DNA from: Arenicellales bacterium
Lineage (GTDB): Bacteria > Pseudomonadota > Gammaproteobacteria > Arenicellales > JAJDZL01
Direction: 5' to 3'
DNA: 64,000 nt
Assembly (NCBI GenBank): GCA_965220725.1
Contig: OZ244840.1
Span: 2,304,548 to 2,368,547 of the forward strand
A program made the position numbers and the translations under genes. This document shows positions 1-64,000 of this stretch, piece after piece. Under the pieces are notes generated by a model. It was given only the letters and a program-made list of their open reading frames with translations. It was not told the origin of the DNA and made no database searches. Numbering within the stretch: position 1 is the stretch's first letter; each line of letters starts with the position of its first letter.

Positions 1-3000
1 ATCTTCGCTGCCCGGATTGCGATGGCAGTCGATTCCGCGCTGAAATCTGCGATGTTCGGATCAAGCCTGCAGGGGACGGCAATGGCGCAGCTGCCAAGTC
101 GATTGTCCAGATTCTCGATATGACTGTTGCCGAGGCGATAGTGTTTTTCTCTGACAGCAACAAGATCATCAATGCGCTGTCGCCACTGGTTGACGTGGGC
201 TTGGACTACCTCAAGCTTGGCCAGCCCATTCCAACGCTGAGCGGGGGTGAGGCACAGCGGCTCAAGCTGGCGGCGCATGTCGCAAAAAGCGGTCAACGCA
301 AGCGAAATCAGGGTCACACACTGTTTCTGTTTGATGAGCCGACCACGGGCTTGCACTTCACGGATGTCTCGAAACTGGTCAGTTCACTTGGAAAACTGAT
401 CGAGGGCGGAAACTCGGTGATTGTCATCGAGCACAATCTGGATCTGATCTCGTGCGCTGACTGGGTTATTGACTTGGGACCTGAAGGTGGCGACCAGGGC
501 GGTGAGGTGATCGCCATCGGCGCGCCGGGGGAACTTTCAAAACGAGGGAAGACGCCGACAGAAGTGGCGCTGAAAGATCACTTCGAGCGCCGAACCAGTC
601 AGGCTGATATCCCGTCTCTGGATTTTGAGCGGGTTGAGAGTCCAATCGACATGATTACGATTCGCAATGCCCGGGAGCACAATCTCAAGGACATCTCCCT
701 AAGCATTCCCTATAACGCCATGACGGTGATCACCGGGCTCAGTGGCAGTGGGAAGAGTACCGTTGCTTTTGACATTCTGTTCTCGGAAGGGCAGAAGCGA
801 TACCTGGAAACCATCAATGCCTATGCACGACAGTTTGTTCAGCCTTCGACGCGCGCTGATTTCGACGCGGTCATCGGAATTCCCCCGACCGTGGCGGTCG
901 AGCAGCGCATCAGTCGCGGCGGGCGGCGCAGTACGGTTGCAACACTGACCGAGATCTACCACTTCATCCGACTGCTGTTTGTTCGTTTCGGCACCCAGTA
1001 CTGCCCGGATTGCAATGTTGCGGTCACTGCCCAGTCTGTGGAATCGATCATCAAGCAGATTGTCGAGCAGCACGCGTCGCAGCCGGTCAGTATCTTCGCC
1101 CCGCTGGTTGTTGCCAGGAAAGGTTATTACACCGATCTTGCGAATTGGGCCAGCAGGAAGGGTGTTTCACAGCTGCTGGTCGACGGTGAGTTGCTGCCGA
1201 CTGACCCGTGGCCGCGTTTGGATCGATATCGCGAACACGATATTGACATGCCGATCGCGTCGCTGACTGTGAACCGCTCCTGCAGAAGCGAACTGGAAGC
1301 GGCCATTGCTGGTGCACTCGAGATCAGTCAGGGACATTTTCGTATTGCGGTTGGTGAGTCCCAAGGACATTTCGAATCGCTGACGAGCTATTCCACGACG
1401 CGATCGTGTCCCCGCTGTGAGCGGTCGTTCGATGAGTTGGATCCAAGGCTTTTTTCCTACAATTCAAAGCAGGGTTGGTGTTTGTCCTGCCTGGGTACCG
1501 GGTTGGACACTGCAAACCACGATGAGGATGAGATTGACTCGACCGATAACGGTGTTGAGGCGCTGTGCGGTTCCTGCCAGGGCAAGCGCCTGAATCCGGT
1601 GGCGCTGGCTGTGAGATTCAAGGGCATGACCGTCGACCAGCTGGGCAGTCTTTCCATTTCGGCAGCCCGCAACTCCCTGTTGAATGTGAAACTCTCTGAA
1701 CGGGAGAAGGTTGCCGCCAGGGATATTCTGTCCGAACTCAACGCCCGGTTGAACTTTCTGGAATCGGTTGGACTCTCCTATCTTGCGCTCAACCGCTCCG
1801 CCCCGACACTGAGCGGTGGTGAGGCGCAACGCATCAGATTGGCGGCGCAACTTGGGTCGAGTCTGTGCGGTGCGTGTTATGTCCTTGATGAACCCACAAT
1901 CGGTCTGCATTCCCGGGACAACAGGCGATTGCTGTCGGCATTGCAAACACTTCGCAAGAAAGGCAATACGATAGTTGTTGTCGAACATGATGAGGAAACC
2001 ATCACTGCAGCGGATCATGTTGTGGACCTGGGGCCGGGTGGAGGCCTTCGCGGTGGTGAGGTAGTGGCTGCCGGAACCGTGTCCGAAATCAGGCGGAACG
2101 CAAGGTCGATCACCGGACAGATGCTCAGTCAGCCCATTCTGCATCCGATGACGCGACGCCGAAGCCCACCGAACCGTTCCGTGGCGGTCGAGATCATTGG
2201 TGCGGTCAAGAACAATCTAAGGAACGTCAAGGTCAGCCTGCCGTTGAATTCTCTGATCTGTGTGACCGGCGTCAGTGGCAGCGGCAAGAGCACACTGGTG
2301 CGGGATATCCTGTACACCAATCTCCGTAGTGCAGTCTCGCAAAAACGCGATGGTGCGGATACCACCGTCTGGGAGGGATGCAGTGAACTGCTGGGATGCG
2401 GCAAGGTGGACCGTGTTCTTGAAGTGGATCAGACACCGATTGGAAAGACACCGCGATCATGTCCGGCGACGTATGTGAATGTCTGGCAAACCATCAGGAA
2501 TCTGTTCGCTGAAACAACCGAGGCGAGGCTGCGCGGTTATGACGCCAGCCGGTTTTCCTTTAATGTGGAAGGCGGTCGATGTGACGCCTGCGGTGGTCAG
2601 GGCATCAGGCGTATTGAAATGAACTTCCTGCCCGATGTCCGGGTCCGATGCGAGAACTGCAATGGAGACCGGTTCAATCTGGAGACTCTTGCGGTTCGTT
2701 ACCGCAATCGGTCAATTGCAGATGTGTTACATATGAGCATGGAGGAGGCCTTGGAATTCTTTGGAAACATCCCCTCGCTCAAGCGTGTCTTCAAGTTCAT
2801 CGTTGAGGTAGGACTCGGTTTTCTCACACTCGGACAGCAAAGTCCCACACTGAGCGGGGGCGAGGCCCAGCGAATCAAACTGGTGTCGGAACTGTCCAAG
2901 GCACTACCCAGGGATACGGGAATGGGGGCGGATGCGGGTCCGGAGCGGACCAAAACCCTCTACATCCTGGATGAGCCGACAGTGGGACTACACACAGCCG

Positions 3001-3230
3001 ATGTGGAAAAACTGATCACCGTCATTCACGCATTGGTGGATGCCGGCAACACCGTGGTGGTCGTTGAGCACAACCTTGACATTGTTGCCGAATCCGACTG
3101 GATCATTGATCTGGGTCCGGAGGGCGGTGAGTTTGGCGGACGGGTTGTGACCCAGGGCCGACTGTCGCGCATTCTCAAGTCAAAGCGGTCGCATACCGCC
3201 GCCGCATTGAGAGACAAGCTGGGACGGTGA
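1..3230 (+). CDS. UvrA-family double ABC ATPase, 5'-truncated by the window edge. The C-terminal part of one UvrA-like unit is fused in frame to a complete second UvrA-like unit. It looks like a class II/III-type paralog with no UvrB-binding domain evident.
   Basis: Frame 3 is open from nt 3 (LRCPDCDGSRFRAE zinc module) into ORF 120..3230. There are three LSGGEAQR signatures, Walker A GLSGSGKST and GVSGSGKST, Walker B LFLFDEPT, YVLDEPT and YILDEPT, and several CxxC pairs. A fresh UvrA N-terminus (ITIRNAREHNLKDISLSIPYNAMTVITGLSGSGKS) begins about 180 aa into the listed ORF. Confidence 0.9.
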   Translation, partial: LRCPDCDGSRFRAEICDVRIKPAGDGNGAAAKSIVQILDMTVAEAIVFFSDSNKIINALSPLVDVGLDYLKLGQPIPTLSGGEAQRLKLAAHVAKSGQRKRNQGHTLFLFDEPTTGLHFTDVSKLVSSLGKLIEGGNSVIVIEHNLDLISCADWVIDLGPEGGDQGGEVIAIGAPGELSKRGKTPTEVALKDHFERRTSQADIPSLDFERVESPIDMITIRNAREHNLKDISLSIPYNAMTVITGLSGSGKSTVAFDILFSEGQKRYLETINAYARQFVQPSTRADFDAVIGIPPTVAVEQRISRGGRRSTVATLTEIYHFIRLLFVRFGTQYCPDCNVAVTAQSVESIIKQIVEQHASQPVSIFAPLVVARKGYYTDLANWASRKGVSQLLVDGELLPTDPWPRLDRYREHDIDMPIASLTVNRSCRSELEAAIAGALEISQGHFRIAVGESQGHFESLTSYSTTRSCPRCERSFDELDPRLFSYNSKQGWCLSCLGTGLDTANHDEDEIDSTDNGVEALCGSCQGKRLNPVALAVRFKGMTVDQLGSLSISAARNSLLNVKLSEREKVAARDILSELNARLNFLESVGLSYLALNRSAPTLSGGEAQRIRLAAQLGSSLCGACYVLDEPTIGLHSRDNRRLLSALQTLRKKGNTIVVVEHDEETITAADHVVDLGPGGGLRGGEVVAAGTVSEIRRNARSITGQMLSQPILHPMTRRRSPPNRSVAVEIIGAVKNNLRNVKVSLPLNSLICVTGVSGSGKSTLVRDILYTNLRSAVSQKRDGADTTVWEGCSELLGCGKVDRVLEVDQTPIGKTPRSCPATYVNVWQTIRNLFAETTEARLRGYDASRFSFNVEGGRCDACGGQGIRRIEMNFLPDVRVRCENCNGDRFNLETLAVRYRNRSIADVLHMSMEEALEFFGNIPSLKRVFKFIVEVGLGFLTLGQQSPTLSGGEAQRIKLVSELSKALPRDTGMGADAGPERTKTLYILDEPTVGLHTADVEKLITVIHALVDAGNTVVVVEHNLDIVAESDWIIDLGPEGGEFGGRVVTQGRLSRILKSKRSHTAAALRDKLGR

Positions 3231-3334
3231 ACGGCTCTGAAGTCAGCTTCTGAAACAGGCGTTCCTGCCCCCGATCAGCAACCTGCCTGACCCTGGTCTC
3301 CTGCCCAAACGAATCAAGGCGATATCCGGAATCC

Positions 3335-4006
3335 CTAGAGATTTCGCCTCAGGTCGTGCTGTCGCTGCGAAATGTAATTCTTCATGGCAATCTCAGCACG
3401 ATCCGGATCCCGTTGCGCAATCGCCTCAGCAACATCGCGTGTCATCATCTCATGGGCATCCGCAATCGAATGCCAGGTTCCGATCTTGACTGAAAGATAA
3501 AACCAAAGCCTCAGGTGGAGATTGAAGATTTTTGGAATGGTCTCGGCAATGAACGAGTTGCCACAGGCATGGCAAAGCACCCGATAGAACTCTCGGTCAT
3601 GGTGAACATACGAATCAACATCATTGTCCTTGATGGCCTGAACCAGCGAGCCGTGAATCCGCATCAGGTCCTCGGCCTGTGCGGGTGTTGCCCGCGTTGC
3701 AGCCAGACGGCAGGCGTAACCGTCAATCAGGCCCCTGAATTCGTAGATTTCCTGCACATTGGTATAGGTGATTTCGGATACAAACATGCCCCGATTCAGT
3801 CGGTGTGTCACCAAGCCCTCAATCGCCAATCGCTGCAGTGCCTCGCGGATGGGGGTTCTGCCAATGCCCAGCTCATCCATCAGCGACTTCTCCGCCAGCA
3901 CTGACCCAGGCGGCAACTCGAGCCTGGTAATCCGCATGACCAGCTCTTCGTAGGCCTTGTCAGCGAGCGATACCGGAGATGCTTTCTTCTCAGCGTTCAT
4001 ATTCAC
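3335..4006 (-). CDS. GntR-family (FadR/FCD-type) transcriptional regulator, the last gene of the corrinoid methyltransferase operon.
   Basis: N-terminal wHTH (LAEKSLMDELGIGRTPIREALQRLAIEGLV) plus a helical C-terminal domain. The GTG at 4006 overlaps the upstream stop (GTGA). An alternative ATG lies at 4000. Confidence 0.85.
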   Translation of the reverse strand: MNMNAEKKASPVSLADKAYEELVMRITRLELPPGSVLAEKSLMDELGIGRTPIREALQRLAIEGLVTHRLNRGMFVSEITYTNVQEIYEFRGLIDGYACRLAATRATPAQAEDLMRIHGSLVQAIKDNDVDSYVHHDREFYRVLCHACGNSFIAETIPKIFNLHLRLWFYLSVKIGTWHSIADAHEMMTRDVAEAIAQRDPDRAEIAMKNYISQRQHDLRRNL

Positions 4007-5004
4007 TCGTTAGCAGCGGCTATGATTCGACCAAATTTCGTTTCCAGCAATCGGGCGTCAAGATCCTCTCCGATCACGACCAAGCGGTAGTGGTCTCTGG
4101 TCTCGGACTCCTCAATCTGAAGATTGCCTGTCGCATACTGAATCAGCACGGGTTTGCCATCCAACAGCATATAACCTTTCATTCGCCAAATCCTGTCAGG
4201 CAGACTGTCACAGGTATTCCTGAACTCCGGCTCGGAAAATTCACTATGTGGTTGCAGCACCAGTGAGTCCATGATTTCGTGTGCATGTTCGTGCGAATGA
4301 TCATGCGAATGATGGTGAGCATGATCGTGTCCATTTCCCGGCGATGAGTCTGCATGATCTGCGATCAATTGAGAGGACAGATTGGAAAATATCAAACTTG
4401 ATTCGATATCGCAATGATCAGCAAATCTGACTTCGGCAACGTCGTTCAATTGCCTGACCTGCCGGGTAACGCTCTTCAACGTTTCGTCCTGGGTCACGTC
4501 AACCTTGTTCAGTATCACAATGTCGGAATTGATGACCTGTGACTCATAGAACTCCCCAAGCATTGTGCGGATTTTCTCGAAATTTGATGCGTCGACCACG
4601 GTCACAACCGGAGCGACATCGAACAGATCGCGAACTTCGGGCTCCTCAAAGTCATCCAGCATATCATCCGGGTCGGCGACGCCGGTCGCCTCGACAATGA
4701 TTCGCTTGGCGCCATTCTCATTTATGAGTTCCTCAATGGCGCTGAGCAATGAGCCTCTCAGTGTGCAGCAGATGCAGCCGGACACCAGTTCAATGGTGTC
4801 AATTGACTTGCCCTTGATGATGTCGCCATCAACACCAACCGCACCGAATTCGTTGACAATGACCGCGGTCGGAATTTCAGGATCTGCGGTTTGCAGGAGA
4901 TTTCTGACGAGAGTGGTTTTCCCAGCGCCTAGAAATCCGAATAACAGGTGAATTCGAGGAAGATTACTCACTGACTTACCCGGGGAGGTGATGGAAGATT
5001 TCAT
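4003..5004 (-). CDS. COG0523/CobW-family G3E GTPase metallochaperone with a His-rich insert.
   Basis: P-loop GFLGAGKTTL, GCICC metal motif, and a His-rich run HDHAHHHSHDHSHEHAHE. I chose the ATG at 5004 (MKSSITSPG...) because the longer ORF to 5145 would overlap the upstream gene. Confidence 0.85.
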   Translation of the reverse strand: MKSSITSPGKSVSNLPRIHLLFGFLGAGKTTLVRNLLQTADPEIPTAVIVNEFGAVGVDGDIIKGKSIDTIELVSGCICCTLRGSLLSAIEELINENGAKRIIVEATGVADPDDMLDDFEEPEVRDLFDVAPVVTVVDASNFEKIRTMLGEFYESQVINSDIVILNKVDVTQDETLKSVTRQVRQLNDVAEVRFADHCDIESSLIFSNLSSQLIADHADSSPGNGHDHAHHHSHDHSHEHAHEIMDSLVLQPHSEFSEPEFRNTCDSLPDRIWRMKGYMLLDGKPVLIQYATGNLQIEESETRDHYRLVVIGEDLDARLLETKFGRIIAAANE

Positions 5005-5008
5005 TTGA

Positions 5009-6946
5009 TTATACCGCTTGTTTAGTCTTGTGCATTCTCCGCTTGCGTGCGCTTGACTTTGACGGTGAGGGAAATGGCGATCCGGAAAACGCCATTGAAT
5101 CCACAAAAATATCCTGAAAATCCGCTCTTGCGGCGAGTGCCACATGTTCGATCTGTCCGGTTATTTCTGAAGCCTTGTGACGCTCGGTTTCGGAAAGCAG
5201 CGCCATCTGTGCGCCAAGCAGTGCGGCATTTCCGACGTAGGAAATTCTTTCGTGTTCCAGATTCGGCAGCAGTCGGATGGTCTTTGCACTTTCGATGTTG
5301 ATATAGTTTCCGAACCCACCACACAGCATCAGCTCCTCAATCTTGTCATCAGACAGTTCCATGACGGATTGAAGCATTCGGATGCCCGAGTAAATGGCAC
5401 TTTTCGCCAGTTGCAGCTGCCGCACATCGGCCTGGGTTACCGAGATGTTCTGGTTTCGTCCTGCGTCTTCCTCCCAGATCAGAACAAACTCTGCCGCGCC
5501 GGTGCTGCTTCGGGTCAGCCGTTCACGGATTTTCTCAGGCAGCACCTCCAGCTCGCGCTTACGCATGTTGCCGTTGCTGTCCATGACGCTGGAATCAATC
5601 ATGTTGGCTGCCGCATCGATCAGACCTGAGCCGCAAATCCCGATTGCCGGAACGTTTCCGATGACCGAACACTCAAAGTCCTCGTCTGCCTCAACTTTCT
5701 CAACCGCGCCGAGCGCCCCGCGCATGCCGTCCCTGATTTGTGCGCCTTCAAGTGCCGGTCCCGCAGGGGCTGAGCAGGCGGTGAGACGGTCACGCGAACC
5801 CATCACCACCTCGCCATTGGTGCCGATATCCACCAGCGCCCTGATTTCCTCACTTTCGTGAATCCGCGTCGACAGGATGCAGCCGACGGTATCAGCTCCG
5901 ACAAAGCCTGCGATGATCGGCAGCAGGCACACCTGCGCGTTGGCGGCCGCCTTGAGTGGCAGTTCGGTTGCCGGCAGCACGATGTTGTCCCGAACCACCG
6001 GCGCATAGGGGGCAAGGCCGACGTAGGACACATCAATACCGAGGAAGATATGGTGCATGCAGGTATTGCCGACTACGACAATCTTGTAGACATGTCGTGG
6101 ATCGATGCCGGCTTCTTGGCTGCATTGGCGGATGTAGTTGTTGACCTGGTTGAGGACCTTTGCGCGCAGTGTCGCCAGTTTCTTGTCATCGAACTGGGCA
6201 TAGGCAATCCGCGACATAAGGTCACCGCCATAGACAGACTGTGCGTTGACGCCGCCGGCGGAGGCCAGCTGCTCGCCGGTCTGCAGGTCCAACAGCGTAC
6301 CGACCACGCTGGTTGTTCCGATATCGAAAGCCATGCCGTAGACGTGTTCGGTGGTATCGCCAGCCTCAACATCAATAATTGTGCCATTGAAGGTGGTGAC
6401 GGTGATCTCACCGCCCTTGCTTCGGAGCACTTGTGGAAGGTCTCGCATGACATGCAGCGGAACCGCCTCGTCTGACAGTTCAGACATGACAGACAGGATT
6501 TCCTCCACGTCGGAGGTTTGATGATGCTCCTCGACCGGGGCTTTCGCCTTGACAACATGCTTTGTCACGCCACAATCAAGGTGCAGGTGGGAACTGTCGC
6601 CAGCTCCGTCTGCAGATGCCAGTATCTGGTGACCCTCTTCGGCTTTGGGCGGCATCGGGAGAACAATGGTGTCGCCGAGCATCTTGGTCTGGCAGGAAAG
6701 CCGAAAGCCTTCGTGCACTTCGTCATGGCCGAGCTGCACGGTGTCCTGCACCGTTGGTGGAGGTGTGTCACCCTTGAGGATCTTGACCCGGCAACTTCTG
6801 CACCGCCCCCGGGAACCGCAGGTGGCATCAATCTGGATGCCGGCGGCATGGGCGGCGTCGAGGATGGTTACATCCCGGTCAACACGTACCGTGCGTTGCG
6901 TATCATTTTCAGCACTGGGGAAAGTGACTGAGATCTTGTCGAGCAT
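5009..6946 (-). CDS. RACo/RamA-like corrinoid reductive activase: an N-terminal plant-type 2Fe-2S ferredoxin fused to an ASKHA ATPase domain.
   Basis: The 2Fe-2S motif is ATCGSRGRCRSCRV. The ASKHA phosphate-1-like motif is MAFDIGTTSVVGTLLDLQTGE. I chose the ATG at 6946 (MLDKISVTF), 1 nt after the upstream stop. Confidence 0.8.
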   Translation of the reverse strand: MLDKISVTFPSAENDTQRTVRVDRDVTILDAAHAAGIQIDATCGSRGRCRSCRVKILKGDTPPPTVQDTVQLGHDEVHEGFRLSCQTKMLGDTIVLPMPPKAEEGHQILASADGAGDSSHLHLDCGVTKHVVKAKAPVEEHHQTSDVEEILSVMSELSDEAVPLHVMRDLPQVLRSKGGEITVTTFNGTIIDVEAGDTTEHVYGMAFDIGTTSVVGTLLDLQTGEQLASAGGVNAQSVYGGDLMSRIAYAQFDDKKLATLRAKVLNQVNNYIRQCSQEAGIDPRHVYKIVVVGNTCMHHIFLGIDVSYVGLAPYAPVVRDNIVLPATELPLKAAANAQVCLLPIIAGFVGADTVGCILSTRIHESEEIRALVDIGTNGEVVMGSRDRLTACSAPAGPALEGAQIRDGMRGALGAVEKVEADEDFECSVIGNVPAIGICGSGLIDAAANMIDSSVMDSNGNMRKRELEVLPEKIRERLTRSSTGAAEFVLIWEEDAGRNQNISVTQADVRQLQLAKSAIYSGIRMLQSVMELSDDKIEELMLCGGFGNYINIESAKTIRLLPNLEHERISYVGNAALLGAQMALLSETERHKASEITGQIEHVALAARADFQDIFVDSMAFSGSPFPSPSKSSARKRRMHKTKQAV

Positions 6947-6947
6947 G

Positions 6948-7667
6948 TCAACTCCACGCTGCCCGCGGCTCTTCCACCAGTCTGAGTGCCAGCCGTACGG
7001 CATCAACTGCATCCTTGCCCCAACCATCGGCTCCGCATTCGTCCGCCCATTCCTGTGTTGTCGGCGCACCGCCGATCAGGATCTTCACCTTGTCGCGATC
7101 GCCGGCATTCTGAAACTCCTCGATCGTCACCTTCTGGTAGTACACGGTAGTCGAGAGCAAAGCCGAAAATCCGACCAGGTCGGCGTTCTCCTCGCGGGCG
7201 GTCTGTATGAATTTATCCGGATGCACGTCTGTTCCCAGGTTGATGACCCGGAAGCCTGCGTTTTCGAGCATGATGGTTACGATCGATTGTCCGATGTCAT
7301 GCATGTCACCGAGCACGGTTCCAATCACGAACGTACCGACGGGTTTTTCCGCCATGGCTGCCAGCAAGGGGCGGATCAGGGCGAGCCCCGCCTTCATGGC
7401 CCGGGCGGTGATCAGCATTTCCGGGATGAAAATGACCTGGGCGCTGAATCGGTCAGCCTGCAGGTTGAATCCCGGGAACAGTCCGTCATCGAGAATCACT
7501 CTCGGATCAATATCCGCATCAATCGCCTGCTGAACACGGGCATCGGTGTAGACGTGGTCACCGTTTTCCACTGCATCCCAGAGTGTTTCCCATTCCCAAT
7601 TTTCGGGTGCGCGTCCTTCCCATCCCTCGGGAATAACCAGGACCGGATCTTCAATTTCTTCAAACAT
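6948..7667 (-). CDS. Corrinoid (cobalamin)-binding protein: B12-binding cap plus Rossmann-like B12 domain.
   Basis: DxHxxG motif in GTVLGDMHDIGQSIV, followed by LGTDV and SALLSTT. This is typical of MtaC/MtbC/MetH B12 domains. Confidence 0.85.
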   Translation of the reverse strand: MFEEIEDPVLVIPEGWEGRAPENWEWETLWDAVENGDHVYTDARVQQAIDADIDPRVILDDGLFPGFNLQADRFSAQVIFIPEMLITARAMKAGLALIRPLLAAMAEKPVGTFVIGTVLGDMHDIGQSIVTIMLENAGFRVINLGTDVHPDKFIQTAREENADLVGFSALLSTTVYYQKVTIEEFQNAGDRDKVKILIGGAPTTQEWADECGADGWGKDAVDAVRLALRLVEEPRAAWS

Positions 7668-7681
7668 GTCTCAATCGTCAA

Positions 7682-8851
7682 CTAATTCAATGGATATTTG
7701 CCGTAGGTGCCGAAGTCGCGTTGCGCTTCAAGCATCGTGAAGATGTTCTGGATCGGGACGTCGGCGAGAATGTAATGGGATGGCGAAAAGATATAGCCAC
7801 CGCCGGTGGCCAGGTTCTTCATAACCTCACACACACCGTTTCGCACGTCCTCCACCTGTCCCCTGGGGAGCAGACGCTGGACATCGAAACCTCCGATGAA
7901 CGCAATGTCATCACCGTACTTCTGCTTGAGTTCCTTTTGATGCTTGTTGCCGCCTGTTGGCTGCATCAGACCGGACAGGTCAACACCGAGTTCAATCATG
8001 TCCCCGATGATGGGGGAATAATCACCACAGGAGTGGAGCTTGATGTAGATGTCCGGGTTGGACTTGCGGAACTCCTTGAACATATAGTCAAACCGGGGCT
8101 TGCCTAATTCCCGCCACTGTTCAGGTGAGATCATCATTGACTGCTGTGCACCGACATCATCACCAACCCGGATCATGTCGACACCGAGATCGATGACATT
8201 CTTGCCCAGCTGGGTATAGTATTCCGTCAGTCCGTCCAGCACTCCCTTGATCAACTCAGGCTGGTCGAACAGCATCAGGAAGAAGTTCTGGGTACCGACG
8301 ATATGGGCGTAGGCCGCCTCGATCAGTGTTGACGACAAGTCAACAATGATGAAATAATCCTTCTGATACTCCTCAAGCAGTCTCTTGATGGGTTCTAGCA
8401 GTTCCGGATCAGCCGGGTCGGGCCAGGTGTAATTTTTAAGTTCCTCCATCGAGGTGATCGGGTGATGGTTGGGGAAGTTTTCCGGCACAACCTTTGCCGG
8501 CCCCCAGAACTCCTGGGTTTTCGCAAACACCTCGTGTTCCTCTTCGGTCCGGCCCTTGAGTCCGCTCTTTCCATAGCCGACGCCAAAATGGTTGAACCAG
8601 GTCTCGCCGATTGCGATTGGGCGATGGGAGAACTGGGCGTTGATACCGATCTGATAGATGATGGCATCATTGCCGAGTCGCAATTCCAGTTCGGGATTGT
8701 GTTTCATGCCGGTACCGGTTTTGGTGATGCCGTAAACCCGTGCAATCTTTTCCTTGGCTTCACTTTTCATTCGGTACAGCAGTGGTACCCGGTCAACCTT
8801 TTCATGTCGAATAGCCCGGGCAAAGCGATCGCGTGGCAGTAATTCCTTCAT
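7682..8851 (-). CDS. URO-D (uroporphyrinogen decarboxylase)/MtaA-CmuA-family methyltransferase, the putative substrate-side methyltransferase.
   Basis: Full-length URO-D-like pattern: RFARAIRHEKVDRVPL at the N-terminus, DDVGAQQSMMISPEQW, KLHSCGD, and GGYIFSPSH near the C-terminus. It carries an H-x-C ... C arrangement (LHSCGD, with a Cys in NGVCEV 66 residues later). Confidence 0.75.
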   Translation of the reverse strand: MKELLPRDRFARAIRHEKVDRVPLLYRMKSEAKEKIARVYGITKTGTGMKHNPELELRLGNDAIIYQIGINAQFSHRPIAIGETWFNHFGVGYGKSGLKGRTEEEHEVFAKTQEFWGPAKVVPENFPNHHPITSMEELKNYTWPDPADPELLEPIKRLLEEYQKDYFIIVDLSSTLIEAAYAHIVGTQNFFLMLFDQPELIKGVLDGLTEYYTQLGKNVIDLGVDMIRVGDDVGAQQSMMISPEQWRELGKPRFDYMFKEFRKSNPDIYIKLHSCGDYSPIIGDMIELGVDLSGLMQPTGGNKHQKELKQKYGDDIAFIGGFDVQRLLPRGQVEDVRNGVCEVMKNLATGGGYIFSPSHYILADVPIQNIFTMLEAQRDFGTYGKYPLN

Positions 8852-8938
8852 CTTTGTTCGCCTCTCGTTAAATTGGTTCGTGGTGTATTCGGTTCATCTG
8901 TCAAATATAGTTGATTTGGTCGTAAGTTGGCCAACGGA

Positions 8939-9940
8939 CTATTTCGACACCCGTCTGGCTGGCTTGTTCAGCGCACGGATGTACCTGAGATACTTGACGG
9001 AATACTCATCCCGTGCGGTCAGGGAATTTGCCGCAAACAGGAAATCGTTGAACGGTTTGACCTGATTCATGATGGGATCGATCATCAACGAGTCACAGCC
9101 GGCGAGAATCGCCAGCGTCACAAAGGCATGATTGAGAATCTTGCGCTGCGGCAATCCGAATGATACGTTGCTGTGACCGCCGAAGATGTGAACAGCCGGG
9201 TAGCGCGTCCTGAGTTCGCGTACTGCATCAAGGTAGTGATTGCCAAAGTCCGGTCCTGCGCCAATGGGAAAGACCAGCGGATCCAGGAACCGGTCTTCCA
9301 TGGGAATGCCGCCGGCATCCATCATCTGCATGCACTGCTCGAGATTGTTGACACGCTCTTCGGCATCCTGTGGCATGCCGCGGTTGCCGCTGGCATTGGC
9401 GAACAGGATTGCATTCTTTTCGCGTGCCATGTCCACCAGCACCTGGCGGCCGTCTTCGAGATTGAATGAGTTGATCGCCGGGCGGCTGATCGTGCCGTCA
9501 TGGGCTTCCAGTCCGGCATAGATGGTGTTGGAATCGGAGGAATCAATCGACACCACCGACGAGGTGATGGACTGGGCGGTTCTGACCAGCCACTTCATCC
9601 ATTCATAGCGCTCCTCGGGGTAGACTGACATCTCATCCACACAAAGATCAATGATGTGTGCGCCATTGGCTTCCTGCGACTTGATCGCCCAGTTGATGTA
9701 TTCCATGTCCTTTTGACGGCAGGCTTCCGCGATATGCGGAATGGCAAAAATCTTCTGCTCGTTGGGATCTTCGGGTATGGATGGGGTGACGTCGAGCCGC
9801 CCGGTTGTACCGTCGAGTTTGGCATAGGCAATGAACCACTTGTCGTCCTCGCGGACAACACGCGGACTCGAGGCCTTGATTCTCCTCGTGGCATTGAAGT
9901 TTTCGCCAATGATGACGAGACCGTCATTTTTCACTTTCAT
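8939..9940 (-). CDS. Pterin-binding (MeTr/MetH pterin domain, DHPS-like) methyltetrahydrofolate:corrinoid methyltransferase.
   Basis: The N-terminus LVIIGENFNATRRIK resembles the IGERxNxTG start of pterin-binding TIM barrels. Its size and its position next to a corrinoid protein fit this call. Confidence 0.7.
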   Translation of the reverse strand: MKVKNDGLVIIGENFNATRRIKASSPRVVREDDKWFIAYAKLDGTTGRLDVTPSIPEDPNEQKIFAIPHIAEACRQKDMEYINWAIKSQEANGAHIIDLCVDEMSVYPEERYEWMKWLVRTAQSITSSVVSIDSSDSNTIYAGLEAHDGTISRPAINSFNLEDGRQVLVDMAREKNAILFANASGNRGMPQDAEERVNNLEQCMQMMDAGGIPMEDRFLDPLVFPIGAGPDFGNHYLDAVRELRTRYPAVHIFGGHSNVSFGLPQRKILNHAFVTLAILAGCDSLMIDPIMNQVKPFNDFLFAANSLTARDEYSVKYLRYIRALNKPARRVSK

Positions 9941-9961
9941 GTTGGGGACTCAATGATGCGA

Positions 9962-10630
9962 TCAGGTTCTCGGGATCAGTCCGAACAGACCGGAGCGTGA
10001 CATCTTGGGGAGCATGGCTGAACTCTCCAGTAGCCTGACTGGAATCCCGGTGTCCCCGAACGAGGCGAACAATGGTTGTTGATCATGCAGTTCCCACTGT
10101 ATCTGCCGGCCTTCAACGGGATAGGAGTAACCCGGCCCCAGTCGACGGGAGATCCGGGCATTGTGCTGCGTCGCCCACTTGCGCACGATCAGCACAAATT
10201 GCTTGGTTGCATCCTCCACTCCCAGCCAGGCGGCGGACTCCAAAAACAGGGCTTCGACGAGTTTTTCCTGATCCATCCATTCTATTGTCTGCTTGTCAAT
10301 TCCCTCACCGACGGTCAGTGCGAAGACCACGACCTTTGTCGATTCACTCAAATACTGCTTGAATATCGGACTTTGCAGGAATACACCGTTTTCAAGCCTG
10401 AGTCCCATCGCGTCCACACTCTCAATGTCCACCAGTCGATAACTCACCACCGGTGCGGCATTGGCGACAAAAGCGCTGATCGCGGTCATTGCCGATTTTC
10501 GAATGACGGGCCGTACTTTATCGGGATCCTTGTATCCCTGAATTCGCAGTACCGCATCGAGTTTTGGCTCTGAAGTGTCCAAAACAATCGTTTCGGTCAC
10601 TCCGCAAACAAGACTCTTCATGTTCATCAA
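9962..10630 (-). CDS. Protein resembling the methionine synthase (MetH) activation/AdoMet-binding domain.
   Basis: The C-terminal pattern RLGPGYSYP...LFASFGDTGIPVRLLESSAMLPKMSRSGLFGL resembles the MetH activation-domain pattern (PGYP...LF...GI.LTES.AM.P..SVSG). The start is uncertain (TTG 10630, ATG 10627 or ATG 10621) and no SD is visible. Confidence 0.55.
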   Translation of the reverse strand: MMNMKSLVCGVTETIVLDTSEPKLDAVLRIQGYKDPDKVRPVIRKSAMTAISAFVANAAPVVSYRLVDIESVDAMGLRLENGVFLQSPIFKQYLSESTKVVVFALTVGEGIDKQTIEWMDQEKLVEALFLESAAWLGVEDATKQFVLIVRKWATQHNARISRRLGPGYSYPVEGRQIQWELHDQQPLFASFGDTGIPVRLLESSAMLPKMSRSGLFGLIPRT

Positions 10631-10719
10631 TATAATATATTACAAATATATCATTTAAATATTTTGAGTTACCTGAGTGAAACCGGAATCATCCGGCAGC
10701 CACCCAGCGTGTCTGATAT

Positions 10720-11610
10720 TCAGTCGCCGTCGTTCTCCAGGGGCAGTCTGGAAGCGACATAACGGTAGATACCGCCACCGATCAGCGCACCGATGATCGG
10801 TGCCAGTATGTATACGATAAACCAACCGCCGCGGGGGCCGGGAATTGCAATCCCGTCCCAGCCGGCGAAGTAGGCGATCAATCTGGGACCGAAGTCGCGG
10901 GCGGGATTCAGCCCCGCCTGGGTCAGGGGGGCGATGACTGAAATGATGGCGGCGACGCCCACACCGATGGCAACCGCCGCGCCCGCTGATTGCGGGCGTG
11001 CGTAATTACGGCCGTGGGTGACCACGGACACGATGAAGGCCAGCATTGCCGTGCCGACCAACTCTGCGACGAATCCGGTCTTGATGCTGACGATCTGGAA
11101 TGCCTCAGGCGTAGTCCCGAATATCGCCGGGTTTGGGAAATACTCGCCGTAAATCATGGCACTGAGCTGGCTGCCCTGTTCTCCGCGAACCAGTTCGTGC
11201 TGCTGTTCGAAACCCGCAATGGCGTTGGCGTACAGAAAATACAGGATCAGACCGGCAAATGCCGCACCTGCGACCTGTGCGGTCCAGTACGGAATCACTC
11301 TGCGCCAGGGAAAACCATCATACACGGCAACCACGCAGGTGATGGCGGGATTGATGTGTGCACCGGACAGCGAAGCCGCTGTGTAGATGCCCAGCGTCAC
11401 CGCGACGGACCACACCACCGCAACCTGCCACAAACCGACCTGCGCGCCGGAAATCACGGCTGCGTGCACCACGCCGATGCCAAAGAAAACCATGACAAAA
11501 GTACCGAGAAACTCACCAGTCAGGGCGTCGCGCAAGGGTGGCAGCTCGCCTTGCTGGTTTTTTGCCAATGGATGGTCCAGAAATCGAAACAGGTGCCGTG
11601 GTGATTTCAC
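10720..11610 (-). CDS. MIP-family channel (aquaporin / aquaglyceroporin-like).
   Basis: Two NPA boxes (GAHINPAIT and GLNPARDFGPR) and six hydrophobic segments. The listed ORF start (11796) overlaps the upstream metF-like gene, so I chose the in-frame GTG at 11610. A TTG at 11568 is an alternative. Confidence 0.85.
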   Translation of the reverse strand: MKSPRHLFRFLDHPLAKNQQGELPPLRDALTGEFLGTFVMVFFGIGVVHAAVISGAQVGLWQVAVVWSVAVTLGIYTAASLSGAHINPAITCVVAVYDGFPWRRVIPYWTAQVAGAAFAGLILYFLYANAIAGFEQQHELVRGEQGSQLSAMIYGEYFPNPAIFGTTPEAFQIVSIKTGFVAELVGTAMLAFIVSVVTHGRNYARPQSAGAAVAIGVGVAAIISVIAPLTQAGLNPARDFGPRLIAYFAGWDGIAIPGPRGGWFIVYILAPIIGALIGGGIYRYVASRLPLENDGD

Positions 11611-11650
11611 GTTCGATTTCCCGGGCACTGAAGAGCGAAATTGAGACTGC

Positions 11651-12535
11651 TCAGGCGGCGCTGATGTTTTGTTTGCCGATTTCGTGCACAATCCTTTGGA
11701 TCCAGTCCGCAGATTTACGCAGTCCGCCCAGCGGATAGATGTGCAACTTCTTGATTCTGGTTTCGGGGTTGCGTAATCGGTAGTCGACCAGATCATCGAG
11801 CAACCGCTGCGGATTATGGTTCATCAGCATTTTTGTGGCGTTGCGCGCCTGTTTCTTGAGGAACACCGCGGAGGCACCGATGCCACAGGCCTTTGCATGC
11901 TTGAGCAGCGTACCGACTGTGGCAACACCGGGTATGCCGATATGTAGGGGCAGGTCGATGCCCATCTGTGACAATCTTGCTTCCCAGGTGATGATGGGCT
12001 CGGCTTCAAAACAGAATTGGGTGATGATGTACATTGCGGCATCCGTGCGTTGTGCGAAGTCAAGCTTCCACCTCAACGCCGACTCGATCTGCTGATCGGA
12101 CATGTCCGGTGAGCCTTCAGGATGACCGGCAATGCCAATGGTTTGGATTCCCATTTTGTCGAACAATTCGGTTTCCAGCAACTGCATGGAGTTGTCAAAC
12201 TCACCAACCGGTTTCGGTGCGCCGCCGGCGAGTACCAGCACCTGCCTGCCGCCACAGCCATCGCGGAAACGGATCAGCGCATCCTCGAGTTTCTTGCGGT
12301 TTGGAATCTGACGGGCAACGATGTGTGGAATGGGAACGAACTGTTCGGACTTGAGGCGTTCACAGATGGTGAGTGTGTCGTCGATGGTTGATCCGGGCAG
12401 TGTGGTGACGTAGACCTGCGTGCCGGGCTCGATGATGTAGCGGTAGTCGGGAATCTTGGTCGCCGCGCCGGGTGTGGTTTCAACAGAATAGCCGTGCAGC
12501 AACTGCCGAAGTGCTGAAGAGTTCGGGTTGGACAA
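11651..12535 (-). CDS. metF: 5,10-methylenetetrahydrofolate reductase (MTHFR family).
   Basis: GHPEGSP, ITQFCFEAE and GIDLPLHIGIPG parallel E. coli MetF segments (YPEVHPE, ITQFFFD, GIDVEIIPGILP). Confidence 0.75.
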   Translation of the reverse strand: MSNPNSSALRQLLHGYSVETTPGAATKIPDYRYIIEPGTQVYVTTLPGSTIDDTLTICERLKSEQFVPIPHIVARQIPNRKKLEDALIRFRDGCGGRQVLVLAGGAPKPVGEFDNSMQLLETELFDKMGIQTIGIAGHPEGSPDMSDQQIESALRWKLDFAQRTDAAMYIITQFCFEAEPIITWEARLSQMGIDLPLHIGIPGVATVGTLLKHAKACGIGASAVFLKKQARNATKMLMNHNPQRLLDDLVDYRLRNPETRIKKLHIYPLGGLRKSADWIQRIVHEIGKQNISAA

Positions 12536-12585
12536 GAAAGGCTACCGACAAAAATGATCTTGACTTAAATCGATTCAGGCGTGTG

Positions 12586-13119
12586 TCACGCCCATTCAAA
12601 GTAAACGACGGCGTCGTGAAAGTCGTTGATCTCGGATTCACTGGACGAGAGAATACGGAAGCCCTGCCGGGTGCCACCCGGCCATTCGTTGTCGAGCATG
12701 ATACGGTTGCCGATCCAATGCTCGGCGAACTGATGTCCGATCAGCACATAAACCATTTCTGAATTGACTGCAATGCCATTGTTCGGTCCAAGCCGGGTAT
12801 TCATTGGGCGCGGTGTCTTCCAGTCTGCTATCACCTCGCAGGTCTCGGCATCCAGTGAGTCGGTGATGACAACCCGATGGATCGGCCAGGCGTATGAGTT
12901 GCCGGATACGGTAATGGTCTGGTTGGGCAGCGAGCAGGCGACTGCGAGCAGGAATTCTCCCTGGAAACTGAACTTTTCAGAAAACGCGGCTGGCGCGGTC
13001 ACTGCCGCACAGCCGTAATGTCCGTCTGCAACGCCGTCGGTAACTTCGGGTGGCGTCCAATTCAGATTCTTCAGAGCATGCCTGTCGAACTCAGGTACTG
13101 GAAATCGTTTCGCCCACAT
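12586..13119 (-). CDS. Hypothetical protein, first gene of the hypothetical / metF / MIP unit.
   Basis: A 177-aa ORF co-directional with metF and 50 nt upstream of it. Its composition is protein-like. I recognised no family. Confidence 0.5.
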   Translation of the reverse strand: MWAKRFPVPEFDRHALKNLNWTPPEVTDGVADGHYGCAAVTAPAAFSEKFSFQGEFLLAVACSLPNQTITVSGNSYAWPIHRVVITDSLDAETCEVIADWKTPRPMNTRLGPNNGIAVNSEMVYVLIGHQFAEHWIGNRIMLDNEWPGGTRQGFRILSSSESEINDFHDAVVYFEWA

Positions 13120-13459
13120 TGGAATTCAATCTCTGTCAGGGATACATGAATTTGGAGACATGGATTTTAAACCGTTTTGTCCAAATATGGCTTGCGGATT
13201 TAATCGGCCTGCCGTACCGGTCAGGGCGATCAGTTCACATCCATTCGATTTGCGTCCAAATTGACAATTCAACGTCAGTGTCTAAATATATACTAAATAT
13301 ATATGTGATGCCCGCATCGTTTTCTTGCCTGAAGGCGGTCGTTGTGCAAGCCAGATTGGCTGAATGGTAGAAAGAGAATACGCTGGAACATAAAATATTT
13401 CACGTGGCAGTAGATTACAGCTGCCATGTTTCCCGACATCATCAAAAAGGAGGCTCATC

Positions 13460-13750
13460 ATGGCGAAGGTGACCATATTGTATTGGCAGGATATCCCGTC
13501 GGTCGTTGAGGCCCGGGATGAGCAGGGTGTTCACAAGGAACTTCTCAGTGAGCGATTTCAGGAACTGATTGATCTGGTCGCAATGAAAAAGAAGCTGGCT
13601 GGAACCGATGAATACCTGATGCAGTGGTCGAAGGGCAAGCCCTACGAGGTTGATGGAACCGCGGTGGAAGCGGCAACGGCCGTCAGGGATGAATTCGAAG
13701 CCCGGTATAAGGAAATCAGAAAGTCAGAGTTGAACAAGGCCGTCGGCTAG
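13460..13750 (+). CDS. Small conserved protein. It possibly belongs to the family annotated 'virulence factor', which is often found beside B12/pterin methyltransferase genes.
   Basis: A strong SD (AAAGGAGG) lies 7 nt before the ATG. The N-terminus VTILYWQDIPSVVEAR resembles the YWRDIPAQV start I recall for that family. I could not verify this. Confidence 0.6.
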   Translation: MAKVTILYWQDIPSVVEARDEQGVHKELLSERFQELIDLVAMKKKLAGTDEYLMQWSKGKPYEVDGTAVEAATAVRDEFEARYKEIRKSELNKAVG

Positions 13751-13771
13751 CAGCACCGTTGCCCATTCAAT

Positions 13772-15037
13772 TCAAGTAGCAGTGACCAGCACTGCTCGAA
13801 AGTCGTTGACATTGGTCAGTGTGGGACCGGTCTCAGTCAGATCCCCCAGTTCCCTGAAGAAACCGTAGGAATCATTGTTCGAGAGGAACTGTTCAGGGTT
13901 CATGCCCTTTTGATGGGCTCTTTTCACCGTGGTTGGGTCCACTGTGGCGCCCGCGTTGGTTTCCGAGCCGTCGATGCCGTCGGTATCGCAGGCAATTGCG
14001 TAGATTTCCGGGCGTGCGCGAAGTTCAATCGCAAGGGCCAGGGCGAACTGGGTGTTCGGACCGCCTTTCCCGCTTCCGGTAACGGTTACCGTAGTCTCCC
14101 CGCTGGACAGGACAACAAAAGGTGTCTGGTGCCGGCGCTCAGCAATCAGCCTGTCAATAAACCGGGCATGGCGTCTGGCGGCGAGATTGGCGTCACCCGT
14201 AATGGGTTCGCTGATCACAAACGGCTCGCATCCTGACTCACGGGCGAGTTCGGCAGCCGCTGCCATTGCAGTTTCTGCCCTCGCGATGATGGTCGTGTCG
14301 GTAGTCTCGAAGATCCGGTCGCCGGGCTTGGGAGTTTCCAGTTCATTGGTCTGAAGCAGGTTCACGATGTGAGCAGGTACCGAAATTCCGTATTGTTTGA
14401 TGATTGACAGGACATCAGCGCAGGTGGATTGATCGGGAACTGTCGGACCGGAACCGATTGTCGAGGGATCGTCACCGACAACATCAGAAATGCAATAGGT
14501 GTGCGAGCAGGCCGGGTGGATCATTTGCTGCAAGCGTCCGCCTTTCACGGCTGACAGGTGCTTTCGAACGGTGTTGATCTGGTTGATGTCCGCCCCTCCC
14601 AACAGCAATTGTCGGGTGATGGCCTGTTTGTCTGCAAGACTGATCCTTGGGTGCGGCAGTGTCATCAGGGCGGAGGCACCACCCGACATCAGGCACATCA
14701 CAAAGTCACTGGATTCAAGGCTGCACAGCGAGTCGACGATTTTTCTGGCGGCTGAGATGCCCTGTTGATCCGGCACGGGATGAGCGGCCTCAAGCACTTC
14801 GATTCGGTCACATTCGACGCTGTGACCGTAGCGTGTGACGACGATACCCGACAATTGAGCGTCACAATGGTCTTCGACCACACGCGCCATTGCAGCCGCA
14901 GCCTTGCCGGCACCGATGACATGAATGCGCTTGTGTTTCATGTTTGCAATGTAAGGTGGCAGGCAGTGTTGGGCCGACGCAACATGTACGGCACGAAGAA
15001 ATAGACGCTCTAGAAATTCACGGGGATTGGCGATCAT
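13772..15037 (-). CDS. Glycerate 2-kinase / hydroxypyruvate reductase-like protein (MOFRL, TtuD/GckA family).
   Basis: VIGAGKAAAAMA, and SSGETTVTVTGSGKGGPNTQFALALA, which is typical of this family. Confidence 0.8.
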   Translation of the reverse strand: MIANPREFLERLFLRAVHVASAQHCLPPYIANMKHKRIHVIGAGKAAAAMARVVEDHCDAQLSGIVVTRYGHSVECDRIEVLEAAHPVPDQQGISAARKIVDSLCSLESSDFVMCLMSGGASALMTLPHPRISLADKQAITRQLLLGGADINQINTVRKHLSAVKGGRLQQMIHPACSHTYCISDVVGDDPSTIGSGPTVPDQSTCADVLSIIKQYGISVPAHIVNLLQTNELETPKPGDRIFETTDTTIIARAETAMAAAAELARESGCEPFVISEPITGDANLAARRHARFIDRLIAERRHQTPFVVLSSGETTVTVTGSGKGGPNTQFALALAIELRARPEIYAIACDTDGIDGSETNAGATVDPTTVKRAHQKGMNPEQFLSNNDSYGFFRELGDLTETGPTLTNVNDFRAVLVTAT

Positions 15038-15129
15038 GCCTGGCTAGCGCGACTAAACATATAGCATTGGGAAGATAGTTTGGTTAGAATTAAAATTATC
15101 ATCATGAAGTTCAACATGAGTAACAGGAA

Positions 15130-16128
15130 ATGACGAATGCGATTGAAACAGTAGTAGTATTTGGAGCAGGTGTTTCAAAGAGAATCGTGAATTTTCCCAC
15201 ATTTGATAATTTGATCCACGAATTGAAATCGGAGCGCGTGGCGACAGAGAATAAAACGCTCCGAGACTGCATATTGAGTTACGAAACGGAAAAACACAAA
15301 AACTTCGACTTATACCTAGTGAATAGCATAAATCACCTAAACGATAGCACAATAATTTCCGAATACATGGAATTAATCTCTGACAAATTCTTCACAAATT
15401 TGGAAGACTCAACCACAAGTGCAATCCTATCTAAGTCCAAATGGTTGTCGGAAACTTTACGCAGGCCAAAGAGAGTCTTAGTGACTACAAACTATGATCC
15501 GTTATTGAACATATTAGTCTATTGTGAAATGTATCAAGAATTGAAACATCGTGTCCAGACGGACGGTAGCCATCATTTTGAGTCACTCATTGAAGACTTC
15601 GAAGTTGGAAACAACGCCAAGCCTCATGAATTTGTGGATTGGTTCTTTAGTTTATTGTTACAAGAAGCATATAAGCAGGTCTGTAGTTTCCAGGACCTCA
15701 AGCAACACAATTCAATGTCTGAGCGGATTTTCTATTTGCATGGGCATTGTTACAAGCGTGAGTCAACCTACAAGTTAATCGGAGAATTTGAAACCGTCCA
15801 GAACGAGACACGAAATAGGTCTGCAACTCTGACAGGTGAAACCACGAGGCACAAAGTATATGAGAATTTGCAAAAGTTGCTCGCAACTAGTGAGATTTTT
15901 CGGGTAATTGTAGTTGGAATGAGTAAAGAAACTTGCAAGTATGTAATACAGCACGCAAATTTATCCGCAGAGAAATTAATCTATGGTTATCACGAAGATT
16001 CCTTGATTGAGGCTGATGACCGAGTAGAATTGAATAGTTATTTACAGTCTGAGTTCCAAGAAAGATTTTTGAAGATTGAAACTGATGGAAACCAGACTAT
16101 CATGGAAATGCTACGTGATGAAGAGTAA
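15130..16128 (+). CDS. Stand-alone SIR2-like (SIR2_2 type) protein in an AT-rich islet. It is a candidate NAD+-consuming defence effector.
   Basis: VVVFGAGVSKRIVNFPTFDNL (GAGxS), VLVTTNYDPLLN (TTNYD motif), IFYLHGHC (LHG) and FRVIVVGMS (a GYS-like tail). Hand counts give local G+C of about 33-37% (lines 15361 and 15601), versus about 55% in the flanking line 14101. Confidence 0.65.
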   Translation: MTNAIETVVVFGAGVSKRIVNFPTFDNLIHELKSERVATENKTLRDCILSYETEKHKNFDLYLVNSINHLNDSTIISEYMELISDKFFTNLEDSTTSAILSKSKWLSETLRRPKRVLVTTNYDPLLNILVYCEMYQELKHRVQTDGSHHFESLIEDFEVGNNAKPHEFVDWFFSLLLQEAYKQVCSFQDLKQHNSMSERIFYLHGHCYKRESTYKLIGEFETVQNETRNRSATLTGETTRHKVYENLQKLLATSEIFRVIVVGMSKETCKYVIQHANLSAEKLIYGYHEDSLIEADDRVELNSYLQSEFQERFLKIETDGNQTIMEMLRDEE

Positions 16129-16425
16129 AAATATTGGTTCCGAAATCCAGCGTAATGAGTTTGATTTTTGCAGAGGGGAACTAAGTGGATGCGGTACTCT
16201 TTGGGCAGACTCGGAAACAAGCGTTATTCTACTTTCCAAAATATTATCGTGGTAACACAGCAACAAAATCTGTTTCAAGTAAATTCACAGTACTCGTACC
16301 AATATAATCATTATCGACATGCGCCTTTAGTCAGAATGCGCAGTTGGTAATTCTATTGGTGAATCGAAATTTAGACTGCTTTTCTTCCTGAAACAATTGA
16401 AACTACAAGAGGCGTTGGAATACGT

Positions 16426-18213
16426 ATGTCAGATTATCTCGCACCATTGACCGATATGAAGTTCGTCCTGAGTCATGTGGCCGGTTTGGGGGAGATCATG
16501 AATCTCGAATCATTTCAAGGCATGGACGACGAGCTGGTTTCCGCGATTCTGGAGGAATCATCAAAATTTACATCGGAAATCCTGGGCCCGTTGAATCGGG
16601 TCGGTGATGAGCACGGGGCGAAAGTCTCAGACGGTGAGGTGACGACCGCACCGGGATGGAAGGAGGCGTATCAGCAGTTCATCGAGAGTGGCTGGAACGG
16701 ATTGTCATTTAAGCCCGAATATGGCGGGCAGGGGTTGCCGTGGCTGGTGGCGACTGCGGTTCAGGAGATGTGGCATTCGGCCAATATGTCATTCGGCCTG
16801 TGTCCGCTTCTGACCCAGGGTGCGATCCGGGCACTCGAACTGCATGGGTCGCCTGAGCAGCAGGAGACCTACATGGCGCGCCTGGTTTCTGGCGAGTGGG
16901 CCGGCACCATGAATCTGACCGAGGCGCATGCCGGGTCGGACCTGGCGGCGATTCGCACCCGCGCAGTCGAGGAAGGCGACCACTACCGATTGAAAGGTCA
17001 GAAAATCTTCATTACCTATGGAGAACACGACCTGACCGAGAACATCATTCATTTCGTACTGGGCCGATGCTCGGATTCCCCGGAAGGCGTCAAGGGCATC
17101 TCACTTTTCATCGTGCCGAAGTTTCTGGTCAATGATGACGGCACGCTTGGTGAACGCAACGATCTTCGCTGTGTCTCGCTTGAGCACAAGCTGGGCATTC
17201 ATGCAAGCCCAACCGCTGTGATGTCCTATGGTGACCAGGACGGCGCGGTGGCCTACCTGGTCGGCGAAAAGAACAAGGGGCTTGAGTACATGTTCACCAT
17301 GATGAATCTCGCCCGTCATGCCGTCGGTGTCGAGGGGCTGGCGATTGCGGAACGTGCGTATCAGCAGGCGCGGGGCTACGCCGCCGAGCGCGTTCAGGGC
17401 AGCGTGGTTGGCGGCCCGAAAGAGCGGGTGCCAATCATCCGGCATCCGGATGTGAGACGAATGCTGATGACCATGAAGTCACTGATCCAGGCCATGCGCT
17501 GTCTGTCTTACTATACCTCCGGCATATTTGACCTGTCACATGCCCATCCGGACCAGGCCGCCCGATCTGAATTCGCAGCGGATCTCGGCTTGCTGATTCC
17601 CATTGTGAAAGGGTGGTGCGCTGAAATGGGCAATGAAGTGGCCTATATCGGTGTCCAGGTGCACGGTGGCATGGGATTTATCGAAGAAACCGGTGCCGCT
17701 CAGCATCTTCGCGATGCGCGTATCACACCGATCTACGAAGGCACCACGGGTATCCAGGCCAACGATCTTGTCGGTCGCAAGATTCTGCGCGATCCAGACG
17801 CCCACGTCGACCGGTTCGTTGGAAGAATTCGGGAATCACTGGCTGAACTGCGGACGCAGGCTGATTCGAATGTGGAGATCTGTCAGTCCGTGGAGTCGGC
17901 ACTCAACGATCTTGAACGGGTGACCGACTGGGTTCGGCAAACAGGCGCAAGCGATGCCCGGCTGCCAGCCGCCTCCAGCGTGGGTTACATGCATGTGCTG
18001 GCATTGACAGTCGCAGGTTGGCTGATGGCGGTTTCTGCAACCCAATCAGCTGTGTTACGGAATTCAGCCGACGGTGATCAGGATTTTCTCGAAGCCAGGC
18101 AGACGACTGCGGCATTTTTCGCAACCCACATCATGCCGCGGGTCAAGGCTCATGCGGATGGCGTCGTGAATTCGTCCGCCGCGGTGATGGCGTTGCGCGA
18201 CGATCAGTTCTAG
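16426..18213 (+). CDS. Large (~595 aa) acyl-CoA dehydrogenase, of the DmdC/FadE-like long form.
   Basis: The N-terminus MSDYLAPLTDMKFVL is typical of the long ACAD N-terminal domain. Also present are IYEGTTGIQANDLVGRK and HGGMGFIEE. Confidence 0.85.
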   Translation: MSDYLAPLTDMKFVLSHVAGLGEIMNLESFQGMDDELVSAILEESSKFTSEILGPLNRVGDEHGAKVSDGEVTTAPGWKEAYQQFIESGWNGLSFKPEYGGQGLPWLVATAVQEMWHSANMSFGLCPLLTQGAIRALELHGSPEQQETYMARLVSGEWAGTMNLTEAHAGSDLAAIRTRAVEEGDHYRLKGQKIFITYGEHDLTENIIHFVLGRCSDSPEGVKGISLFIVPKFLVNDDGTLGERNDLRCVSLEHKLGIHASPTAVMSYGDQDGAVAYLVGEKNKGLEYMFTMMNLARHAVGVEGLAIAERAYQQARGYAAERVQGSVVGGPKERVPIIRHPDVRRMLMTMKSLIQAMRCLSYYTSGIFDLSHAHPDQAARSEFAADLGLLIPIVKGWCAEMGNEVAYIGVQVHGGMGFIEETGAAQHLRDARITPIYEGTTGIQANDLVGRKILRDPDAHVDRFVGRIRESLAELRTQADSNVEICQSVESALNDLERVTDWVRQTGASDARLPAASSVGYMHVLALTVAGWLMAVSATQSAVLRNSADGDQDFLEARQTTAAFFATHIMPRVKAHADGVVNSSAAVMALRDDQF

Positions 18214-18224
18214 ACGTGAATTGA

Positions 18225-18563
18225 TCAGGCGAGTTTGAGTCCGTTATCAACGGGGCGTTCTGGCTGAGCCAGCACAACGGAGCCATCTTTCTGCGTGAAT
18301 CCCGTGAGCAGGAACTGGGACATGATCGGACCGATCTGTTTCGGTGGGAAATTCACCACACCGATGATATGGCGGCCCAAGAGATCCTCGGGTGTGTAGA
18401 GATCGGTGATCTGCGCGCTGCATCGGCGAATTCCGATCTCCTCTCCGAAGTCCGCCGTGACCTTGTAGGCTGGTTTTCTGGCTTCAGGAAATTCCTCTAC
18501 GTCAACGATGGTGCCTGTGCGCAGTTCCACCTGCTCGAAATCATTCCATTCGATTTGCTTCAC
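18225..18563 (-). CDS. tRNA-binding domain protein (CsaA/YgjH-like).
   Basis: [32 protein letters not shown]...[11 protein letters not shown] is typical of the EMAP/CsaA OB-fold. Confidence 0.8.
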
Positions 18564-18840
18564 GATGGTGCCTCTTGTCTGAATTCAATCTGGTTGTTCA
18601 AGGATTCCGGGTTAGCAACCTGTTGCCAGGTTTGCCCGGATGATGATTGGTTGAAAAAATCGAGTGGAATTATACGAAGCCGGTGACAGGGTTCGACAGG
18701 AAATTCAACCCGAATCCAATCACATTTTCTGTTGCCGGGCGCGTGGGTTCTGACGTTGAATTCCGACCTGTCAATTTTCAGCATATGAGCAAAATCAAAC
18801 TTATAATTGTGCGCTCATTGCAATTCAACGGTGAGTCTGT

Positions 18841-20265
18841 ATGTCGTTAACGGATGAGCAAATTTTGGCCGATATCAACAATCTGGTCAGCAGATCGCGT
18901 CAGGCGATGGCTTCGCTCAAGTCAGCCAGTCAGCAGCGTGTCGATGAGATTGTCACGGCAATCGCATGGGCGATTTACGAGGACGGCAACGCGGCGGAAC
19001 TTGCCAATATGGCCGTTGCCGATACCGGTCTGGGCAATGCCAAAGACAAGATCACCAAGAACAAACGCAAGACGTTTGGAACACTGCGGGATTTGATGCG
19101 CGTCCGAACCGTCGGAATCATCGAGGAGGATCCGGCAAAAGGACTCATCAAGTATGCGAAACCGGTTGGCGTGGTGGCCGCAGTCACACCCTCGACCAAT
19201 CCTGCCGCCACACCCGCCAACAAATGCATGATGGCGGTCAAATGTCGAAACAGTGTCATTGTCGCACCCTCACCGGCGGGTTGGAATACCACCAACCGAA
19301 CCGTCGAACTGATGCGGGAGCAGTTGGAACGGGTTGGCGCACCAGCCGACCTGGTGCAGATTCTCCCTGCGCCAGTCAGTCGCAAGGCAACCGAAGCCCT
19401 GATGAAGGCTGCAGACATGGTTGTGGTCACCGGTTCCCAAAACAATGTGCGAGGTGCCTACACGAGCGGCACTCCGGCGATTGGCGTCGGTGTCGGCAAC
19501 GTGCCTGTGATTATCGATGACAGCGCGGATCTGGCAAGTGCGGCGCAGCGGGTCCGGATGTCAAAGACCTTTGACAATGGCACATCCTGTTCGTCTGAGA
19601 ACTCCGTGGTCATTCTTGATTCAGTTTATGACGACATGATGCAAGCCTTTCGCAATGAGGGAGGGTATGTTGCCACCGCTTCGGAAAAATCAGACATTCA
19701 GCGTTTGCTGTGGTCGTCGGACGGTGTCATGAACCGGGAACTGATTGCCAAGGACGCGGACGTGCTGGTGCGGCAATTCGGGTTGAATGCCTCGGAAGCC
19801 GAGACCCGATTCATCATTGTCGAGGAAACCGGTATCGGGCCGGAGTATCCGCTATCCGGTGAAAAGCTCTCATTGGTGTTGACGGCCTACCGTGCGCAGG
19901 ATTTTGAGGATGCCAAGAATAAGGTGCGGGATATTCTCAACTACCAGGGCGCAGGTCATTCCTGTGGCATCCACACGTCGGATCCGGACAAGCCAAGAGT
20001 ACTGGCCGAGGAGTTGGATGTGGTCCGGGTGTTGGTCAACCAGGCACACACCTTCGGCAACGGCGGTGGGTTTACCAGTGGTTTGAACTTCACCCTGAGC
20101 ATGGGGTGCGGCACCTGGGGCGGAAACAGTATCAGTGAAAATCTGAATTACCGTCATTTTCTCAACATCACCCATCTATCGACTGAGATTCCCGAAGACA
20201 AACCGAGCGAGGAGAGTCTTTTCGGTGAATTTCTAAGGAATCACCACCCAGACCGAAACCTCTGA
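18841..20265 (+). CDS. CoA-acylating aldehyde dehydrogenase (EutE/PduP/SucD/SauS-like).
   Basis: VVAAVTPSTNPAATPANK and the catalytic-Cys region FDNGTSCSSENSVV. Confidence 0.8.
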   Translation: MSLTDEQILADINNLVSRSRQAMASLKSASQQRVDEIVTAIAWAIYEDGNAAELANMAVADTGLGNAKDKITKNKRKTFGTLRDLMRVRTVGIIEEDPAKGLIKYAKPVGVVAAVTPSTNPAATPANKCMMAVKCRNSVIVAPSPAGWNTTNRTVELMREQLERVGAPADLVQILPAPVSRKATEALMKAADMVVVTGSQNNVRGAYTSGTPAIGVGVGNVPVIIDDSADLASAAQRVRMSKTFDNGTSCSSENSVVILDSVYDDMMQAFRNEGGYVATASEKSDIQRLLWSSDGVMNRELIAKDADVLVRQFGLNASEAETRFIIVEETGIGPEYPLSGEKLSLVLTAYRAQDFEDAKNKVRDILNYQGAGHSCGIHTSDPDKPRVLAEELDVVRVLVNQAHTFGNGGGFTSGLNFTLSMGCGTWGGNSISENLNYRHFLNITHLSTEIPEDKPSEESLFGEFLRNHHPDRNL

Positions 20266-20275
20266 GGATCCGGCA

Positions 20276-21820
20276 GTGGCTGACACGATTCGATCTCTCA
20301 TCAACCGTTGTGCACGCGAACTCAAGTCGCGCGAATTCCTGGTTGACCCGGAGAGCAATCTTCACATGACGTATGGTGCCCTGCACGCCCATTGCCGGGA
20401 GTTCGGCGGATTTCTCCACAGCGCCGGTTTTTCCGCACCAGCCAATGTCGGTTTCATGATGGATAACGGCTATTGGTCTTCGGTCGTGTTCCTGGGAACC
20501 ATGTATTCAGGGCATATTTCCATCCCCCTGAATGTCGTGGCCAGTCGGCGCAATCTGCTGTTCGCCCTGGCGAATGCCAAGGTTGATATCGTTTTCGTCA
20601 GCGCGCCATACCGGGCGATGCTGAATGATCTTCTGACCGAGATCGACAGGGAGGTTCAGGTCGTTGATGTGGATATGGCAAGCGGTTTTGAGATGCCCGC
20701 TGTTGATTCGGCGGACCGGCCCTATCGGGCGCTTTCGGTCATGCCGAACTCTCCCGCGATGATCATGCATACATCGGGGACGGTTGGATTGCCCAAAGGT
20801 GCGGTGCTGAGGCACTCCAACATGATTGCAGGCGCCCACAACGTCAAGAAAGCCCATCAACTTTCCCTGGACGATGCAGCCTACTGTGTGTTGCCGCTTT
20901 ATCACATCAATGGACAGGTTGTCACGTTGATTGCTCCGATCGTCAGTCACTCGCGCGTGGTCATGCCGAGGAGATTCAGTGTCTCGAATTATTGGGAGCA
21001 TGTGATTCGCTACAACTGCACATGGGTGAGTCTGGTGCCGACCATGGCGAAATATCTGCTCGACGCGGTTGGCAACAGCAACGAAAAGAAGGCGCAGATC
21101 AGGGAACAGCTGAGACATCTCAGGTTTGCCCGTTCAGCCTCTTCATCATTGCCCGCGGGGATGCACCGGGACTTTGAGGAAACCTTTGGGGTCCCGATGA
21201 TTGAGACCATGGGTCTGACCGAGACTGCAGCACCCATTCTTGCCAATCCCATGCCACCGGCTCTCAGGGTATCAGGCTCTGTCGGTTTGCCATGCGGCAA
21301 TGAAGTGAAAGTGATCGATGCCGATGAGATAACACTGAGAGAAGGTGAGATCGGTGAGATCGTGGTGCGCGGCGACAATGTCATCTCGGAGTACTTCAAT
21401 GCGCCCCAGGCCACATTGACCTCGTTCACCTCCGATGGCTGGTTCAAAACCGGCGATCTTGGCTACTACGACGAGTATGGGTATTTCTTTGTGACCGGCC
21501 GCATCAAGGAACTGATCATCAAGGGAGGCGAGAACATCTCACCGCGTGAAATCGACGATGTGCTCTATCACCATGATGCCGTGCTTGAAGCCGGCGCGTT
21601 CGGCTTTCCTGATGATGCCTATGGTCAGGTTGTCGCGGTTGCTGTCGTTCTCAAGGAAGGAGTGGATATTTCTGAAGACGCGCTGATCGAATTTTGCAGT
21701 CAGGAGCTCGGAAGTTTCAGGTGTCCGAGTAGAATCTTCTTCGTCGATGATCTGCCGAAAGGGCCTTCGGGGAAAATCCAGAGACTGGAAGTCGCCAAGC
21801 TGATCATCGAGAATCAGTAA
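20276..21820 (+). CDS. AMP-dependent acyl-CoA synthetase/ligase.
   Basis: AMP-binding motif IMHTSGTVGLPKGAVL, plus GDLGYYDEYGYFFVTGRIKELI and a C-terminal PKGPSGKIQR. It has a GTG start 10 nt after the upstream stop. Confidence 0.85.
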   Translation: MADTIRSLINRCARELKSREFLVDPESNLHMTYGALHAHCREFGGFLHSAGFSAPANVGFMMDNGYWSSVVFLGTMYSGHISIPLNVVASRRNLLFALANAKVDIVFVSAPYRAMLNDLLTEIDREVQVVDVDMASGFEMPAVDSADRPYRALSVMPNSPAMIMHTSGTVGLPKGAVLRHSNMIAGAHNVKKAHQLSLDDAAYCVLPLYHINGQVVTLIAPIVSHSRVVMPRRFSVSNYWEHVIRYNCTWVSLVPTMAKYLLDAVGNSNEKKAQIREQLRHLRFARSASSSLPAGMHRDFEETFGVPMIETMGLTETAAPILANPMPPALRVSGSVGLPCGNEVKVIDADEITLREGEIGEIVVRGDNVISEYFNAPQATLTSFTSDGWFKTGDLGYYDEYGYFFVTGRIKELIIKGGENISPREIDDVLYHHDAVLEAGAFGFPDDAYGQVVAVAVVLKEGVDISEDALIEFCSQELGSFRCPSRIFFVDDLPKGPSGKIQRLEVAKLIIENQ

Positions 21821-22633
21821 TTGTCTTCCGGATTGACGAATCCGCAAAACACACTGGAAAAGCGCACTGCACTGATCACCGGTGCAACAAGTGGCATTGG
21901 ATTGACCATCGCGGAAAAGCTCGCCGCAAGTGGTTGTGATGTGTGTCTCAGTGGACTGGGTGATCCGGGTGCAATCCAACAGCTGCTGGATCAGATTCGC
22001 GACCGCGCCAATGTTCAAGCCGTCCATTGTCCGGCAGACCTTCGCGACCCGGATGCGGTCCACGATGCAGTGAAGGCGCTGATCGGTGAATTCGGCGGGA
22101 TTGATATTCTGATCAACAGTGCAGGTGTTCAGCATGTCGCCGCGGTTCAGGACTTTCCAAACGAAATTTGGGATGAGGTGCTTGCAGTCAACCTGTCGGC
22201 TGTGTTTCACACGATCAAGGCAGTCCTTCCGGGCATGGTCGGCAACGGCTGGGGGCGAATCATCAATATCGCCTCAACACATGGCCTGGTTGGCAGCGAG
22301 AATAAATCTGCCTATGTCGCGGCAAAGCATGGCGTGGTTGGGCTCACCAAAGTCGTGGCCCTTGAGAACGCGCGACATTCTGTCACCTGCAATGCCATCT
22401 GTCCGGGCTTTGTGGATACGCCACTGGTACGCGGGCAGATTCAGGACATTGCCGCTTCAGAGAGTCTGCCATTTGCGACCGCATCGGAGCGGTTTGTGTC
22501 CGGCAAACATCCCAGCGGGCAGTTTATCGGTACCGATGAAGTGGCCTCACTCGCACTTTATCTGTGTTCTGAACAGGCTGCCGGTATCACAGGTTCGGCG
22601 ATTGCGATTGACGGAGGTTGGACGGCACACTAG
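21821..22633 (+). CDS. SDR-family dehydrogenase, 3-hydroxybutyrate dehydrogenase-like.
   Basis: TGATSGIGLTIA, NSAG and SAYVAAKHGVVGLTK. The TTG start directly abuts the upstream stop. Confidence 0.8.
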   Translation: MSSGLTNPQNTLEKRTALITGATSGIGLTIAEKLAASGCDVCLSGLGDPGAIQQLLDQIRDRANVQAVHCPADLRDPDAVHDAVKALIGEFGGIDILINSAGVQHVAAVQDFPNEIWDEVLAVNLSAVFHTIKAVLPGMVGNGWGRIINIASTHGLVGSENKSAYVAAKHGVVGLTKVVALENARHSVTCNAICPGFVDTPLVRGQIQDIAASESLPFATASERFVSGKHPSGQFIGTDEVASLALYLCSEQAAGITGSAIAIDGGWTAH

Positions 22634-24159
22634 TAGTTTGTCGGTGGTTGTGGTATCGGCTGCGACATGAGCCAGAATTCCCGCTCCAATTCCTGCCCCA
22701 CCTCCTGGATCTGTGCCCAGGCTTCCTCAACATGCCTCATTTCGGTGCGAATCGCACCGGGAACAAAGCGGATGACGTATTCACCATTCAGTACCGTATG
22801 GGTGAGGAACATTTTTCCTGAATCATTCAATCGTTCCACAATCGCTTCGCTGATCCCATCACCCGAGCAATGTCTGAAGCAGACAACGTTCAACGCGGTC
22901 GGCAGAAACAGTTCGAACTCTTCGCTGTCGTTGATCCATTCGGTCAGTTTTTCTGCCATTTCAATCTGAGAACGGATGTGATCACCCAGTCCTGCCGCCC
23001 CATAGTGGCGAATGACAAACCACAGTTTCAGTGACCGGAAGCGTCTTCCCAAGGAAACCTGCCAGCCGCTGTAATCAAAGACCGCTCCCTCCTCGGTCGC
23101 CTTGTTGCGCAGGTATTCGGGTGTGAACGTCAGTGCGCTGACCAGATCGTTTTTGTCTGCAACGTAAAACAAATCACAGTCAAAGTTGGTCAACAGCCAT
23201 TTGTGCGGGTTGAAGCAGTAACTGTCCACCTGGTCGAGTCCCTCCAACAGGTATCGATACTCCGGACACACGGCTGCATTGCCGGAGTAGGCGGCATCGA
23301 CGTGAAGCCAGATTCTCGCGTCGGCGGCAATCTGCGCGATTTCGGGGACCGGATCTACGGCCAGCGACGATGTCGTGCCGATGGTTGCGCAGATGAACGA
23401 TGGTACCCTGCCATCGGTCATATCCTGCTCGACGAGTTGCGCGAGATGTGCGGCGTCCATGGCGAACCCCTCACCAACATTGACCTTTCGGATCTGTTCA
23501 TCGCGGAATCCGGCAATTTTCAGTCCCTTCTCCGCCGACGAATGCGTCTGATCTGAAATATAGGCAGTCAGGTCCGCGAGCGCAATGCGTTCGGACATTC
23601 GAAGCGAGCGTTCCCTTGCGGCGACGACCGCGCACAAGGTCGCAGATGAGGCTGAATCCTGGATGACGCCACCGCCGCTGCCGCTTGAGTGAAAATGCTT
23701 CGGCAGGCCACAGATCTCAACCATCCAATCCATGACCAGCGTCTCGATCTCAGTGCACGCCGGGCTGGTGACCCACAGCATGCCCTGAATGCCGAATCCA
23801 GACGACAGCATGTCGCCGAGGATCGAGGGTCCGGAGGCGTGAGAGGGAAAATAGGCGTAAAACGCAGGCGACTGCCAATGGGTCAGACCCGGAATAACTT
23901 TTTCTCTTACATCATCCAGCACGTCCTGGAAAGGTTCACCCTCAACCGGCGGACTTTGCGGAAAACTGCGATAGATCTCGCCGGGTTCGACCTGGGAGCG
24001 AACAGGATAGGACTCGATGTTCGCCATGTAGTCAGCGATGAAATCGATCATCTGGTAACCCTGCTTGCGGAATTGCTCCGGTGTCAGGTGTTTGGATTTT
24101 CCTGTTTGTGAATTGTGATCATTCATGGGTTGTTTAGCTTGATCTTCGTGATCGAACAT
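22630..24159 (-). CDS. PLP-dependent group II decarboxylase (aromatic-L-amino-acid / tyrosine decarboxylase-like).
   Basis: SPACTEIETLVMDWM, HVDAAYSGNA and the PLP-Lys motif FNPHKWLL. An alternative start lies at 24126. Confidence 0.85.
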   Translation of the reverse strand: MFDHEDQAKQPMNDHNSQTGKSKHLTPEQFRKQGYQMIDFIADYMANIESYPVRSQVEPGEIYRSFPQSPPVEGEPFQDVLDDVREKVIPGLTHWQSPAFYAYFPSHASGPSILGDMLSSGFGIQGMLWVTSPACTEIETLVMDWMVEICGLPKHFHSSGSGGGVIQDSASSATLCAVVAARERSLRMSERIALADLTAYISDQTHSSAEKGLKIAGFRDEQIRKVNVGEGFAMDAAHLAQLVEQDMTDGRVPSFICATIGTTSSLAVDPVPEIAQIAADARIWLHVDAAYSGNAAVCPEYRYLLEGLDQVDSYCFNPHKWLLTNFDCDLFYVADKNDLVSALTFTPEYLRNKATEEGAVFDYSGWQVSLGRRFRSLKLWFVIRHYGAAGLGDHIRSQIEMAEKLTEWINDSEEFELFLPTALNVVCFRHCSGDGISEAIVERLNDSGKMFLTHTVLNGEYVIRFVPGAIRTEMRHVEEAWAQIQEVGQELEREFWLMSQPIPQPPTNY

Positions 24160-24370
24160 ACCCGCAACGCTCGCATTCGACTATCTCGACCTTGCCTGAT
24201 GCGCCGAATCCGAATTTGACTTCGATTACACGGTACTGGTGCACCCCGATTCGGCACAACAGGTTACCGATTTGTTTCGGAATATTCATTGCATGGTCTG
24301 CGTATTCGATACGCCCGCTACGTGGTCAGGACAACTGTTGCACTCCGTTCAGGTGATTTCCTTTCTCGCC

Positions 24371-26002
24371 CTACATGTTTGGGTAGTTGGGTCCGCCTCC
24401 GCCTTCCGGTACGACCCAGTTGATGTTCTGTGTCATATCCTTGATATCACAGGTTTTGCAGTGGACACAGTTCTGTGCGTTGATGACGAGTTTCGGGCCG
24501 GCTTCGCCTTCATCAACGATCTCATAGACGCCGGCCGGACAGTAGCGTTGCTCAGGTGCATCATAGTCTTTCAGGTTGATCGCAATTGGAACTGAATCGT
24601 CTTTCAGCGTCAGATGCACCGGCTGATTCTCCTCATGATTGGTATTCGACAGGAACACCGAGGAATTGCGGTCAAAACTGATGACACCATCCGGCTTCGG
24701 GTATTCGATTGGCGTCGATTGCGATATCTTCTTCAATGACTTGTGATCCTCATGGTGGCGGAATGTCCATGGTGCCCGCCCGCGGAATAGATACGTGTCA
24801 ATGCCCGCATAGAACATGCCGGGCCACAAGCCCTTGCTGAATGCAGGTCGAATGTTCCGGGCCCGGTACAGTTCCTTCCACAGCCAGCTCGACCTGAGTG
24901 CGTCCGTGTAGTCTGACAGTTCACCCTGGGTGTCGGATGTGATGTGGTCGTAAACCGCCTGCGCCGCAGTCATACCGGACTTCATCGCAGTATGCGTCCC
25001 CTTGATTTTCGGGGTGTTCAGGAATCCGGCACAATCTCCGATCAGCGCACCGCCCGGGAAAGTGAGTTTGGGTATGGCCTGATAGCCACCCTCAACCAGC
25101 GCACGCGCACCATAGGCGACCCTGCGTCCATTTTCGAATACCGGTCTGATGGATTTGTGGTGCTTGAAGCGCTGAAACTCCTCATAGGGGCTCAGGTAGG
25201 GATTCTGATAGTCCAGTCCAACCACGAATCCGACCGAAACCTGGTTGTTTTCCAGGTGATACATGAATGAGCCGCCATAGGTTGAACGGTCCAGCGGCCA
25301 GCCAACGCTGTGCCAGACCTGGCCCTCATTGTGAACGCTTGCGTCCACTTCCCACAGTTCCTTGATTCCGATGCCGAACGTCTGATGATCGGCGTCTTTC
25401 CGAAGTTGATAGCGCTCATACAGTGTTTTGGTCAGTGAGCCCCTGCAGCCTTCGGCAAACAGCGTGATTCGGGCGCGAAGTTCGGCGCCCGGTGCATAGT
25501 TCACGGTCGGCTCACCGTCTTTACCCACACCCATGTCGCCGGTCGCGACACCGACAACCCGGTCGTCCTCATACAGCACCTCGGCTGCGGCATAGCCTGG
25601 AAAAATATCGACGCCGATTGCTTCGGCCTGCTCGGCGAGCCAGCGACACAGGTTGCCAAGAGAGATGATGTAATTCCCGTGATTGTTCATCTGTGGCGGG
25701 GTTGGCAGGGTGAAAGCCGAATTTTTTGTCAGGAACACAAACTTGTCGCTCCTGACCGGGCAGTTCAGCGGGGCACCATCGTCCTTCCAGTTCGGAAGCA
25801 GCTCATTCAACGCCGTTGGCTCCAACACCGCACCCGAGAGGATATGCGCACCAACCTCGGAACCTTTCTCCAAAATGCACACACTCAGGTCCTGACCGTT
25901 TTCGATACACAACTGTCGCAATCTGATCGCAGCGGCAAGTCCGGACGGACCTGCTCCAACAATGACGACGTCATATTCCAGTGAATCGCGTTCTTGGGTC
26001 AT
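24371..26002 (-). CDS. Electron-transfer flavoprotein:ubiquinone oxidoreductase (ETF-QO).
   Basis: [16 protein letters not shown] and a C-terminal 4Fe-4S region [15 protein letters not shown]...[12 protein letters not shown]. Confidence 0.9.
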
Positions 26003-26041
26003 AAGGTTCTCTCTCGAATCTGAATATGGGTCAATATCTGA

Positions 26042-26668
26042 CTAGTTTTCGAAGACTTCCACCCGGATTTCGGTTGGAGTGCCGCTATTGCACGGGTTGT
26101 TCACCTGCGGGCAATTGGATAGCACCGCGAGTACATCGGTGTCGGCCCGCAACGTCACGTAGTCTCCTGCAATGGAACTTCCGCGCACAAAAACCGTCTG
26201 TTCGGTCGCACCGTCATCGTGCACCGGCACCGAACAGAAAAAATTGATATTCGGCACGATGTCGCGCCAGCCCAGTCCGTAACCGGCCAGGGCATCGAGA
26301 AAGTTCTCCCGGCAGCCTGGGACACCCGCTACGCCGTACAGCATCTGGTTGCTCCAGGATGAGCAGCAACCCGCGATCGTATCGTGCCCACCGGCGGTTG
26401 AGTCTTCAGTGACGGTCATCAATGGGTTCGCGTAATCGGAATACAGAACCGAATGCTGGCCGATGTGGATGCTGGTTGCGGCCTTGATGGTATTCGGGGC
26501 ATGATAACGCTCTTCCAGATTGTTCGCGTTATAGCAAAGAAAATCAACGCCTTGTTGTCCTTCCAAGTCAACGATTCTCAAGCATTGGCCTGGTTTCAAT
26601 ACCTTGTGCCAGTAATATCCAGGCTTGATGACTTCATTGACAAGGGTGTTCATATGTGAATCTGCCAA
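26042..26668 (-). CDS. DUF1989 / urea-carboxylase-associated-family protein.
   Basis: The pattern GQCLRIVDLEGQQGVDFLCYNANNLEERY matches my recollection of DUF1989 proteins. Confidence 0.6.
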   Translation of the reverse strand: MADSHMNTLVNEVIKPGYYWHKVLKPGQCLRIVDLEGQQGVDFLCYNANNLEERYHAPNTIKAATSIHIGQHSVLYSDYANPLMTVTEDSTAGGHDTIAGCCSSWSNQMLYGVAGVPGCRENFLDALAGYGLGWRDIVPNINFFCSVPVHDDGATEQTVFVRGSSIAGDYVTLRADTDVLAVLSNCPQVNNPCNSGTPTEIRVEVFEN

Positions 26669-26910
26669 GTTGTTTGCGACTTGCCACTCAGCGGTCTGAA
26701 GAAAGCAAATGATCCGGGAATTTCATGGTCAAAGTATACAATCAATTGCAGTGCTCAATTGCGATGTATCGGACGTGCGTTTGTACCTGGCAGTGGTTGG
26801 CTGACTGAAAGAAGAACAGCGCACTGGAATCTTCGCGGATAATATCGGGCACAATTCATGGGTATCCGACCCATGCACTTCAATCACTTTGACACAATGG
26901 GGAGAGTTGG

Positions 26911-27675
26911 ATGGAAATCAATGGAGATGCGGCGTTGGTAACCGGTGCGGCTTCGGGCATGGGTGAGGCGACCGCCCGGTTGCTGGCGGACCGGGGGGCG
27001 AAAGTGTGTCTGCTGGACCTTGATGGCGACCGAATCAATGCAATTGCGGCAGAAATCGGCGCCATGGCAGTTCAGTGTGACGTGACGAGCGCACAGGGCA
27101 TGGAAGAAGCCGTTGTCCGGGCCAGCGAAACCAATGGTGTTGCCCGCATACTTGTCAACTGTGCCGGCATTGCACCGGCGCGACGGATTGTCGGACGCGA
27201 CGGTGCGATGCCGCTTGACGACTTCAAGCACGTCATCAACGTCAATCTGATCGGAACGTTCAACACCATGCGGCTGATGGCGGCCGCAGTCCGAAATGAG
27301 CCGACCCTGGACGACTCTGCCGAGCGCGGGGTGATCGTCAATGTCGCGTCGGTTTCCGCATTCGAGGGACAGATCGGACAGGCCGCATACAGTTCCTCCA
27401 AAGGTGCGATTGTCGCCCTGACGATCCAGGCCGCCCGGGAACTGGCCAGTGCGGGCATTCGGGTGATGACCATCGCACCTGGATTGATCGGCACACCCTT
27501 GCTGCTCGGCATGCCCGAAGAGGTCCAGCAAAGCCTCGCCAGCCAGGTGCCTTTTCCGAAGCGACTGGGTGATCCGATGGAATTCGCCCGACTGGTCGAG
27601 CACATTCTGGAGAATCAGATGCTCAACGGTGATGTGATTCGGCTGGATGGTGCGATTCGGATGCAACCTCGATGA
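26911..27675 (+). CDS. SDR, 3-hydroxyacyl-CoA dehydrogenase type 2-like.
   Basis: VTGAASGMG, NCAG, and AAYSSSKGAIVALT (YxxxK). Confidence 0.85.
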   Translation: MEINGDAALVTGAASGMGEATARLLADRGAKVCLLDLDGDRINAIAAEIGAMAVQCDVTSAQGMEEAVVRASETNGVARILVNCAGIAPARRIVGRDGAMPLDDFKHVINVNLIGTFNTMRLMAAAVRNEPTLDDSAERGVIVNVASVSAFEGQIGQAAYSSSKGAIVALTIQAARELASAGIRVMTIAPGLIGTPLLLGMPEEVQQSLASQVPFPKRLGDPMEFARLVEHILENQMLNGDVIRLDGAIRMQPR

Positions 27676-27696
27676 TGACGGCTGATTTCAGCGGGT

Positions 27697-28305
27697 TCAA
27701 ATGTCTTTGAGACGTTGCATCGGCGCCCGGTCAAAAAGATCCTGGTTGTTGAGGTAGTCCAGCAGAAAATCCAGTGAATCCAATCCCCAGAACAACTCTC
27801 CATCAACGACCAGTGTCGGCACCCCGAACACACCGTTGTCGATTGCTGACTGGGTATTGTTGATCAGGGCCTGCTTGACATCCGGGTTGGCTGTCAGGGA
27901 GTCGGCATCGCTGACCGCGACGTTCTTCCAGATCGCCGCCCGACCGGCATCGGTTGCCGGGTCGTCTTCCGACGTCCAGATCGCGCGGAAAATCCGGGTA
28001 ATGAGTTCCGGGTCATTTTGTTTGGCGATGGTCAGACGAAGATAGGGCAGGGGGACGAAGGGATGCGTGTCAGGTACCCTGAACGGTACACCGAGGCGAT
28101 CCGCGAGCCAGGTGGCGTGTCGATAGGTGAACAGTTTCTTGCGCTCGATCTCAACCGGTCCCAGTTGGCCCCAGTGTTTCAGCAGCCCGGCAAAGAGTAC
28201 GGGAATGTAGTTGACCGATGTCTCTCCGGGCAGGTCTCCAAGTCGCTCATGCAGCAGGTAGGAGAACGGCGAGATGTAATCGAAATAGCAGTCAACCCTG
28301 GTCAT
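27697..28305 (-). CDS. DsbA-family 2-hydroxychromene-2-carboxylate isomerase-like protein.
   Basis: DCYFDYISPFSYL at the N-terminus and GVFGVPTLVVDGELFWG. Confidence 0.8.
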   Translation of the reverse strand: MTRVDCYFDYISPFSYLLHERLGDLPGETSVNYIPVLFAGLLKHWGQLGPVEIERKKLFTYRHATWLADRLGVPFRVPDTHPFVPLPYLRLTIAKQNDPELITRIFRAIWTSEDDPATDAGRAAIWKNVAVSDADSLTANPDVKQALINNTQSAIDNGVFGVPTLVVDGELFWGLDSLDFLLDYLNNQDLFDRAPMQRLKDI

Positions 28306-30029
28306 GACGGTTCATTGAGGGTGTTGGCCCTTTCACGAAGAATGAACTTCTGAATTTTACCGGTGGATGTTTTCGGCAGCTCACCGAAAACCACCTTTTT
28401 CGGTGCCTTGTAGCGGGCCATGTTGTTCTTGCAGTGTTCGATCAGACTGGCTTCTGTTGGCTGCGGCGAGTAGTCCGGATTGACACGGACGAATGCACAG
28501 GGAATCTCTCCCCATTTCTCGTCGTCCTTGGCGACCACCGCCGCCTCGACGATGGCGGGATGCCGGAACAGCACGTCCTCGACTTCGATGGAGGAGATGT
28601 TCTCTCCGCCGGATATGATGATGTCCTTGGACCGGTCCTTGAGCTGGATATAGCGGTCGGGATGCATCACACCCAGATCGCCGGAATGAAACCAGCCGCC
28701 GGAAAAGGCCTGCTCGGTCGCAGTCGGGTTTTTCAGATAGCCTTTCATCACATTGTTGCCGCGAAACATGGTCTCGCCCATGGTTTCGCCATCAGCCGGT
28801 ACGCAACCCATGGTTTCCGGATCCATGATCTCCAATCCCGCCAGTACGGTATAGGGTACGCCTTGCCGGGATTTCATCTTTGACTGTTCGCTGGCATCGA
28901 GCTGATCCCATTCGGTGTGCCATTCGCAGACCACGGAAGGACCGTAGGTTTCGGTGAGTCCGTACACATGCGTCATGTGAAATCCTGACTGTTCCATCTT
29001 TTCCAATACCGACGCAGGTGGTGGGGCGGCTGCGGTCATGACTTCCACGGTATGCCCGAACGTCCGCCGTTCTGATTCACTAGCATTGATGATCATGCCG
29101 AGAACGATGGGTGCGCCGCAGAAGTGGGTGACCCGATGTTCAGCGATGGCGTCGAAAATTGTGGCTGCCTCGACCTTGCGCAGGCAGATGTTGGTGCCCG
29201 AGAGCATTGCCATGGTCCATGGAAAACACCAGCCATTGCAGTGAAACATGGGCAGTGTCCAAAGATAGGTCGGGTGAGGCGGCATTTTCCAGTTCAGCGC
29301 ATTGCTCAGGGCATTCAGGTATGCGCCCCGGTAGTGGTAGACGACACCCTTGGGATTTCCAGTGGTACCAGAGGTGTAGTTCAACGCGATGGCATTCCAT
29401 TCGTTGTCGGGTGGCTGCCACGGAAAATCATTTTTTGCTTGACATAGGAAGGTCTCATAATCCATACTACCGAGCAGCGATCCATGTTGCACCGCATCAT
29501 CCAATAAATCTATTACCGTAATATCCCGATTAACCTTGCCGAGTGCGTTATCCATGACCTGCGAATACTCGCGATCTGTGATCAGAATTTCAGTTTCTGC
29601 GTGGTCGAGAATGAAGGCGATGGTGTCAGCGTCCAGCCTGACGTTGATGGCATTGAGCACGGCTCCCGTCATCGGAACACCAAAGTGCGCCTCATACATG
29701 GCCGGTACATTCGGCGCCATCACCGATACTGTCTTTCCAGGCTTGATTCCACATCCGACCAGCGCCGAGGCCAGTTGTTGACAACGCTGGTAGGTTTCAG
29801 ACCATGTGTAGCGAATATCCTGATGAATCAATGAGATACGTTGCGGATAGAAGTCCGCGCTTCGTTTCAGGAATCCAATGGGGGACAGCGGAACATAGTT
29901 GGCGCTGTTCCGGTTGAGGCCAGATTCATAGGGGTTTAATCTAGAGTTCACGAGAGCATTGAGCGTGATCAATTTTCCGTCTGTAACCCAGTCATTATAT
30001 TGAATCGGTTCATTCATCTCGATTTTCAC
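28302..30029 (-). CDS. AMP-forming medium-chain acyl-CoA synthetase (DmdB/AAE-like).
   Basis: NYVPLSPIGFLKRSADFYP, LNYTSGTTGNPKGVVYHYRG, and a C-terminal PKTSTGKIQKF. An alternative ATG lies at 30017. Confidence 0.85.
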   Translation of the reverse strand: MKIEMNEPIQYNDWVTDGKLITLNALVNSRLNPYESGLNRNSANYVPLSPIGFLKRSADFYPQRISLIHQDIRYTWSETYQRCQQLASALVGCGIKPGKTVSVMAPNVPAMYEAHFGVPMTGAVLNAINVRLDADTIAFILDHAETEILITDREYSQVMDNALGKVNRDITVIDLLDDAVQHGSLLGSMDYETFLCQAKNDFPWQPPDNEWNAIALNYTSGTTGNPKGVVYHYRGAYLNALSNALNWKMPPHPTYLWTLPMFHCNGWCFPWTMAMLSGTNICLRKVEAATIFDAIAEHRVTHFCGAPIVLGMIINASESERRTFGHTVEVMTAAAPPPASVLEKMEQSGFHMTHVYGLTETYGPSVVCEWHTEWDQLDASEQSKMKSRQGVPYTVLAGLEIMDPETMGCVPADGETMGETMFRGNNVMKGYLKNPTATEQAFSGGWFHSGDLGVMHPDRYIQLKDRSKDIIISGGENISSIEVEDVLFRHPAIVEAAVVAKDDEKWGEIPCAFVRVNPDYSPQPTEASLIEHCKNNMARYKAPKKVVFGELPKTSTGKIQKFILRERANTLNEPS

Positions 30030-30068
30030 ATTTTTAATCTATTAATCATTCAGTTGAAGGAAAGCAAT

Positions 30069-30539
30069 ATGTTAGATGATCCAACTCACGACGAACTTCA
30101 CGGCTATTTTTTCGAAGACCTCACTGTTGGCATGAACGATGTCTACGGCAAAACCCTTACCGATGCGGATGTTCTGATGTTTACCGGTGTGTCGGGCGAT
30201 ACCAATCCCCTGCACCAGAATCGTGAATTCGCCAAACGCACCCAGTTCGGAGAGCCGATTGTCCATGGCATGCTTACTGCCAGCCTGATTTCCACCCTGA
30301 TTGGAACGAGGCTTCCGGGACCGGGTTGTGTCTACATGGATCAGAGCCTGAAGTTTACATATCCGGTCCGGGTTGGAGATACCGTAGTCGCCCGTGTTGA
30401 AGTCATTGAGCTGGATGAACAGCGTCCGTACGCGACGCTTGAGACGACTTGTTCGGTCAACGGTGCTGTTGTCCTCAAGGGAGAGGCCAAGGTGAAGGTG
30501 CCCCGCAAGGTCAATGGTTCGGCTCGGGCCCTATCGTGA
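30069..30539 (+). CDS. phaJ: MaoC-like (R)-specific enoyl-CoA hydratase.
   Basis: The hot-dog motif FTGVSGDTNPLHQNREFA. The ATG at 30069 is preceded by GAAGGAAAG. The gene lies directly upstream of phaC. Confidence 0.75.
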   Translation: MLDDPTHDELHGYFFEDLTVGMNDVYGKTLTDADVLMFTGVSGDTNPLHQNREFAKRTQFGEPIVHGMLTASLISTLIGTRLPGPGCVYMDQSLKFTYPVRVGDTVVARVEVIELDEQRPYATLETTCSVNGAVVLKGEAKVKVPRKVNGSARALS

Positions 30540-30567
30540 GTTCATCCGACTGCTTACGCAACGCAAC

Positions 30568-32355
30568 ATGGAAAATGACATGTCAGAACTAACGCCACAC
30601 ACTGATACGGCAGCCGGCCAGGACCTGGCTTTGCTGTCAGAGATGAACACGCAGTACGCGCGTATTGCCGGGGCGATGATGAAGGGACAGGATCACTCGG
30701 ACCTCGCCATATACAGCCTGTCGATAGCGACACTGTTTGCCAAGGCAGCAGCTGGAAATGCGATGAGAATGAACGATGTTCTCGACATCCAGACTCAGGC
30801 GATGAAGAAATTCGCCTCGCTCGCCGATTACACACTCAAGCGAATGCAGCATGAAACGACCGAGCCGGTTGTCGCACCGGCTGACGATGACATGCGGTTT
30901 CGCTCCTCATCGTGGAGTGAGAACCTATGGTTTGATGTCCTGAAGCAGTCCTACCTGATCAACTCCGAGTACCTGGACAACCTGTTCAGCAAGGACACCA
31001 ATCTGGAAAGACAGGATCAGCGCAAGCTCGAGTTTTTCAAAAAGCAGTGGATCGATGCCCTTGCACCGACCAATTTCGCGTTAACAAACCCGGATGTGAT
31101 CGCACAGGCCAAGGAAACAGGCGGACGCAGCATCGTGGAGGGCTTGCGGAATTTTGCAGACGACCTCGAATCCGGTGCTGGCGTCAGCATGGTTGACAAG
31201 GCTTCGTTTGAAATGGGTCAAAACATTGCGTCGACACCGGGCAAGGTGATTGCCCGCAACAGGCTGGCCGAGCTCATCCAGTATTCGCCTGCCACGGAAA
31301 AGGTTTACGCGAAACCCATCATGATCGTTCCGCCCTGGATCAACAAGTACTACATTCTGGACCTCTCGCCGAAGAACTCATTCATCGGTTGGCTGGTCTC
31401 GCAGGGATACACGGTCTTTGTGATCTCGTGGGTGAACCCGGATGAATCCTATCGTCACACGAACTATGATGACTACCTCAGTCTCGGCCCATTGTGGGCA
31501 TCGAATGTGATTCGCTCAGTGACCGGTGAGGAGAAGATCAATGCCATCGGATACTGCCTGGGCGGTACGTTGCTGGCGTCCCTGCTGGGCTATCTGGCCA
31601 GCAACGACGAGCAACCGGATTTTATTTCCAGCGCGACATTCTTCACCACCATGATCGATTTCGAGGAGCCCGGAGACCTCGGTGTATTCGTCGATGAGGA
31701 GAGTGTGTCCCAGCTCGAGACAAAGATGAATGAACGGGGTTACCTGGATGGAAGTTCGATGGCGTCGACTTTCAACATGATGCGCTCGAACGATCTGATC
31801 TGGCACTTTGTCATCAATAACTATCTGCTCGGCAAGAAGCCCGGCCGATTTGACCTCTTGTACTGGAATTCGGATTCCACGAGAATGCCGGCGGATATGC
31901 ACAGTTACTACTTGAGACAGATGTATCTTGAGAATCTGCTGTGCAAGCCCAATGGGATGACCATCCTGGATACTGCAATTGATCTCGCCAAGGTGAAAAC
32001 CCCGGCATTTTTCATCGCGACACAACTCGACCACATTGCTCCGTGGAAGTCCACATACAGTGGTGCACGATTGTTTTCCGGCAATACGCGGTTTCTGCTT
32101 GGAGAGTCCGGACACATTGCCGGCATCATCAACTCGCCCGAACGCAAGAAATATGGCTACTGGTCGAGTGCGAAGAAACTGCCCCACACCGCTGATGAGT
32201 GGCTGGATGCCGCGCGTCGGCGCGATGGCTCCTGGTGGCCGGAGTGGGAGAAGTGGGCAAGAAAATTCAGTGGTGACCAGATTGATGCCCGCCAACCCGG
32301 CAGCGATGAACATCCGCCGCTGGCGGATGCACCGGGCGACTACGTCAGGATGTGA
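30568..32355 (+). CDS. phaC: Class I poly(3-hydroxyalkanoate) synthase.
   Basis: Lipase-box-like GYCLGGTLLA, and WNSDSTRMPADMH, with a length of about 590 aa. The start is 30568 or 30580. Confidence 0.85.
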   Translation: MENDMSELTPHTDTAAGQDLALLSEMNTQYARIAGAMMKGQDHSDLAIYSLSIATLFAKAAAGNAMRMNDVLDIQTQAMKKFASLADYTLKRMQHETTEPVVAPADDDMRFRSSSWSENLWFDVLKQSYLINSEYLDNLFSKDTNLERQDQRKLEFFKKQWIDALAPTNFALTNPDVIAQAKETGGRSIVEGLRNFADDLESGAGVSMVDKASFEMGQNIASTPGKVIARNRLAELIQYSPATEKVYAKPIMIVPPWINKYYILDLSPKNSFIGWLVSQGYTVFVISWVNPDESYRHTNYDDYLSLGPLWASNVIRSVTGEEKINAIGYCLGGTLLASLLGYLASNDEQPDFISSATFFTTMIDFEEPGDLGVFVDEESVSQLETKMNERGYLDGSSMASTFNMMRSNDLIWHFVINNYLLGKKPGRFDLLYWNSDSTRMPADMHSYYLRQMYLENLLCKPNGMTILDTAIDLAKVKTPAFFIATQLDHIAPWKSTYSGARLFSGNTRFLLGESGHIAGIINSPERKKYGYWSSAKKLPHTADEWLDAARRRDGSWWPEWEKWARKFSGDQIDARQPGSDEHPPLADAPGDYVRM

Positions 32356-32358
32356 GCG

Positions 32359-33168
32359 TCAGTTTTTCGCGGTGCTCCAGGACGGACTTCGTTTCTCGAT
32401 GAAGGCTTCAATGCCTTCTATCGCGGCCGGAAAGCTTAAATTGCACACCATTCGGTCGCTGGCAAGGGTGTAGGCTGATTCCAGTTTGTGGTCGAGTTGC
32501 TCGTAAAACAACCGTTTTCCGAGTGCGACCACATCCTGCGGTTTTTGCGCGATGCTGCGTGCAAAGTCCCAGGTTGCCTGTTCCAACTGACCGGAGTCTG
32601 CCACACGATTGACCAGTCCTTTGGCCAACGCGGTGTCCGCATCAATAAAGTCGCCGGTCAGCAGCATCTCCAGGGCATGTTTTCGCGCCACGTTGCGACT
32701 GAGTGCAACACCCGGAGTCGAGCAGAACAGTCCAAGATTGATGCCTGAGACCGCAAATCGCGCGTCAGTCGATGCGATGGCCAGATCGCAATTGGCAACG
32801 AGCTGGCAGCCGGCTGCCGTCGCAAGGCCCTGAACACTGGCAATAACGGGCTGGGGAATCCGGGTCATCGTCATCATCATGCGACTGCATTTATTGAGCA
32901 GCTCGCGGGAGAATGTGTCGCTGTCATGGCGTCGGATTTCCTTCAAATCGTGGCCGGCACAGAATGCCCGACCTTTTGCTGCTAGAATGACGACACGGAT
33001 GGAGTCGTCTTCTCCGATCTCGTCCAGGGACTCCTGCAGTTGGGTCAGCATCTCCGAGGACAGCGGGTTATACCGCTCGGGCCTGTTCAGCGTGAGCATG
33101 GCGATTGAGTCATCGTCCTTGCGCAAGAGACATGATGGCGCTGTTGTTTCCGATTCCATTGCTTTCAA
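32359..33168 (-). CDS. Enoyl-CoA hydratase/isomerase (crotonase family).
   Basis: LNRPERYNPLS and AAKGRAFCAGHDLKE. Confidence 0.85.
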   Translation of the reverse strand: MKAMESETTAPSCLLRKDDDSIAMLTLNRPERYNPLSSEMLTQLQESLDEIGEDDSIRVVILAAKGRAFCAGHDLKEIRRHDSDTFSRELLNKCSRMMMTMTRIPQPVIASVQGLATAAGCQLVANCDLAIASTDARFAVSGINLGLFCSTPGVALSRNVARKHALEMLLTGDFIDADTALAKGLVNRVADSGQLEQATWDFARSIAQKPQDVVALGKRLFYEQLDHKLESAYTLASDRMVCNLSFPAAIEGIEAFIEKRSPSWSTAKN

Positions 33169-33234
33169 ACCTATAATTCATTCGGTGGCAAGATGACGGC
33201 ATTTTACAATTCAATACACGGATAGACAAACACG

Positions 33235-33672
33235 ATGACACATGTAACCGTAGAGGAGTTCAATCAGGCGGCGCGCAAGCAGCTGCCGCTGGTGGAACAG
33301 CTTGGATTCATTGTTGAAAGCCTCAACCAGGGGGAATGTGTGGTACGTGCGGTATACAAGGAGGATTTCCTGCGGCCTGGCGGCACCATTTCCGGACCCA
33401 TCTTGATGGCGCTCGCCGATTTCGCCATGTGGGGTGCCATCATGAGCAAGGCCGAGCGCGTGCAGATGGCCCTGACCACGAGTCTGAATATCAATTTCCT
33501 GGTTCGTCCCGAGCCCGGTGACGTTGTTGCGGTTGCCAGGCTGATGAAGCTGGGCAAGCGACTGGCGGTCGGGTCGGTCGACTTGTTCGGAAACGCCGGC
33601 GATGAACTTGTCGCGCATGTGACATGCACCTATTCACTACCACCTGATTATTCGGTTGAGAAAACACTATGA
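33235..33672 (+). CDS. PaaI-family hot-dog thioesterase.
   Basis: GGTISGPILMALADFAMWGAI...GKRLAVGSVDL. Confidence 0.75.
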   Translation: MTHVTVEEFNQAARKQLPLVEQLGFIVESLNQGECVVRAVYKEDFLRPGGTISGPILMALADFAMWGAIMSKAERVQMALTTSLNINFLVRPEPGDVVAVARLMKLGKRLAVGSVDLFGNAGDELVAHVTCTYSLPPDYSVEKTL

Positions 33673-34361
33673 ACGACCAGTTTACCAATATCAAAGCCTG
33701 TGTATTCGATGCTTACGGTACCTTGTTTGATGTTCACTCGGCAGCGGCCAAACACAGCCACCGGCTGGGTGATCTTGAACAGTCCGTATCGCAGATGTGG
33801 CGCTCCAAGCAACTTGAATATACGTGGTTGCGCGCCCTGATGGGTGCCTATGATGATTTTTGGACTGTCACCGGTGATGCCCTGGATTACGCACTCGCCT
33901 CCCATGGCGTAAAAGACGGGGAGTTGCGCGATCAACTCATGAATGCCTACCTGAATCTGAGTTGCTTCGATGAGGTGCCGCAAGTCCTCAAGCAGCTCAA
34001 GGACAACGGCATGAAGACTGCGGTGCTGTCCAATGGTTCTCCGAACATGCTCGATCCCGTGGTTGAGAATTCCGGAGTGGGGCAATACATTGATGCGTGC
34101 ATCTCGGTTGATGAGGTGAAAACCTTCAAGCCGACGGCAGTTGTGTATCAACTGGCGTGCGATCATTTGGAGGTTCGTGCGGATGAAGTCAGCTTTCAGT
34201 CATCGAACTGCTGGGATGCCATCGGTGCCGCCTATTTTGGATTTCAGGTCGTGTGGTGCAATCGCTACAACCAGCAGTTGGACCGACTACCCGCCACGCC
34301 GCACGTTCAGGTTACCGACCTGACGGCACTGCTGGACCTGGTTGGACTGAATGGACGCTGA
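33669..34361 (+). CDS. Type II haloacid dehalogenase (HAD superfamily).
   Basis: CVFDAYGTLFDVHS, SNGSP, and a start that overlaps the upstream stop. Confidence 0.8.
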   Translation: MNDQFTNIKACVFDAYGTLFDVHSAAAKHSHRLGDLEQSVSQMWRSKQLEYTWLRALMGAYDDFWTVTGDALDYALASHGVKDGELRDQLMNAYLNLSCFDEVPQVLKQLKDNGMKTAVLSNGSPNMLDPVVENSGVGQYIDACISVDEVKTFKPTAVVYQLACDHLEVRADEVSFQSSNCWDAIGAAYFGFQVVWCNRYNQQLDRLPATPHVQVTDLTALLDLVGLNGR

Positions 34362-34403
34362 TAAAAGTGGGTTTCCCGCCCTTGCCGTGTGCGGGCAGTC
34401 AAT

Positions 34404-34946
34404 TCACTGCTTGCGGGCGGCGCATTCACTGCACTCGAGATCTTCAAGAAAATTGATTTCCAGAGTGGGATAGACGCGCCATTCCTCGGGTGCCTCAAAG
34501 CCATCCATCCAGATTCCAGCCTGTCGATGCCTTGCAATTTGTTCCTGCCGCGAATACTCCTGGCCATCGACAACGGTCACCGCCCAGCCTTCACGGACCA
34601 GCCAGTCGGCAACGTCAAATTCGCGGTTGGCGCAGCGAACCAGGGGCACCGTCCCGATTTCGCTGACTGGAACGCAGGAGAAGGGTGCAAAACTTAATGT
34701 GGTAGCGAGTTTCAATGTGGCGGTTGCACCGCATGGCCATTGCGCCTGTTTCGCAATGCATTTTGTTTTCGGGCCGGGTATGGCGATCCCATACAACACA
34801 ACTTTTTTTCCGTTGACCTCCAGCGCATTGTCTTTGAGAATGCGGAATGGTGTTTCCTCGTCGGCTTTCAGCGCAATCGCAGACAACAGGACTGAACAGG
34901 CTGCAATCAGCAAAACAACGAATAAGGTTTTGGATTTCTGGTACAT
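34404..34946 (-). CDS. Thermonuclease (SNase)-like lipoprotein.
   Basis: Signal peptide with a lipobox (LLIAAC). SNase-like core VVLYGIAIPG...DVADWLVREGWA...RQAGIW. Confidence 0.7.
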   Translation of the reverse strand: MYQKSKTLFVVLLIAACSVLLSAIALKADEETPFRILKDNALEVNGKKVVLYGIAIPGPKTKCIAKQAQWPCGATATLKLATTLSFAPFSCVPVSEIGTVPLVRCANREFDVADWLVREGWAVTVVDGQEYSRQEQIARHRQAGIWMDGFEAPEEWRVYPTLEINFLEDLECSECAARKQ

Positions 34947-35086
34947 TGACTCACTAACTCGCGCGTTCCTGCGGCTTATTTTATTGTGATTATGATGCAG
35001 ACGTTGATTCCAGTTCGATTCAGGGGCTCTTGAGTATCCGTCATGAATAGATTTTCAAAATTGCAATCCACATCCATGCACTGACA

Positions 35087-35854
35087 GTGATGTTTGAGAC
35101 ATTTAGCTTGCTGGAGTTTGCGATCTACGCAGCAATTGCGCTGTTCGCGGGATTTGTGCACGGTGCCATTGGTTTGGGATTCCCACTGCTCTCAACCGCC
35201 ATCCTGTCAACCTTTATTGATCTTCGGATGGCGATACTGATCACGCTGCTGCCCACTGTGACAGTCAATGTGCTGAGCATCGCTCGCGGCGGGAACTGGA
35301 ATCAGAGCCTGGGACGTTATTGGCCACTGGCGCTATGGTGCCTGATCGGGTCTGTCATCGGTGCTTACCTGATCGTGCTTTATGATCCCACGCCATTCAA
35401 GCTGCTGCTCGCCGGTCTGATCTTTCTCTACCTGATCCTGGATCTGGCGAAAAAGGAGATTTTCGGCAGTGTGCGGCGGTTTCCGACTTTGTCAAACCTG
35501 GGATTCGGGCTGACAGCCGGATTCTCTGCCGGTTCAACCAATACGATGGTTCCCATCCTGGTCATCTATTCCCTGGAAGCCGGATGGGCAAAGACGGTGA
35601 TGGTACAGGTGTTCAATATGTGTTTTTTCTCCGGCAAGGCCGCCCAGCTTGCGGTGTTTTCCTTTTCGGGGATGTTCAATTATCAGATCGCCCTTGCAAC
35701 CCTTCCACTGGCGGGTGTTGCGGCAGCCGGTCTTTATGTCGGAAACATAGTCCATGACAAGATCAACATTGTGCTGTTTCGAAAAATCATCAAATTGGTA
35801 TTACTCGTGCTTGGTGTCATTCTGTCTTTTCAGGTATTGGCTGCCTTGTTCTAG
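35087..35854 (+). CDS. TauE/SafE-family anion exporter (membrane protein).
   Basis: A polytopic hydrophobic protein with FAGFVHGAIGLGFPLLSTAIL. The start is GTG 35087 or ATG 35090. Confidence 0.75.
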   Translation: MMFETFSLLEFAIYAAIALFAGFVHGAIGLGFPLLSTAILSTFIDLRMAILITLLPTVTVNVLSIARGGNWNQSLGRYWPLALWCLIGSVIGAYLIVLYDPTPFKLLLAGLIFLYLILDLAKKEIFGSVRRFPTLSNLGFGLTAGFSAGSTNTMVPILVIYSLEAGWAKTVMVQVFNMCFFSGKAAQLAVFSFSGMFNYQIALATLPLAGVAAAGLYVGNIVHDKINIVLFRKIIKLVLLVLGVILSFQVLAALF

Positions 35855-35932
35855 ACAAAAACTTCCATGAAGTTGAAAATGCTGTTTCAATCAAGGACAA
35901 TTACAGAAAAACCAATTGTCACTTTACGATCA

Positions 35933-37291
35933 ATGCCCAGGGATGGTGTCACGGTGAACCATAGACGAAATCAGAACTCATTCACACGCAGGGATTTTCT
36001 TAAAGCCGGCGCGCTGACGCTTGTACCGCCGTCGGTCTTCGCGAGCGTCAACAGCAACCCTGATGTTGTCATCATCGGTGCCGGTGCCGCTGGTCTTGCC
36101 GCCGCACATACCCTGCTCAGGGACAATCGGACAGTGGCGATTGTTGAGGGCAACAACCGGGTTGGCGGTCGGACCTACACCGACCATTCAATGTTCGGTG
36201 TGCCATTCGACGTGGGTGCCCATTGGCTGCATAACGGCAGGGGCAATCCCTATAACGTTCTCGCCCGTAAGTTCGGCTTTGACGTCAATCCAGCACCGGA
36301 AGTCTATCGTCTGTTTGCGGATGGTCAGGAAGTGGATGCCAGTGAGGTCGACAAGCTGTGGGAATTGGGTTCCGAGATGGAAGCCGCAATCGGAAAACTG
36401 GCTGATGCCGGCAAGGACGTCTCGCTGGCTGAGGCCGTTGCGCACTTCACCGGGCAATGGAGCAATCTGGCCAAGTTTGTCATGGGGCCGTGGGGTATGG
36501 CAAAGGATCTCAAGGATATTTCCACTGTGGATTGGTGGAACTCCGAGAATGGAGATGACTTCTTCTGCCGTCAGGGACTGGGCACCGTGGTCGAGCACTA
36601 TGCGAAAGACCTGCCCATCTCGCTCAACACCAAGGTGGAGAGAGTCAACTGGAGTGGTGAGGATGTGATTGTCGAGACCACCCAGGGTACGCTGCGGGCG
36701 AAGGCGGTCATCGTGACGGCCTCGACCGGTGTGCTTGCGTCGGACAGCATCAAGTTCGCACCGGAACTGCCCTTGGACAAGATCGAGTCGTTCAATGCCA
36801 TTTCGATGGGTTCATACGACCATATCGCCTTGCGGTTTTCTGAAGATGTCTTTGAGATGGGTGAGGATGGATACCTGATGTTTGACATTGGAGATGACGG
36901 AAGGGGATTTGGCACACTGACCAATACATCCGGTACCGGCATCGCTTACTGTGATGTTGGTGGTGACTGGGCGCGCGAGCTGACCAATGAGCTGGAGGAC
37001 GTCAAGGTCAATTACGCGCTGGATCAACTGGAATCCCTGCTTGGCAGTTCTGTCAAGCGCAGTTTTATTTTAGGTACGGCGACGCAGTGGAATCTCAACC
37101 AATGGAGTCTCGGTGCCTATGCCTCGGCCGAGCCGGGTGCGTACGCCATGCGTGCGGTTCTGCGCCGCCCGGTGGGTGAGAAGGTATTCTTTGCCGGTGA
37201 AGCCTGTCACCGGGCACTGTGGGCGACGGTTGGCGGCGCGCATCTGTCCGGCGCGGAAGTGGGCCGGGTGGTGTCCAGCGTTCTCGACTGA
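35933..37291 (+). CDS. Flavin-containing amine oxidase with a Tat signal.
   Basis: The twin-arginine motif TRRDFLKAGAL, then VVIIGAGAAGLAAA...EGNNRVGGR. I chose the ATG at 35933. The ORF opens at 35867. Confidence 0.8.
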   Translation: MPRDGVTVNHRRNQNSFTRRDFLKAGALTLVPPSVFASVNSNPDVVIIGAGAAGLAAAHTLLRDNRTVAIVEGNNRVGGRTYTDHSMFGVPFDVGAHWLHNGRGNPYNVLARKFGFDVNPAPEVYRLFADGQEVDASEVDKLWELGSEMEAAIGKLADAGKDVSLAEAVAHFTGQWSNLAKFVMGPWGMAKDLKDISTVDWWNSENGDDFFCRQGLGTVVEHYAKDLPISLNTKVERVNWSGEDVIVETTQGTLRAKAVIVTASTGVLASDSIKFAPELPLDKIESFNAISMGSYDHIALRFSEDVFEMGEDGYLMFDIGDDGRGFGTLTNTSGTGIAYCDVGGDWARELTNELEDVKVNYALDQLESLLGSSVKRSFILGTATQWNLNQWSLGAYASAEPGAYAMRAVLRRPVGEKVFFAGEACHRALWATVGGAHLSGAEVGRVVSSVLD

Positions 37292-37298
37292 CTCGAGA

Positions 37299-38951
37299 TT
37301 ACAGCGGGCAGACGATTTCGCCCAGGCGTTTTGTCAGGCGCGCGTTCTCCGAGTAATCAATAGGGACGACAACCAGGCTGGGGCCCTCTTCGTCAAACGC
37401 GGTCTTCAGCACGGAGACCAGATCAGTGGAGTTCTCGACCCGGTGACCGTGCCACCCAAACGATTCCGCGAGCTTGCACCAATCCGGATTGCCGAACGCG
37501 AGGTCGGTATGCCTGCCAAACTGATTGGTCTGCTTCCATGCGATCAGACCGTAGGCGTTGTCCTCCCAAACCATGACCACGATGTTTGAATTCAATCGGC
37601 GGGCTGTTTCCATTTCCTGCACATTCATCATGAAGCCGGCATCCCCGCAGATGGCGAGTATGCGACGGTCCGGGTGGACAATATCGGCGGCGATCGCGCC
37701 GGGCAGTGCAAACCCCATCGAGCAGAATCCATTGGGGATCAGGCAGGTGTTGGGTTCGTGACAGTGGTAATGGCGCGCAATCCACATCTTGTGGGCGCCG
37801 ACATCCGACAACAGGATGTCGTGGTTGCCCATGACGGTCCGCACATCCCATAAGACTTTCTGAGGTTTGATCAAGCCCTCGGTTTCATCGTCTTTGTGTT
37901 CGGCGAAGTCGGCAGCCATCTCCCGCCGGGTTCCGGCCTGCTGGGACAGATTGAACTCAAGGTCACCACTTTCATCGACCCGGGAACATAGCATCCACAG
38001 GGTGTGTGCGAGATCTCCGACTATTTCGAGTTTTGGGCGGTAGTGGGCATCGATTTCGGCCGGCAGGAAATCAATGTGCAGGATGTTCTTGTCCTGTCCC
38101 GGGTTCCACAGGTGCGGATGGTACTCCACCATGTCATAGCCGAGGGTGATGATCAGGTCGGACGCGTCCAGCGCACAGGCCACCAGATCCTTCGCCCCCA
38201 AACCGATGGTATACAGACAGTAGTCCGAGTCCATGTCGACACAGCCCTTGGCCATGAACGTGCTGATGACGCCGATACCGGTTTTTTCGCAGAACAGTCG
38301 CAACTGTTTTGAGGCTCTGCGTCGGATGCATCCGTTACCGGCGAGAATGATCGGCCGCGAGGCGTTGCGGATCAGTTCGAACGCCTGGTCAACAATCTTG
38401 TCATCTGGCACCGCGCGTCGCAGCCTTCTTGGTGCAAGTGGCGTTGTCGTGGTATCCATGTGCGCAACATCCTCGGGCAGTTCGATCAGGGTGGCGCCGG
38501 GTTTTTCGACCAGTGCGGTGCGCACGGCCTTGCGGACGATTTCCGGGATGTTGTCGGGATGATGCACCTGCTGTGCCCATTTGGTGACAGGGCGGTACAT
38601 GGTGACAACATCCATGATCTGATGGGATTCCTTGTGCAGTCGAGTCGACGCACCCTGACCGGTCAAAACCAGCATGGGGGCGCGGTCCATGTTGCCGTCC
38701 GCGACGCCGGTGATGAGGTTGGTCGCACCCGGTCCGAGCGTGCCCAGACATCCGGCCACGCGGCCGGTCAGTCGTCCGTAGGCTTCGGCCATGAATGCCG
38801 CTCCCTGCTCGTGGCGACACAGAATGAATTGAATCTTGTCCGATTCCTCGAGGGAGATCATGAAGTGGGCGTTCTCCTCACCCGGTACACCGAATATGTA
38901 CTCGACTCCTTCCGCCTCAAGGCATTTGACGAACAGATCGGAGGCTTTCAT
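37299..38951 (-). CDS. Thiamine-diphosphate enzyme, acetolactate synthase (AlsS)-like.
   Basis: GVEYIFGVPGEEN, RHEQGAAFMAEAYGRLTG, GPGATNL, and the TPP motif GDAGFMMNVQEMETA. Confidence 0.85.
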   Translation of the reverse strand: MKASDLFVKCLEAEGVEYIFGVPGEENAHFMISLEESDKIQFILCRHEQGAAFMAEAYGRLTGRVAGCLGTLGPGATNLITGVADGNMDRAPMLVLTGQGASTRLHKESHQIMDVVTMYRPVTKWAQQVHHPDNIPEIVRKAVRTALVEKPGATLIELPEDVAHMDTTTTPLAPRRLRRAVPDDKIVDQAFELIRNASRPIILAGNGCIRRRASKQLRLFCEKTGIGVISTFMAKGCVDMDSDYCLYTIGLGAKDLVACALDASDLIITLGYDMVEYHPHLWNPGQDKNILHIDFLPAEIDAHYRPKLEIVGDLAHTLWMLCSRVDESGDLEFNLSQQAGTRREMAADFAEHKDDETEGLIKPQKVLWDVRTVMGNHDILLSDVGAHKMWIARHYHCHEPNTCLIPNGFCSMGFALPGAIAADIVHPDRRILAICGDAGFMMNVQEMETARRLNSNIVVMVWEDNAYGLIAWKQTNQFGRHTDLAFGNPDWCKLAESFGWHGHRVENSTDLVSVLKTAFDEEGPSLVVVPIDYSENARLTKRLGEIVCPL

Positions 38952-38994
38952 GGAACTATCTCACGATTCAAATTAATTCACACTGACTGCAGTC

Positions 38995-39822
38995 TCAGCC
39001 GGGCAGTCTCGAAAACGCGGTGACATGGGGCGGTAGTACCAATGGTCGTTTGACCGCTGAAACCTCCTTGGAGACTCGTTCAGGCAGTGTATCCAGATCC
39101 AACTCTTCGGCGGTAGCCAGGCCAAATTCCACGATCAGCGGCAACATGCTCTTGAAAGTTGCGGCCAGATACTGAAAACCAGGCCAGTCATCGGCACCAC
39201 CCATCGGTGCCTCGAAGTGAGCGTCCGGTGCCGGCAGTCCGGCATTCGAGAACACCCCGAACAGGTCAAATCCCATGGAGATGTTTGCACCCGAGCGTTC
39301 AATCACACCGAGTCCCAGATCGATCATCTTGTTGACAAGCGGTGTCTCAGGATGTTTCATGGAGTGGTAGGGTGGCAGTTCAAGTTCCTGGAACGCGACC
39401 ACACCGCCGGGTTTCACGTGTGCTGCGAGCTTCCTGACCAGATCCGCCGGTTGTGGAACATACATCAGAATCAGGCGGCCTACCACCATGTCGAAATCGC
39501 GGTCCAGATCAAGTTCTGCGGCGTTGCCTGCGATAAACTCAACATTGGTGTGTCCCATTGCCTCGGCCCTGGCCCTTGCAGTCTCAAGAACTGTGGGGTT
39601 TAAGTCGACACCTACCACCTGGCCTGTTGGTCCCACGATCTGCGCGGCTGTGAATGCAACATCGCCGGCACCACTACCGATGTCCAGAACCTTCATGCCT
39701 TCGGCGAGCCCGGTTCGGTGCAGGAAGCGGCGCGTTACACCGTCGTAGAGTTGGGATTGGGCGATCAGCCTTTGGGTTTCCTCTTCGCTGTAGCCCATGG
39801 TGTATCGTCTTTCGTCGCTCAT
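38995..39822 (-). CDS. Class I SAM-dependent methyltransferase.
   Basis: VLDIGSGAGDVA motif I and GGVVAF post-I. Confidence 0.8.
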   Translation of the reverse strand: MSDERRYTMGYSEEETQRLIAQSQLYDGVTRRFLHRTGLAEGMKVLDIGSGAGDVAFTAAQIVGPTGQVVGVDLNPTVLETARARAEAMGHTNVEFIAGNAAELDLDRDFDMVVGRLILMYVPQPADLVRKLAAHVKPGGVVAFQELELPPYHSMKHPETPLVNKMIDLGLGVIERSGANISMGFDLFGVFSNAGLPAPDAHFEAPMGGADDWPGFQYLAATFKSMLPLIVEFGLATAEELDLDTLPERVSKEVSAVKRPLVLPPHVTAFSRLPG

Positions 39823-40089
39823 TTAAATGTTCTCCTTCAACTACTTCAACCAACATGAAAACTGGAAACGATTATATATGACTGATATTTTTGCAATGAT
39901 GATTGAGGTAGATTTCAGGTCACAGATCTGGCAGGTCTGGATTGATGCGCGTCGAGAGTTCTTGCGGTTCAGATATTGGTAAAATTGAGATGCCTTGGTG
40001 TCGATGATCAATAATCAGATACCGACCCTGTTCCAGAGACAGGTGCGGGTTAAATGTCCTTTTTGGTACCATCAATAGAATGAATCTCA

Positions 40090-41268
40090 ATGACGGTCAT
40101 GTCGAAGCAACGCAATAGTCAAAATATTCGATTTATCCATACCTCGGACTGGCAAATCGGGAAGGTTTTTCGCTTTGTCAATGCAGAAACCATGGGTGTG
40201 TTGCAGAAAGCGCGTCTCGATGTGATTGACCGTCTAGGTGAAATTGCCACAGAAAACGAAATCAGGCACATTCTGGTTGCTGGCGATGTCTATGACATTG
40301 ACGAGCCATCTACGCAACTTTTGAATCAACCGCTGGAGCGAATTCGTGAATTTCAGAATGTTGAATGGCATCTGCTACCAGGCAACCATGACCCACATCG
40401 TAGCAATGGGTTGTGGGACAGGATTCTGAAAGGGGGAAAACCTGACAATATACGCGTTTACCTTGAGCAGAAACCTGAGCTTTTCGAGCAGGAGTCATTC
40501 GCAGTTCTCCCGGCGCCGCTTTACTACAAACGAACTACCAATGACCCTACGCAGTATATGGATACTGTTGACGTGTCGAGTGAACTTACGCGAATTGGAC
40601 TGGCGCATGGGTCGGTTGAGGATTTCGGTGCAACGGATCAAAGCACGACAAATTACATCAATCCAAATCGTCCGAAAAAAGCGGGTTTAAGTTATCTTGC
40701 TCTGGGCGACTGGCATGGGCAGAAGGAAGTCAACGAAAAATGCTGGTACAGCGGTACGCCGGAGACCGACGCATTTGATGTCAAAAACGGTGGCAAGGCG
40801 CTGATTGTGGAGATAACCAGTCAGCGGGCGGATCCTGATGTCAGACCGATTGAGACTGGCTGCTATGAGTGGGTAAGTTTGAGCGAGCGAATCAACAGTC
40901 GGGACGATATTGATCACCTCGAAAATCGGATCAGAAATCTAGGTGGAGGCTTGAACCGGCACCTTGTGGATCTGGAAGTCAAAGGATTACTCTCACTTGA
41001 AGATTTTTCGTACTTTAGAAAGAAGATCGTCGAAGGTGTATCCGCTGCACTATGTTTCATGCGGATTAATCGCGACAGACTTAGACCGAAGCCTACGGAC
41101 GCGGATATTCGCCGAGTCAACAAGGGTGAGGTTGTCAGGGTGACGTTCGAAAAGCTCATTGACCTTGCCAATAACGGTAGCGAGCAGGAACGCAAAGTCG
41201 CTTCTGAAGCGATTATTCGCCTGTATTTTGAAGCCATGGACATGATTGAAGAACAGGAAGTCCAATGA
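40090..41268 (+). CDS. Mre11/SbcD-like calcineurin-fold metallophosphoesterase (non-canonical motif I).
   Basis: IRFIHTSDWQIGK (motif I has Q where SbcD/Mre11 have the DxH histidine), VAGDVYD, LPGNHD, GLAHGS and LALGDWHG. The stop overlaps the next gene's start (ATGA at 41265). Confidence 0.8.
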   Translation: MTVMSKQRNSQNIRFIHTSDWQIGKVFRFVNAETMGVLQKARLDVIDRLGEIATENEIRHILVAGDVYDIDEPSTQLLNQPLERIREFQNVEWHLLPGNHDPHRSNGLWDRILKGGKPDNIRVYLEQKPELFEQESFAVLPAPLYYKRTTNDPTQYMDTVDVSSELTRIGLAHGSVEDFGATDQSTTNYINPNRPKKAGLSYLALGDWHGQKEVNEKCWYSGTPETDAFDVKNGGKALIVEITSQRADPDVRPIETGCYEWVSLSERINSRDDIDHLENRIRNLGGGLNRHLVDLEVKGLLSLEDFSYFRKKIVEGVSAALCFMRINRDRLRPKPTDADIRRVNKGEVVRVTFEKLIDLANNGSEQERKVASEAIIRLYFEAMDMIEEQEVQ

Positions 41269-43877
41269 AAATTCGATCACTCACGGTCTACCAGTTCAAG
41301 AAGTTTGACGAACCCTACAAGTTGGATGGACTTGCTGGCGGTATCGACGTCGTGGTCGGTCCAAATGAGATGGGCAAGTCTACTTTGTTGAGTGCGCTTC
41401 GGGCGGCATTTTTTGAAAAATATATGTCCAAGTCAAAGCACATCGTCAGCCTGCAAAACAATCGTTACCCGTCGGCGCCTGCTGTATGCGTCGTGTTTGA
41501 ACTATCCGATGGTGCCTATGAATTGAAAAAACGGTTTCTCAAGAAGCCATATGCAAGTTTGCGACTACCTGGCGGCCATGTTCTGGAAGGAGATGCGGCT
41601 GAAGACAGGATTCAACAACTTTTGAATCTTGGCGGGTCGAGCAAGAGTCGAAGTTCTTTGGATTCGCGGGGAGTATGGAACTTGTTTTGGGTGCAGCAGG
41701 GAGAGTCGTTTGAGCGGATAGACCCAAACAACGAAGCAGGATCATCCCTCTATGGTGCGCTGGTGTCGGAAATTGCAAGGATACTCGGTGGTCGGCAGGC
41801 TCAGACTTTAATCGGGATTTTCGAGAACCAACGTAGCGAATTCGTGACACCAAAAACCGGGAAGCCAACGGGGACACTCAAGCAATTGATTGAAAGATCA
41901 GCGCAATTGAAGGGTCAGCTGCTGGAACTGCGAGATCGACAGGAAGAGTTGTCGAACTCTATGGCTGAACTCGAGGCTGCACAAGTCACTCTGGATGCGC
42001 TGAGGGTTGAAACCGATCTTTCCAGAGTTCGGGACGAATTGAGCGATGCTCGGGAGGAAAGGTCCAAGGTAGAAGTTGAAGCCACCAAAGTCCGTTCAGA
42101 AGTCGAAAGGTTGGGAGAACGAATCGAAAAAATAAAAAAACTGAAACAGCAAATTGAGGAAGTGACGAATCTAGTTGAGTCTCATGAAAAAAGCATTGTT
42201 ATTGTCGGTGAGGAATTGTCTAAAGAAGAACAGCGATTCAATGAATTGGATATACAACTCAAACAGACCGAGAGTGAGCGTTCGGATCTAGAGACTCATT
42301 TGAAGTCGCTTGAGCGGCATCAGGCCGCTTTTGAATTGTGCGCAGAAATCGAGAAATTTTCCAGTATCCAGCAAAATATCCGTGAATTGGAGGAAAAGGC
42401 ATCAGAGATTCTCGTAAACGAACATCTGATGAGGGAAGTTGAGGAAGCCAATCGCAGATTTAGCATCGTAGATGCAAAAATCAAGACCAATGCAGCTCGC
42501 GTAATCTTTGAGTTGGAGGAGGGTGGCGCCGAGGGCGTGACCATCAATGGCATTGAACTCGAGGAAAGCCACCACGAAGTGAAGGTGGCTGAGAAACTGT
42601 CAATTGGGATTCCACAGCGTGGAACAATTGTGGTGCAGCCGCCGGAGGATCTTTTACCAGAGCTTGAAGCGGCAAAGTTGGAAGTGGAACGTCTGCTTGA
42701 GTCGTGCAAAGCAAAATCCGTCGAGCACGTAAACACTCTATACAAGGAGCGGTCGGAACTGATTCAATCCGCGACATTGGCTCAAAGGGAATTGGAAGTT
42801 ATTTTGAAAAACTCAGGACCAAATTGGAACGATGCACGACCGGTTAAAGAACAGATTTCTGAAAACCAAAAGAAACTCGTCGATGAAATGTCGAAACTCG
42901 GCATTCAGGATTCAGCTGAACTGAGAGACCAGCAATCGACAATCGCTGAGATTAGAAAAGAATCAGAAGAGAAAAGTTACAAAATCGCGAACCTGCAAAA
43001 GGCAGTCGAACAATTGAGATTAAAAATCAACGAATTCAATTTGAATCTGGCAAAGGAAGAAGTCGGGTTGAAAAACAGCAAAAAGCGATTGGACGAGCTG
43101 AAGAAGGAGCTTGCCGTGGTTCTCGGTGGGAAAACCACAGATGAACTGCAAGCCCAGTTTCGGGAAAAATCAGCGCACATCGAGACGCTTGAGTCAGAAC
43201 TTGGTGAGCTGCAACGCAAGATCGGGGAATTCGAACTACGCATCAGACAGTTTGAAGATAAAAAATCTGAACTCGAAAAGGAGATTGTCCGCCTCACCAC
43301 GATCATTGAAGATAGACAGGGTGTGGGATTGGAGGAGCAGATTCAGTCGGTGGAACGCAAATTGGGTTTTGCAAAGTCCGACATTGAAAAGTGCTGGGCT
43401 GAAGTAGCGGAGTTGGATTTGCTGCTGCAGACAATGCAAGATTCCGAGGGCGAGGTGAAGAACCGATTTCTGTCCGACATATTGCTCCGCGTCTATCCCT
43501 ATTTGCGTCAGATTTTTCCGTCTGCCACATTGATCACGCAAGAGGACGGAAACGTCACAGACATCGAGAGAGATCCGGGTGGAAGGGAGACTTTCCAAAC
43601 ACTCAGCATTGGTACCCAGGAGCAGATATCGGTACTGTCCCGAATTGCATTTGCCGAGTTTCTTGTGGAGAAAAATCATCCAGCAGTCATCGTGCTGGAT
43701 GATGCGTTGGTTTTTTCAGACGACGCCCGTATCGAGACGATGTTTCGTATCCTCAGTCAGGCGTCGGAAAACATTCAGATTCTCGTATTTACCTGTCGGG
43801 AGAAGCTGTTTGAAGATCTTGGAGGCAACATAGTCACAATAGTACCAGCTGATCACAGAACATTCGATTTCGCTTGA
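41265..43877 (+). CDS. Rad50/SbcC/YhaN-like SMC-type ATPase with a long coiled coil.
   Basis: Walker A GPNEMGKSTLLSAL, about 550 aa of E/K/L/Q-rich coiled coil, the signature-like LSIGTQEQ, and Walker B VIVLDDALVFSDD. I saw no CxxC zinc hook in the coil. Confidence 0.8.
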   Translation: MKIRSLTVYQFKKFDEPYKLDGLAGGIDVVVGPNEMGKSTLLSALRAAFFEKYMSKSKHIVSLQNNRYPSAPAVCVVFELSDGAYELKKRFLKKPYASLRLPGGHVLEGDAAEDRIQQLLNLGGSSKSRSSLDSRGVWNLFWVQQGESFERIDPNNEAGSSLYGALVSEIARILGGRQAQTLIGIFENQRSEFVTPKTGKPTGTLKQLIERSAQLKGQLLELRDRQEELSNSMAELEAAQVTLDALRVETDLSRVRDELSDAREERSKVEVEATKVRSEVERLGERIEKIKKLKQQIEEVTNLVESHEKSIVIVGEELSKEEQRFNELDIQLKQTESERSDLETHLKSLERHQAAFELCAEIEKFSSIQQNIRELEEKASEILVNEHLMREVEEANRRFSIVDAKIKTNAARVIFELEEGGAEGVTINGIELEESHHEVKVAEKLSIGIPQRGTIVVQPPEDLLPELEAAKLEVERLLESCKAKSVEHVNTLYKERSELIQSATLAQRELEVILKNSGPNWNDARPVKEQISENQKKLVDEMSKLGIQDSAELRDQQSTIAEIRKESEEKSYKIANLQKAVEQLRLKINEFNLNLAKEEVGLKNSKKRLDELKKELAVVLGGKTTDELQAQFREKSAHIETLESELGELQRKIGEFELRIRQFEDKKSELEKEIVRLTTIIEDRQGVGLEEQIQSVERKLGFAKSDIEKCWAEVAELDLLLQTMQDSEGEVKNRFLSDILLRVYPYLRQIFPSATLITQEDGNVTDIERDPGGRETFQTLSIGTQEQISVLSRIAFAEFLVEKNHPAVIVLDDALVFSDDARIETMFRILSQASENIQILVFTCREKLFEDLGGNIVTIVPADHRTFDFA

Positions 43878-43981
43878 AAATACTCTGATTTCGAACGCCG
43901 TAAAATTCTCCCGGTTTTCGAAATATTCTGATGTATGATTATGCGAGAATTTGAATTTTGTTCTTTCCCTTTTATCGGTAC

Positions 43982-44863
43982 ATGGCAATGAATGGAACAT
44001 CAATACTCTCAAAAGATGAGAGGCAATTTTTTTTCGATCAAGGCTACCTGATTCGCAATGCTGGCTTGGAGCCAGACCAGCTCGCAAGTCTCGACCAGGA
44101 TTTAGATTCATGGCTGGAACTATGCAGACAGCATGACTCCAATTTCGGCACCACAGTAGACGGCAAGGCTAGATTCGACCTTGAGTTGGGACACACCCGG
44201 GAGAATCCTAAACTCCGGCGTGTCGCCAATCCAGCGGATATATCGGAGAATTTTCAGGCAGTGCTGTGGGACAGTCCCATCGTCGATATGGTGGCGGACC
44301 TGATCGGCCCCAGCATTCGATTTCATCACTGTAAACTGAACATCAAGTTTCCCGGCATGGAAACCGTTGTCTACTATCATCAGGATCATTCCTACGATCC
44401 CCACACCAATGACGACATGCTGGCGATACTGCTGATGTTGGATGACGCCAACGAGCAAAACGGATGTCTTCGGGTTGTGCCGGGATCCCACAAGCAGCGG
44501 TACTCACACTTCCAGAACGAGGAATACACCGGCACGATCGGCGCCGAGCACAACGATCAGTTCAATCAGGAGGCAGTGCCGATCGTCGCTTCGCGAGGTG
44601 ACGTCTGCTTCATGCACACCTGGACCGTACATGGCTCCGAGTCCAATTGTTCGGATGTGCCGCGTCGACTGCTGATTTGCGACTATACCGCCGCGGATGC
44701 CTATCCACTGCTTTCGCCGGCATTGCCTTCGCAATACACCGGTAAGATCGTCAGGGGTGAACCCAGTCGGACGGCCCGCCTGCGGGAAGATACCATCGAG
44801 ATCCGAACACCGTACGCGCACGATTCCTTTTTCGGCGTTCAGGGGCAGCCTTCTGCTGTCTGA
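43982..44863 (+). CDS. Phytanoyl-CoA dioxygenase (PhyH)-family Fe(II)/2-oxoglutarate dioxygenase.
   Basis: FFFDQGYLI, YHQDHSY, LRVVPGSHK and HTWTVHGS. Confidence 0.75.
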   Translation: MAMNGTSILSKDERQFFFDQGYLIRNAGLEPDQLASLDQDLDSWLELCRQHDSNFGTTVDGKARFDLELGHTRENPKLRRVANPADISENFQAVLWDSPIVDMVADLIGPSIRFHHCKLNIKFPGMETVVYYHQDHSYDPHTNDDMLAILLMLDDANEQNGCLRVVPGSHKQRYSHFQNEEYTGTIGAEHNDQFNQEAVPIVASRGDVCFMHTWTVHGSESNCSDVPRRLLICDYTAADAYPLLSPALPSQYTGKIVRGEPSRTARLREDTIEIRTPYAHDSFFGVQGQPSAV

Positions 44864-44877
44864 GTGTAGTTGCCCGT

Positions 44878-45558
44878 ATGACTTTCTCGATTGTCGCCTT
44901 TGATCGCAATAGCGGCGCAGTTGGTGTTGGTATCACGACGTCCAGCATTGCTGTAGGCAGTCGTTGCCCGTGGGTTCGGGCAGGAGTCGGTGCAGTCGCG
45001 ACGCAGAACATCACTGATCCCACATTGGGAAATGCAACATTGGACCTATTGCAGGAGGGTCAGAATCCGCAGGCTGCGGTGTCTGCAATCATCGATTCGA
45101 AACCCAACATGCAATATCGGCAGTTGACAGTTGTTGATGTCAATGGTGATACCGCCCATTTCACGGGCGGCCACATTTTGGGAACGCACGCGGTCGCAGT
45201 TGGCAACGATTGTGTCGCTGCTGGAAATCTGCTGGCCAATGCATCTGTTCCACAAGCGATGGTTGATGCTTACGGCGACCGTAATCAGGATATCCATCTG
45301 GCGGAGTGCCTGATCAATGCATTGCAGGCTGGAATCGACGCTGGTGGCGAGGAGGGGACGGTACACTCAGCATCGGTACTGGTAGCCCGTGAACATGAGT
45401 GGCCGGAAGTGGACTTGCGTGTGGATTGGGATGAGTTGGATCCGGTTAATCGGTTGCTGGGGCTGTGGCTTGCCTATCGTACACAAAGAGAGGATTACCT
45501 GCTCAGGGCTGTAAATCCATCCGCTGCACCGGCTTACGGCGTCCCCGGTGATCCTTGA
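44878..45558 (+). CDS. DUF1028-family (Ntn-hydrolase-like) protein.
   Basis: MTFSIVAFDRNSGAVGVGITTSSIAVGSRCPWVRAGVGAVATQ is a typical DUF1028 N-terminus. Confidence 0.75.
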   Translation: MTFSIVAFDRNSGAVGVGITTSSIAVGSRCPWVRAGVGAVATQNITDPTLGNATLDLLQEGQNPQAAVSAIIDSKPNMQYRQLTVVDVNGDTAHFTGGHILGTHAVAVGNDCVAAGNLLANASVPQAMVDAYGDRNQDIHLAECLINALQAGIDAGGEEGTVHSASVLVAREHEWPEVDLRVDWDELDPVNRLLGLWLAYRTQREDYLLRAVNPSAAPAYGVPGDP

Positions 45559-45789
45559 TTGATCTATTTTGATTTCACTCTTGAGGTTGCGGACACTTCC
45601 ATTTCCAGAGTCCGACAAGTGATTGAACTAACCGCCACAGGTGGTGATACGTGACAACCGGAAAAAGTTTCTGAATTTTTTCTGATTTGGACTTGAATCT
45701 CATAATTCCATCCCCATATACCCTTTAAGGTTGGCCGCATTTACTGAATCAACTCGCGTCAAACACAACAATCAGAAGGAGGATTTTCC

Positions 45790-46728
45790 ATGGACAACAC
45801 TTTTGAGCGCAAAAATCTGGAAGGCTATGAACACGATGCGTTATTCCATAGATGCATCGCGAACTCCGACCGCTTTGTGAGCATTGCGAAGCTGGCACTT
45901 GGCGAGGATGTCGCCAGGGAGTTTGACTGGAATACTGCGCGGCGAGAGGGGGAGAGGCAGGTCGGCGCCAAACTGCGCGAATTGCGTCCTGATTTTATGT
46001 TTTCGGTTTTGATGACCGATACCGAGGATGACCGATACCGGGTTCCCATGCAAGTTGAGCACAAAAGTTATAAGGACAGTGGTTTGATGCATCAGTTATT
46101 TCGGTACCAGATAGTCCACAATGACACCACCAAAACGCCACTCATCTCGATCGTGGTCTATCATGGCAAGGAGCCAAGCTGGCGCACGATACCGACGCAT
46201 CAACAATGGCCCTCCTGGGCGAATGACGAATACAGGAGGCGACTGATTAATTTAACGGGCCGGAAGTTGCTGAATTTCGATCCCTGCGTGCTGGACCTGC
46301 GTGAACTGGTGCGAAGCGGCAGAAGGCTTGATGGGAACATTGATGCCGTGGTGTACCTGCTTGCAGAGATCTGGGATCTTGATGAGGCAAAGTTGAAGAT
46401 ATTTTTCGAGAAGGCGACGCGGCTGAGCGGGCCTGACCGTGTTCAGGTTATAATAGACGCAAAAAATTATGTGTTAGTCAACTATCCCAATATTACGGTG
46501 GACACTTTAGAGAGAATCGAAAATGAAGCGGTTGAGGATCCAGACCTCAATACTGTGTTGACGTTTCGGAACGTCATGGCCAAGGAGTGGGAGGAAGCCC
46601 GCGCGAAAGGTCATGAGGAAATTGTGCTGCACATGGCTGGGCAGGGAATGGAGTCCGATGAAATCTGCAAAATGACCGGATTGAATCGTGAGTTCGTTGA
46701 GCAAGCCAAGCTCAACGGAAAAGGCTGA
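45790..46728 (+). CDS. Rpn-family (YhgA-like, PD-(D/E)xK, 'transposase_31') recombination-promoting nuclease.
   Basis: HDALFHRCI, RPDFMFSV, MQVEHKSYKD, QLFRYQ and VVYHGKEP parallel E. coli Rpn motifs (HDAVFK, D..YSV, IEHQS, RL.RY, ILFYHG). A strong SD (AGGAGG) precedes the ATG. Confidence 0.85.
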   Translation: MDNTFERKNLEGYEHDALFHRCIANSDRFVSIAKLALGEDVAREFDWNTARREGERQVGAKLRELRPDFMFSVLMTDTEDDRYRVPMQVEHKSYKDSGLMHQLFRYQIVHNDTTKTPLISIVVYHGKEPSWRTIPTHQQWPSWANDEYRRRLINLTGRKLLNFDPCVLDLRELVRSGRRLDGNIDAVVYLLAEIWDLDEAKLKIFFEKATRLSGPDRVQVIIDAKNYVLVNYPNITVDTLERIENEAVEDPDLNTVLTFRNVMAKEWEEARAKGHEEIVLHMAGQGMESDEICKMTGLNREFVEQAKLNGKG

Positions 46729-46906
46729 TCCGCAGTACGTATCATATTTTGTTGTCAGGGAACATCTGCCCCCAATATTTCAGCGAACGGAGTTGCTGTA
46801 GTGCGGGTGTTACGTTGCTTGCGTTAGCAATTACTTTGCGTGTGCGTGGTTTTCAAAACCCGATAAATGCAGGCAGGTGGATGATCTTCTCGTTCGGAGA
46901 GTGACG

Positions 46907-47185
46907 ATGGACAATTCAACCAGAATCGAAAATGAAGGGAGTAGGAAACCAGACCTAGATTCTGTGCTGACGTTCCGGAACGTTTTGCGCACCAGGAGGG
47001 CGGAAGCTTACGAGAAAGGTTACGCAGAAGGTTACGCAGAAGGTTACGAAGAAGGTCGCAAAGAGGGTCATAAGGAAATTGTGCTGCACATGGCTGGACT
47101 GGGAATGGAGTCCGATGAGATCAGCAGAATGACCGGATTGAATCGTGAATTTGTTGAGCAAGCGATGCTTAACGCCAATGGCTAG
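46907..47185 (+). CDS. Stand-alone Rpn C-terminal-domain (RpnS-like) small protein, copy 1.
   Basis: RIENEGSRKPDLDSVLTFRNVLR...HKEIVLHMAGLGMESDEISRMTGLNREFVEQAMLN aligns with the last ~75 aa of the Rpn gene. GGAGA lies 6 nt before the ATG at 46907. Confidence 0.7.
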   Translation: MDNSTRIENEGSRKPDLDSVLTFRNVLRTRRAEAYEKGYAEGYAEGYEEGRKEGHKEIVLHMAGLGMESDEISRMTGLNREFVEQAMLNANG

Positions 47186-47362
47186 CCACAGTACGTAGCG
47201 CATTTTGTTGTCGGGTAACTTCTGACTGCGATTTTCCGGTGAACAAAATTGGCGTGACAGCGGTGTTACGTTGATTGCGAGAGTAATGGCATTGCGTGTG
47301 AGTGGCTTTCAAAACCCGATAAATGCAGGCAGGTGGACGATCTGTGAGTTCGGAGAATGGCG

Positions 47363-47641
47363 ATGAACAATTCAATCAGAATCGAAAATGAAGAGGTTGA
47401 GTATCCAGACCTCGATTCCGTGCTGACGTTCCGGAACGTTTTGCGCACAAGGCGGGCGGAAGCTTACGAGAAAAGTCGCAAAGAGGGTTACGAAGAAGGT
47501 CGCAAAGAACTTCTCGAGGAAATTGTGCTGCACATGACTGGGCAGGGAATGGAGTCCGATCAGATCAGCAGATTGACTGGATTGAAGCGTGAATTAGTTG
47601 TGCAAGCAATGCGCAACAAAAAAGCTAAGCGTGTTAAGTAG
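47363..47641 (+). CDS. Stand-alone Rpn C-terminal-domain (RpnS-like) small protein, copy 2.
   Basis: RIENEEVEYPDLDSVLTFRNVLR...EEIVLHMTGQGMESDQISRLTGLKRELVVQAMRN. GGAGA lies 6 nt before the ATG at 47363. Confidence 0.7.
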   Translation: MNNSIRIENEEVEYPDLDSVLTFRNVLRTRRAEAYEKSRKEGYEEGRKELLEEIVLHMTGQGMESDQISRLTGLKRELVVQAMRNKKAKRVK

Positions 47642-47729
47642 TTGCACTGAGTGACTTATTCACAGTATCTGAATATATCGCTCCCAGAACTTGAACTCTA
47701 CAGTGGACTTCGCGCTGTTGTCTAGAAAG

Positions 47730-48536
47730 TCACGACTCGATGTGACAGTTGATCGTTTCCAGGCATTCCTCATGGATCCGTTCGTTTGAAGTCGCCAGAA
47801 TCCGATAGCTGGACTTTAGACTCAGCGGATTACCGTTCCAGTCAGTAACAATCCCGCCAGCACCTTCCACAACAGGAACCAACGCCATCATGTCATAGGG
47901 TTTCATATTTGATTCCATCACCACATCGATCAAGCCTGACGCGAGCAGACCGTAGGCGTAACAGTCCGCACCGAATCGCCTGGAACGGGCTTTTGCAGTA
48001 ACCCGATTGAAAACTTCCCGTTCATCGTCCTCAAACATGTCGATCGAAGTCGCAAATACAGCGGCTTCGGCCAGCGAACCTTTGGAGTTTGTCTGACACT
48101 CCTCGCCTTGAAAAGTGGAGACCAGACCGCGCGCCCCCGCCCATCTTTGCTGCATGGCCGGTGACTCAATAACGCCCAAAATCGGTCGAAGATTGCAGGT
48201 GAGTGCGATCAACACGCCGAATGTAGGCAGGCCATAAACAAACGGTTCGGTGCCGTCAATGGGATCAACGCACCACTTGAGAAACGTATCGTCAGAATCG
48301 CCAAACTCCTCACCGAAAAAACCATGGTCCGGATACTCCCTATCAATGCATCCCCTGATGAACTCTTCAATCTTGTAATCCGCTTCCGTCACGTATGTAT
48401 TGTCGGACTTTGTCCAGCGCTGGACCTGCTGCCTGTGATATTTCAGCGCGATTTCTCTCGCTCCATCAGCCATCGAATGGGCAAACTCCAACAAATCAGA
48501 AATTTGCGGCTGATCGGGTAAGTTAGGCTTGCTCAT
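47730..48536 (-). CDS. Inositol monophosphatase-family phosphatase (possibly HisN-type histidinol-phosphatase).
   Basis: FGEEFG and WCVDPIDGTEPF motifs. I chose the ATG at 48536. The listed ORF starts at a TTG at 48551. Confidence 0.8.
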   Translation of the reverse strand: MSKPNLPDQPQISDLLEFAHSMADGAREIALKYHRQQVQRWTKSDNTYVTEADYKIEEFIRGCIDREYPDHGFFGEEFGDSDDTFLKWCVDPIDGTEPFVYGLPTFGVLIALTCNLRPILGVIESPAMQQRWAGARGLVSTFQGEECQTNSKGSLAEAAVFATSIDMFEDDEREVFNRVTAKARSRRFGADCYAYGLLASGLIDVVMESNMKPYDMMALVPVVEGAGGIVTDWNGNPLSLKSSYRILATSNERIHEECLETINCHIES

Positions 48537-48655
48537 GAAATTTCCTGTCAATCAGCAGAGTAAAATAGACAACCGGATTTGGCATTGATGTCAAATGACA
48601 TGACAATTTCGCAGATTGTACGCCGATTTGAAACCGACACCCAAAGGATATAGCG

Positions 48656-49747
48656 TTGACAAAATCCCGACCCGCACTTTTCTCACCTATTTCATTTCGG
48701 CAGCTGACCCTGGACAACCGAGTCATGGTCTCACCGATGTGTCAGTACTCAGCGGTTGATGGCTGCCTGTCTGACTGGCATCTCATGCATCTGGGTCAGT
48801 TTTCTGTCAGCGGCGCGGGTCTGTTGATTATGGAAATGACCAATGTCGAGGCGCGTGGCCGAATCAGCCCGCATTGTGTCGGACTTTACAGCGACGCCAA
48901 CGAACAGGCGACGAAACGGGTGGTGGATTTTTGCTCTAAGTACGGAAGCGTACCCATTGGAGTCCAACTCGCCCATGCAGGCAGGAAGGCTTCAACCACA
49001 CCGCCTTGGGAGGGTCGCGGCTACGTTCCTGTCGAAAACGGTGGCTGGCAGCCAGTCGGCCCGTCTGCAGTTGCATCCGATGAGTCTGCGCGCGTGCCTG
49101 ATGAACTCTCGATTTCAGAAATTGAATCACTCGTTGACGCATTCGTCCAGTCAGCAATACGCGCCGACAGGATAGGATTCCAAGCGATTGAATTGCATGC
49201 TGCGCATGGTTATCTGCTCCATCAGTTTCTGTCTCCGATTTCGAATTTACGCAATGATCGTTACGGCGGCAGTCTGGGTAATCGCATGCGACTGCCACTC
49301 GACGTGTTTGTGGCAGTGCGCGAGGCCTGGCCGCACGACAAGCCGATTGGAGTGCGGATCTCAGCAACAGACTGGGTGCCGGGAGGCCTGACGCTCGACG
49401 ATACCATTGCATTTGCAAAAGAGCTCAAGTCGCTCGGTTGCGACTGGATTGATGTTTCCAGTGGTGGCATCTCACAGCATCAGGACATCACAACCGGTCC
49501 TGGCTACCAGGTTCACCTTTCCCGTGCGATCCGGGACAGTGTTGGAATTGCGACCATTGCCGTCGGCATGATTGTCGATCCCGAACATGCCGAGTCCATC
49601 ATTGCAGACGGGGACGCGGATGTGGTCGCACTGGCCAGGGGAATGCTCTACAATCCGCGTTGGCCGTGGCATGCAGCCAGGAAACTCGGTGCGCAGGTCC
49701 AATTCCCCAATCAATACCTGAGGTGTATCCCCGCGGACGACCGTTAA
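48656..49747 (+). CDS. Old Yellow Enzyme-family NADH:flavin oxidoreductase.
   Basis: LFSPISFRQLTLDNRVMVSPMCQY and HAAHGYLLHQFLSP. It has a TTG start and no upstream ATG. Confidence 0.85.
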   Translation: MTKSRPALFSPISFRQLTLDNRVMVSPMCQYSAVDGCLSDWHLMHLGQFSVSGAGLLIMEMTNVEARGRISPHCVGLYSDANEQATKRVVDFCSKYGSVPIGVQLAHAGRKASTTPPWEGRGYVPVENGGWQPVGPSAVASDESARVPDELSISEIESLVDAFVQSAIRADRIGFQAIELHAAHGYLLHQFLSPISNLRNDRYGGSLGNRMRLPLDVFVAVREAWPHDKPIGVRISATDWVPGGLTLDDTIAFAKELKSLGCDWIDVSSGGISQHQDITTGPGYQVHLSRAIRDSVGIATIAVGMIVDPEHAESIIADGDADVVALARGMLYNPRWPWHAARKLGAQVQFPNQYLRCIPADDR

Positions 49748-49757
49748 GAGAACATCA

Positions 49758-51050
49758 ATGCACTATCGTAAACATATATTCTGCTGCGTCAACGAACGCG
49801 CTCCCGATCATCCGAGAAGCTGTTGCAAGGCGCGCGGTTCTGTTGAGCTGCGAGAGTACATGAAAAAGCGCGCACGCGAGCTTGGCGTGGATGATGTCCG
49901 GGTGAACAATGCCGGCTGTCTGGAACGCTGCGAACTCGGCCCGACCATGGTGATCTATCCCGACGGTATTTGGTACCACTATGAGTCCGAATCTGATGTT
50001 GATGAGATTCTTGAGAGTCACGTTTTGCATGACATGCCAGTGGATCGGTTACGGCTCAGGGATGGGCAGAAGTTTCCCGATGCCATCGGATTTGTACGGC
50101 TGCGACTCATGGTGTCCGGTGTTGACAGATTGACAGACGATACCCTTAGAATTGAGTTTCAAGACGAGCAGGGCAGGGAACTGCCCGCGTTTACCGCAGG
50201 TTCGCACATCGACCTCATCATCGGCGACGGTGACCAGCGCCGCTCGTACTCACTGGTCAATGATCCTGAGGAGACCAGTCGTTATGTGATCGGCGTGCTT
50301 GAGGATGACAACAGCCGCGGAGGATCAATATGGATTCATGAGAATCTTCATGTGGGAGATGTGATCGAATCCGGCTATCCCAAGAACAACTTCAGATTGG
50401 TCGAGTCCGCCTCGCACCATCTGCTGATCGCCGGCGGCATCGGTGTTGCGCCGATCTTGAGCATGTGTCATCGGTTGAATTCAATCGGTGCACAGTATTC
50501 GGTGCATTACTGCGAGCGAAGTGAGCAGGAGGCAGCATTCATTGATGAGCTTCGCGAGGTTTGCCGCGATCGTCTGACAGTTCACTTCGACGGTGGTGAC
50601 TTGAGCAAGGGGATTTGTTTCGATGAGGTGCTGACAACGCGCCCGAACAATGGTCATTTGTATGTATGCGGTCCTAACGGATTGATGGATGACGCCATCA
50701 AAGCCGCAAAGCATTGGCCCGATGATTCCATTCACAGCGAAAAGTTTCGTCAGACACCATCAACCGAATGGGTCAACAGTGAATTCGAGGTGATTCTGGC
50801 GAGACATCAAAAGACCGTCAAGGTCAATGCAGACCAAAGCATACTGGAGGCGTTGAGAGATCAAGGCGTGACAACCGATTTCTCCTGCACGGAAGGGTTG
50901 TGTGGTACCTGTCGGACCAAAGTTCTGCATGGAAAGGTTGAGCATCGGGATTCGGTATTGACAGAGGCGGAGAAATCCGAAAAGGATCTCATGATGGTTT
51001 GCATCTCCCGAGCCGCGGCCGGCGAGGATTGTTTGATTCTGGATATATAG
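49758..51050 (+). CDS. Three-module reductase: an N-terminal thioredoxin-like [2Fe-2S] ferredoxin fused to a phthalate-dioxygenase-reductase (VanB/PDR)-type FNR-like domain and a C-terminal plant-type 2Fe-2S domain.
   Basis: N-terminus HIFCCVNERAP...CCKARGS...AGCLERCELGPTMVIYPDGIWY. Middle segment FTAGSHIDL...RSYSL...LLIAGGIGVAPI. C-terminus SCTEGLCGTCRTKVLHG. Confidence 0.8.
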   Translation: MHYRKHIFCCVNERAPDHPRSCCKARGSVELREYMKKRARELGVDDVRVNNAGCLERCELGPTMVIYPDGIWYHYESESDVDEILESHVLHDMPVDRLRLRDGQKFPDAIGFVRLRLMVSGVDRLTDDTLRIEFQDEQGRELPAFTAGSHIDLIIGDGDQRRSYSLVNDPEETSRYVIGVLEDDNSRGGSIWIHENLHVGDVIESGYPKNNFRLVESASHHLLIAGGIGVAPILSMCHRLNSIGAQYSVHYCERSEQEAAFIDELREVCRDRLTVHFDGGDLSKGICFDEVLTTRPNNGHLYVCGPNGLMDDAIKAAKHWPDDSIHSEKFRQTPSTEWVNSEFEVILARHQKTVKVNADQSILEALRDQGVTTDFSCTEGLCGTCRTKVLHGKVEHRDSVLTEAEKSEKDLMMVCISRAAAGEDCLILDI

Positions 51051-51073
51051 ACAAGGACTGATGAGGTTGGAAA

Positions 51074-51859
51074 ATGAATGCACTGGATGGAAAAAAGGTT
51101 CTGGTCACCGGCGGAGGATCCGGAATCGGGTTGGCGATCGCCAAAACCTTTGCCTCAGAAGGGGCGGCTGTCTGGGTCTGTGATGTTGACCCGGAAGCGG
51201 TTCGCGAATTGAATGATGTCAATCAGAAAATTCGAGGTGTGGTAGCCGATGTCGGATCGGAATCGGAAGTGAATGATCTGTTCGAGACCGTGTTGGGGGA
51301 ATCGGGTGATCAACTGGATATCCTGATCAACAATGCGGGAGTATCGGGCCCGAACGGACCGCTGGAAACCCTTTCCCTGCAGGGATGGCAGGACACGCTC
51401 CGGGTCAATCTGATCAGTGCCTTCCTATGCTGCCGTCAGGCGTTGCCGGTAATGAAAGCGCAACGAAGCGGCTCGATCATCAACCTGTCCTCAACCGCAG
51501 GCACTCACGGTTATCCTTTGCGAACACCCTACGCGTCGGCAAAGTGGGGGATCATTGGTCTGACGAAGTCGCTTGCCATGGAGGTGGGAAATCATGGCAT
51601 TCGCGTCAATGCCATTTGTCCGGGACCGGTATCCGGTCCGCGGATGGACCGTGTGATCAACGACGAGGCAGTCACCAGGGGAGTCGATGCCGGCAAGGTC
51701 AGGGAGCAATTCGTCAGCCAGATTTCCCTCAAGTGTTTTGTCGAGGCTGAGGATATCGCGCAGATGGCGCTGTTTGTCTGTTCCGATCAGGGCGCCAGGG
51801 TCAATGGGCAGGCGCTGTCGGTGGATGGTCATACCGAATCGCTGTCGTTGGTCGACTGA
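51074..51859 (+). CDS. SDR-family oxidoreductase (FabG-like).
   Basis: VTGGGSGIGLAIA, NNAG, and YASAKWGIIGLTK. Confidence 0.85.
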   Translation: MNALDGKKVLVTGGGSGIGLAIAKTFASEGAAVWVCDVDPEAVRELNDVNQKIRGVVADVGSESEVNDLFETVLGESGDQLDILINNAGVSGPNGPLETLSLQGWQDTLRVNLISAFLCCRQALPVMKAQRSGSIINLSSTAGTHGYPLRTPYASAKWGIIGLTKSLAMEVGNHGIRVNAICPGPVSGPRMDRVINDEAVTRGVDAGKVREQFVSQISLKCFVEAEDIAQMALFVCSDQGARVNGQALSVDGHTESLSLVD

Positions 51860-52301
51860 ATCGAAAGGCAGACGCCAGCCATTGAGGACTGCTTCGCAGT
51901 GAGTCTCCTCACAAAAAAAACTTTGGGAAAAATCTCCCCGCAAATCGTTCGACCTGTCGATTGCCTGACCTATATCGGCACAATCGTGGCGGATTTTCAG
52001 GTCATTGGCAGTCCGGAAAATCATGGCGAATCGACATGGATTGGGATGATGCTTATCCAACATATTGAATTAAAAGAATAAAAGCCTCAGCACATCGCCT
52101 GATTCAGGTATCAGAAATTTCGATGAATTTATCAGAAAAATGAACAATTTCAATAGACTTCAAGCACAGGCTTTGATAAATTAACAGGTTAGTTTAGCCG
52201 GTCGGAAGTTTACAATTGGATTGAGTCGAATTGGAGAATTAATCACAAAATTGAACTCATGCCGGCAAATGTAAAATCTACCAAAATTTAGGGAGTTAAT
52301 A

Positions 52302-53330
52302 ATGAAAGGGAAATATGGAAAACTGCTATTGGCTGGATTCGCTTCGCTTGCCAGTGGACTCGGAATGCTGGTGTCCACTACAGTGGGTGCGGACGGTCAT
52401 GGGAATTACCCGGAACGTCCAATCACAGTCATATGCTGCTACGGAAAGGGTGGCGGTTCAGACCAGGCGGTTGATGCCATTGTTGGTCCTGCGGCGAAGA
52501 TCATGAATGCCAAGATCAACAAGATCAACATCACGGGAGGTGGTGGACTGAATTGTCTGCCGGAGTTCCTGCAGGCACCGGCCGATGGGTACACCCTGCT
52601 TCAGCATATCGATACACTGACATCGCGCTATGTTGAAGGTCGGATTGACCTGAATGCGGTGACGGACCTGGAGTCCCTGGTGATCATGAATGTCGCGCCG
52701 ACCATGCTGTTCATCAATGCTGAAGATGAACGCTTTCAGACGGACGGTGTGCCGGATTGGGACAAACTGGTTGCCTATGCAAAATCAGAGCCGGAAATTC
52801 TGACCGTGTCCAACATCAACATTCCGATGGAACTTGTCAGTATGGCGGTTGTCGAAAACCACTTTGGGTTCAAGTCACGTCAGGTGCTCACCGGTAAGTC
52901 CGCAGAGCGCTTCGGTGCGGTCATCGGCGGTCAGTTGGATCTGCTGATGGAGCAGCCGGGCGATGTGTCCAAGTATGTTGAAGGCGGAAACCTCAAACCG
53001 ATTCTGGCACTTTGGCCCACCCGCTTCGAGAACTATCCGGATACCAAGGCACTTGGTTCTGACTATGGGTTGGATTGGGAGCCGCTTTTGAGATTCCGTG
53101 GGATGTTCACCAAGAAGGGAACACCACCGGAAATCGTAGAGTATCTGGCGGAAGTGTTTGCTGAAGCCTACAACTCGCAAGAGCATCAGGATTTTGTCAA
53201 GCGCAAGAGTCTGGACATCGTGGATTCGTTCCGAAGCAGAGCGGATACCACACAGATTCTTGAGGATTCGGTTGGAATCTATGCCGACGCATTCCGCGAG
53301 CTGGGTCTTCCGATCCGAGAAGGTCTCTAG
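52302..53330 (+). CDS. tctC: Tripartite tricarboxylate transporter (TTT) substrate-binding protein, Bug/TctC family.
   Basis: A signal peptide, then ERPITVICCYGKGGGSDQ. An SD (AGGGAG) precedes the ATG. It is followed by tctB- and tctA-like genes. Confidence 0.75.
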   Translation: MKGKYGKLLLAGFASLASGLGMLVSTTVGADGHGNYPERPITVICCYGKGGGSDQAVDAIVGPAAKIMNAKINKINITGGGGLNCLPEFLQAPADGYTLLQHIDTLTSRYVEGRIDLNAVTDLESLVIMNVAPTMLFINAEDERFQTDGVPDWDKLVAYAKSEPEILTVSNINIPMELVSMAVVENHFGFKSRQVLTGKSAERFGAVIGGQLDLLMEQPGDVSKYVEGGNLKPILALWPTRFENYPDTKALGSDYGLDWEPLLRFRGMFTKKGTPPEIVEYLAEVFAEAYNSQEHQDFVKRKSLDIVDSFRSRADTTQILEDSVGIYADAFRELGLPIREGL

Positions 53331-53365
53331 GTCTCGAATAAAGGCAATAGCCGATAAATCTCATT

Positions 53366-53405
53366 ACCGCCGGCAGTCTTGATGAATGTCGAAGCTGCCG
53401 GCGGT
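53366..53405 (+). promoter_or_regulatory. Intercistronic stem-loop between tctC and tctB.
   Basis: A perfect 11-bp inverted repeat, ACCGCCGGCAG (53366-53376) and CTGCCGGCGGT (53395-53405), with an 18-nt loop. No strong U-tract follows. Confidence 0.5.
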
Positions 53406-53440
53406 ATGTGCCTCGTTTTACAAGTCATTTAGTAAATTCC

Positions 53441-53992
53441 ATGGATAGTAGTTCCAACACTGTCCGCGCGCGAGTCCCTTTTCTGATCGAGTCGTTTTGC
53501 TGGCTGCTTTTTGTGTTGGCGGCCTTCATCTATACCTTTCAGTTCGATGACCCATTGCCGGTCTACGACTGGGGACCTGCACACTGGCCCAGGGTGATTC
53601 TGTTTTGCATGTTCGCAGCCTCACTGCGACTGCTGTATCGTGATTGGCGACTCAGTTCCGGGCCTTCCGGCCAAAGACCGAGTGACTCCGCTGCCGATGA
53701 CCCGGATGACGTGGATACATCGGTCAGATTGAAAGTGGTGCTGATTTTTGCGATACCGGTTCTGTTTACATTTCTGATTCACAAGATGGGTTTTTTGCTG
53801 GTTACACCGTTTTTCCTGTGTGGCTACATGTGGTTGATGGGCGTGCACAGTATCCGGAGGCTGATTCTGCTGACGGTGTGCATCTACTCTGCGATCGTAC
53901 TTATCTTTGTCAAACTTATCTTCACCTATTTGCCACCGGGCGCGGGTGTGTTTAACTCATTGAATGGAAAAATACTGGGGTTGTTGATGTAA
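53441..53992 (+). CDS. tctB: TTT small membrane subunit (TctB-like).
   Basis: About 180 aa with four hydrophobic helices, positioned between tctC and tctA. I chose the ATG at 53441. Confidence 0.65.
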   Translation: MDSSSNTVRARVPFLIESFCWLLFVLAAFIYTFQFDDPLPVYDWGPAHWPRVILFCMFAASLRLLYRDWRLSSGPSGQRPSDSAADDPDDVDTSVRLKVVLIFAIPVLFTFLIHKMGFLLVTPFFLCGYMWLMGVHSIRRLILLTVCIYSAIVLIFVKLIFTYLPPGAGVFNSLNGKILGLLM

Positions 53993-55503
53993 TGGAAGAT
54001 TTTATATTTGGAACTCAACAACTGTTTACCGATCCGATCGGCATAGCAATATTTGTTATTGGTCTGATCGGCGGTTTGGTTTTCGGAGCCGTTCCCGGCT
54101 TGAGTTTGCTGACACTTGCCGCGGTGCTGCTGCCATTTACGGCCTATATGTCCTCAACCCACGCCATCATGCTGTATGGCGTGATTTATGTGTCTGGTGT
54201 CTACGGAGGTGCGGTCACCGCCATTCTGTTCAATATCCCGGGGTCAGTGGAGAATGCCCCGACCGCTTTCGATGGGTATCCGATGACCCAGAATGGCCAA
54301 TCCGGCAAGGCGATCGGATATGCGGTCACGTGTTCGGCATTCGGCGGTACCCTGGCCGCCATCGCAATGATGGCATTCACTGGTCCTGTTGCGGATTTTG
54401 CAATCAAGAATTTCGGACCTGTGGAGATTTTCGCCCTGGTTTTCTTCGGCCTGGCCGTGGTTGCGGGGATCGGTACGAACTCGATTGCAAAAGGCTGGCT
54501 GTCCCTGCTGGCCGGGTTGCTGATCGGTTCGATCGGCAGTGACCCGGTAGGAGGCATACCCCGATTCAATTTCGGCACCCTGTATCTGCATGGCGGTGTG
54601 CATTTCATACCGCTGATCCTGGGATTCTTCGCGGTCGCGGAAGTTTTCGTTCAGGGTCTGAAACTGGCACGCGGGGAATATCAGTCACCCAAGGTATCGG
54701 TGACCTATCCGACATTTTTCGAATTCTGGAAAATGAAATTCGTCGTCGCGCGATCCGCCGTCATTGGATTTTTCTGTGGTGTCCTGCCGGGAATCGGTGC
54801 GACGCTAGCGGCATTCATGTCATACAACGAGGCGGTTCGCTGGTCGAAGCATCCGGAACGATTCGGAAAGGGTGAACCGGAAGGGGTTGTTGCGCCTGAG
54901 ACCGCGAATAACGCGGCGACCGGTGCGGCCATGATTCCCCTGCTGGCGCTGGGGTTGCCGGGTGGCGCGCTCACGGCCATGATGATCGGTGTGTTCAATC
55001 TCCATGACATGGACGTTGGCCCGCTGATCATGATCGAGGCACGCGACCTGGTCTGGGTGCTGTTTGCGTCCATGTTCTGGGCGAGTGTTGCAATCCTGCT
55101 GGTCGGTGTTGTGGAAGCCAAAGGCATCGTGAATCTGCTCAGAATTCCATTTCCCGTGCTGGCACCGGTGATATTGGTGTTCGCAACCATTGGTGCGTTC
55201 GCCCTGCGTGGCAACATCATTGATGTCTATACGATGTTCATCGCCGGAGTCGTTGGATTTCTGATGCGCAAGGGGGATTATTCGATACCGGCATTGGTCA
55301 TGGGTGTGATACTCGGACAGATTGGTGAGGATACGTTCTCGCGATCCATGGTGCTTTTGGACTACAACGTGTTTGCCTTCTTCACCAAGCCGATCAGCGG
55401 TTTCCTGATTGCTGCCGGAATCCTCACTATCGTGATGAACATTGTTCGACATCGTGAGCTCTACGGCAAGTATTATGCAGAGTTCACCGACGAGAACGCG
55501 TGA
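53992..55503 (+). CDS. tctA: TTT large permease subunit (TctA family).
   Basis: A ~500-aa polytopic protein with GALPGLS-type and LPGIGAT motifs. Its start overlaps the tctB stop. Confidence 0.85.
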   Translation: MEDFIFGTQQLFTDPIGIAIFVIGLIGGLVFGAVPGLSLLTLAAVLLPFTAYMSSTHAIMLYGVIYVSGVYGGAVTAILFNIPGSVENAPTAFDGYPMTQNGQSGKAIGYAVTCSAFGGTLAAIAMMAFTGPVADFAIKNFGPVEIFALVFFGLAVVAGIGTNSIAKGWLSLLAGLLIGSIGSDPVGGIPRFNFGTLYLHGGVHFIPLILGFFAVAEVFVQGLKLARGEYQSPKVSVTYPTFFEFWKMKFVVARSAVIGFFCGVLPGIGATLAAFMSYNEAVRWSKHPERFGKGEPEGVVAPETANNAATGAAMIPLLALGLPGGALTAMMIGVFNLHDMDVGPLIMIEARDLVWVLFASMFWASVAILLVGVVEAKGIVNLLRIPFPVLAPVILVFATIGAFALRGNIIDVYTMFIAGVVGFLMRKGDYSIPALVMGVILGQIGEDTFSRSMVLLDYNVFAFFTKPISGFLIAAGILTIVMNIVRHRELYGKYYAEFTDENA

Positions 55504-55568
55504 CTCACAGTTCGCCGCTTGCGGTTTACACCAGACTGTTTCAGAGTTTTAAGCGCAAAGAATAGCGG

Positions 55569-56813
55569 ATGAATCTATCTCAGCTCAGGGTAAACAGCGA
55601 TCGGTTGTGGCAGTCACTGATGACTATGGCCGAGATCGGTGCCACGCCCAAAGGTGGAGTCTGTCGCCTGGCGCTGACTGACCTGGACCGTGAAAGCAGG
55701 GATCTGCTGACCGAGTGGTGTGAGAATGAGGGTTGCGAGAGAAAAGTGGACCCGATGGGCAATCTGTTCTTTCGCAGACCCGGAACCTCCGCTGACCAGC
55801 GCAGCGTCGGTGCCGGCAGTCATCTTGATTCACAGCCAACCGGTGGCAAGTTCGACGGCGCATACGGTGTGCTGGCGGCACTTGAGGTCATCCGCACCCT
55901 GAACGATTCCAAAATTGAAACCGAGCTTCCTGTCGAGTTGGTGGTGTGGACCAATGAGGAAGGTTCGCGCTTTCCGCCGGCGATGATCGGTTCAGCAGTC
56001 TATGCCGGTGTCTTTGATCTGGAGTATGGTCACAGCCGACCGGATCTGGAAGGTCTTACGATGGGTGAGGAGCTCAAGCGGATCGGATACCTGGGAGACT
56101 CACTTCCCGATAACCATCAGTTCTCCTCATTCTTTGAGGCGCACATTGAACAGGGACCGATACTCGAGGAACTGGAGCGGCCGATTGGCGTTGTTACTGG
56201 TGTCCAGGGTGTCAACTGGTACGATGTGACGGTGACCGGCGAGGAGACACACGCAGGTCCGACGCCGATGGAGCGGCGAAAGGATGCGCTGCGCGGCGCC
56301 TCGGAACTGCTTGCGGATATCTATCGCATTGCGACCGATTCTGGATTCGACGCACGCATCACGGTTGGCGAGTTTCGGATTTACCCGGGTTCGCGCAACA
56401 CGGTTCCCTCAAAAGTGGAGTTTTCGGTTGATATGCGTCATCCGGACATGGAGGAGTTTGATCGATTGGATCAGCAGATCAAGGACACGATCAAGCGATT
56501 CGACCACAATTCAAAACTGAGTGCGGAAGTTGACCATTTCTGGCGTTCGGCGCCGATTTCGTTTGACTCTGCCTGTATTGATGTGGTGCGGGCCAGTGCC
56601 CAGAATTGTGGCTACGAGTTCAACGAGATGGTCAGTGGAGCCGGGCATGATTCAGTTCACATTTCCGGCATTGCGCCGACCTCGATGATTTTCATTCCAT
56701 GTGATGGCGGTGTCAGTCACAATGAGTATGAAAACACCTCCAAGGAGTTCGCCGCAGCCGGCGCCAACGTATTGCTTCACTCGATAATCGCCCGGGCTGG
56801 AATCTCCGGATGA
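55569..56813 (+). CDS. M20-family amidohydrolase (allantoate amidohydrolase / N-carbamoyl-amino-acid / beta-ureidopropionase type).
   Basis: GSHLDSQPTGGKFDGAYGVLAALEV, WTNEEGSRF, and a C-terminal GAGHDS. Confidence 0.85.
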   Translation: MNLSQLRVNSDRLWQSLMTMAEIGATPKGGVCRLALTDLDRESRDLLTEWCENEGCERKVDPMGNLFFRRPGTSADQRSVGAGSHLDSQPTGGKFDGAYGVLAALEVIRTLNDSKIETELPVELVVWTNEEGSRFPPAMIGSAVYAGVFDLEYGHSRPDLEGLTMGEELKRIGYLGDSLPDNHQFSSFFEAHIEQGPILEELERPIGVVTGVQGVNWYDVTVTGEETHAGPTPMERRKDALRGASELLADIYRIATDSGFDARITVGEFRIYPGSRNTVPSKVEFSVDMRHPDMEEFDRLDQQIKDTIKRFDHNSKLSAEVDHFWRSAPISFDSACIDVVRASAQNCGYEFNEMVSGAGHDSVHISGIAPTSMIFIPCDGGVSHNEYENTSKEFAAAGANVLLHSIIARAGISG

Positions 56814-57772
56814 CCAAAACGGTCGACCTGCTCGGCATCGGGAATGCGATCGTCGACATTCTGTGCGTGGCCGAGAACCGCGACCTGCAGGTCATGGGCC
56901 TGAACAAGGGCATGATGACGCTGATTGATGACCAAACGGTCAGTGAGCTTGAAAAATCCGCAACAGTTGACACCATGCAATCCGGCGGGTCGGTCGCCAA
57001 CACCATGGCTCACTATGCCGGTCTCGGCGGGCGCGGTCAGTTCATCGGCAAAATCGCCCGGGATGCGGTCGGCGACCGATTCAAGCAGGATATGTCGGAG
57101 TTGAGGATCCGGTTTCAGACCGCGCCAATCATCTCAACAGAATCCACAGGGTGTTGCTACGTATTCATCACACCGGATGCACAAAGAACCATGTGTACGC
57201 ATCTTGGTGCCAGTACGATGCTGTCGAATGATGACGTTGATGATGATGCCGTCAAAGCGGCATCATTTGTCTTCATTGAAGGATATCTTTGGGATTCACC
57301 GGGCGCGCTGGATTTGATTCATGCAACCGTCGAGTCGGCAAGCAAGGCGGGAACACAGGTGGCGTTGACGCTGTCAGACCCCATGTTGGTCGAACGGCAT
57401 CACGACCGGATCAGGCGATTCCTGGAGGAATACGTTGACATCGTGTTCGCCAATGAACTGGAAGCGCAGCAACTGTGCGAGACGCCCGACTGGGAGGAAT
57501 CGTTGCGCTGTCTATCCGAAAAGATCGATCATGTTGTCCTGACCCGTGGCGATCAGGGTTCCGCGGTGGCGATGGATGGACGAACCTATCATCGCCGTGC
57601 GAACGAGGCAACCGCAGTCAAAGACACAACCGGAGCCGGAGATGCCTATGCTGCAGGATACCTTTACGGGCTCACCCGCAATTGGCCGATCGGGCGCTGC
57701 ATGGATGTTGCATCCGACATTGCGGCACAAACCGTTGCCCACATGGGCGGTCGTCTGGGCAACTCAAAATGA
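56810..57772 (+). CDS. PfkB-family kinase (adenosine kinase-like).
   Basis: LLGIGNAIVDIL at the N-terminus and DTTGAGDAYAAGYLYG. The start overlaps the upstream stop (ATGA). Confidence 0.85.
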   Translation: MTKTVDLLGIGNAIVDILCVAENRDLQVMGLNKGMMTLIDDQTVSELEKSATVDTMQSGGSVANTMAHYAGLGGRGQFIGKIARDAVGDRFKQDMSELRIRFQTAPIISTESTGCCYVFITPDAQRTMCTHLGASTMLSNDDVDDDAVKAASFVFIEGYLWDSPGALDLIHATVESASKAGTQVALTLSDPMLVERHHDRIRRFLEEYVDIVFANELEAQQLCETPDWEESLRCLSEKIDHVVLTRGDQGSAVAMDGRTYHRRANEATAVKDTTGAGDAYAAGYLYGLTRNWPIGRCMDVASDIAAQTVAHMGGRLGNSK

Positions 57773-57806
57773 GTCAGGCTGTCACATCTGAATCGGTTGC
57801 CTGCGG

Positions 57807-58286
57807 CTAAAGCAACCCCATCATGGTATCTGCGTCGCTGACCTCGAATTTTCCGGGGCCTTCCCTGTTCAGTGCGGTGACAACACCGTTGTCAACGATC
57901 ATCGCGTATCGGTCCGAGCGAACCCCCAGGCCCATTTCGGTCAGGTCCAGTTCGATACCGATGGCCTTGGTGAACTTGGCGCTGCCGTCGGCCAGCATGA
58001 GGATCTGGTCGGCATTCTGGGTATCGCCCCAGGCGCCCATTACAAATGCGTCATTCACCGATAGACAGGCGATGGTGTCGACGCCTTTGGCCAGAATCTC
58101 ATCGGCCTTGACGACATAGCCGGGCAGATGCGCCTTGCTGCAAGTCGGTGTATAGGCGCCGGGAAGGGCAAACAAAACCACTTTTTTCCCGTCGAAAATC
58201 TCCGAAGTGGATATCTCCGTCGGTCCGCTGTCGGTCATGTGGTGCAACTTGACGTCTGGAATCTTGTCTCCAACGGCAATCGTCAT
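57807..58286 (-). CDS. Prx5-type peroxiredoxin.
   Basis: LFALPGAYTPTCS. The ATG at 58286 is preceded by GGAGG. The longer ORF to 58358 is unlikely. Confidence 0.85.
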   Translation of the reverse strand: MTIAVGDKIPDVKLHHMTDSGPTEISTSEIFDGKKVVLFALPGAYTPTCSKAHLPGYVVKADEILAKGVDTIACLSVNDAFVMGAWGDTQNADQILMLADGSAKFTKAIGIELDLTEMGLGVRSDRYAMIVDNGVVTALNREGPGKFEVSDADTMMGLL

Positions 58287-58483
58287 TGTAGATACCTCCA
58301 ATTTGAATTCAGTAGATAATAGAATCTGATGATTCTGGAAACGATGTTCACATTTCACAGTATTTTATAGTGGTGTGTGCTGCTTTTTGACCAATATTTG
58401 CATGGCGGTTTGCTGGCTCAGAGATTTGCCGCAAACAGCTGTTCAAAGCGAATCCGATCCATTCAACCGTAAAGCCCGTAGTA

Positions 58484-59860
58484 ATGCCTATGAAAGAATC
58501 CGATGAATCACCCAGCATCGAGCTGGATGACCTGGTCAGCAAGCACCCGGACATTGAGTACGTCGATGCCATTTTTGCAGATTTGCATGGCTACATCCGC
58601 GGCAAGCGAATCCCGGTTGGCGAAGCGGGCAAAATCTACAAGTCCGGCATCCAGATACCGGACAGTGCATTCCTGCTTGACCCGCTGGGGGATTCCGGCG
58701 ACCCGTGTGGCCGGGGCTATTCTGACGGCGATCCTGACGGTACGCTGAAGACAGTTCCCGGAACGACCTGTCTGGTTCCATGGGGTGTCGGAAAGTCCGC
58801 CCAGGTGCTGATGGAGTTGTACGGAGATGATGGAACGGCGAACCTGGTTGATCCGCGTCACATCGCAGCCAGAGCCGTCAGCGTGTTTGGTGAACTGGGG
58901 TACAAGCTGAACATCGCGTTCGAATTGGAGTTCTATCTGCTTGACAAGGATTTTGACGATCATGGAAAGCCGGTCTTTCCCGGATCACACGGAAAAAAGA
59001 GCAGTGAACATCCCACACAGGTCTATTCCCTCAAGGATCTGGATCAGCAGTACGAATTCTTGAGCAGGGTTCAGGAAGCCTGCCGGGTGCAGGGGATTCC
59101 GGTATCCGCCGCGGTGTCGGAATACTCGCCCTTCCAGTTCGAGATCAATCTTCACCATACCCCTGATCCGATGTCGGCTGCCGATCACTGTGTCCTGTTA
59201 AGGCGCGTGATCAAGGAGATCGCGCTGTCTTTGGACATGGTTGCAACCTTCATGCCCAAACCGTTTCATGAATTCAGCGGCAACGGCATGCACTTGCACG
59301 TCAGTATGGAAAACGAGTCAGGAGACAACGTGTTTCGAGGCGAGGATGAACTGGGTAGCACGCTGATGCACAAGGCAATCGGCGGGTTGCTCGACTCAAT
59401 GGCGGACATGATTGCAGTGTTTGCACCCGGACACAACTCATTCAAGCGATTCGTTCCGGACATCTATGTGCCGGTCACCAAGACCTGGGGATTCAACAAT
59501 CGCTCGGTGACCATCCGCATTCCCGCGGGGGATGATGATGCACGGCGAATCGAGCACCGCATTGCCGGCGCGGACGCCAATCCCTACCTTGTGCTGACGG
59601 CGATTCTCGGCGGCATGCATCACGGCATCACCAACAGCATTGATGCCGGTGAGGCAAGCCCCTTCACAAATGTTGGCAGCAAAATCGACGAGACACTGCC
59701 TTTCAGGTGGGACAAGGCTATTGATGCTTTTGAGAAATCGCAGTTCGCGCAACGATATTTCACAAGGGACTATGTTGAACTCTACTGCGCGGTCAAGCGG
59801 GACGAGATGCTCAAGTTCGACCAATACATCAACGACAGGGAATATCAATTCTATCTTTGA
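58484..59860 (+). CDS. puuA: Glutamine synthetase-family gamma-glutamyl-polyamine synthetase (PuuA/PauA-like).
   Basis: GS catalytic-domain motifs (NGMHLHVS, NRSVTIRIP and EHRIAGADANPY). It is coupled to the puuB-like gene. Confidence 0.7.
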   Translation: MPMKESDESPSIELDDLVSKHPDIEYVDAIFADLHGYIRGKRIPVGEAGKIYKSGIQIPDSAFLLDPLGDSGDPCGRGYSDGDPDGTLKTVPGTTCLVPWGVGKSAQVLMELYGDDGTANLVDPRHIAARAVSVFGELGYKLNIAFELEFYLLDKDFDDHGKPVFPGSHGKKSSEHPTQVYSLKDLDQQYEFLSRVQEACRVQGIPVSAAVSEYSPFQFEINLHHTPDPMSAADHCVLLRRVIKEIALSLDMVATFMPKPFHEFSGNGMHLHVSMENESGDNVFRGEDELGSTLMHKAIGGLLDSMADMIAVFAPGHNSFKRFVPDIYVPVTKTWGFNNRSVTIRIPAGDDDARRIEHRIAGADANPYLVLTAILGGMHHGITNSIDAGEASPFTNVGSKIDETLPFRWDKAIDAFEKSQFAQRYFTRDYVELYCAVKRDEMLKFDQYINDREYQFYL

Positions 59861-61185
59861 CCACGCACTTGGATTCCAGTTCTGCCAGTCACATCAATTC
59901 CTACTATGCGGCCAGCGCGGTGGGAATGGTGGACTATCCGGAATTATCTGATACTGAAAATTGCGACGTTTGCGTCATCGGCGGTGGATTCACAGGTCTT
60001 TCCACCGCCTTGAATCTTGCCGAGCTGGGCTTTGATGTGGTATTGCTTGAAGCCAGGCGCATCGGTTGGGGTGCGTCAGGCAGGAACGGCGGACAGGTCG
60101 GTTCCGGTCTGAACTGGTCGCAGACTGAGCTGGAAGCTGACTTTGGAGTCGAGGCGGCACACGCCTTGTGGGATTTATGCGAGCAGGCCAAGCAGGAAGT
60201 GACCAGGCGAATCCGGCAACATCAGATTTCGTGTGACTTCAAGCATGGTACCGTGGCTGCTGCGGTGACCCGTAAGGCGGCAAAGACCTATCAGGAGGAA
60301 GCCGATCATCTTCGTGAGAAATACGATTGCAAGGCGATCAGGTTCGTCGACCGCGAGGAGATTTCAGAATTGCTTGGGACCAACCGGTACTGGGCGGGCA
60401 TGCTGGATTCGAGTACAGGCCATCTGCATCCGCTCAACTTTGCCATCGGGCTTGCGCGGGCAGCGACAGAGGCCAAGGTCAGAATCCATGAAAACTCACC
60501 TGTTGTCGGGTATACGAGAGACGGCGATGGGTACAGCGTGACCACGTCACGCGGCAGTGTGGTCAAATCCAGATTTGTCGTATTCGGATGCAATGCCTAC
60601 ATGGATGGGGTTGCGATGAATTTCAGCAAATGGATCATGCCGTTCGTGAGTTGTGTTGCAGCGACTGAACCGTTGGACGAATCCGTTGCGCAGTCGATCA
60701 ACCGGGATGATGTGGCAGTGTATGACTCCCGATTCTGTCTGGACTACTATCGATTGACTTCGGACCGCCGGTTGCTGTTCGGTGGTGCCGAGAACTACAT
60801 CCCCACCGAGTCGGGTAATATTGCAAGGAGGATTCGTTCGAGAATCCTGCACCTGTATCCGACGATGACGGATGTGAAAATTGATTATGCGTGGGGCGGG
60901 AAGATTGCGGCAACCCGAAGCCGGCTGCCTTCAGTCGGGCGTATTGACGAGAACACCTACTATGCCCAGGGCTATTCCGGACATGGTGTGGCACTAACCA
61001 ATATTGTTGGCCGGTCGATCGCTGAAGCGATAGCCGATCAGCCTGAGCGCTTCGAGCGGTTTGCCTCAGTTCCACACAAGACCTTTCCGGGCGGCCGTTT
61101 TCTTCGCTGGCCGGCCCATGTACTGACCATGCTGAGCTTGAGCGCGCTGGATCGTTTGAGCGTGAGAATCGGCGGTGTGCGCTGA
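59857..61185 (+). CDS. puuB: FAD-dependent gamma-glutamylputrescine oxidase-like oxidoreductase.
   Basis: SYYAAS...CDVCVIGGGFTGLSTAL...GASGRNGGQ, LDYYRLTSDRRLLFGG and YAQGYSGHGV closely parallel my recollection of E. coli PuuB. The TTG start overlaps the upstream stop. Confidence 0.75.
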   Translation: MTTHLDSSSASHINSYYAASAVGMVDYPELSDTENCDVCVIGGGFTGLSTALNLAELGFDVVLLEARRIGWGASGRNGGQVGSGLNWSQTELEADFGVEAAHALWDLCEQAKQEVTRRIRQHQISCDFKHGTVAAAVTRKAAKTYQEEADHLREKYDCKAIRFVDREEISELLGTNRYWAGMLDSSTGHLHPLNFAIGLARAATEAKVRIHENSPVVGYTRDGDGYSVTTSRGSVVKSRFVVFGCNAYMDGVAMNFSKWIMPFVSCVAATEPLDESVAQSINRDDVAVYDSRFCLDYYRLTSDRRLLFGGAENYIPTESGNIARRIRSRILHLYPTMTDVKIDYAWGGKIAATRSRLPSVGRIDENTYYAQGYSGHGVALTNIVGRSIAEAIADQPERFERFASVPHKTFPGGRFLRWPAHVLTMLSLSALDRLSVRIGGVR

Positions 61186-61382
61186 TTGTCAGCGGGATGT
61201 GATTTGTGTATTCCAAGGTGCAGGCATGACACGGATTCTCGAATTGCTTGGAATTCATCCCGTTGAAAGAGTATATTGACAGACATCAGACTTTCAAATC
61301 ATCGTCCTGACACAGAACACAAACCATCTGCGAATGGAATTTCCTGGCACAGTCTTTGCCACTTACCCATTGGAGAACGACA

Positions 61383-62774
61383 ATGTCCAGTGCAGTTGAG
61401 CAAGCGCCATCGTTTGGCGCCATCGAAGAACTGAAACAAAGATTCGGCGACCGGATCATCACTTCAAAAAGTGCCTGCCATGAATTTGGGTCGGATGAGT
61501 CGTTTCATGGCAGTTATCCACCTGATGCCGTATTCGCACCGCATTCGACCGAAGAGGTATCGGAAGTGGTCCGGATCTGCTCCCAATATGACTTCCCTGT
61601 CATTCCCTATGGAACAGGAACCAGTCTGGAAGGTCACATCTGCGCGCTCCATGGTGGAATCAGTCTGAACATGATGGAGATGAATCAGGTATTGCAGGTC
61701 AACGCGGAGGACCTGGACGTGGTGGTTCAACCGGGCGTGACGCGCAAGCAGTTGAATCTGTATCTGAAAGACAGCGGATTGTTCTTTCCAATTGATCCCG
61801 GTGCCGATGCATCCTTGGGCGGAATGACCGCCACCCGCGCATCTGGAACCAATGCGGTCCGTTATGGCACCATGCGCGAGAATGTCCTGTCGCTCACAGT
61901 GGTTATGGCGGATGGCCGAATCATCAAAACCGCCAAGCGTTCCAGAAAATCATCGGCAGGGTATGATTTGACTCGGCTGTTTGTCGGCTCGGAAGGCACC
62001 CTCGGTGTCATTACGGAAATCACACTGCGGGTTTATGGCATTCCTGAGAAAATCTCATCTGCGGTGGTTGCGTTTTCGGACCTGGAAAATGCGGTCAACG
62101 CGGTGATTACGACGATTCAAATGGGCATTCCGATTGCGAGAATTGAATTGCTGGATGATTCGATGATGCACGCGCTCAACTGCTACTCGAAAATGGATTA
62201 TCCGGAAGAGCACACGCTGTTTTTGGAATTTCACGGGTCGGAAACGTCGGTTCAGGACCAGGTTGAGATGGTCCAGATGATCTGCGAGGAGTACGGTGGC
62301 GGTCATTTTCAGTGGACACTGCATACCGAAGAGAGAAACCGACTGTGGCAGGCGAGGCACGATGCGGCGTATGCCGCCAAGTCCATGCGGCCCAACGCTC
62401 AGATCTGGGCAACCGATGTCTGTGTGCCTATTTCAAGGTTGGCGGAATGCATTGTTGATACAAAGCGCGATATCGAGGAATCCAACCTGCAGGCACCGAT
62501 CGTGGGGCATGTCGGTGATGGCAACTTCCATCTCGTGTTGCTGGTTGACCACAACGACCGCGATGAGGAGAAGCGGGCTCAGGCGTTACATGAGCGGATG
62601 GTCATGCGTGCTCTGGAAATGGAAGGAACTTGTACCGGGGAGCATGGGATAGGTTACGGCAAGCTGGACTTTCTGGTTGCTGAGCATGGTGAGGCGGTTA
62701 GTGTGATGCGTACCATCAAGCAGGCAATGGATCCGGCCAATATCATGAATCCGGGCAAGATTGTCCGCGTATAG
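61383..62774 (+). CDS. FAD-linked oxidase (GlcD / D-lactate dehydrogenase-like).
   Basis: The PCMH-type FAD domain (VIPYGTGTSLEG and GSEGTLGVITE) and a C-terminal GEHGIGYGK. The ATG at 61383 is preceded by GGAGA. Confidence 0.85.
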   Translation: MSSAVEQAPSFGAIEELKQRFGDRIITSKSACHEFGSDESFHGSYPPDAVFAPHSTEEVSEVVRICSQYDFPVIPYGTGTSLEGHICALHGGISLNMMEMNQVLQVNAEDLDVVVQPGVTRKQLNLYLKDSGLFFPIDPGADASLGGMTATRASGTNAVRYGTMRENVLSLTVVMADGRIIKTAKRSRKSSAGYDLTRLFVGSEGTLGVITEITLRVYGIPEKISSAVVAFSDLENAVNAVITTIQMGIPIARIELLDDSMMHALNCYSKMDYPEEHTLFLEFHGSETSVQDQVEMVQMICEEYGGGHFQWTLHTEERNRLWQARHDAAYAAKSMRPNAQIWATDVCVPISRLAECIVDTKRDIEESNLQAPIVGHVGDGNFHLVLLVDHNDRDEEKRAQALHERMVMRALEMEGTCTGEHGIGYGKLDFLVAEHGEAVSVMRTIKQAMDPANIMNPGKIVRV

Positions 62775-62920
62775 AAGTCAATCAGTCATCGTTCGCATCG
62801 GCGCTTGACGCATGATGCTTCGGTCAATCAGGGAGTTGGCGAAACGGTGACGTTTCGATTCGGCGGTGTTCTGCCTGAGGCTGAGTTTTTCAGAAACAGC
62901 GTTGATTTGGTACGAACACC

Positions 62921-62946
62921 AAAAGAGCAGTGGGACTGTCAGTCCC
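62921..62946 (-). terminator. Putative rho-independent terminator after the Fur-like gene.
   Basis: On the minus strand, GGGACT-GAC-AGTCCC (6-bp stem) sits 6 nt after the stop and is followed by ACTGCTCTTTTGG. Confidence 0.45.
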
Positions 62947-62951
62947 GCAGA

Positions 62952-63242
62952 TCAGGCTTGAGCGCTGGTGCCTTGATCTTTGGGTTCGCCGGACTTGCGG
63001 TAAATTTCTTCGGCTGAATCGCCTACCTTGGCAAGCAGGCCTTTTTCGACGAAAAGACGCAGGGTGTTGTTGACTGTTGCGCGTGATACAGGTGGCCAGG
63101 GTCCATTGACATTGCGGTAGATATCTTCTGCCGACATTTCTTCAGTTCGGTCTAAAATGACCCGGGCAATACGCAACCGTTGCTGTGATGGCATAATTCC
63201 GTAGTCACGCAAATATGTGTCAAGGTCAATATTTGTCATCAT
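62952..63242 (-). CDS. Small Fur-family-like winged-helix protein, comprising the DNA-binding domain only.
   Basis: GIMPSQQRLRIARVIL...MSAEDIYRNV...VSRATVNNTLRLFVEKGLL parallels the Fur N-terminal domain (T.QR..IL..L...SAEDLY...ISLATVYRVL..F...G). No His/Cys-rich dimerisation or metal domain follows. Confidence 0.6.
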   Translation of the reverse strand: MMTNIDLDTYLRDYGIMPSQQRLRIARVILDRTEEMSAEDIYRNVNGPWPPVSRATVNNTLRLFVEKGLLAKVGDSAEEIYRKSGEPKDQGTSAQA

Positions 63243-63381
63243 CTTGAGTATCTACCCTAAAGTCTCATCAAACTGGAAATGGTTCAGAATAAAGAGATAA
63301 AATTTTACCATAACGCCTTGAATTTTTCCACTTTCGGAAGCAGTCGGGCAGGCAGAGCGTTGGCAGGCCGAACCAAAGAGT

Positions 63382-63930
63382 TTGCCTGATTCTGGAACAT
63401 GGGCTATGGGAAGACTGATGAGTGACGCCGATAATACCAAAGACGTGCTGGCCGCCTTTGCGTCGATTACCCGCGATGGATTGATTCTTGTGATCGGTGA
63501 GTCTGCGTTGACCCACTGCCGTTCAATTGTTGCCGGGATGCATGCCATGACCCGATTGGTCATCAATCTTCCGCAAGGCGCACCTGCGACCAATGAGGAG
63601 CGGGAGTTGGAGAATGATTTGCGGGTGGCGATTCATCGACAGGGTACCGAAGAATTCCTTGAAGACGTCAAGCGGCACTCCTTGAATCTGGTTGTACTGG
63701 GTCAGGCTGACGTGTCTGACGCCATTGTGGATCGGGTGTCGGCAATGTTGTATGGCGGTGGCAGTGTTGTTGTGCTGAAGCGGGCTGGATCTACTGGCGA
63801 AAATTACCGGAACGCATTCCAGGCGTTTCATCGGGCGGATATCGGGTCATGCGAGTTGTTCGTCAAACGAGATGAAGCGCAATCCAAGGTGCGCCGCGGT
63901 GGAAGGCGCGCCCGTTTGAATGAGATTTGA
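63382..63930 (+). CDS. Hypothetical protein with weak resemblance to an O-methyltransferase-like fold. The start is uncertain.
   Basis: A 182-aa ORF. LILVIGESA and LNLVVLGQADVSD...LYGGGSVVVL loosely recall class I MTase strands. No clear GxG SAM motif is present. Confidence 0.4.
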   Translation: MPDSGTWAMGRLMSDADNTKDVLAAFASITRDGLILVIGESALTHCRSIVAGMHAMTRLVINLPQGAPATNEERELENDLRVAIHRQGTEEFLEDVKRHSLNLVVLGQADVSDAIVDRVSAMLYGGGSVVVLKRAGSTGENYRNAFQAFHRADIGSCELFVKRDEAQSKVRRGGRRARLNEI

Positions 63931-64000
63931 CGAACCGGACTGCCTGTCCCGGCGCATCCTGCGTTGACTGTGTGTAAATTCAGACCATGTCATCGTTGAA

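Follow-up and report, generated by a model that had tools for sequence, protein, structure and literature searches.

A conserved corrinoid methyl-transfer operon of aerobic Proteobacteria with arsenic-gene linkage and a possible role in methylarsenical demethylation

Which methyl compound is served by a corrinoid methyl-transfer system encoded in a bacterium whose surrounding genes look aerobic? This question is raised by a 64,000-nucleotide stretch of DNA from an Arenicellales bacterium (the window), in which positions 3335-10630 carry seven ORFs that all run in the same direction on the minus strand. A sequence-only reading had described these genes and their domains, and ORF reading, Pfam, NCBIfam and gene calls on public contigs agree with that description. 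Based on gene starts as called on public contigs, the intergenic gaps from the first core gene to the GntR gene are 21, 87, 14, 1, 4 and 2 nt, and a GTG start for GntR would change the last gap to -4 nt, which reproduces the range of -4 to 87 nt given earlier. The unit proves to be larger than first described. It reaches upstream to about 13750 and includes genes for a GlpF-type channel, a divergent methylene-tetrahydrofolate reductase (MTHFR), a 177-aa hypothetical protein and a PF13769 protein, all of which co-occur with the core across phyla.

3335..4000, minus strand: GntR/FCD-family transcription regulator, end gene of the core operon (Pfam)
4003..5004, minus strand: COG0523 (CobW-type) GTPase (Pfam, NCBIfam, motifs)
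5009..6946, minus strand: RACo-type ATP-dependent reductive activase of the corrinoid protein, 2Fe-2S + ASKHA (Pfam, NCBIfam)
6948..7667, minus strand: corrinoid (B12-binding) methyl-carrier protein, DxHxxG (Pfam, NCBIfam)
7682..8851, minus strand: URO-D/MtaA-family methyltransferase, putative MT-I (Pfam, sequence and fold match to MtaA)
8939..9940, minus strand: pterin-binding methyltransferase, methyl-corrinoid:tetrahydrofolate, MT-II (Pfam, NCBIfam)
9962..10621, minus strand: divergent MetH activation (reactivation) domain protein (family profile)
10632..10659, minus strand: promoter-like site TTTAAA-16-TATTAT (consensus scan, pattern match only)
10720..11610, minus strand: GlpF-type aquaglyceroporin, MIP (Pfam, match to E. 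coli GlpF 1FX8)
11651..12535, minus strand: divergent MTHFR-like protein (Pfam)
12586..13119, minus strand: 177-aa hypothetical protein, beta-sandwich, confined to the corrinoid methyl-transfer system
13460..13750, plus strand, divergent: PF13769 ('Virulence_fact') protein, 96 aa (Pfam)

AT-rich palindromes at 10632-10663, also pattern matches only, overlap the promoter-like site in the 98-nt gap that precedes the core operon, making this region a candidate operator. The flanking genes (ETF-QO, AhpC/peroxiredoxin, PhyH and FAD oxidases) are indeed of aerobic type, although this setting is less unusual than had been supposed, because the CmuAB and Ruegeria MtgBCD systems already demonstrate aerobic corrinoid methyl transfer.

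The URO-D protein (Pfam URO-D, 117.6 bits) is the most conserved product of the cluster, with identities of 72-94%, and at 50% clustering its whole family collapses to one representative. As had been proposed, it is not HemE: the hemE model, whose cutoff is 303, yields 25.7 bits, and the closest match in both sequence (E = 1e-10, ~20% identity) and fold (E = 2.4e-12, TM 0.62/0.70) is MtaA from M. mazei (PDB 4AY7). Among NCBIfam models it scores highest with MtaA-like (84 bits) and mtaA_cmuA (TIGR01463; 78.7 bits, below its cutoff of 235). The protein is a putative substrate:corrinoid methyltransferase (MT-I). Family-specific insertions relative to MtaA occur at about residues 44-53 and 100-127, where the AF2 model is poor (pLDDT < 50 at residues 70-126).

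The earlier proposal of a methyl-thiol or thioether substrate drew on an H-x-C...C pattern reminiscent of a thiol-activating zinc site. Both elements of this pattern exist, as LHSCGD aligns exactly with the H-x-C zinc-site stretch LHICGN of MtaA and a cysteine (C341) lies 66 residues further on. However, C341 is not conserved, with L, Y or F also seen in homologues, and the position of MtaA's third zinc ligand, a Cys, is held by an invariant His in the URO-D family, which removes the basis for that proposal. Residues H273, C275 and H359, which align with the three zinc ligands reported in the MtaA structure paper, are invariant among homologues and are candidate ligands of a site that would be His-Cys-His; the enzyme has only one invariant Cys. 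Because the H-x-C...H pattern is common to a far wider URO-D subclade, it singles out no one substrate.

The remaining components of a corrinoid system were recovered by profile searches, as the sequence-only reading had anticipated for an MT-I/corrinoid protein/MT-II/activase set in an aerobic organism. The pterin-binding call holds (Pfam Pterin_bind 66.9 bits; 67-90% identity in related loci), with the methyl-THF:corrinoid methyltransferase domain model PRK07535 scoring 195.7 bits, below its cutoff of 259. The corrinoid protein matches Pfam B12-binding (94.6 bits) and B12-binding_2 (55 bits), carries the DxHxxG motif as GDMHDIG and is 76-93% identical across classes; its NCBIfam scores for pyl_corrinoid (177.5 bits) and MtgC (175.9 bits) both fall under cutoff. 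The activase, a 645-aa gene call on public contigs, combines Pfam Fer2, RACo_linker, Raco_middle and RACo_C_ter (259.6 bits) and reaches 435.6 bits with AcsV, below the cutoff of 800. The activation-domain protein searched alone has no Pfam match. Its family profile matches the MetH activation-domain protein 1J6R of T. maritima (E = 1.3e-10) and 13 of 16 family members match PF02965 (best E = 3.6e-5), and therefore the MetH-activation-like assignment made earlier stands, as a remote homologue. The family invariants R160, P163, G164, Y165 and M203-P-K-x-S-R-S-G appear to correspond to the RxxPGY and MxPxxSxSG motifs of E. coli MetH, and the protein probably re-methylates cob(II)/(I)alamin with AdoMet. 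All modules of a three-component corrinoid system and its activase are thus present and conserved.

Two further core genes complete the operon. The COG0523 GTPase (Pfam cobW 155 bits, CobW_C 43 bits; NCBIfam CobW 145 and ZigA 110 bits, both under cutoff; 39-69% identity across loci) has its CxCC motif as GCICC along with a His-rich insert, and is a putative metallochaperone that would most likely deliver zinc to the URO-D enzyme. The regulator (Pfam GntR 65.9 bits, FCD 87.2 bits; 50-84% identity) is encoded after the COG0523 gene in most loci.

Among the upstream partners, the MIP channel (Pfam MIP 144 bits; E. coli GlpF 1FX8, E = 6.5e-48) has filter residues W/I/A/R aligned with W48/G191/F200/R206 of GlpF. 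The MTHFR-like protein (Pfam MTHFR 43.5 bits) may oxidize methyl-THF. No Pfam, NCBIfam or PDB sequence match was found for the 177-aa protein, whose 95 homologues are all named 'hypothetical' and whose AF2 model (pLDDT 93.2) has a weak, LecB-lectin-like fold match. The PF13769 protein (Pfam 49.2 bits) shows no Cys or His cluster in its family alignment, and in most other lineages its gene is the operon's first, ahead of the activation-domain gene.

The cluster recurs in metagenome-assembled genomes of Alpha-, Beta- and Gammaproteobacteria, and our searches found neither a cultured carrier nor a paper describing it. The gene-neighbourhood comparison suggested by the sequence-only reading revealed both this conservation and a linkage to arsenic genes. 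Among the 39 non-Arenicellales loci with at least 8 kb of upstream flank, 21 carry aioA or aioB and 23 carry some arsenic marker, while ~40% show no arsenic gene. None of the 19 loci with less than 3 kb of flank has a marker, which is what a signal dependent on flank length would give. The arsenite oxidase subunits of these relatives are genuine, with AioA scoring 1016.8 bits for TIGR02693 (cutoff 359) and matching AioA in the PDB at E of about 1e-236, and AioB scoring 147 bits for TIGR02694 (cutoff 95.65).

In those 21 loci aioBA shares a string with the cluster's own MTHFR, 177-aa gene or MIP. Such strings run on a single strand, occur in all three proteobacterial classes and show at least five gene orders. 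For example, locus L058 has the string MTHFR-aioB-aioA-pentapeptide-MIP with gaps of 102, 12, -4 and 39 nt, and the string hyp177-MTHFR-MIP of the window is the same arrangement minus aioBA. The MTHFR-like gene lies directly upstream of aioB-aioA in other lineages, the 177-aa gene elsewhere adjoins aioBA or a Rieske ferredoxin gene, and the MIP of the window is 63-67% identical to those that end aioB-aioA-pentapeptide-MIP strings. At the other end of the operon, arsD sits directly 3′ of the GntR gene in seven loci (L043, L045, L109, L122, L130, L144, L146), and ArsR-ArsD-ArsA follow GntR in others (L042, L035/L064, L135). In five Arenicellales loci of one subclade the MTHFR and activation-domain genes are separated by three additional ones, namely arsR (58.6 bits, cutoff 55), a gene for an ArsI/CadI-type enzyme with a vicinal Cys pair (110.8 bits versus a cutoff of 116) and a second MIP gene.

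This operon linkage to arsenite oxidase and other arsenic genes makes methylated arsenic the most likely substrate. We therefore favour, tentatively, an oxygen-tolerant corrinoid/THF-dependent demethylase whose donors would be pentavalent methylated arsenicals, most likely methylarsonate, dimethylarsinate and possibly trimethylarsine oxide. The statement that the substrate cannot be read from the sequence holds for the window by itself, but the comparative context supplies a strong arsenic lead.

The same demethylase might instead act on an ordinary small methyl compound such as dimethylsulfide, methanethiol, a halomethane, methanol or a methyl ether, with arsenic genes being neighbours through shared mobile islands. 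We consider this unlikely, although several observations fit it. No aioBA, arsD, arsI or arsR lies within the 64-kb window, where only the MIP orthologue is of an arsenic-associated kind, and aio and ars genes are missing from most Arenicellales loci. None were seen in the large-genome Gammaproteobacteria loci (L029-L034, L049, L066) or in the flanks at hand of a soil subclade (L133 type). One of the nearest URO-D outgroups (42-48% identity) is a URO-D-corrinoid fusion; this architecture, also found in CmuA and MtsD/F/H, fits the demethylase that we favour as well, but the fusion that was inspected has a non-arsenic context. The regulator is of a catabolic type, and the very high identity between sequences of different classes is a sign of horizontal transfer. 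Because the loci are phylogenetically non-independent and the cluster looks horizontally mobile, the arsenic linkage could be inflated by co-transfer on arsenic islands. However, hitch-hiking leaves unexplained why aioBA is placed, in at least five arrangements, with the MTHFR or 177-aa gene of this very cluster on one side and the cluster's MIP on the other, why arsR, arsI and MIP are inserted within an Arenicellales cluster, and why ArsD repeatedly comes directly after GntR. Nor does a dedicated aquaglyceroporin have an obvious role for DMS, halomethanes or methanol.

The direction of transfer is suggested by other neighbours. MTHFR accompanies the cluster everywhere, FTHFS is nearby in five loci (L045, L127, L133, L144, L146), FTCD in L133 and glycerate 2-kinase in Arenicellales, and such C1-oxidation genes travelling with the cluster favour demethylation. 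In reverse, the system would be an AdoMet-independent arsenite methylase that passes the methyl of MTHFR-made methyl-THF through the pterin enzyme, corrinoid protein and MtaA-like protein to As(III) for detoxification. Arsenite is methylated chemically by methylcobalamin, and methanogen extracts do so too. Moreover, MtaA, the closest characterized relative, moves methyl from methyl-Co(III) to a zinc-bound nucleophile, the MTHFR, pterin enzyme and activation domain are MetH-type parts for 'methyl-THF to acceptor' chemistry, and the MIP could admit As(OH)3. Even so, a methylase appears improbable, since it would compete with AioBA for As(III) in the same operon, would be undone by the ArsI encoded within the cluster of some Arenicellales, and runs counter to the C1 oxidation or assimilation indicated by FTHFS, FTCD and glycerate kinase. 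In ArsM-type enzymes several cysteines make up the As(III) site, whereas the URO-D enzyme has its single invariant one, and this multi-protein route would be a costly stand-in for the widespread single-protein ArsM.

The soil-subclade operon holds two acceptor modules, the pterin-binding protein and S-methyl_trans (PF02574), which leaves the URO-D enzyme as the donor-side methyltransferase. This arrangement also bears on a third possibility, that the cluster encodes a cobalamin-dependent methionine synthase in split form. In this reading the URO-D/MtaA-like enzyme rather than PF02574 would methylate homocysteine or another thiol, and the synthase might be kept near arsenic genes as an arsenite-tolerant replacement for MetH/MetE. 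Pterin, B12 and activation modules are three of the four in MetH, MTHFR would supply substrate, MtaA-type enzymes are thiol methylases, and roseobacters have an established split MetH with a RamA-type activase (PMC12478193). Likewise, several lineages have a BhmT/MtgE-type gene close to the cluster, and in the soil subclade such a gene lies within it. However, operons with a PF02574 homocysteine methyltransferase retain the URO-D gene, which even there shows the strongest conservation and therefore is no substitute for that module; a split MetH leaves that conservation unexplained. Its own channel, FTHFS/FTCD and a catabolic-type repressor are not expected of a biosynthetic enzyme, and the ArsI linkage is specific to organoarsenicals rather than to general arsenic stress. 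We regard this reading as quite doubtful.

The data show the domain identities, the conservation of the cluster and its linkage to arsenic genes; for the favoured methylarsenical demethylase, we infer the substrate, transfer direction, metal, channel solute and each catalytic step as follows. The URO-D enzyme would bind the arsenical at its His-Cys-His metal site, probably loaded with zinc by the COG0523 GTPase, and present the methyl to the Co(I) corrinoid protein, which would take it as CH3+; the arsenic would leave as As(III) or methyl-As(III), a two-electron reduction. The pterin-binding enzyme would then hand the methyl to tetrahydrofolate, and the divergent MTHFR would oxidize methyl-THF into C1 metabolism, or in some lineages a BhmT/MetH-type homocysteine methyltransferase could divert it to methionine. 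The MIP may conduct As(OH)3 or a neutral methylarsenical; As(OH)3 leaving by this GlpF-type channel would in many relatives be oxidized by periplasmic AioBA or handled by ArsD/ArsA. With dimethylarsinate, the methyl-As(III) intermediate could be finished by ArsI. RACo, through ATP-driven reduction, and the MetH-activation-domain protein, through AdoMet methylation, would repair oxidized Co(II), and GntR would control the operon.

Such a route would match the physiology of marine bacteria that demethylate dimethylarsinate, in which the methyl enters THF-linked C1 oxidation by steps described as unknown (PMC6426599). In paddy soils corrinoid methyltransferases have been suspected in demethylation, and those tracked were generic only. 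If true, our proposal would provide enzymes for methylarsenical demethylation, a physiology without known enzymes. We know of no enzymatic precedent for methyl transfer from As(V) to Co(I), which is plausible only as the reverse of chemical arsenite methylation by methylcobalamin. Some points count against an arsenic role: the regulator is GntR-type rather than ArsR-type, methylarsenic is scarce in the environment as a carbon source, and the metal site is generic to a large URO-D subclade. Also, dimethylarsinate could lose its methyl groups in succession only with a re-oxidation step or ArsI, and most loci have no assigned component for this.

Compared by parts, the cluster matches the O-demethylases of anaerobes (Moorella MtvABC; Acetobacterium and Desulfitobacterium Odm/Vdm) in having a URO-D-superfamily MT-I, a small DxHxxG corrinoid protein, a THF-methylating pterin MT-II and an ATP-dependent 2Fe-2S/ASKHA activase. 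However, its hosts are aerobic Proteobacteria, and its additional components are the MetH-activation-domain protein, the COG0523 GTPase, an MTHFR of its own, the aquaglyceroporin and the 177-aa and PF13769 proteins. It also lacks an aromatic-catabolism context, being linked instead to aioBA, arsD, arsA and arsI. Relative to the MtaA/MtbA/MtsA/CmuA family, its enzyme has a THF methyltransferase as partner instead of coenzyme M chemistry.

In the CmuAB chloromethane pathway of aerobic methylotrophs, a URO-D-type MT-I moves the methyl of a small C1 compound to a corrinoid, from which a pterin enzyme transfers it to THF, and metF is in the cluster, all of which resembles the present system. CmuA, however, is a methyltransferase-corrinoid fusion where the present cluster encodes two proteins, neither purU nor folD was found in the window, the URO-D score is below the mtaA_cmuA cutoff, and halide logic fits neither aioBA, ArsD nor MIP. 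The ArsI C-As lyase, to our knowledge the only known demethylase of methylarsenite (methyl-As(III)), is a single Fe(II) dioxygenase that acts on the trivalent compound and oxidizes the carbon away. If our hypothesis is correct, both would achieve net removal of methyl from arsenic in aerobes, with the proposed system taking pentavalent species and keeping the methyl on THF.

Type 1 mlp gene clusters, for which a methyl-sulfur or methyl-selenium role has been proposed, have two or three Mlp paralogues, no THF methyltransferase and obligately anaerobic hosts only, in contrast to the one URO-D gene, pterin enzyme and aerobic hosts seen here (PMC10418091). The glycine-betaine demethylase/split methionine synthase MtgBCD(E) of Ruegeria pomeroyi is likewise aerobic. 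Its corrinoid protein stands separate, it uses a pterin enzyme and a RamA/RACo-type activase, methyl-THF is oxidized through a second metF, and a BhmT-type homocysteine module is optionally linked (PMC12478193). The two systems differ in MT-I (MttB-family in Ruegeria, URO-D-family here), in reactivation (DUF1638 versus a PF02965-like protein), in gene organization (scattered versus one operon) and in context, which is osmolyte catabolism in Ruegeria and arsenic in the present cluster (PMC12478193).

The seven minus-strand open reading frames at 3335-10630 proved to be as the sequence-only reading had described them, with the same gene spacing, and profile searches bore out six of its seven domain calls outright. 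The pterin enzyme matches Pterin_bind (PF00809, 66.9 bits against a Pfam cutoff of 25.5), and reaches 195.7 bits, below the cutoff of 259, on the NCBIfam model for methyl-THF:corrinoid methyltransferases (PRK07535). The corrinoid protein (6948-7667) matches PF02310 at 94.6 bits and the cap PF02607 at 55 bits, and its DxHxxG motif reads GDMHDIG. The RACo-type activase is complete, having the full set of four RACo Pfam domains (Fer2, linker, middle and ASKHA), the COG0523 GTPase combines cobW and CobW_C domains with a His-rich insert and the motif GCICC, and the last gene encodes GntR and FCD domains. A promoter-like site overlapped by AT-rich palindromes at 10632-10663 lies in the 98-nt gap 5′ of the first gene. 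All parts of a three-component corrinoid system are thus present, namely a corrinoid protein, a pterin enzyme, a URO-D-family substrate-side methyltransferase and a RACo-type activase, and by domain content the architecture matches that of corrinoid demethylases already known. The aerobic-type surroundings noted earlier are also found, as the window holds ETF-QO, peroxiredoxin, PhyH and FAD oxidases.

The first gene, read earlier as resembling a MetH activation domain, has no Pfam match on its own, even at E = 10. A profile built from 16 family members matches the Thermotoga MetH activation-domain protein 1J6R (E = 1.3e-10), and 13 of the 16 individually match PF02965. Because of these two results, we classify the predicted protein as a real but divergent MetH reactivation domain, remotely homologous to the known ones. 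Its family has two invariant segments, R-x-x-P-G-Y and M-x-P-x-x-S-x-S-G, which we take to resemble the AdoMet-site motifs of E. coli MetH. The combination of RACo with a MetH-type activation domain suggests a two-tier repair of oxidized cobalamin that would be sensible in air. Pairing ATP-driven repair by RACo with AdoMet-based repair of the MetH type is relevant to the question of how Co(I) chemistry is sustained under aerobic conditions.

The conserved unit is wider than these seven genes. A tblastn comparison of 53 species-level genome loci indicates that four additional genes travel with the core:

10720-11610, same strand as the core, upstream: MIP (GlpF-type) channel
11651-12535, same strand, upstream: divergent MTHFR (43.5 bits)
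12586-13119, same strand, upstream: 177-aa protein of no known family
13460-13750, divergent from the core: 96-aa PF13769 protein

Outside Arenicellales, the operon begins with the PF13769 gene in most lineages, and no metal-binding pattern was seen when one was looked for in the family of this gene. Two further genes recur at other loci and are absent from the window. One encodes a Cys-rich 83-aa protein with two CxxC pairs, often 3′ of GntR, and the other a PrmA-like SAM methyltransferase of 217-225 aa that is conserved divergently from the PF13769 gene (8083-8754 in homologous locus L058, with orthologues in L028, L035, L037, L039, L043, L051 and L061).

Identical and near-identical copies of the cluster are present on long contigs of Arenicellales MAGs, and others occur in Acidiferrobacterales, ‘Muproteobacteria’, Rhodospirillales, Hyphomicrobiales, other Gammaproteobacteria and Burkholderiales (Ramlibacter and Limnohabitans MAGs). 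It is also on 80 additional metagenome contigs, which are of marine, freshwater and soil origin. No cultured carrier is found among the genome matches, all of which are MAGs. Across classes, the URO-D protein is the best-conserved member (72-94% identity), followed by the corrinoid protein (74-93%), while the GTPase, MTHFR and accessory proteins share only 35-70%. The cluster is probably mobile. Even if the reading proposed below is wrong, this family stands out as a widespread corrinoid system so far seen only in MAGs.

Several other features of the window lie outside this unit. The 3′ part of a gene for a UvrA-like double ABC ATPase (UvrA_inter and UvrA_DNA-bind domains; 1853 aa on public contigs) occupies 1-3230 on the plus strand, truncated at the left edge of the window; its synteny with the cluster holds in many Arenicellales but not beyond them. 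A 332-aa gene at 15130-16128 (plus strand), in a low-GC stretch (0.48) and matched only weakly, by SIR2_2 (E = 0.0015), is possibly a defence gene. It is a strain-variable insertion, since it is present on contig L001 and absent from the otherwise near-identical L002. The lowest-GC part of the window (40090-46728, 0.46-0.49) looks acquired and contains a Metallophos gene paired with an 870-aa SMC-like gene (SbcCD-like), PhyH, DUF1028 and a Transposase_31 gene. Genes for an Old-Yellow-Enzyme-type flavoprotein and then a DmmA-like_N/NAD_binding/Fer2 reductase lie at 48656-51050 (plus strand), with TctCBA transporter genes just downstream, and this pair may form another methyl-group or amine oxidation module.

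The URO-D gene (7682-8851) matches PF01208 at 117.6 bits. Its product is not a HemE decarboxylase, as the hemE model TIGR01464 gives 25.7 bits against an equivalog cutoff of 302.95 and the neighbours are corrinoid and pterin genes rather than haem genes. It also falls below the cutoff of every characterized methyltransferase model in NCBIfam, including MtaA-like PRK06252 (84 bits, cutoff 244) and mtaA_cmuA TIGR01463 (78.7 bits, cutoff 235.4), which places it outside the MtaA/CmuA subfamily. MtaA is the only PDB sequence match (4AY7/4AY8, E = 1e-10) and ranks first among the fold matches to the AF2 model (Foldseek E = 2.4e-12; pLDDT 72.7), with HemE structures next. Placement relative to MtsA, CmuA, MtvB and OdmB was judged through proxies, namely NCBIfam scores, PDB matches and the nearest unnamed representatives. 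At 50% clustering the family has one representative, the nearest relatives beyond it are 42-48% identical, and only across residues 125-389, and the sources give its homologues no name beyond ‘uroporphyrinogen decarboxylase family protein’. Two family-specific insertions, at about residues 44-53 and 100-127, further characterize the group; they contain many invariant residues and are poorly modelled by AF2. Some loci also carry a second, distant URO-D-family gene with 25-29% identity (10862-12753 in L133; 16093-17535 in L043), which in L133 has its own corrinoid protein just 3′ of GntR and suggests a second methyl donor or step.

A thiol or thioether substrate had been proposed from an H-x-C...C pattern reminiscent of a thiol-activating zinc site. 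This argument does not hold, since the distal cysteine, C341, is L, Y or F in many homologues and C275 (in HSCGD) is the only invariant cysteine of the family. The zinc ligands of MtaA are, as we understand them, His-x-Cys and a distal Cys. Their positions align with H273, C275 and H359, all invariant, so the third ligand of the H-x-C-x(n)-C motif of MtaA and CmuA is replaced by an invariant histidine. Because of this alignment, a putative His-Cys-His metal site is likely. The H-x-C...H pattern is common throughout a much larger URO-D subclade and is therefore uninformative on thiols specifically.

The genes that accompany the cluster elsewhere point to arsenic. On contigs with an 80-84%-identical URO-D protein (those resembling L058), a nine-gene string on a single strand diverges from the core operon:

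Genes 1-3: PrmA-like methyltransferase, 177-aa family gene, Rieske ferredoxin
Genes 4-6: MTHFR, small Rieske protein, Rieske_3/molybdopterin protein
Genes 7-9: pentapeptide-repeat protein, MIP, second COG0523 gene

On its equivalog model, where the cutoff is 359, AioA of this string scores 1016.8 bits, and its E-value against crystal structures of AioA is about 1e-236; AioB scores 147 bits (cutoff 95.65). Judged by these matches the molybdoenzyme is a genuine arsenite oxidase, and because of the AioA equivalog and structure scores the iodate reductase IdrAB was rejected as its identity. The MIP proteins of these strings are orthologues of the window MIP (63-67% identity), a GlpF-type aquaglyceroporin (E = 6.5e-48 to E. 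coli GlpF) with W/I/A/R, as against W/G/F/R, at its selectivity-filter positions.

Linkage to aioBA occurs in at least five different gene orders, including those of the L058 and L084 types. In L040, L096, L110 and L118, MTHFR-aioB-aioA-pentapeptide-MIP lies directly downstream of GntR on the same strand. The 177-aa gene heads aioB-aioA-pentapeptide-MIP in L087 and L090, where MTHFR heads the core operon, and in L041, L042 and L128 MTHFR-aioBA comes after genes for a ferredoxin reductase and a 2Fe-2S ferredoxin. Linkage kept through such rearrangement favours functional coupling over inherited synteny. Of 39 non-Arenicellales loci whose upstream flank reaches 8 kb or more, 21 have aioA or aioB and 23 have some arsenic marker; a marker is present in 19 of 32 loci with at least 6 kb on both sides and in none of 19 with less than 3 kb of flank, the counted loci not being independent samples.

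Additional arsenic genes flank the cluster or interrupt it. ArsD (PF06953, E = 4e-28; 85 bits on NCBIfam, below the cutoff of 90) lies directly 3′ of GntR in Limnohabitans and Burkholderiaceae loci and on several metagenome contigs, and ArsR-ArsD-ArsA is 3′ of the cluster in L042, L035/L064 and L135. Most informative for the gene order of the window itself, three additional genes separate MTHFR from the activation-domain gene in five Arenicellales loci:

Gene 1: ArsR/SmtB regulator (58.6 bits, cutoff 55)
Gene 2: 134-aa ArsI/CadI-family enzyme with a vicinal Cys-Cys pair (110.8 bits, below the cutoff of 116)
Gene 3: second MIP

ArsI is the known C-As lyase for methylarsenite, and for this reason the insert links the cluster specifically with arsenic in methylated form, not with arsenic at large.

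Other genes with similarity to arsenic enzymes were noted. A cytoplasmic 705-aa Mo-bisPGD enzyme (no signal peptide) with a DmsB-like 4Fe-4S subunit, at 17581-20275 in L058, recurs beside the cluster in L035/L064, L037, L044 and L061 and is 77-82% identical between classes; its best models, PhsA (409 bits) and ArrA (187 bits), both score below cutoff. A fusion of an ArsR-type HTH with a SAM methyltransferase, the latter weakly similar to ArsM (60 bits; 5054-6034 in L065), adjoins a BhmT-type homocysteine methyltransferase and the cluster’s MTHFR in Acidiferrobacterales and ‘Muproteobacteria’ loci. In the window, ArsM is the best NCBIfam model for a 275-aa SAM methyltransferase (38995-39822, minus strand), but at 77 bits against a cutoff of 263 this identity was rejected.

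Several points weigh against an arsenic substrate. The 64-kb window contains the MIP orthologue but no aioBA, arsR, arsD, arsA, arsI or similar gene, and classical arsenic genes are likewise absent from the available flanks of the soil subclade (L133 type) and from about 40% of well-flanked loci. Moreover, the counts come from non-independent loci of a probably mobile cluster, and the operon regulator is GntR-type. A methyl donor other than methylarsenicals would accommodate these points, although it leaves aside the repeatedly rearranged aioBA linkage and the arsR-arsI insert, and we regard it as unlikely.

We infer substrate and direction of transfer from gene neighbourhoods throughout. Genes of C1 oxidation or C1 assimilation travel with the cluster: MTHFR accompanies it everywhere, formate-THF ligase is near it in several lineages, formiminotransferase in the soil subclade, and glycerate 2-kinase in Arenicellales. 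Our tentative proposal, to which we give somewhat less than an even chance, is that the family is the missing aerobic corrinoid demethylase of pentavalent methylarsenicals, with the methyl group kept on THF and As(III) passed to arsenite oxidase. Co(I) on the corrinoid protein would attack the methyl group of a pentavalent methylarsenical at the URO-D metal site, yielding methyl-Co(III) and trivalent arsenic. The pterin enzyme would transfer the methyl group to THF, and MTHFR would then oxidize methyl-THF. As(OH)3 would leave via the aquaglyceroporin, to be oxidized in the periplasm in lineages with AioBA, with cytosolic As(III) dealt with by ArsD/ArsA. With dimethylarsinate as substrate, the methyl-As(III) intermediate would require ArsI or re-oxidation. 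For the latter, the 177-aa protein with Rieske or FdR-Fdx partners and the 705-aa molybdoenzyme with its DmsB-like subunit are candidates only, and the ferredoxins may instead simply feed RACo.

Methylcobalamin methylates arsenite non-enzymatically, and the proposed chemistry is the reverse of this reaction. We know of no enzyme precedent for methyl transfer from a methylarsenical to Co(I). The cluster might also run in reverse and methylate arsenite, a direction that we consider improbable.

A split methionine synthase would explain why pterin-binding, B12-binding and activation (PF02965) modules occur together, the last of them as a remote homologue, and S-methyl_trans genes are found near or inside the cluster in other lineages. 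However, the homocysteine-binding S-methyl_trans domain (PF02574) is absent from the 64-kb window. The L133-type operon is informative here. It comprises the activation domain, MTHFR (with a C-terminal domain), the pterin enzyme and S-methyl_trans, then URO-D, the corrinoid protein, RACo, COG0523 and GntR, with a second URO-D/corrinoid pair, FTHFS and FTCD on its 3′ side. Both MetH acceptor modules are present, which leaves URO-D as the donor-side enzyme, and we think there is little chance that the cluster as a whole is a split MetH.

In rice paddies and in the ocean, how toxic and how mobile arsenic is depends on its methylation and demethylation. To our knowledge, ArsI, which acts on trivalent methylarsenite, is the only demethylating enzyme known for arsenic, and we know of none identified for dimethylarsinate or methylarsonate. 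Arsenic demethylation has been measured in soils as well as in marine bacteria, the latter passing the methyl carbon into THF-linked oxidation (PMC6426599; bioRxiv 10.64898/2026.08.27.747368). In SAR11, demethylation of dimethylarsinate coupled to THF-linked C1 oxidation was measured in a study whose authors emphasize how poorly its biochemistry is understood (PMC6426599). A 2026 preprint used generic corrinoid methyltransferases of methanogens as a proxy when tracking arsenic demethylation (bioRxiv 10.64898/2026.08.27.747368). Our searches for literature linking URO-D/corrinoid clusters with arsenite oxidase, Arenicellales, dimethylarsenate, methylarsenic or arsenobetaine found nothing relevant. 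The cluster, a conserved and easily recognized corrinoid/THF methyl-transfer machine paired with arsenite oxidase, offers a concrete candidate for the missing demethylase and for a metagenomic survey marker. If demethylation of methylarsenicals is indeed its role, it would be the first corrinoid enzyme to act on a metalloid-methyl bond, a single substrate would feed both C1 oxidation and arsenite-based respiration, and arsenic demethylation in oceans, soils and sponge symbionts would gain a marker gene.

An aerobic context is not in itself new for a corrinoid system, as CmuAB and MtgBCD show. CmuA is a methyltransferase-corrinoid fusion, whereas here the two functions are encoded by separate genes (7682-8851 and 6948-7667). 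Type 1 mlp clusters carry several Mlp paralogues (Mlp2, Mlp3), lack a THF methyltransferase and are confined to anaerobes; with a single URO-D gene, a pterin enzyme and an aerobic context, the present cluster is not of this type (compare PMC10418091). A parallel exists in Ruegeria, where a single corrinoid protein and a single pterin enzyme of MtgBCDE are shared between betaine demethylation and methionine synthesis, with methyl-THF oxidized through a second metF (PMC12478193). The logic of the L133-type operon mirrors this arrangement.

Follow-up and report, generated by a model that had tools for sequence, protein, structure and literature searches.

The AT-rich segment and its flanks

The window, that is the whole 64-kb stretch of DNA analysed here, contains an AT-rich segment between a glycerate-kinase-type gene and an acyl-CoA dehydrogenase (ACAD) gene. 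The preliminary description had reported a single 332-aa gene between these two, and this gene is indeed an intact ORF, the sole intact one inside the segment. The features of the locus are:

13772-15037, minus strand: glycerate-kinase-type core gene (DUF4147 + MOFRL), left flank
15039-16403, no strand: AT-rich foreign segment of 1,365 bp, G+C 0.382, which replaces the native intergenic DNA between the glycerate kinase and ACAD genes
15067-15096, plus strand: candidate sigma-70-like promoter, TTGGGA-18-TAAAAT, from a consensus scan only (9/12 matches)
15130-16128, plus strand: intact ORF of the SIR2_2-like protein P0001, 332 aa, stop included
16129-16403, no strand: non-coding 3' tail of 275 nt within the insert, no terminator
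16404-16425, plus strand: native ACAD leader, of which 22 nt are kept
16426-18213, plus strand: ACAD core gene, right flank

The sequence AGGA, at 15125-15128, stands immediately before the ATG of the P0001 gene.

The composition of the segment differs from that of its surroundings. Per 300-nt window the G+C is 0.37-0.40 in the islet and 0.52-0.63 in the flanks; the AT-rich islet described earlier is therefore real, while the hand count of 33-37% was slightly too low. Measured against all other 1,365-bp windows within the 64 kb (0.537 +/- 0.028, minimum 0.451), the segment has a z-score of -5.6. The SIR2-like gene itself has a G+C of 0.385 and a GC3 of 0.43, compared with a GC3 of 0.62-0.68 in six neighbouring genes. 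Its neighbours in the window are all metabolic genes and none is related to defence.

Positions 7297-15038 and 16404-26000 of the window align to a locus of a sister strain (L085) with 98.8-98.9% identity, and the high-identity alignment restarts exactly at 16404. Between the glycerate kinase and ACAD genes L085 has 236 bp of DNA without a gene, and the 1,365-bp segment has no counterpart there. Since these 236 bp are unrelated to the segment and the flanks are 98.8% identical, the intergenic region has been swapped at the strain level. The comparison also refines the borders: the segment is real, but the limits first proposed, 15038-16425, become 15039-16403. The first foreign nucleotide lies 1 nt past the start codon of the glycerate-kinase-type gene. 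In the relatives L003, L004 and L006 there are 131-302 bp at the same site. In the syntenic comparison suggested earlier, the gene is absent from L085, L003, L004 and L006, its composition is unlike that of the host, and its segment is foreign DNA. It is best read as a recently and horizontally acquired single-gene cassette.

P0001 and its relative P0002

Judged by sequence searches P0001 is nearly an ORFan, with one relative among ~15 billion public proteins. This relative, P0002 (353 aa), was the sole match when 1.84 billion representatives were searched exhaustively with phmmer; it is 30-33% identical to P0001 over 88% of the length of P0001 (pairwise E = 6e-43). A word-indexed search of 5.8 billion clusters returned P0001 itself only, and a two-sequence profile of P0001 and P0002 recruited no further members. 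Scanning contigs from metagenomes and viruses for the motifs yielded no family members, tblastn against phages gave no matches, and against plasmids there were chance matches only, inside intI1, a P-type ATPase and orc4.

The insert that carries P0002 is also AT-rich (1,873 bp, G+C 0.356), and it is missing from a sister genome, L084, with flanks that are 95-97% identical. Apart from P0002, no ORF in it matches any profile. P0002 is immediately followed downstream by a type II MTase/REase pair (PADLOC 457 and 273 bits); because this restriction-modification (R-M) pair also occurs without P0002, the adjacency is a co-location only. The P0001-type unit is a single gene in two independent loci. 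The lack of a visible partner gene or extra domain, noted in the preliminary description, is strengthened by these two independent presence/absence comparisons, and Pfam finds no second domain in the 332 aa of P0001.

Both inserts substitute native DNA, 236 bp at the P0001 site and 53 bp at the P0002 site, and do not merely interrupt it. Neither contains a transposase or integrase gene, and no hallmarks of mobile elements (terminal repeats, target-site duplication at the junctions) were found in either. At the ends of the P0001 segment this covers direct as well as inverted repeats, and there is no tRNA gene in the 64-kb window. Import by homologous recombination was considered and set aside: no divergence gradient is seen beside the junctions, and the outgroup intergenic DNA is uninformative.

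Sequence and structural signals of a probable SIR2_2 fold

P0001 carries four motifs at the places first reported, GAGVS at residues 12-16, TTNYD at 119-123, LHGH at 203-206 and VGMS at 262-265. The codons of these motifs and of the insertion between them are located as follows:

15163-15171, plus strand: GxG dinucleotide-binding loop, G12-A13-G14, following predicted strand 7-11
15484-15498, plus strand: xxNxD motif, T119-T-N121-Y-D123; TTNYDPLLN is invariant in P0001/P0002
15499-15723, plus strand: family-specific insertion, residues ~124-198, predicted helical, between the Asn/Asp and His motifs
15736-15747, plus strand: HG motif, L203-H204-G205-H206; RIFYLHGHC is invariant in P0001/P0002
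15913-15924, plus strand: G[YFM]S-type motif, V262-G-M-S265, after predicted strand 258-262; invariant in P0001/P0002

The GxG, xxNxD and HG motifs are invariant across the two proteins despite 30% identity. GxG together with xxNxD defines the sequences curated as SIRim (10.1101/2024.09.18.613514), and both motifs are present in P0001 and P0002 (G12-A-G14 and T119-T-N121-Y-D123). Further, the CxxC zinc module is absent from P0001, as it is from SIR2_2 proteins.

The profile scores are low. Pfam SIR2_2 (PF13289) matches residues 116-264 of P0001 (profile 2-91/141) with 19.1 bits and E = 1.5e-3, and P0002 with 14.3 bits and E = 0.046; neither reaches the gathering score of 24.5 bits. Searches against PADLOC, NCBIfam, PHROGs and PDB sequences gave nothing meaningful; this includes the PADLOC check for a defence system that had been proposed.

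More can be said from the SIR2 domain of ThsA, the type I Thoeris effector (PDB 6LHX). ThsA is the one family to which an empirical rank test was applied: with an HMM of this domain P0002 ranks first and P0001 fifth among 1,095 decoy ORFs. The HMM scores are 0.9-5 bits. In the reverse search the median ThsA score is reached by only 5 of the 1,095 decoys; in the A1-HMM search the best decoy (9.4 bits, in an intI1 frame) scores above every ThsA domain. Two collinear local matches were obtained with hhalign, one at TTNYD (P = 0.006) and one at the GAG loop (P = 0.02), where the GAG of P0001 aligns to GAG 28-30 of ThsA; the ThsA HMM gives the same pairing. Against a single ThsA sequence the hhalign probability is 2%, and the global mode was unsuccessful.

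In all alignments made, TTNYD of P0001 pairs with WTTNYD of ThsA, and past this motif the register depends on the method. MAFFT E-INS-i places RIFYLHGHC opposite VVYKMHGD of ThsA, in agreement with the span of the Pfam match, and VGMS, at the end of that match, at most two columns from FVGFSF. The default and L-INS-i modes give a different register; in the default alignment LHGH is paired with FVGFS, not with MHGD, and no catalytic His would remain.

In ThsA both N112 and H152 are needed for NAD+ cleavage, and N112A abolishes the NADase activity (PMC7272460). At the proposed equivalent positions of P0001 stand Asn121, a candidate counterpart of Asn112, and His204, a candidate general base and counterpart of His152. 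The order of motifs is also alike: strand-GAG, strand-TTNYD, strand-HG and strand-G[FM]S. However, the similarity is marginal, and the spacing from TTNYD to HG, start to start, is 41 aa in ThsA, 84 aa in P0001 and 109 aa in P0002. ThsA also has a C-terminal SLOG sensor and a partner, ThsB, while P0001 has neither; at its locus there is no SLOG/Macro fusion, no TIR-domain ThsB neighbour and no PADLOC match to Thoeris.

The AF2 models of P0001 are of low confidence, with a pLDDT of 43 from the single sequence and 47 from the two sequences. In the latter, which was built without any SIR2 input, each of the four motifs comes after a predicted beta-strand and residues 124-183 are predicted helices; a C-terminal helix is predicted besides the core and the insertion. 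The top PDB match of this model is FAM118B (9r0p_B, E = 0.016, prob 0.96, TM 0.41/0.45), followed by the SIR2 domain of SIR2-HerA (8suw_B, TM 0.42), and the best viral match is again a sirtuin (E = 0.042). The three best whole-length fold matches, from two libraries, are thus all sirtuins. Their Foldseek E-values are all above 0.01, and they are not independent of the motifs, since Foldseek also weighs amino-acid identity. The single-sequence model finds noise only (HIV integrase, TM 0.15). A mixed alignment of ThsA and P0001 was rejected as AF2 input, because MAFFT default puts the His motif in the wrong register and an input of this kind would bias the model toward the answer.

The assignment to SIR2_2 therefore rests on several weak, mutually agreeing lines, with a sub-threshold Pfam score, no match in PADLOC or NCBIfam and low pLDDT values. 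From sequence and models together, P0001 probably has a SIR2 fold and probably belongs to the SIR2_2 type, below the curated thresholds. With respect to the preliminary description, SIR2_2 is still the most likely fold, but the Pfam score of 19.1 against 24.5 bits does not secure it; the suggested structure check gave models of low confidence, and candidates for the catalytic Asn and His are present in the sequence.

Known SIR2 systems and possible function

AbiH, a protein of about 346 aa, resembles P0001 in several respects: it stands alone, has a similar size, is encoded by a single gene and is tied to mobile elements, and it acts presumably by NAD+ depletion. This Abi protein of Lactococcus is predicted to have a sirtuin-like fold and has no other domain (PMC13064643; 10.1101/2024.09.18.613514). 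However, P0001 has a GAGxS-type loop, typical of SIR2_2, and the AbiH profiles of Pfam and PADLOC give no match to P0001 or P0002 at E <= 1.

FAM118B, the best structural match of the model with pLDDT 47, is a SIR2_2 protein without other domains that forms filaments; its resolved fold is a zinc-less sirtuin domain only, and its activity arises via self-assembly, not through a fused sensor (PMC12700824). It differs in that it is a vertebrate protein and becomes strongly active only with its paralogue FAM118A, and no sequence similarity to P0001 was found among PDB sequences. The earlier premise, in which the SIR2 domains of the known systems come with a fused or paired sensor, is thus incomplete, as AbiH (PMC13064643) and FAM118B (PMC12700824) show.

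SIR2-HerA (Nezha), DSR1/DSR2, SPARSA SIR2-APAZ, Avs5 and Kongming KomC bring about abortive infection through NADase effectors of the SIR2_2 type. KomC (264 aa) consists of a SIR2 domain only, like P0001 (PMC13454610). However, each of these effectors relies on a partner (HerA, pAgo, KomA/KomB) or on large fused sensors, as in DSR2 with its ~1,000 aa and Avs5 with its STAND NTPase. No HerA, pAgo-APAZ, KomA/KomB or large sensor/STAND domain is found at the P0001 or P0002 locus, and PADLOC has no match to these systems.

By analogy with such proteins we infer NADase chemistry, a defence role and a mode of activation for P0001. Our preferred reading, to which we give about equal weight for and against, is that the cassette encodes a very divergent, zinc-less SIR2_2 ('SIRim') NADase, probably serving abortive infection. 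P0001 would then be a SIR2-type domain alone, with a Rossmann core, an unusually long helical insertion (~124-198) and a C-terminal helix, and the arrangement of its GxG loop, Asn121/Asp123 and His204, both in order and in relation to the strands, would be that of an NAD+ pocket. It would act like AbiH and other defence sirtuins, and in uninfected cells it would be kept inactive. A phage cue would switch it on, most likely by altered self-association as in ThsA, FAM118B, Avs5 and SIR2-HerA, and the family-specific helical insertion would most likely provide the surface for regulation or sensing. The active enzyme would cleave NAD+ and the infected cell would be arrested. Of the options first listed for this gene, a minimal single-gene defence or abortive-infection module is still the best, its function being drawn from analogy.

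This can be extended to a more speculative form, which we find unlikely as a whole: P0001, a protein of 39 kDa, would suffice by itself as an immune sirtuin and combine sensing, regulation and NAD+ killing in one SIR2 domain, with an insertion of 80-110 aa as phage sensor or assembly switch. The unit of ~1.4-1.9 kb, with a length-constrained 3' tail of ~275 nt, would overwrite whole promoter-bearing intergenic regions between core genes without a recombinase of its own and circulate only in one marine Arenicellales-like lineage.

The fold could be right and the role another one, and we hold this for a minor possibility: P0001 might modify a specific target as an NAD+-dependent ADP-ribosyltransferase or deacylase, or come from a toxin/addiction-type gene that mainly promotes its own retention. 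The chemistry of the sirtuin superfamily spans deacylation, ADP-ribosylation and hydrolysis (PMC12700824), the locus in the window lies amid metabolic genes, PADLOC has no match and the R-M pair is independent of P0002. Against a deacylase speaks the absence from P0001 of the zinc module on which canonical deacylases depend (PMC12700824), and the literature consulted places characterised bacterial SIR2_2 proteins in immunity (PMC12700824; 10.1101/2024.09.18.613514). Presence and absence between strains, AT-richness and extreme rarity are, in addition, typical of accessory defence cargo. It is distinctly unlikely that P0001 is no sirtuin at all but a lineage-restricted ORFan of another or new fold with a chance resemblance to the SIR2_2 motifs. 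All statistical measures being sub-threshold, the low confidence of the AF2 models, the intI1-frame decoy and the ambiguous register past TTNYD would fit such a case. However, the weak independent signals (Pfam on both members, the ThsA HMM ranks, the two hhalign matches) are collinear and name the same family, as do the three sirtuin fold matches, and what the two proteins retain at 30% identity coincides exactly with the SIR2_2 signature, every such residue or motif following a predicted strand.

The preliminary description had also offered a remnant of a larger system. In this explanation P0001 would be a decaying or orphaned effector of a multi-gene system of the Thoeris, SIR2-HerA or pAgo type, either inactive or reliant on components elsewhere in the genome. 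In the literature consulted, characterised bacterial defence sirtuins are mostly fused to or paired with sensors, and 332 aa leave no space for a separate sensor domain. Two independently placed, sharp-edged inserts that each hold this gene alone argue against a remnant, as do two intact, full-length ORFs with their signature residues kept. Further, neither insert nor its flanks contain a fragment of HerA, TIR, SLOG, pAgo or APAZ, and P0001 has no ligand-binding domain to receive a signal made elsewhere; we regard this explanation as quite improbable. Least credible, to the point of being very improbable, is a pair of the toxin-antitoxin kind, with the enzyme restrained by a small ORF or an RNA of the non-coding flanks. 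The tails of the two inserts are nearly equal, 275 nt for P0001 and 274 nt for P0002, and their stop-anchored identity (0.328 vs 0.263, p about 0.011) shows a marginal and diffuse excess. The upstream non-coding regions are, however, unequal (91 and 537 nt), and the flanks share no BLAST/tblastx similarity, common ORF or Rfam match; folding-energy z-scores are -1.0 to +0.3 and the global-alignment z-score is -0.46. Regulation by an RNA from the flanks, as proposed earlier, is therefore not supported, and a conserved RNA or small-ORF partner in the flanks was rejected.

If active as in the preferred reading of an immune NADase, P0001 would rank with the smallest SIR2-type immune effectors that are self-contained and would form a second such lineage, unrelated in sequence to AbiH. 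A self-regulating SIR2 domain would help to explain how a NADase is silenced without a sensor domain, which is also relevant to the human FAM118 proteins. That P0001 slips past the Pfam thresholds, PADLOC and NCBIfam shows a shortfall of profile libraries; presence and absence between strains together with motif conservation still yield a testable functional hypothesis.

In addition, the insert swaps the entire divergent promoter region of core metabolic genes. A promoter-like site at 16284-16311 in the 3' tail, from the consensus scan, could serve the ACAD gene, and the swap bears on how accessory genes may rewire the expression of their neighbours.

A replaced intergenic region between two core genes

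As the preliminary description had it, an AT-rich islet with one gene lies between the glycerate kinase and acyl-CoA dehydrogenase (ACAD) genes, and its reading frame is intact:

13772-15037, minus strand: glycerate-kinase-type gene (DUF4147/MOFRL), left neighbour
15130-16128, plus strand: P0001, intact ORF of 332 aa, the only ORF between both neighbours
16426-18213, plus strand: ACAD gene, right neighbour

In 300-nt windows the G+C of the segment is 0.37-0.40 against 0.52-0.63 outside, so the contrast noted earlier holds, although the hand count of 33-37% was slightly too low. Over its full 1,365 bp the segment has a G+C of 0.382. Every other 1,365-bp window of the 64 kb is richer in G+C (minimum 0.451, mean 0.537, sd 0.028), which makes the segment an extreme outlier (z = -5.6). 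The P0001 gene itself has a G+C of 0.385 and a GC3 of 0.43; six genes nearby reach a GC3 of 0.62-0.68.

The suggested synteny comparison does define the boundaries. The sister strain (L085, a 484-kb contig) matches 7297-15038 and 16404-26000 of the window with 98.8-98.9% of the nucleotides identical and the genes in the same order. Its gap between the two core genes is just 259 bp and gene-free, and 15039-16403 of the window occupies the place of 236 bp of unrelated sequence (L085 7743-7978). Three more distant relatives (L003, L004 and L006) have 131-302 bp at this site and no gene. A gene kept here in all relatives with core-like composition is therefore not what is seen. Given the composition and the absence from all relatives, gain in the window's lineage is the parsimonious reading; the outgroup intergenic DNA is too diverged for formal proof of the direction. 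Terminal direct or inverted repeats, a tRNA and an integrase or transposase gene were looked for in the segment and none was found, nor does divergence increase beside the junctions. In the scanned parts of the window the only mobility-related gene is a 312-aa ORF at 45790-46728, 30 kb from the islet, with a match to Transposase_31 (YhgA/Rpn-like PD-(D/E)XK recombination-promoting nuclease family).

The foreign DNA begins 1 nt past the glycerate-kinase start codon and ends 22 nt short of the ACAD ATG, so that the entire divergent promoter region has been overwritten. Judging from the sequence, transcription of the two core genes now has to come either from signals within the foreign DNA or as read-through of the SIR2-like gene, which no terminator follows.

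The host has relatives among Arenicellales-labelled MAGs; its ACAD shares 79% identity with the one in such a MAG, OX638343.1. This next-closest relative carries a different insert of 2.2 kb, with host-like G+C, at the same site (L002 3802-6000); its ORFs, judged by eye, resemble an FAD-dependent monooxygenase (411 aa) and a SixA-type histidine phosphatase (186 aa). This intergenic site is apparently a gene-gain hotspot. To its left, a 177-aa ORF (12586-13119, minus strand) has no Pfam match and shows 62-69% identity to its counterparts in L002 and L006; between it and a 96-aa Virulence_fact-family gene lies a 340-bp AT-rich intergenic region (13100-13450, G+C 0.42-0.45). The second-lowest G+C zone of the window (0.45-0.49) holds an SbcD/SbcC-like pair of Metallophos (392 aa) and SMC_N/AAA_27 (870 aa) genes at 40090-43877.

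Affiliation with SIR2_2 proteins

All the SIR2_2-type motifs named earlier are located in P0001: GAG(VS) at 12-16, TTNYD at 119-123, LHGH at 203-206 and VGMS at 262-265. The Pfam SIR2_2 profile matches it (E = 1.5e-3, residues 116-264 on profile positions 2-91), but at 19.1 bits the match stays below the cut-off of 24.5, as does that of its sole known homologue, P0002 (14.3 bits, E = 0.046). PADLOC, which had been proposed for recognising a defence system, gave no match for the SIR2-like proteins, and neither did NCBIfam, PHROGs or PDB sequence searches.

As no curated threshold was passed, we built independent tests. A SIR2-domain query from ThsA, the type I Thoeris effector, was verified against PDB 6LHX; 120 homologues were collected and 115 entered the domain HMM. 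Scored with this HMM alongside 1,095 decoys, which were unrelated ORFs of 200 aa or more from the loci compared here, P0002 came 1st and P0001 5th. In the reverse search no more than 5 of these decoys scored as high as the median ThsA domain, and one, an intI1 frame, scored above all ThsA domains. Two collinear local matches were found by hhalign, one at the TTNYD strand with P = 0.006 and one at the GAG loop with P = 0.02. The residues invariant between P0001 and P0002, at 30% identity, are the SIR2_2 signature: GxG, xxNxD, an HG dipeptide and G-x-S. The first two are motifs for curating SIRim sequences (10.1101/2024.09.18.613514). A CxxC zinc module is missing, as it is in SIR2_2 proteins (PMC12700824).

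An AF2 model from the two-sequence alignment, made without any SIR2 sequence, has low confidence (pLDDT 47, pTM 0.42). In it a strand directly precedes each motif (7-11 before GAG, 115-118 before TTNYD, 200-204 before HG, 258-262 before GMS), followed by a strand at 283-286; this predicted succession is a Rossmann-like order. Foldseek against 350,542 PDB chains gave only two whole-length matches, which were also its best: human FAM118B (E = 0.016, prob 0.96, TM 0.41/0.45), followed by SIR2 of the E. coli SIR2-HerA system (TM 0.42). The viral library was headed by an NAD-dependent deacylase of Bodo saltans virus (E = 0.042). Foldseek also scores amino-acid identity, so these matches are not independent of the motifs; with a poorer single-sequence model it gave noise only. 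The scores of the rank, hhalign and AF2/Foldseek tests are all weak; we consider a SIR2_2-type fold probable.

Asn121, within the invariant TTNYD, is the candidate for the catalytic Asn. The register of His204, the candidate for the catalytic His, depends on the alignment: MAFFT default sets LHGH opposite ThsA FVGFS, and E-INS-i sets it opposite MHGD, in agreement with the Pfam match span. Given the latter, Asn121, Asp123 and His204 would correspond to ThsA Asn112, Asp114 and His152; N112A and H152A abolish NAD+ cleavage in ThsA (PMC7272460).

Table. Motif spacings, start to start, in aa (P0001 / P0002 / ThsA)
GAG to TTNYD: 107 / 111 / 82
TTNYD to HG motif (LHGH; MHGD in ThsA): 84 / 109 / 41
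HG motif to VG[MF]S: 59 / 59 / 43

The 40-70 additional residues that follow the Asn/Asp motif differ between P0001 and P0002 and are predicted, at low confidence, to be helical (124-183), as is a long C-terminal stretch of P0001 after the last strand (295-329). With 332 aa, P0001 has no space for a second domain.

A two-member family and its second locus

Among 5.8 billion protein clusters, word-indexed searching returned P0001 itself and nothing else. Exhaustive phmmer against 1.84 billion cluster representatives added one protein of 353 aa, P0002 (E = 5e-35), which BLASTP aligns over 88% of the length at 30% identity. No further members came from a profile of the two or from scanning raw contigs, metagenomic and viral, for the motifs, and tblastn against plasmids and phages gave chance hits only. 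Neither protein has a name in its source record.

P0002 is encoded on a 2.69-Mb contig (L082), where several of its neighbours share at least 90% identity with proteins from Acidiferrobacterales-labelled MAGs; the two hosts are related lineages and the loci are different. A sister genome from the same sample (L084) matches L082 at 95-97% identity to either side of the insert and has 140 bp between a TetR/Rieske gene and a type II methyltransferase-endonuclease pair:

L082 9464-11336: P0002 insert, 1,873 bp, G+C 0.356, replacing 53 bp
L082 11361-13142 and L084 8001-9784: type II R-M pair (N6_N4 methyltransferase and MvaI/BcnI-family endonuclease)

P0002 is the only ORF with any profile match inside the insert, which contains neither repeats nor a mobility gene. 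The R-M pair, which PADLOC scores at 457 bits (MTase_II) and 273 bits (REase_II), is common to both sister genomes, has a G+C of 0.44-0.46 against about 0.50 in the host, and was probably acquired longer ago. Immediately upstream of it, L082 has the SIR2-like cassette and L084 does not; since the pair occurs without P0002, the adjacency is co-location with defence genes, not dependence. Further upstream, L082 1-2141 holds AAA_14/DUF4143, SLFN_AlbA_2, HATPase_c_4 and RHH_1 genes, two of them with weak PADLOC matches to parts of pAgo or Aga SIR2-PNTD models; this stretch may be a further islet of accessory or defence-like genes.

Neither BLAST nor tblastx finds similarity between the non-coding DNA flanking P0001 and that flanking P0002. 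The flanks contain no shared ORF, have no Rfam match and fold unremarkably (z-scores -1.0 to +0.3), and their global alignment has a z-score of -0.46. Upstream they measure 91 (P0001) and 537 nt (P0002). A partner RNA or small ORF was rejected on these grounds, and with it the suggested regulation by a flanking RNA. The 3' tails are of similar length, 275 nt (window 16129-16403) and 274 nt (L082 11063-11336), and end 22-24 nt before the next ATG at both loci. Anchored at the stop and ungapped, their identity is 0.328 against 0.263 +/- 0.028 (p about 0.011), a marginal and diffuse excess behind which no motif, ORF or structure was detected.

Possible function and relation to known systems

The cassette is foreign, strain-variable and single-gene, and P0001 retains, as far as its residues tell, the NAD-pocket signature of immune sirtuins; one of the two copies adjoins an R-M system. 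The bacterial SIR2_2 proteins characterised to date (ThsA, DSR1/2, SIR2-HerA, SPARSA, Avs5, KomC) are NAD+-depleting abortive-infection effectors, commonly activated by a change in multimerisation, filaments included (PMC12700824). By analogy P0001 would be a self-contained NADase, inactive until a phage cue alters its self-association, possibly through the family-specific helical insertion; once active it would deplete NAD+ and abort the infection. We give this full reading about an even chance.

Another NAD-dependent or selfish role is the foremost alternative, at a clearly lower probability. Somewhat less probable still is that P0001 is not a sirtuin at all, as its sub-threshold fold match would allow, the invariant signature and the top fold matches pointing the other way. 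That it is a remnant or an effector dependent on a factor in trans, as also proposed, is unlikely: both presence/absence comparisons (window/L085 and L082/L084) show a variable unit of one gene with non-coding flanks, a strong argument against a partner having been lost or a multi-gene system having decayed, and the earlier remark that no partner is visible is borne out. A toxin-antitoxin-like arrangement is very improbable, as the flanks of the two members share no ORF or similarity and lack an Rfam match. Overall, the initial observation stands and its interpretation in part.

As a general picture of SIR2 effectors, fusion to or pairing with a sensor is incomplete. AbiH, a single-gene lactococcal Abi with a predicted sirtuin-like fold (PMC13064643), is among the SIRim proteins (10.1101/2024.09.18.613514), and FAM118B is a SIR2_2 protein with no other domain, active as filaments with its paralogue (PMC12700824). 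With such stand-alone proteins known, the absence of a partner is less surprising. AbiH would be the closest in working mode, but P0001 matches no AbiH profile; FAM118B, like P0001, is SIR2-only but has no sequence similarity to P0001. ThsA has the signature residues in common with P0001 but also a SLOG domain and ThsB, and SIR2-HerA, DSR, SPARSA, Avs5 and Kongming have defining partners or sensor domains missing in P0001. Because of these differences we file P0001 as a putative, extremely rare stand-alone SIR2_2-type effector variant outside every named system. The hypothesis is testable and bears on the self-regulation of minimal immune sirtuins, with a fold assignment that is sub-threshold. 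Still unusual are how rare the family is, how cleanly the unit is present or absent between strains at two loci, and that intergenic regions are wholly replaced without a recombinase.

Follow-up and report, generated by a model that had tools for sequence, protein, structure and literature searches.

Tandemly duplicated stand-alone RpnS-type modules downstream of a divergent rpn gene in an Arenicellales bacterium

The window analyzed here is a 64,000-nt stretch of contig OZ244840.1 in a metagenome-assembled genome of an Arenicellales bacterium. It contains a full-length gene, which we call rpnL (45790-46728, + strand), followed by two small genes of 92 codons each (46907-47185 and 47363-47641, both + strand), and all three open reading frames lie where the initial annotation of this DNA had placed them. 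The start of rpnL is preceded by an AGGAGG Shine-Dalgarno sequence (45777-45782, + strand) that, by direct reading, ends 7 nt 5' of the ATG. The 312-aa product is an Rpn/YhgA-like PD-(D/E)xK protein. Its assignment to the Rpn family was confirmed by a match to PF04754 (Transposase_31) over residues 14-134 (E-value 3e-12, 47 bits where the cutoff is 21), a result that is the same for the orthologue in a sister genome, and by the putative catalytic residues D68, E90 and K92 (codons 45991-45993, 46057-46059 and 46063-46065, + strand, found as RPDF...QVEHK in the translation), which together with H91 do not vary across 23 aligned homologues. Against TIGR01784, RpnL scored 14.2 bits, below the curated cutoff of 52.1, with only its C-terminal end aligned, and a profile of the subfamily retrieved just 510 relatives from 1.84 billion representatives. 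Judged from its sequence, RpnL is a member of a divergent subfamily of Rpn/YhgA.

A word-indexed protein search returned only the window genome and the sister genome, and no close relative turned up when GTDB genome contigs, JGI metagenomes and viral contigs were scanned by exact and profile methods. The full HMMER profile retained N-terminal columns and thus was not specific to the C-terminal module, which is why its matches were mostly full-length Rpn proteins. The closest outside relatives are on marine TARA scaffolds of 1-2.5 kb, and their downstream layout is not visible because the scaffolds end at the gene. A defence-island setting was considered and rejected, since PADLOC returned nothing for the Rpn genes and the neighbours of the locus are mostly metabolic genes. 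PADLOC also gave weak coiled-coil matches (LmuB/JetC) for an 870-aa ATPase encoded upstream.

The final 76 residues of RpnL (237-312) form a stretch that we refer to as the RpnS-type C-terminal module of rpnL (codons 237-312, 46498-46728, + strand, delimited by the alignments), and identity to this module is 68% for the first small protein and 59% for the second. The resemblance noted in the initial annotation therefore holds, and the alignment of the three modules proposed there has 40 invariant columns, including RIENE, PDL, VLTFRNV, EIVLHM, GMESD and TGL. Both small proteins match the C-terminal end of TIGR01784 (E-values 4e-6 for the first and 1.3e-5 for the second, profile positions 218-272 of 273), with scores under the curated cutoff, and an HMM built on the module matches E. 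coli YpaA with an E-value of 8.5e-5. [quoted passage not shown] PF14261 (DUF4351) had no match at E <= 10 in either small protein or in the RpnL C-terminus. PF27070 (HTH_Rpn_C) returned none for the same proteins in a Pfam copy in which the presence of this family is unconfirmed. The second small protein has a distinct tail, KKAKRVK, because the repeat homology stops near 47620. In an AlphaFold2 model of modest confidence (pLDDT 64.8), the first small protein has helices at residues 17-40, 44-64, 69-76 and 80-91, which reads as a long helix followed by two short ones. A Foldseek search with this model gave no significant match (best E-value 0.6, to generic helix-turn-helix proteins).

Each small gene has a GGAGA sequence 6 nt upstream of its ATG (46896-46900 and 47352-47356), and this putative ribosome-binding site occurs only on the stand-alone copies, with no counterpart at the intragenic site in rpnL. 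The longer small ORFs proposed by the gene caller (114 and 128 aa) were rejected because all five small genes of the window and sister genomes share the Shine-Dalgarno sequence and the ATG at MDNS/MNNS, whereas the in-frame open stretch 5' of this ATG ranges from 5 to 54 codons among the copies and contains no conserved start.

The three modules and the DNA between them form a tandem array of about 2.5 units of 456 bp, each a module plus a spacer (46495-47624, + strand). Tandem Repeats Finder reports a period of 456 bp with 2.3 copies, 81% matches and a score of 1329 for 46607-47624, in agreement with the tandem duplication of about 456 bp originally described, and weaker repeat homology found by the repeat searches extends left to 46495. 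Spacer 1 (46729-46906, 178 nt, + strand) and spacer 2 (47186-47362, 177 nt, + strand) are 76% identical overall. Both contain the GGAGA and an identical 31-nt block (46851-46881 and 47307-47337; no match by chance in 100 shuffles), so the earlier statement that each small gene has its own GGAGA and a conserved upstream block stands. A promoter-like TTGTCA-N16-AATATT is found in spacer 1 at 46752-46779, and spacer 2 has TTGTCG-N16-GATTTT. Scans for sigma-70 promoters and terminators gave no signal above chance. An RNA element in the spacer was considered as well, and this idea was dropped because an Rfam search of the spacer found no match, its folding was no more stable than that of shuffled sequence (z = -0.3), the covariation term was unfavourable and the promoter and terminator scans were null.

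The modules differ in the length of their first helix. The small genes contain 12-nt tandem repeats (47003-47070 in gene 1 and 47475-47509 in gene 2; GYAE twice, GYEE and GRKE in the first small protein) that are absent from the 3' end of rpnL, which makes the small proteins 16 and 12 aa longer in this helix. In the window, the repeat region of RpnL spans 14 aa, the shortest among all the modules, and those of small proteins 1 and 2 span 30 and 26 aa. The sister genome has 30 aa in RpnL, the length found in small protein 1 of the window, and 18, 26 and 34 aa in its small proteins. All length differences among the seven modules of the two genomes are multiples of 4 aa (12 nt), showing that the first helix changes in length by slippage of the 12-nt repeats. 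Within each array, the modules are all unlike in repeat number, and in neither genome does a stand-alone copy have the same repeat number as its resident RpnL.

The sister genome, whose flanks are 96-97% identical to the window at the nucleotide level, encodes a 328-aa RpnL followed by three small genes, and the orthologue of small gene 2 is 8 aa longer there. The RpnL proteins of the two strains are themselves four repeats apart, the extra repeats of the sister protein being EIRA/EGRE/EGLE/VGRE. The one-unit difference in copy number (two against three) has a breakpoint at about 46813-46840, in spacer 1, and the mosaic unit pattern identifies unequal crossover as its cause. The comparison thus shows that copy number changes via unequal crossover between units.

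A paralogous locus (L003) has an 88-aa stand-alone copy and a 271-aa ORF of three fused modules, and its units share their left boundary with those of the window. Both ORFs have been kept open in the two genomes at 95% identity. The 271-aa ORF matches helix-turn-helix families, among them Sigma70_r4_2, HTH_29 and HTH_23, and a precomputed match of this paralogue to PF27070 is described as 'faint'. At the end of this array is a truncated remnant module (8954-9088 of L003).

The initial annotation cited the 2023 work of Zhong, Storz and colleagues for Rpn proteins of E. coli as toxic antiphage nucleases neutralized by small RpnS proteins translated from an internal start, and this account agrees with the publication (PMC10400941). 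The same annotation knew of no description of externalized and amplified copies, but such a layout has been described. Stand-alone "rpnSs" genes are known 3' of rpn, namely ypaA (rpnESs) after rpnE and rpnCSs after rpnC (PMC10400941), so single copies had been published, and only the amplification to at least two copies goes beyond the main text of that study. In both published cases, as here, a small same-strand gene that copies the C-terminal module of a full-length rpn gene lies downstream of it; the copy is a product of tandem duplication and groups with the rpn gene that precedes it. Hypervariability of 12-nt/4-aa repeats, as seen here, is likewise reported for E. coli (PMC10400941). The likeness to rpnE-ypaA extends to the variable number of 4-aa repeats, the mismatch between the stand-alone copy and the resident Rpn, and a layout that is polymorphic among strains. 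We confirmed the rpnE-ypaA layout in E. coli K-12, where YpaA has one repeat more than RpnE, and counted between 1 and 4 ypaA-like sites in individual E. coli genomes.

There are also differences. The published examples have one copy, whereas the window has two, the sister genome three and the paralogous locus four more modules. The spacers here are 177-178 nt in length and that of K-12 rpnE-ypaA is 12 nt. Compared with the rpnE-ypaA case, the proteins here measure 80-100 aa and have some 26 additional residues at the N-terminus, their repeats start near residue 37 rather than at residues 8-20, and they differ from RpnL by 3-4 repeat units instead of 1. In addition, no strong Shine-Dalgarno sequence is found except on the stand-alone copies, and the Pfam DUF4351 match is missing. 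With the intragenic RpnL/RpnS systems such as E. coli RpnA and plasmid RpnP2, the locus shares the PD-(D/E)xK N-terminal domain and a variable helical/HTH C-terminal module with tetrapeptide repeats in a long first helix, and the helices predicted for the small protein fit such a module. However, the sequence similarity between the module profile and RpnA-S (PDB 7TH0), a three-helix bundle with a long first helix, is not significant (E-value 0.15), and an internal start led by a Shine-Dalgarno sequence is not evident in rpnL. Tandem arrays of rpn genes have been described too (PMC10400941), and in the paralogous locus two whole rpn genes are duplicated along with a DUF2065 gene, likewise as a tandem direct duplication that lacks target-site duplications. 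In contrast, the array in the window repeats roughly the last quarter of the gene plus the spacer, not whole genes.

Our results suggest, as the explanation that we regard as reasonably likely, that this is an antiphage Rpn locus of the toxin/antitoxin type in which the 3' module of rpnL and the downstream spacer were duplicated in tandem to give two stand-alone RpnSs genes, and three in the sister genome. Each duplicated unit would have become a stand-alone gene that begins, with its own GGAGA and ATG, at the codon aligned with RpnL codon 237. By analogy with the E. coli work, the small proteins would be made and would fold as a long dimerization helix followed by a helix-turn-helix. In E. 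coli, the pairing specificity of RpnS and RpnL needs equal repeat number, and one additional tetrapeptide repeat suffices to uncouple RpnS from RpnL (PMC10400941). Under this rule, the 12-16 aa mismatch seen here would abolish neutralization, which speaks against the explanation that we prefer. So do the missing PF14261 and PF27070 matches, the TIGR01784 scores under the cutoff, the Foldseek and 7TH0 results, the promoter and terminator scans at chance level, and the codon-position spread, paralogue dN/dS and orthologue dN given below. Since no copy equals the resident RpnL in helix length, the E. coli precedent points to stand-alone copies that probably modulate RpnL or provide spare partners that differ in length, and that are probably not its exact cognate antitoxin. 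The cognate antitoxin may still be translated from a weak start inside rpnL. Codon 237, with which the ATG of each stand-alone copy lines up, is GTG and has no Shine-Dalgarno sequence upstream, although the aligned residue is Met (ATG) in two paralogous Rpn proteins, P0007 and P0008. Other possible internal starts are the ATG of M263 (46576), where a weak GGAA lies 4 nt upstream and the product would be 50 aa long, and GTG279 (46624), which has GAGG 5 nt upstream. The role of stand-alone downstream copies was left open in E. coli, and neither binding of RpnL by RpnSs nor a block of its toxicity and nuclease activity is reported there (PMC10400941).

It could be argued that the small ORFs are a neutral by-product of a recombination-prone duplication, that is, non-functional leftovers that drift and exert no control over RpnL. 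We consider this unlikely, yet several observations agree with it. The five small ORFs vary about equally at the three codon positions (16/17/19 sites), dN/dS between paralogous small ORFs is 0.6-0.9, and dN between orthologous small ORFs exceeds that of the RpnL N-terminal domain about 7-fold. Copy number is polymorphic in close strains, the paralogous array ends in a truncated remnant, and RefSeq calls ypaA of E. coli K-12 a pseudogene. Against drift, all five small ORFs are intact, for which a simulation at the observed divergence gives a chance of 0.3-0.5 per copy, and so are the 88-aa and 271-aa ORFs in both genomes. The coding parts are free of frame-breaking indels, unlike the spacers, which have 1-nt and 17-nt indels. 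The Shine-Dalgarno sequence and ATG are kept in 5/5, the former being a gain relative to the intragenic site. For the orthologous pairs, dN/dS is below 1 (0.44 and 0.53), with 11 synonymous and 20 non-synonymous changes combined where about 24 non-synonymous ones are expected under neutrality. In addition, the YpaA protein is made in E. coli (PMC10400941). The paralogue dN/dS and the 7-fold dN fit relaxed constraint as well as diversification, and the orthologue dN/dS of about 0.45-0.5 gives a weak to moderate indication that selection acts on the small ORFs.

Another possibility is that the downstream modules serve mainly as donors in homologous recombination or gene conversion with the 3' end of rpnL, which swaps the C-terminal domain and helix length of RpnL. 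Such swaps would alter the pairing or trigger specificity of RpnL, as in systems that combine an expressed locus with silent cassettes. The mosaic unit and the unequal crossover inside the array are in line with this idea, as is the finding that RpnL itself has changed by four repeats between strains. Spacers of orthologous units have diverged by 13% and the unique tail by 5%, which suggests exchange among units. RpnL may also promote recombination events, according to a speculation of the E. coli authors (PMC10400941). We nevertheless find a role as donors rather improbable. The extra repeats of the sister RpnL are unlike those of the small genes (GYEE/GRKE), so the cassettes now in place did not supply them. 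No other module is as well conserved between the strains as the RpnL C-terminus (dN/dS 0.16), and silent cassettes need no Shine-Dalgarno sequence or ATG, yet all copies keep both.

A more far-reaching idea, which we put forward as quite speculative, is that the array is a repertoire of RpnS-type helices that 12-nt slippage and unequal crossover keep varied in length, deliberately mismatched to the resident nuclease, and that act as decoys or sensors for phage factors aimed at the RpnS-RpnL interface or are swapped into rpnL with a change in its specificity. If this were true, the locus would add a cassette-like layer of diversification to an antiphage toxin-antitoxin system, and the fused three-module paralogue would be its multivalent version.

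The locus is a further example of a published arrangement and not a new system; what is new is an array of several copies that varies in size between two closely related strains. It offers a natural panel for the role of the downstream copies, with one RpnL facing two or three partners that are 4-16 residues longer or shorter, and two strain backgrounds at hand in which RpnL is four repeats apart. Which of these pairs bind and neutralize bears on whether the downstream copies are antitoxins, modulators, decoys or debris, and on how strictly repeat numbers have to match outside E. coli.

The protein encoded by rpnL (45790-46728, + strand; 312 aa by ORF listing and raw sequence) is a divergent member of the Rpn family. 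Its assignment to Rpn/Transposase_31 in the initial annotation was borne out by a profile search, in which Pfam PF04754 (Transposase_31, YhgA-like) was matched at E 3e-12 and 47 bits (gathering score 21), and by an alignment of 23 homologues in which D68, E90, H91 and K92, corresponding to the PD-(D/E)xK signature, are invariant. RpnL falls below the TIGR01784 cutoff, and when 1.84 billion representatives were scanned in full with HMMER, a profile of the subfamily returned only 510 proteins at E <= 1e-3. The closest Rpn relatives outside the lineage (27-31% identity) lie on TARA Oceans marine metagenome scaffolds (L016-L018), which hints at a marine origin of this subfamily; these scaffolds are 1.3-2.5 kb long and end ~20-130 bp past the rpn gene, where repeats may have broken the assembly.

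The feature itself is real, and the earlier description of three ORFs and a tandem array was accurate and far beyond chance. Small genes 1 (46907-47185) and 2 (47363-47641), both on the + strand and each of 92 aa by ORF listing and raw sequence, encode copies of the RpnL C-terminal module, as had been claimed: in an alignment of the three proteins, the last 76 residues of RpnL are 68% and 59% identical to small proteins 1 and 2, with 40 invariant columns. The proposed ~456-bp duplication was recovered by Tandem Repeats Finder (period 456 bp, 2.3 copies, 81% matches, score 1329, span 46607-47624), and a repeat search of the window extended weaker homology (71-73%) leftwards to 46495, within rpnL. 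Each small gene has its own GGAGA 6 nt ahead of the ATG, and the conserved block noted upstream corresponds to spacers of 178 nt (46729-46906) and 177 nt (47186-47362) that are 76% identical to each other. Within them a 31-nt block, TTTCAAAACCCGATAAATGCAGGCAGGTGGA, at 46851-46881 and 47307-47337, is 100% identical in surrounding units of ~76-85% identity, possibly through recent gene conversion; it has 1-4 mismatches in the three spacers of the sister genome and is absent from the spacers of the paralogous locus. Small gene 2 ends in a distinct basic tail (47618-47641, KKAKRVK; KKVKRIK in the sister genome). Repeat homology is lost ~20 nt short of its stop codon, and what follows bears no relation to the spacers, so an old truncation or junction seems to mark the array's right end.

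Zhong et al. (2023; PMC10400941) show that an RpnS produced from an internal start neutralises the toxic RpnL, and state that RpnS may also be encoded "as a separate gene". Their stand-alone examples are ypaA (rpnESs) 3′ of rpnE and rpnCSs 3′ of rpnC, which were derived independently from the respective upstream genes and can be lost or fused. The suggestion that this layout was undescribed therefore does not hold, and we confirmed the arrangement in E. coli K-12, where ypaA (61 aa) lies 12 nt beyond rpnE and its product carries one tetrapeptide repeat more than the RpnE C-terminus. K-12 ypaA (L005, the rpnE-ypaA region, 4817-5002) is a pseudogene in RefSeq, yet the YpaA protein was detected by Zhong et al.; elsewhere in E. 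coli the gene is labelled 'hypothetical protein' or 'Rpn/YhgA-type helix-turn-helix domain-containing protein'. In a set of 5,421 E. coli genomes, ypaA-like places number 1-4 per genome (median 2).

Both small proteins match TIGR01784 at its extreme C-terminal end alone (positions 218-272 of 273; E 4e-6 and 1.3e-5, under the curated cutoff). Searched against a small local set of six-frame translations, a profile of 14 lineage modules matched E. coli YpaA at E 8.5e-5; its match to the RpnA-S crystal-structure sequence 7TH0 was weak (E 0.15). A three-module protein from the paralogous locus matches helix-turn-helix families including Sigma70_r4_2 and HTH_23, in line with the HHpred remark of Zhong et al. 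The small genes hold 12-nt tandem repeats encoding GYAE/GYEE/GRKE tetrapeptides, as in RpnS, whose hallmark is a first helix of hypervariable four-residue repeats (PMC10400941). In the AlphaFold2 prediction for small protein 1 (pLDDT 64.8), the N-terminus is disordered and is followed by a long helix at 17-64, with lowest confidence across the repeats, and by two short helices; Foldseek returned no significant match to this model. In an unrelated lineage, a 135-aa stand-alone RpnS-like protein with ~9 tetrapeptide repeats (P0067; L015 3996-5408, ENA ERZ25069764) is encoded directly 3′ of a WYL/WCX-domain protein gene on a 14-kb contig that ends ~500 bp beyond and has no visible rpn gene.

The window is a metagenome-assembled contig from ENA. 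The sister genome has a syntenic locus (flanks 96-97% identical) with a 328-aa RpnL carrying four extra tetrapeptide repeats and three small genes. Measured from RNV to EIVLHM, the repeat region is 14 aa in RpnL and 30 and 26 aa in the small proteins of the window, and 30 aa in RpnL and 18, 26 and 34 aa in the small proteins of the sister; the lengths always differ by multiples of 4 aa, and in neither genome does a small protein match its resident RpnL. In PMC10400941, RpnCS with one added repeat no longer neutralises RpnCL unless RpnCL is given that repeat as well. Since all are length-mismatched, the stand-alone copies would more likely be modulators or alternative partners than exact cognate antitoxins of the resident RpnL. 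At informative sites, window unit 1 tracks sister unit A to ~46813 and sister unit B from ~46840, so the one-unit difference reflects an unequal crossover in the spacer. That the small modules form a cassette reservoir for swapping the 3′ end of rpnL seems to us improbable.

A paralogous Rpn locus exists in both genomes (in the window's genome by cluster look-up, outside the window). At L003 4427-9088 (= L004/L014; sister contig_4) it comprises two whole rpn genes in tandem (310 and 324 aa), duplicated along with a DUF2065 gene, then an 88-aa stand-alone module and, after it, a 271-aa ORF in which three RpnS-like modules are fused, with the spacers between them read through; the remnant of a truncated module is found at 8954-9088. 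Between the genomes, the triple-module ORF aligns without gaps at 95% identity. Spacers of the two loci are alike in their first ~75 nt and in ~20 nt ahead of the ATG, with an ~80-nt extra insert in those of the window type. Codon 237 of rpnL aligns with the ATG of every stand-alone module and is GTG in the window and ATG in paralogues P0007 and P0008, so the stand-alone genes probably start where this subfamily had its internal start ancestrally. A Shine-Dalgarno is absent at all codon-237 sites checked within genes; TTCGGAGA(G/A) precedes all five stand-alone genes at the window/sister locus and neither stand-alone ORF at the paralogous locus. M263 of window rpnL is an alternative start with a weak GGAA, and its predicted 50-aa product would have the repeats ~11 residues past the Met, like E. 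coli RpnS.

Spacers gave no Rfam match, no excess folding stability and no supportive covariation, and promoter and terminator scans at the locus were at chance level. TTGTCA-N16-AATATT (46752-46779), one of the scan matches, on the part conserved across both loci, is a candidate promoter; in its second hexamer, 8/8 aligned units retain the A of position 2 and the T of position 6. Co-transcription with rpnL is also possible, because no terminator was found between the genes. Neighbouring genes are mostly metabolic, and GC is ~0.49 at the locus against 0.52-0.57 in the flanks. Upstream (40090-43877, +), the genes for a 392-aa Metallophos phosphoesterase and an 870-aa SMC/AAA_27-type ATPase overlap and form an SbcCD/YhaO-YhaN-like pair, which may serve in repair or in defence; PADLOC matched the ATPase weakly to LmuB and JetC, over coiled-coil regions (best E 8e-12).

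Neutral duplication debris is a rather unlikely account of the small ORFs. All five are intact, where simulation at the observed divergence gives a chance of 0.3-0.5 per copy (the copies not being independent), all retain Shine-Dalgarno and ATG, and indels in the spacers have no frame-breaking counterpart in the ORFs. Ortholog dN/dS is 0.44 and 0.53, and the pairs combined show 11 synonymous and 20 non-synonymous changes with ~24 of the latter expected under neutrality, a borderline result. Counting against maintenance, variable sites are even over codon positions (16/17/19), paralogue dN/dS is 0.6-0.9, and ortholog dN (0.05) is ~7x the 0.007 found for the N-terminal domain of RpnL; in flanking genes dN/dS is 0.02-0.34. 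Rapid, possibly diversifying, change in a hypervariable domain would account for this pattern, and relaxed constraint is compatible with it too.

We lean towards a toxin-antitoxin-type Rpn locus with stand-alone RpnSs paralogues, in which tandem duplication of module plus spacer produced the array, and unequal crossover and dodecamer slippage reshape it. The externalised layout is already known as a single copy, and a literature search for work later than Zhong et al. 2023 found, in the library covered, no paper on arrays of RpnS genes; relative to those sources, the multi-copy, strain-polymorphic, length-diversified array and nearby fused triple-module ORF are a modest new variant. The array would lend itself to testing the repeat-matching rule on natural variants.
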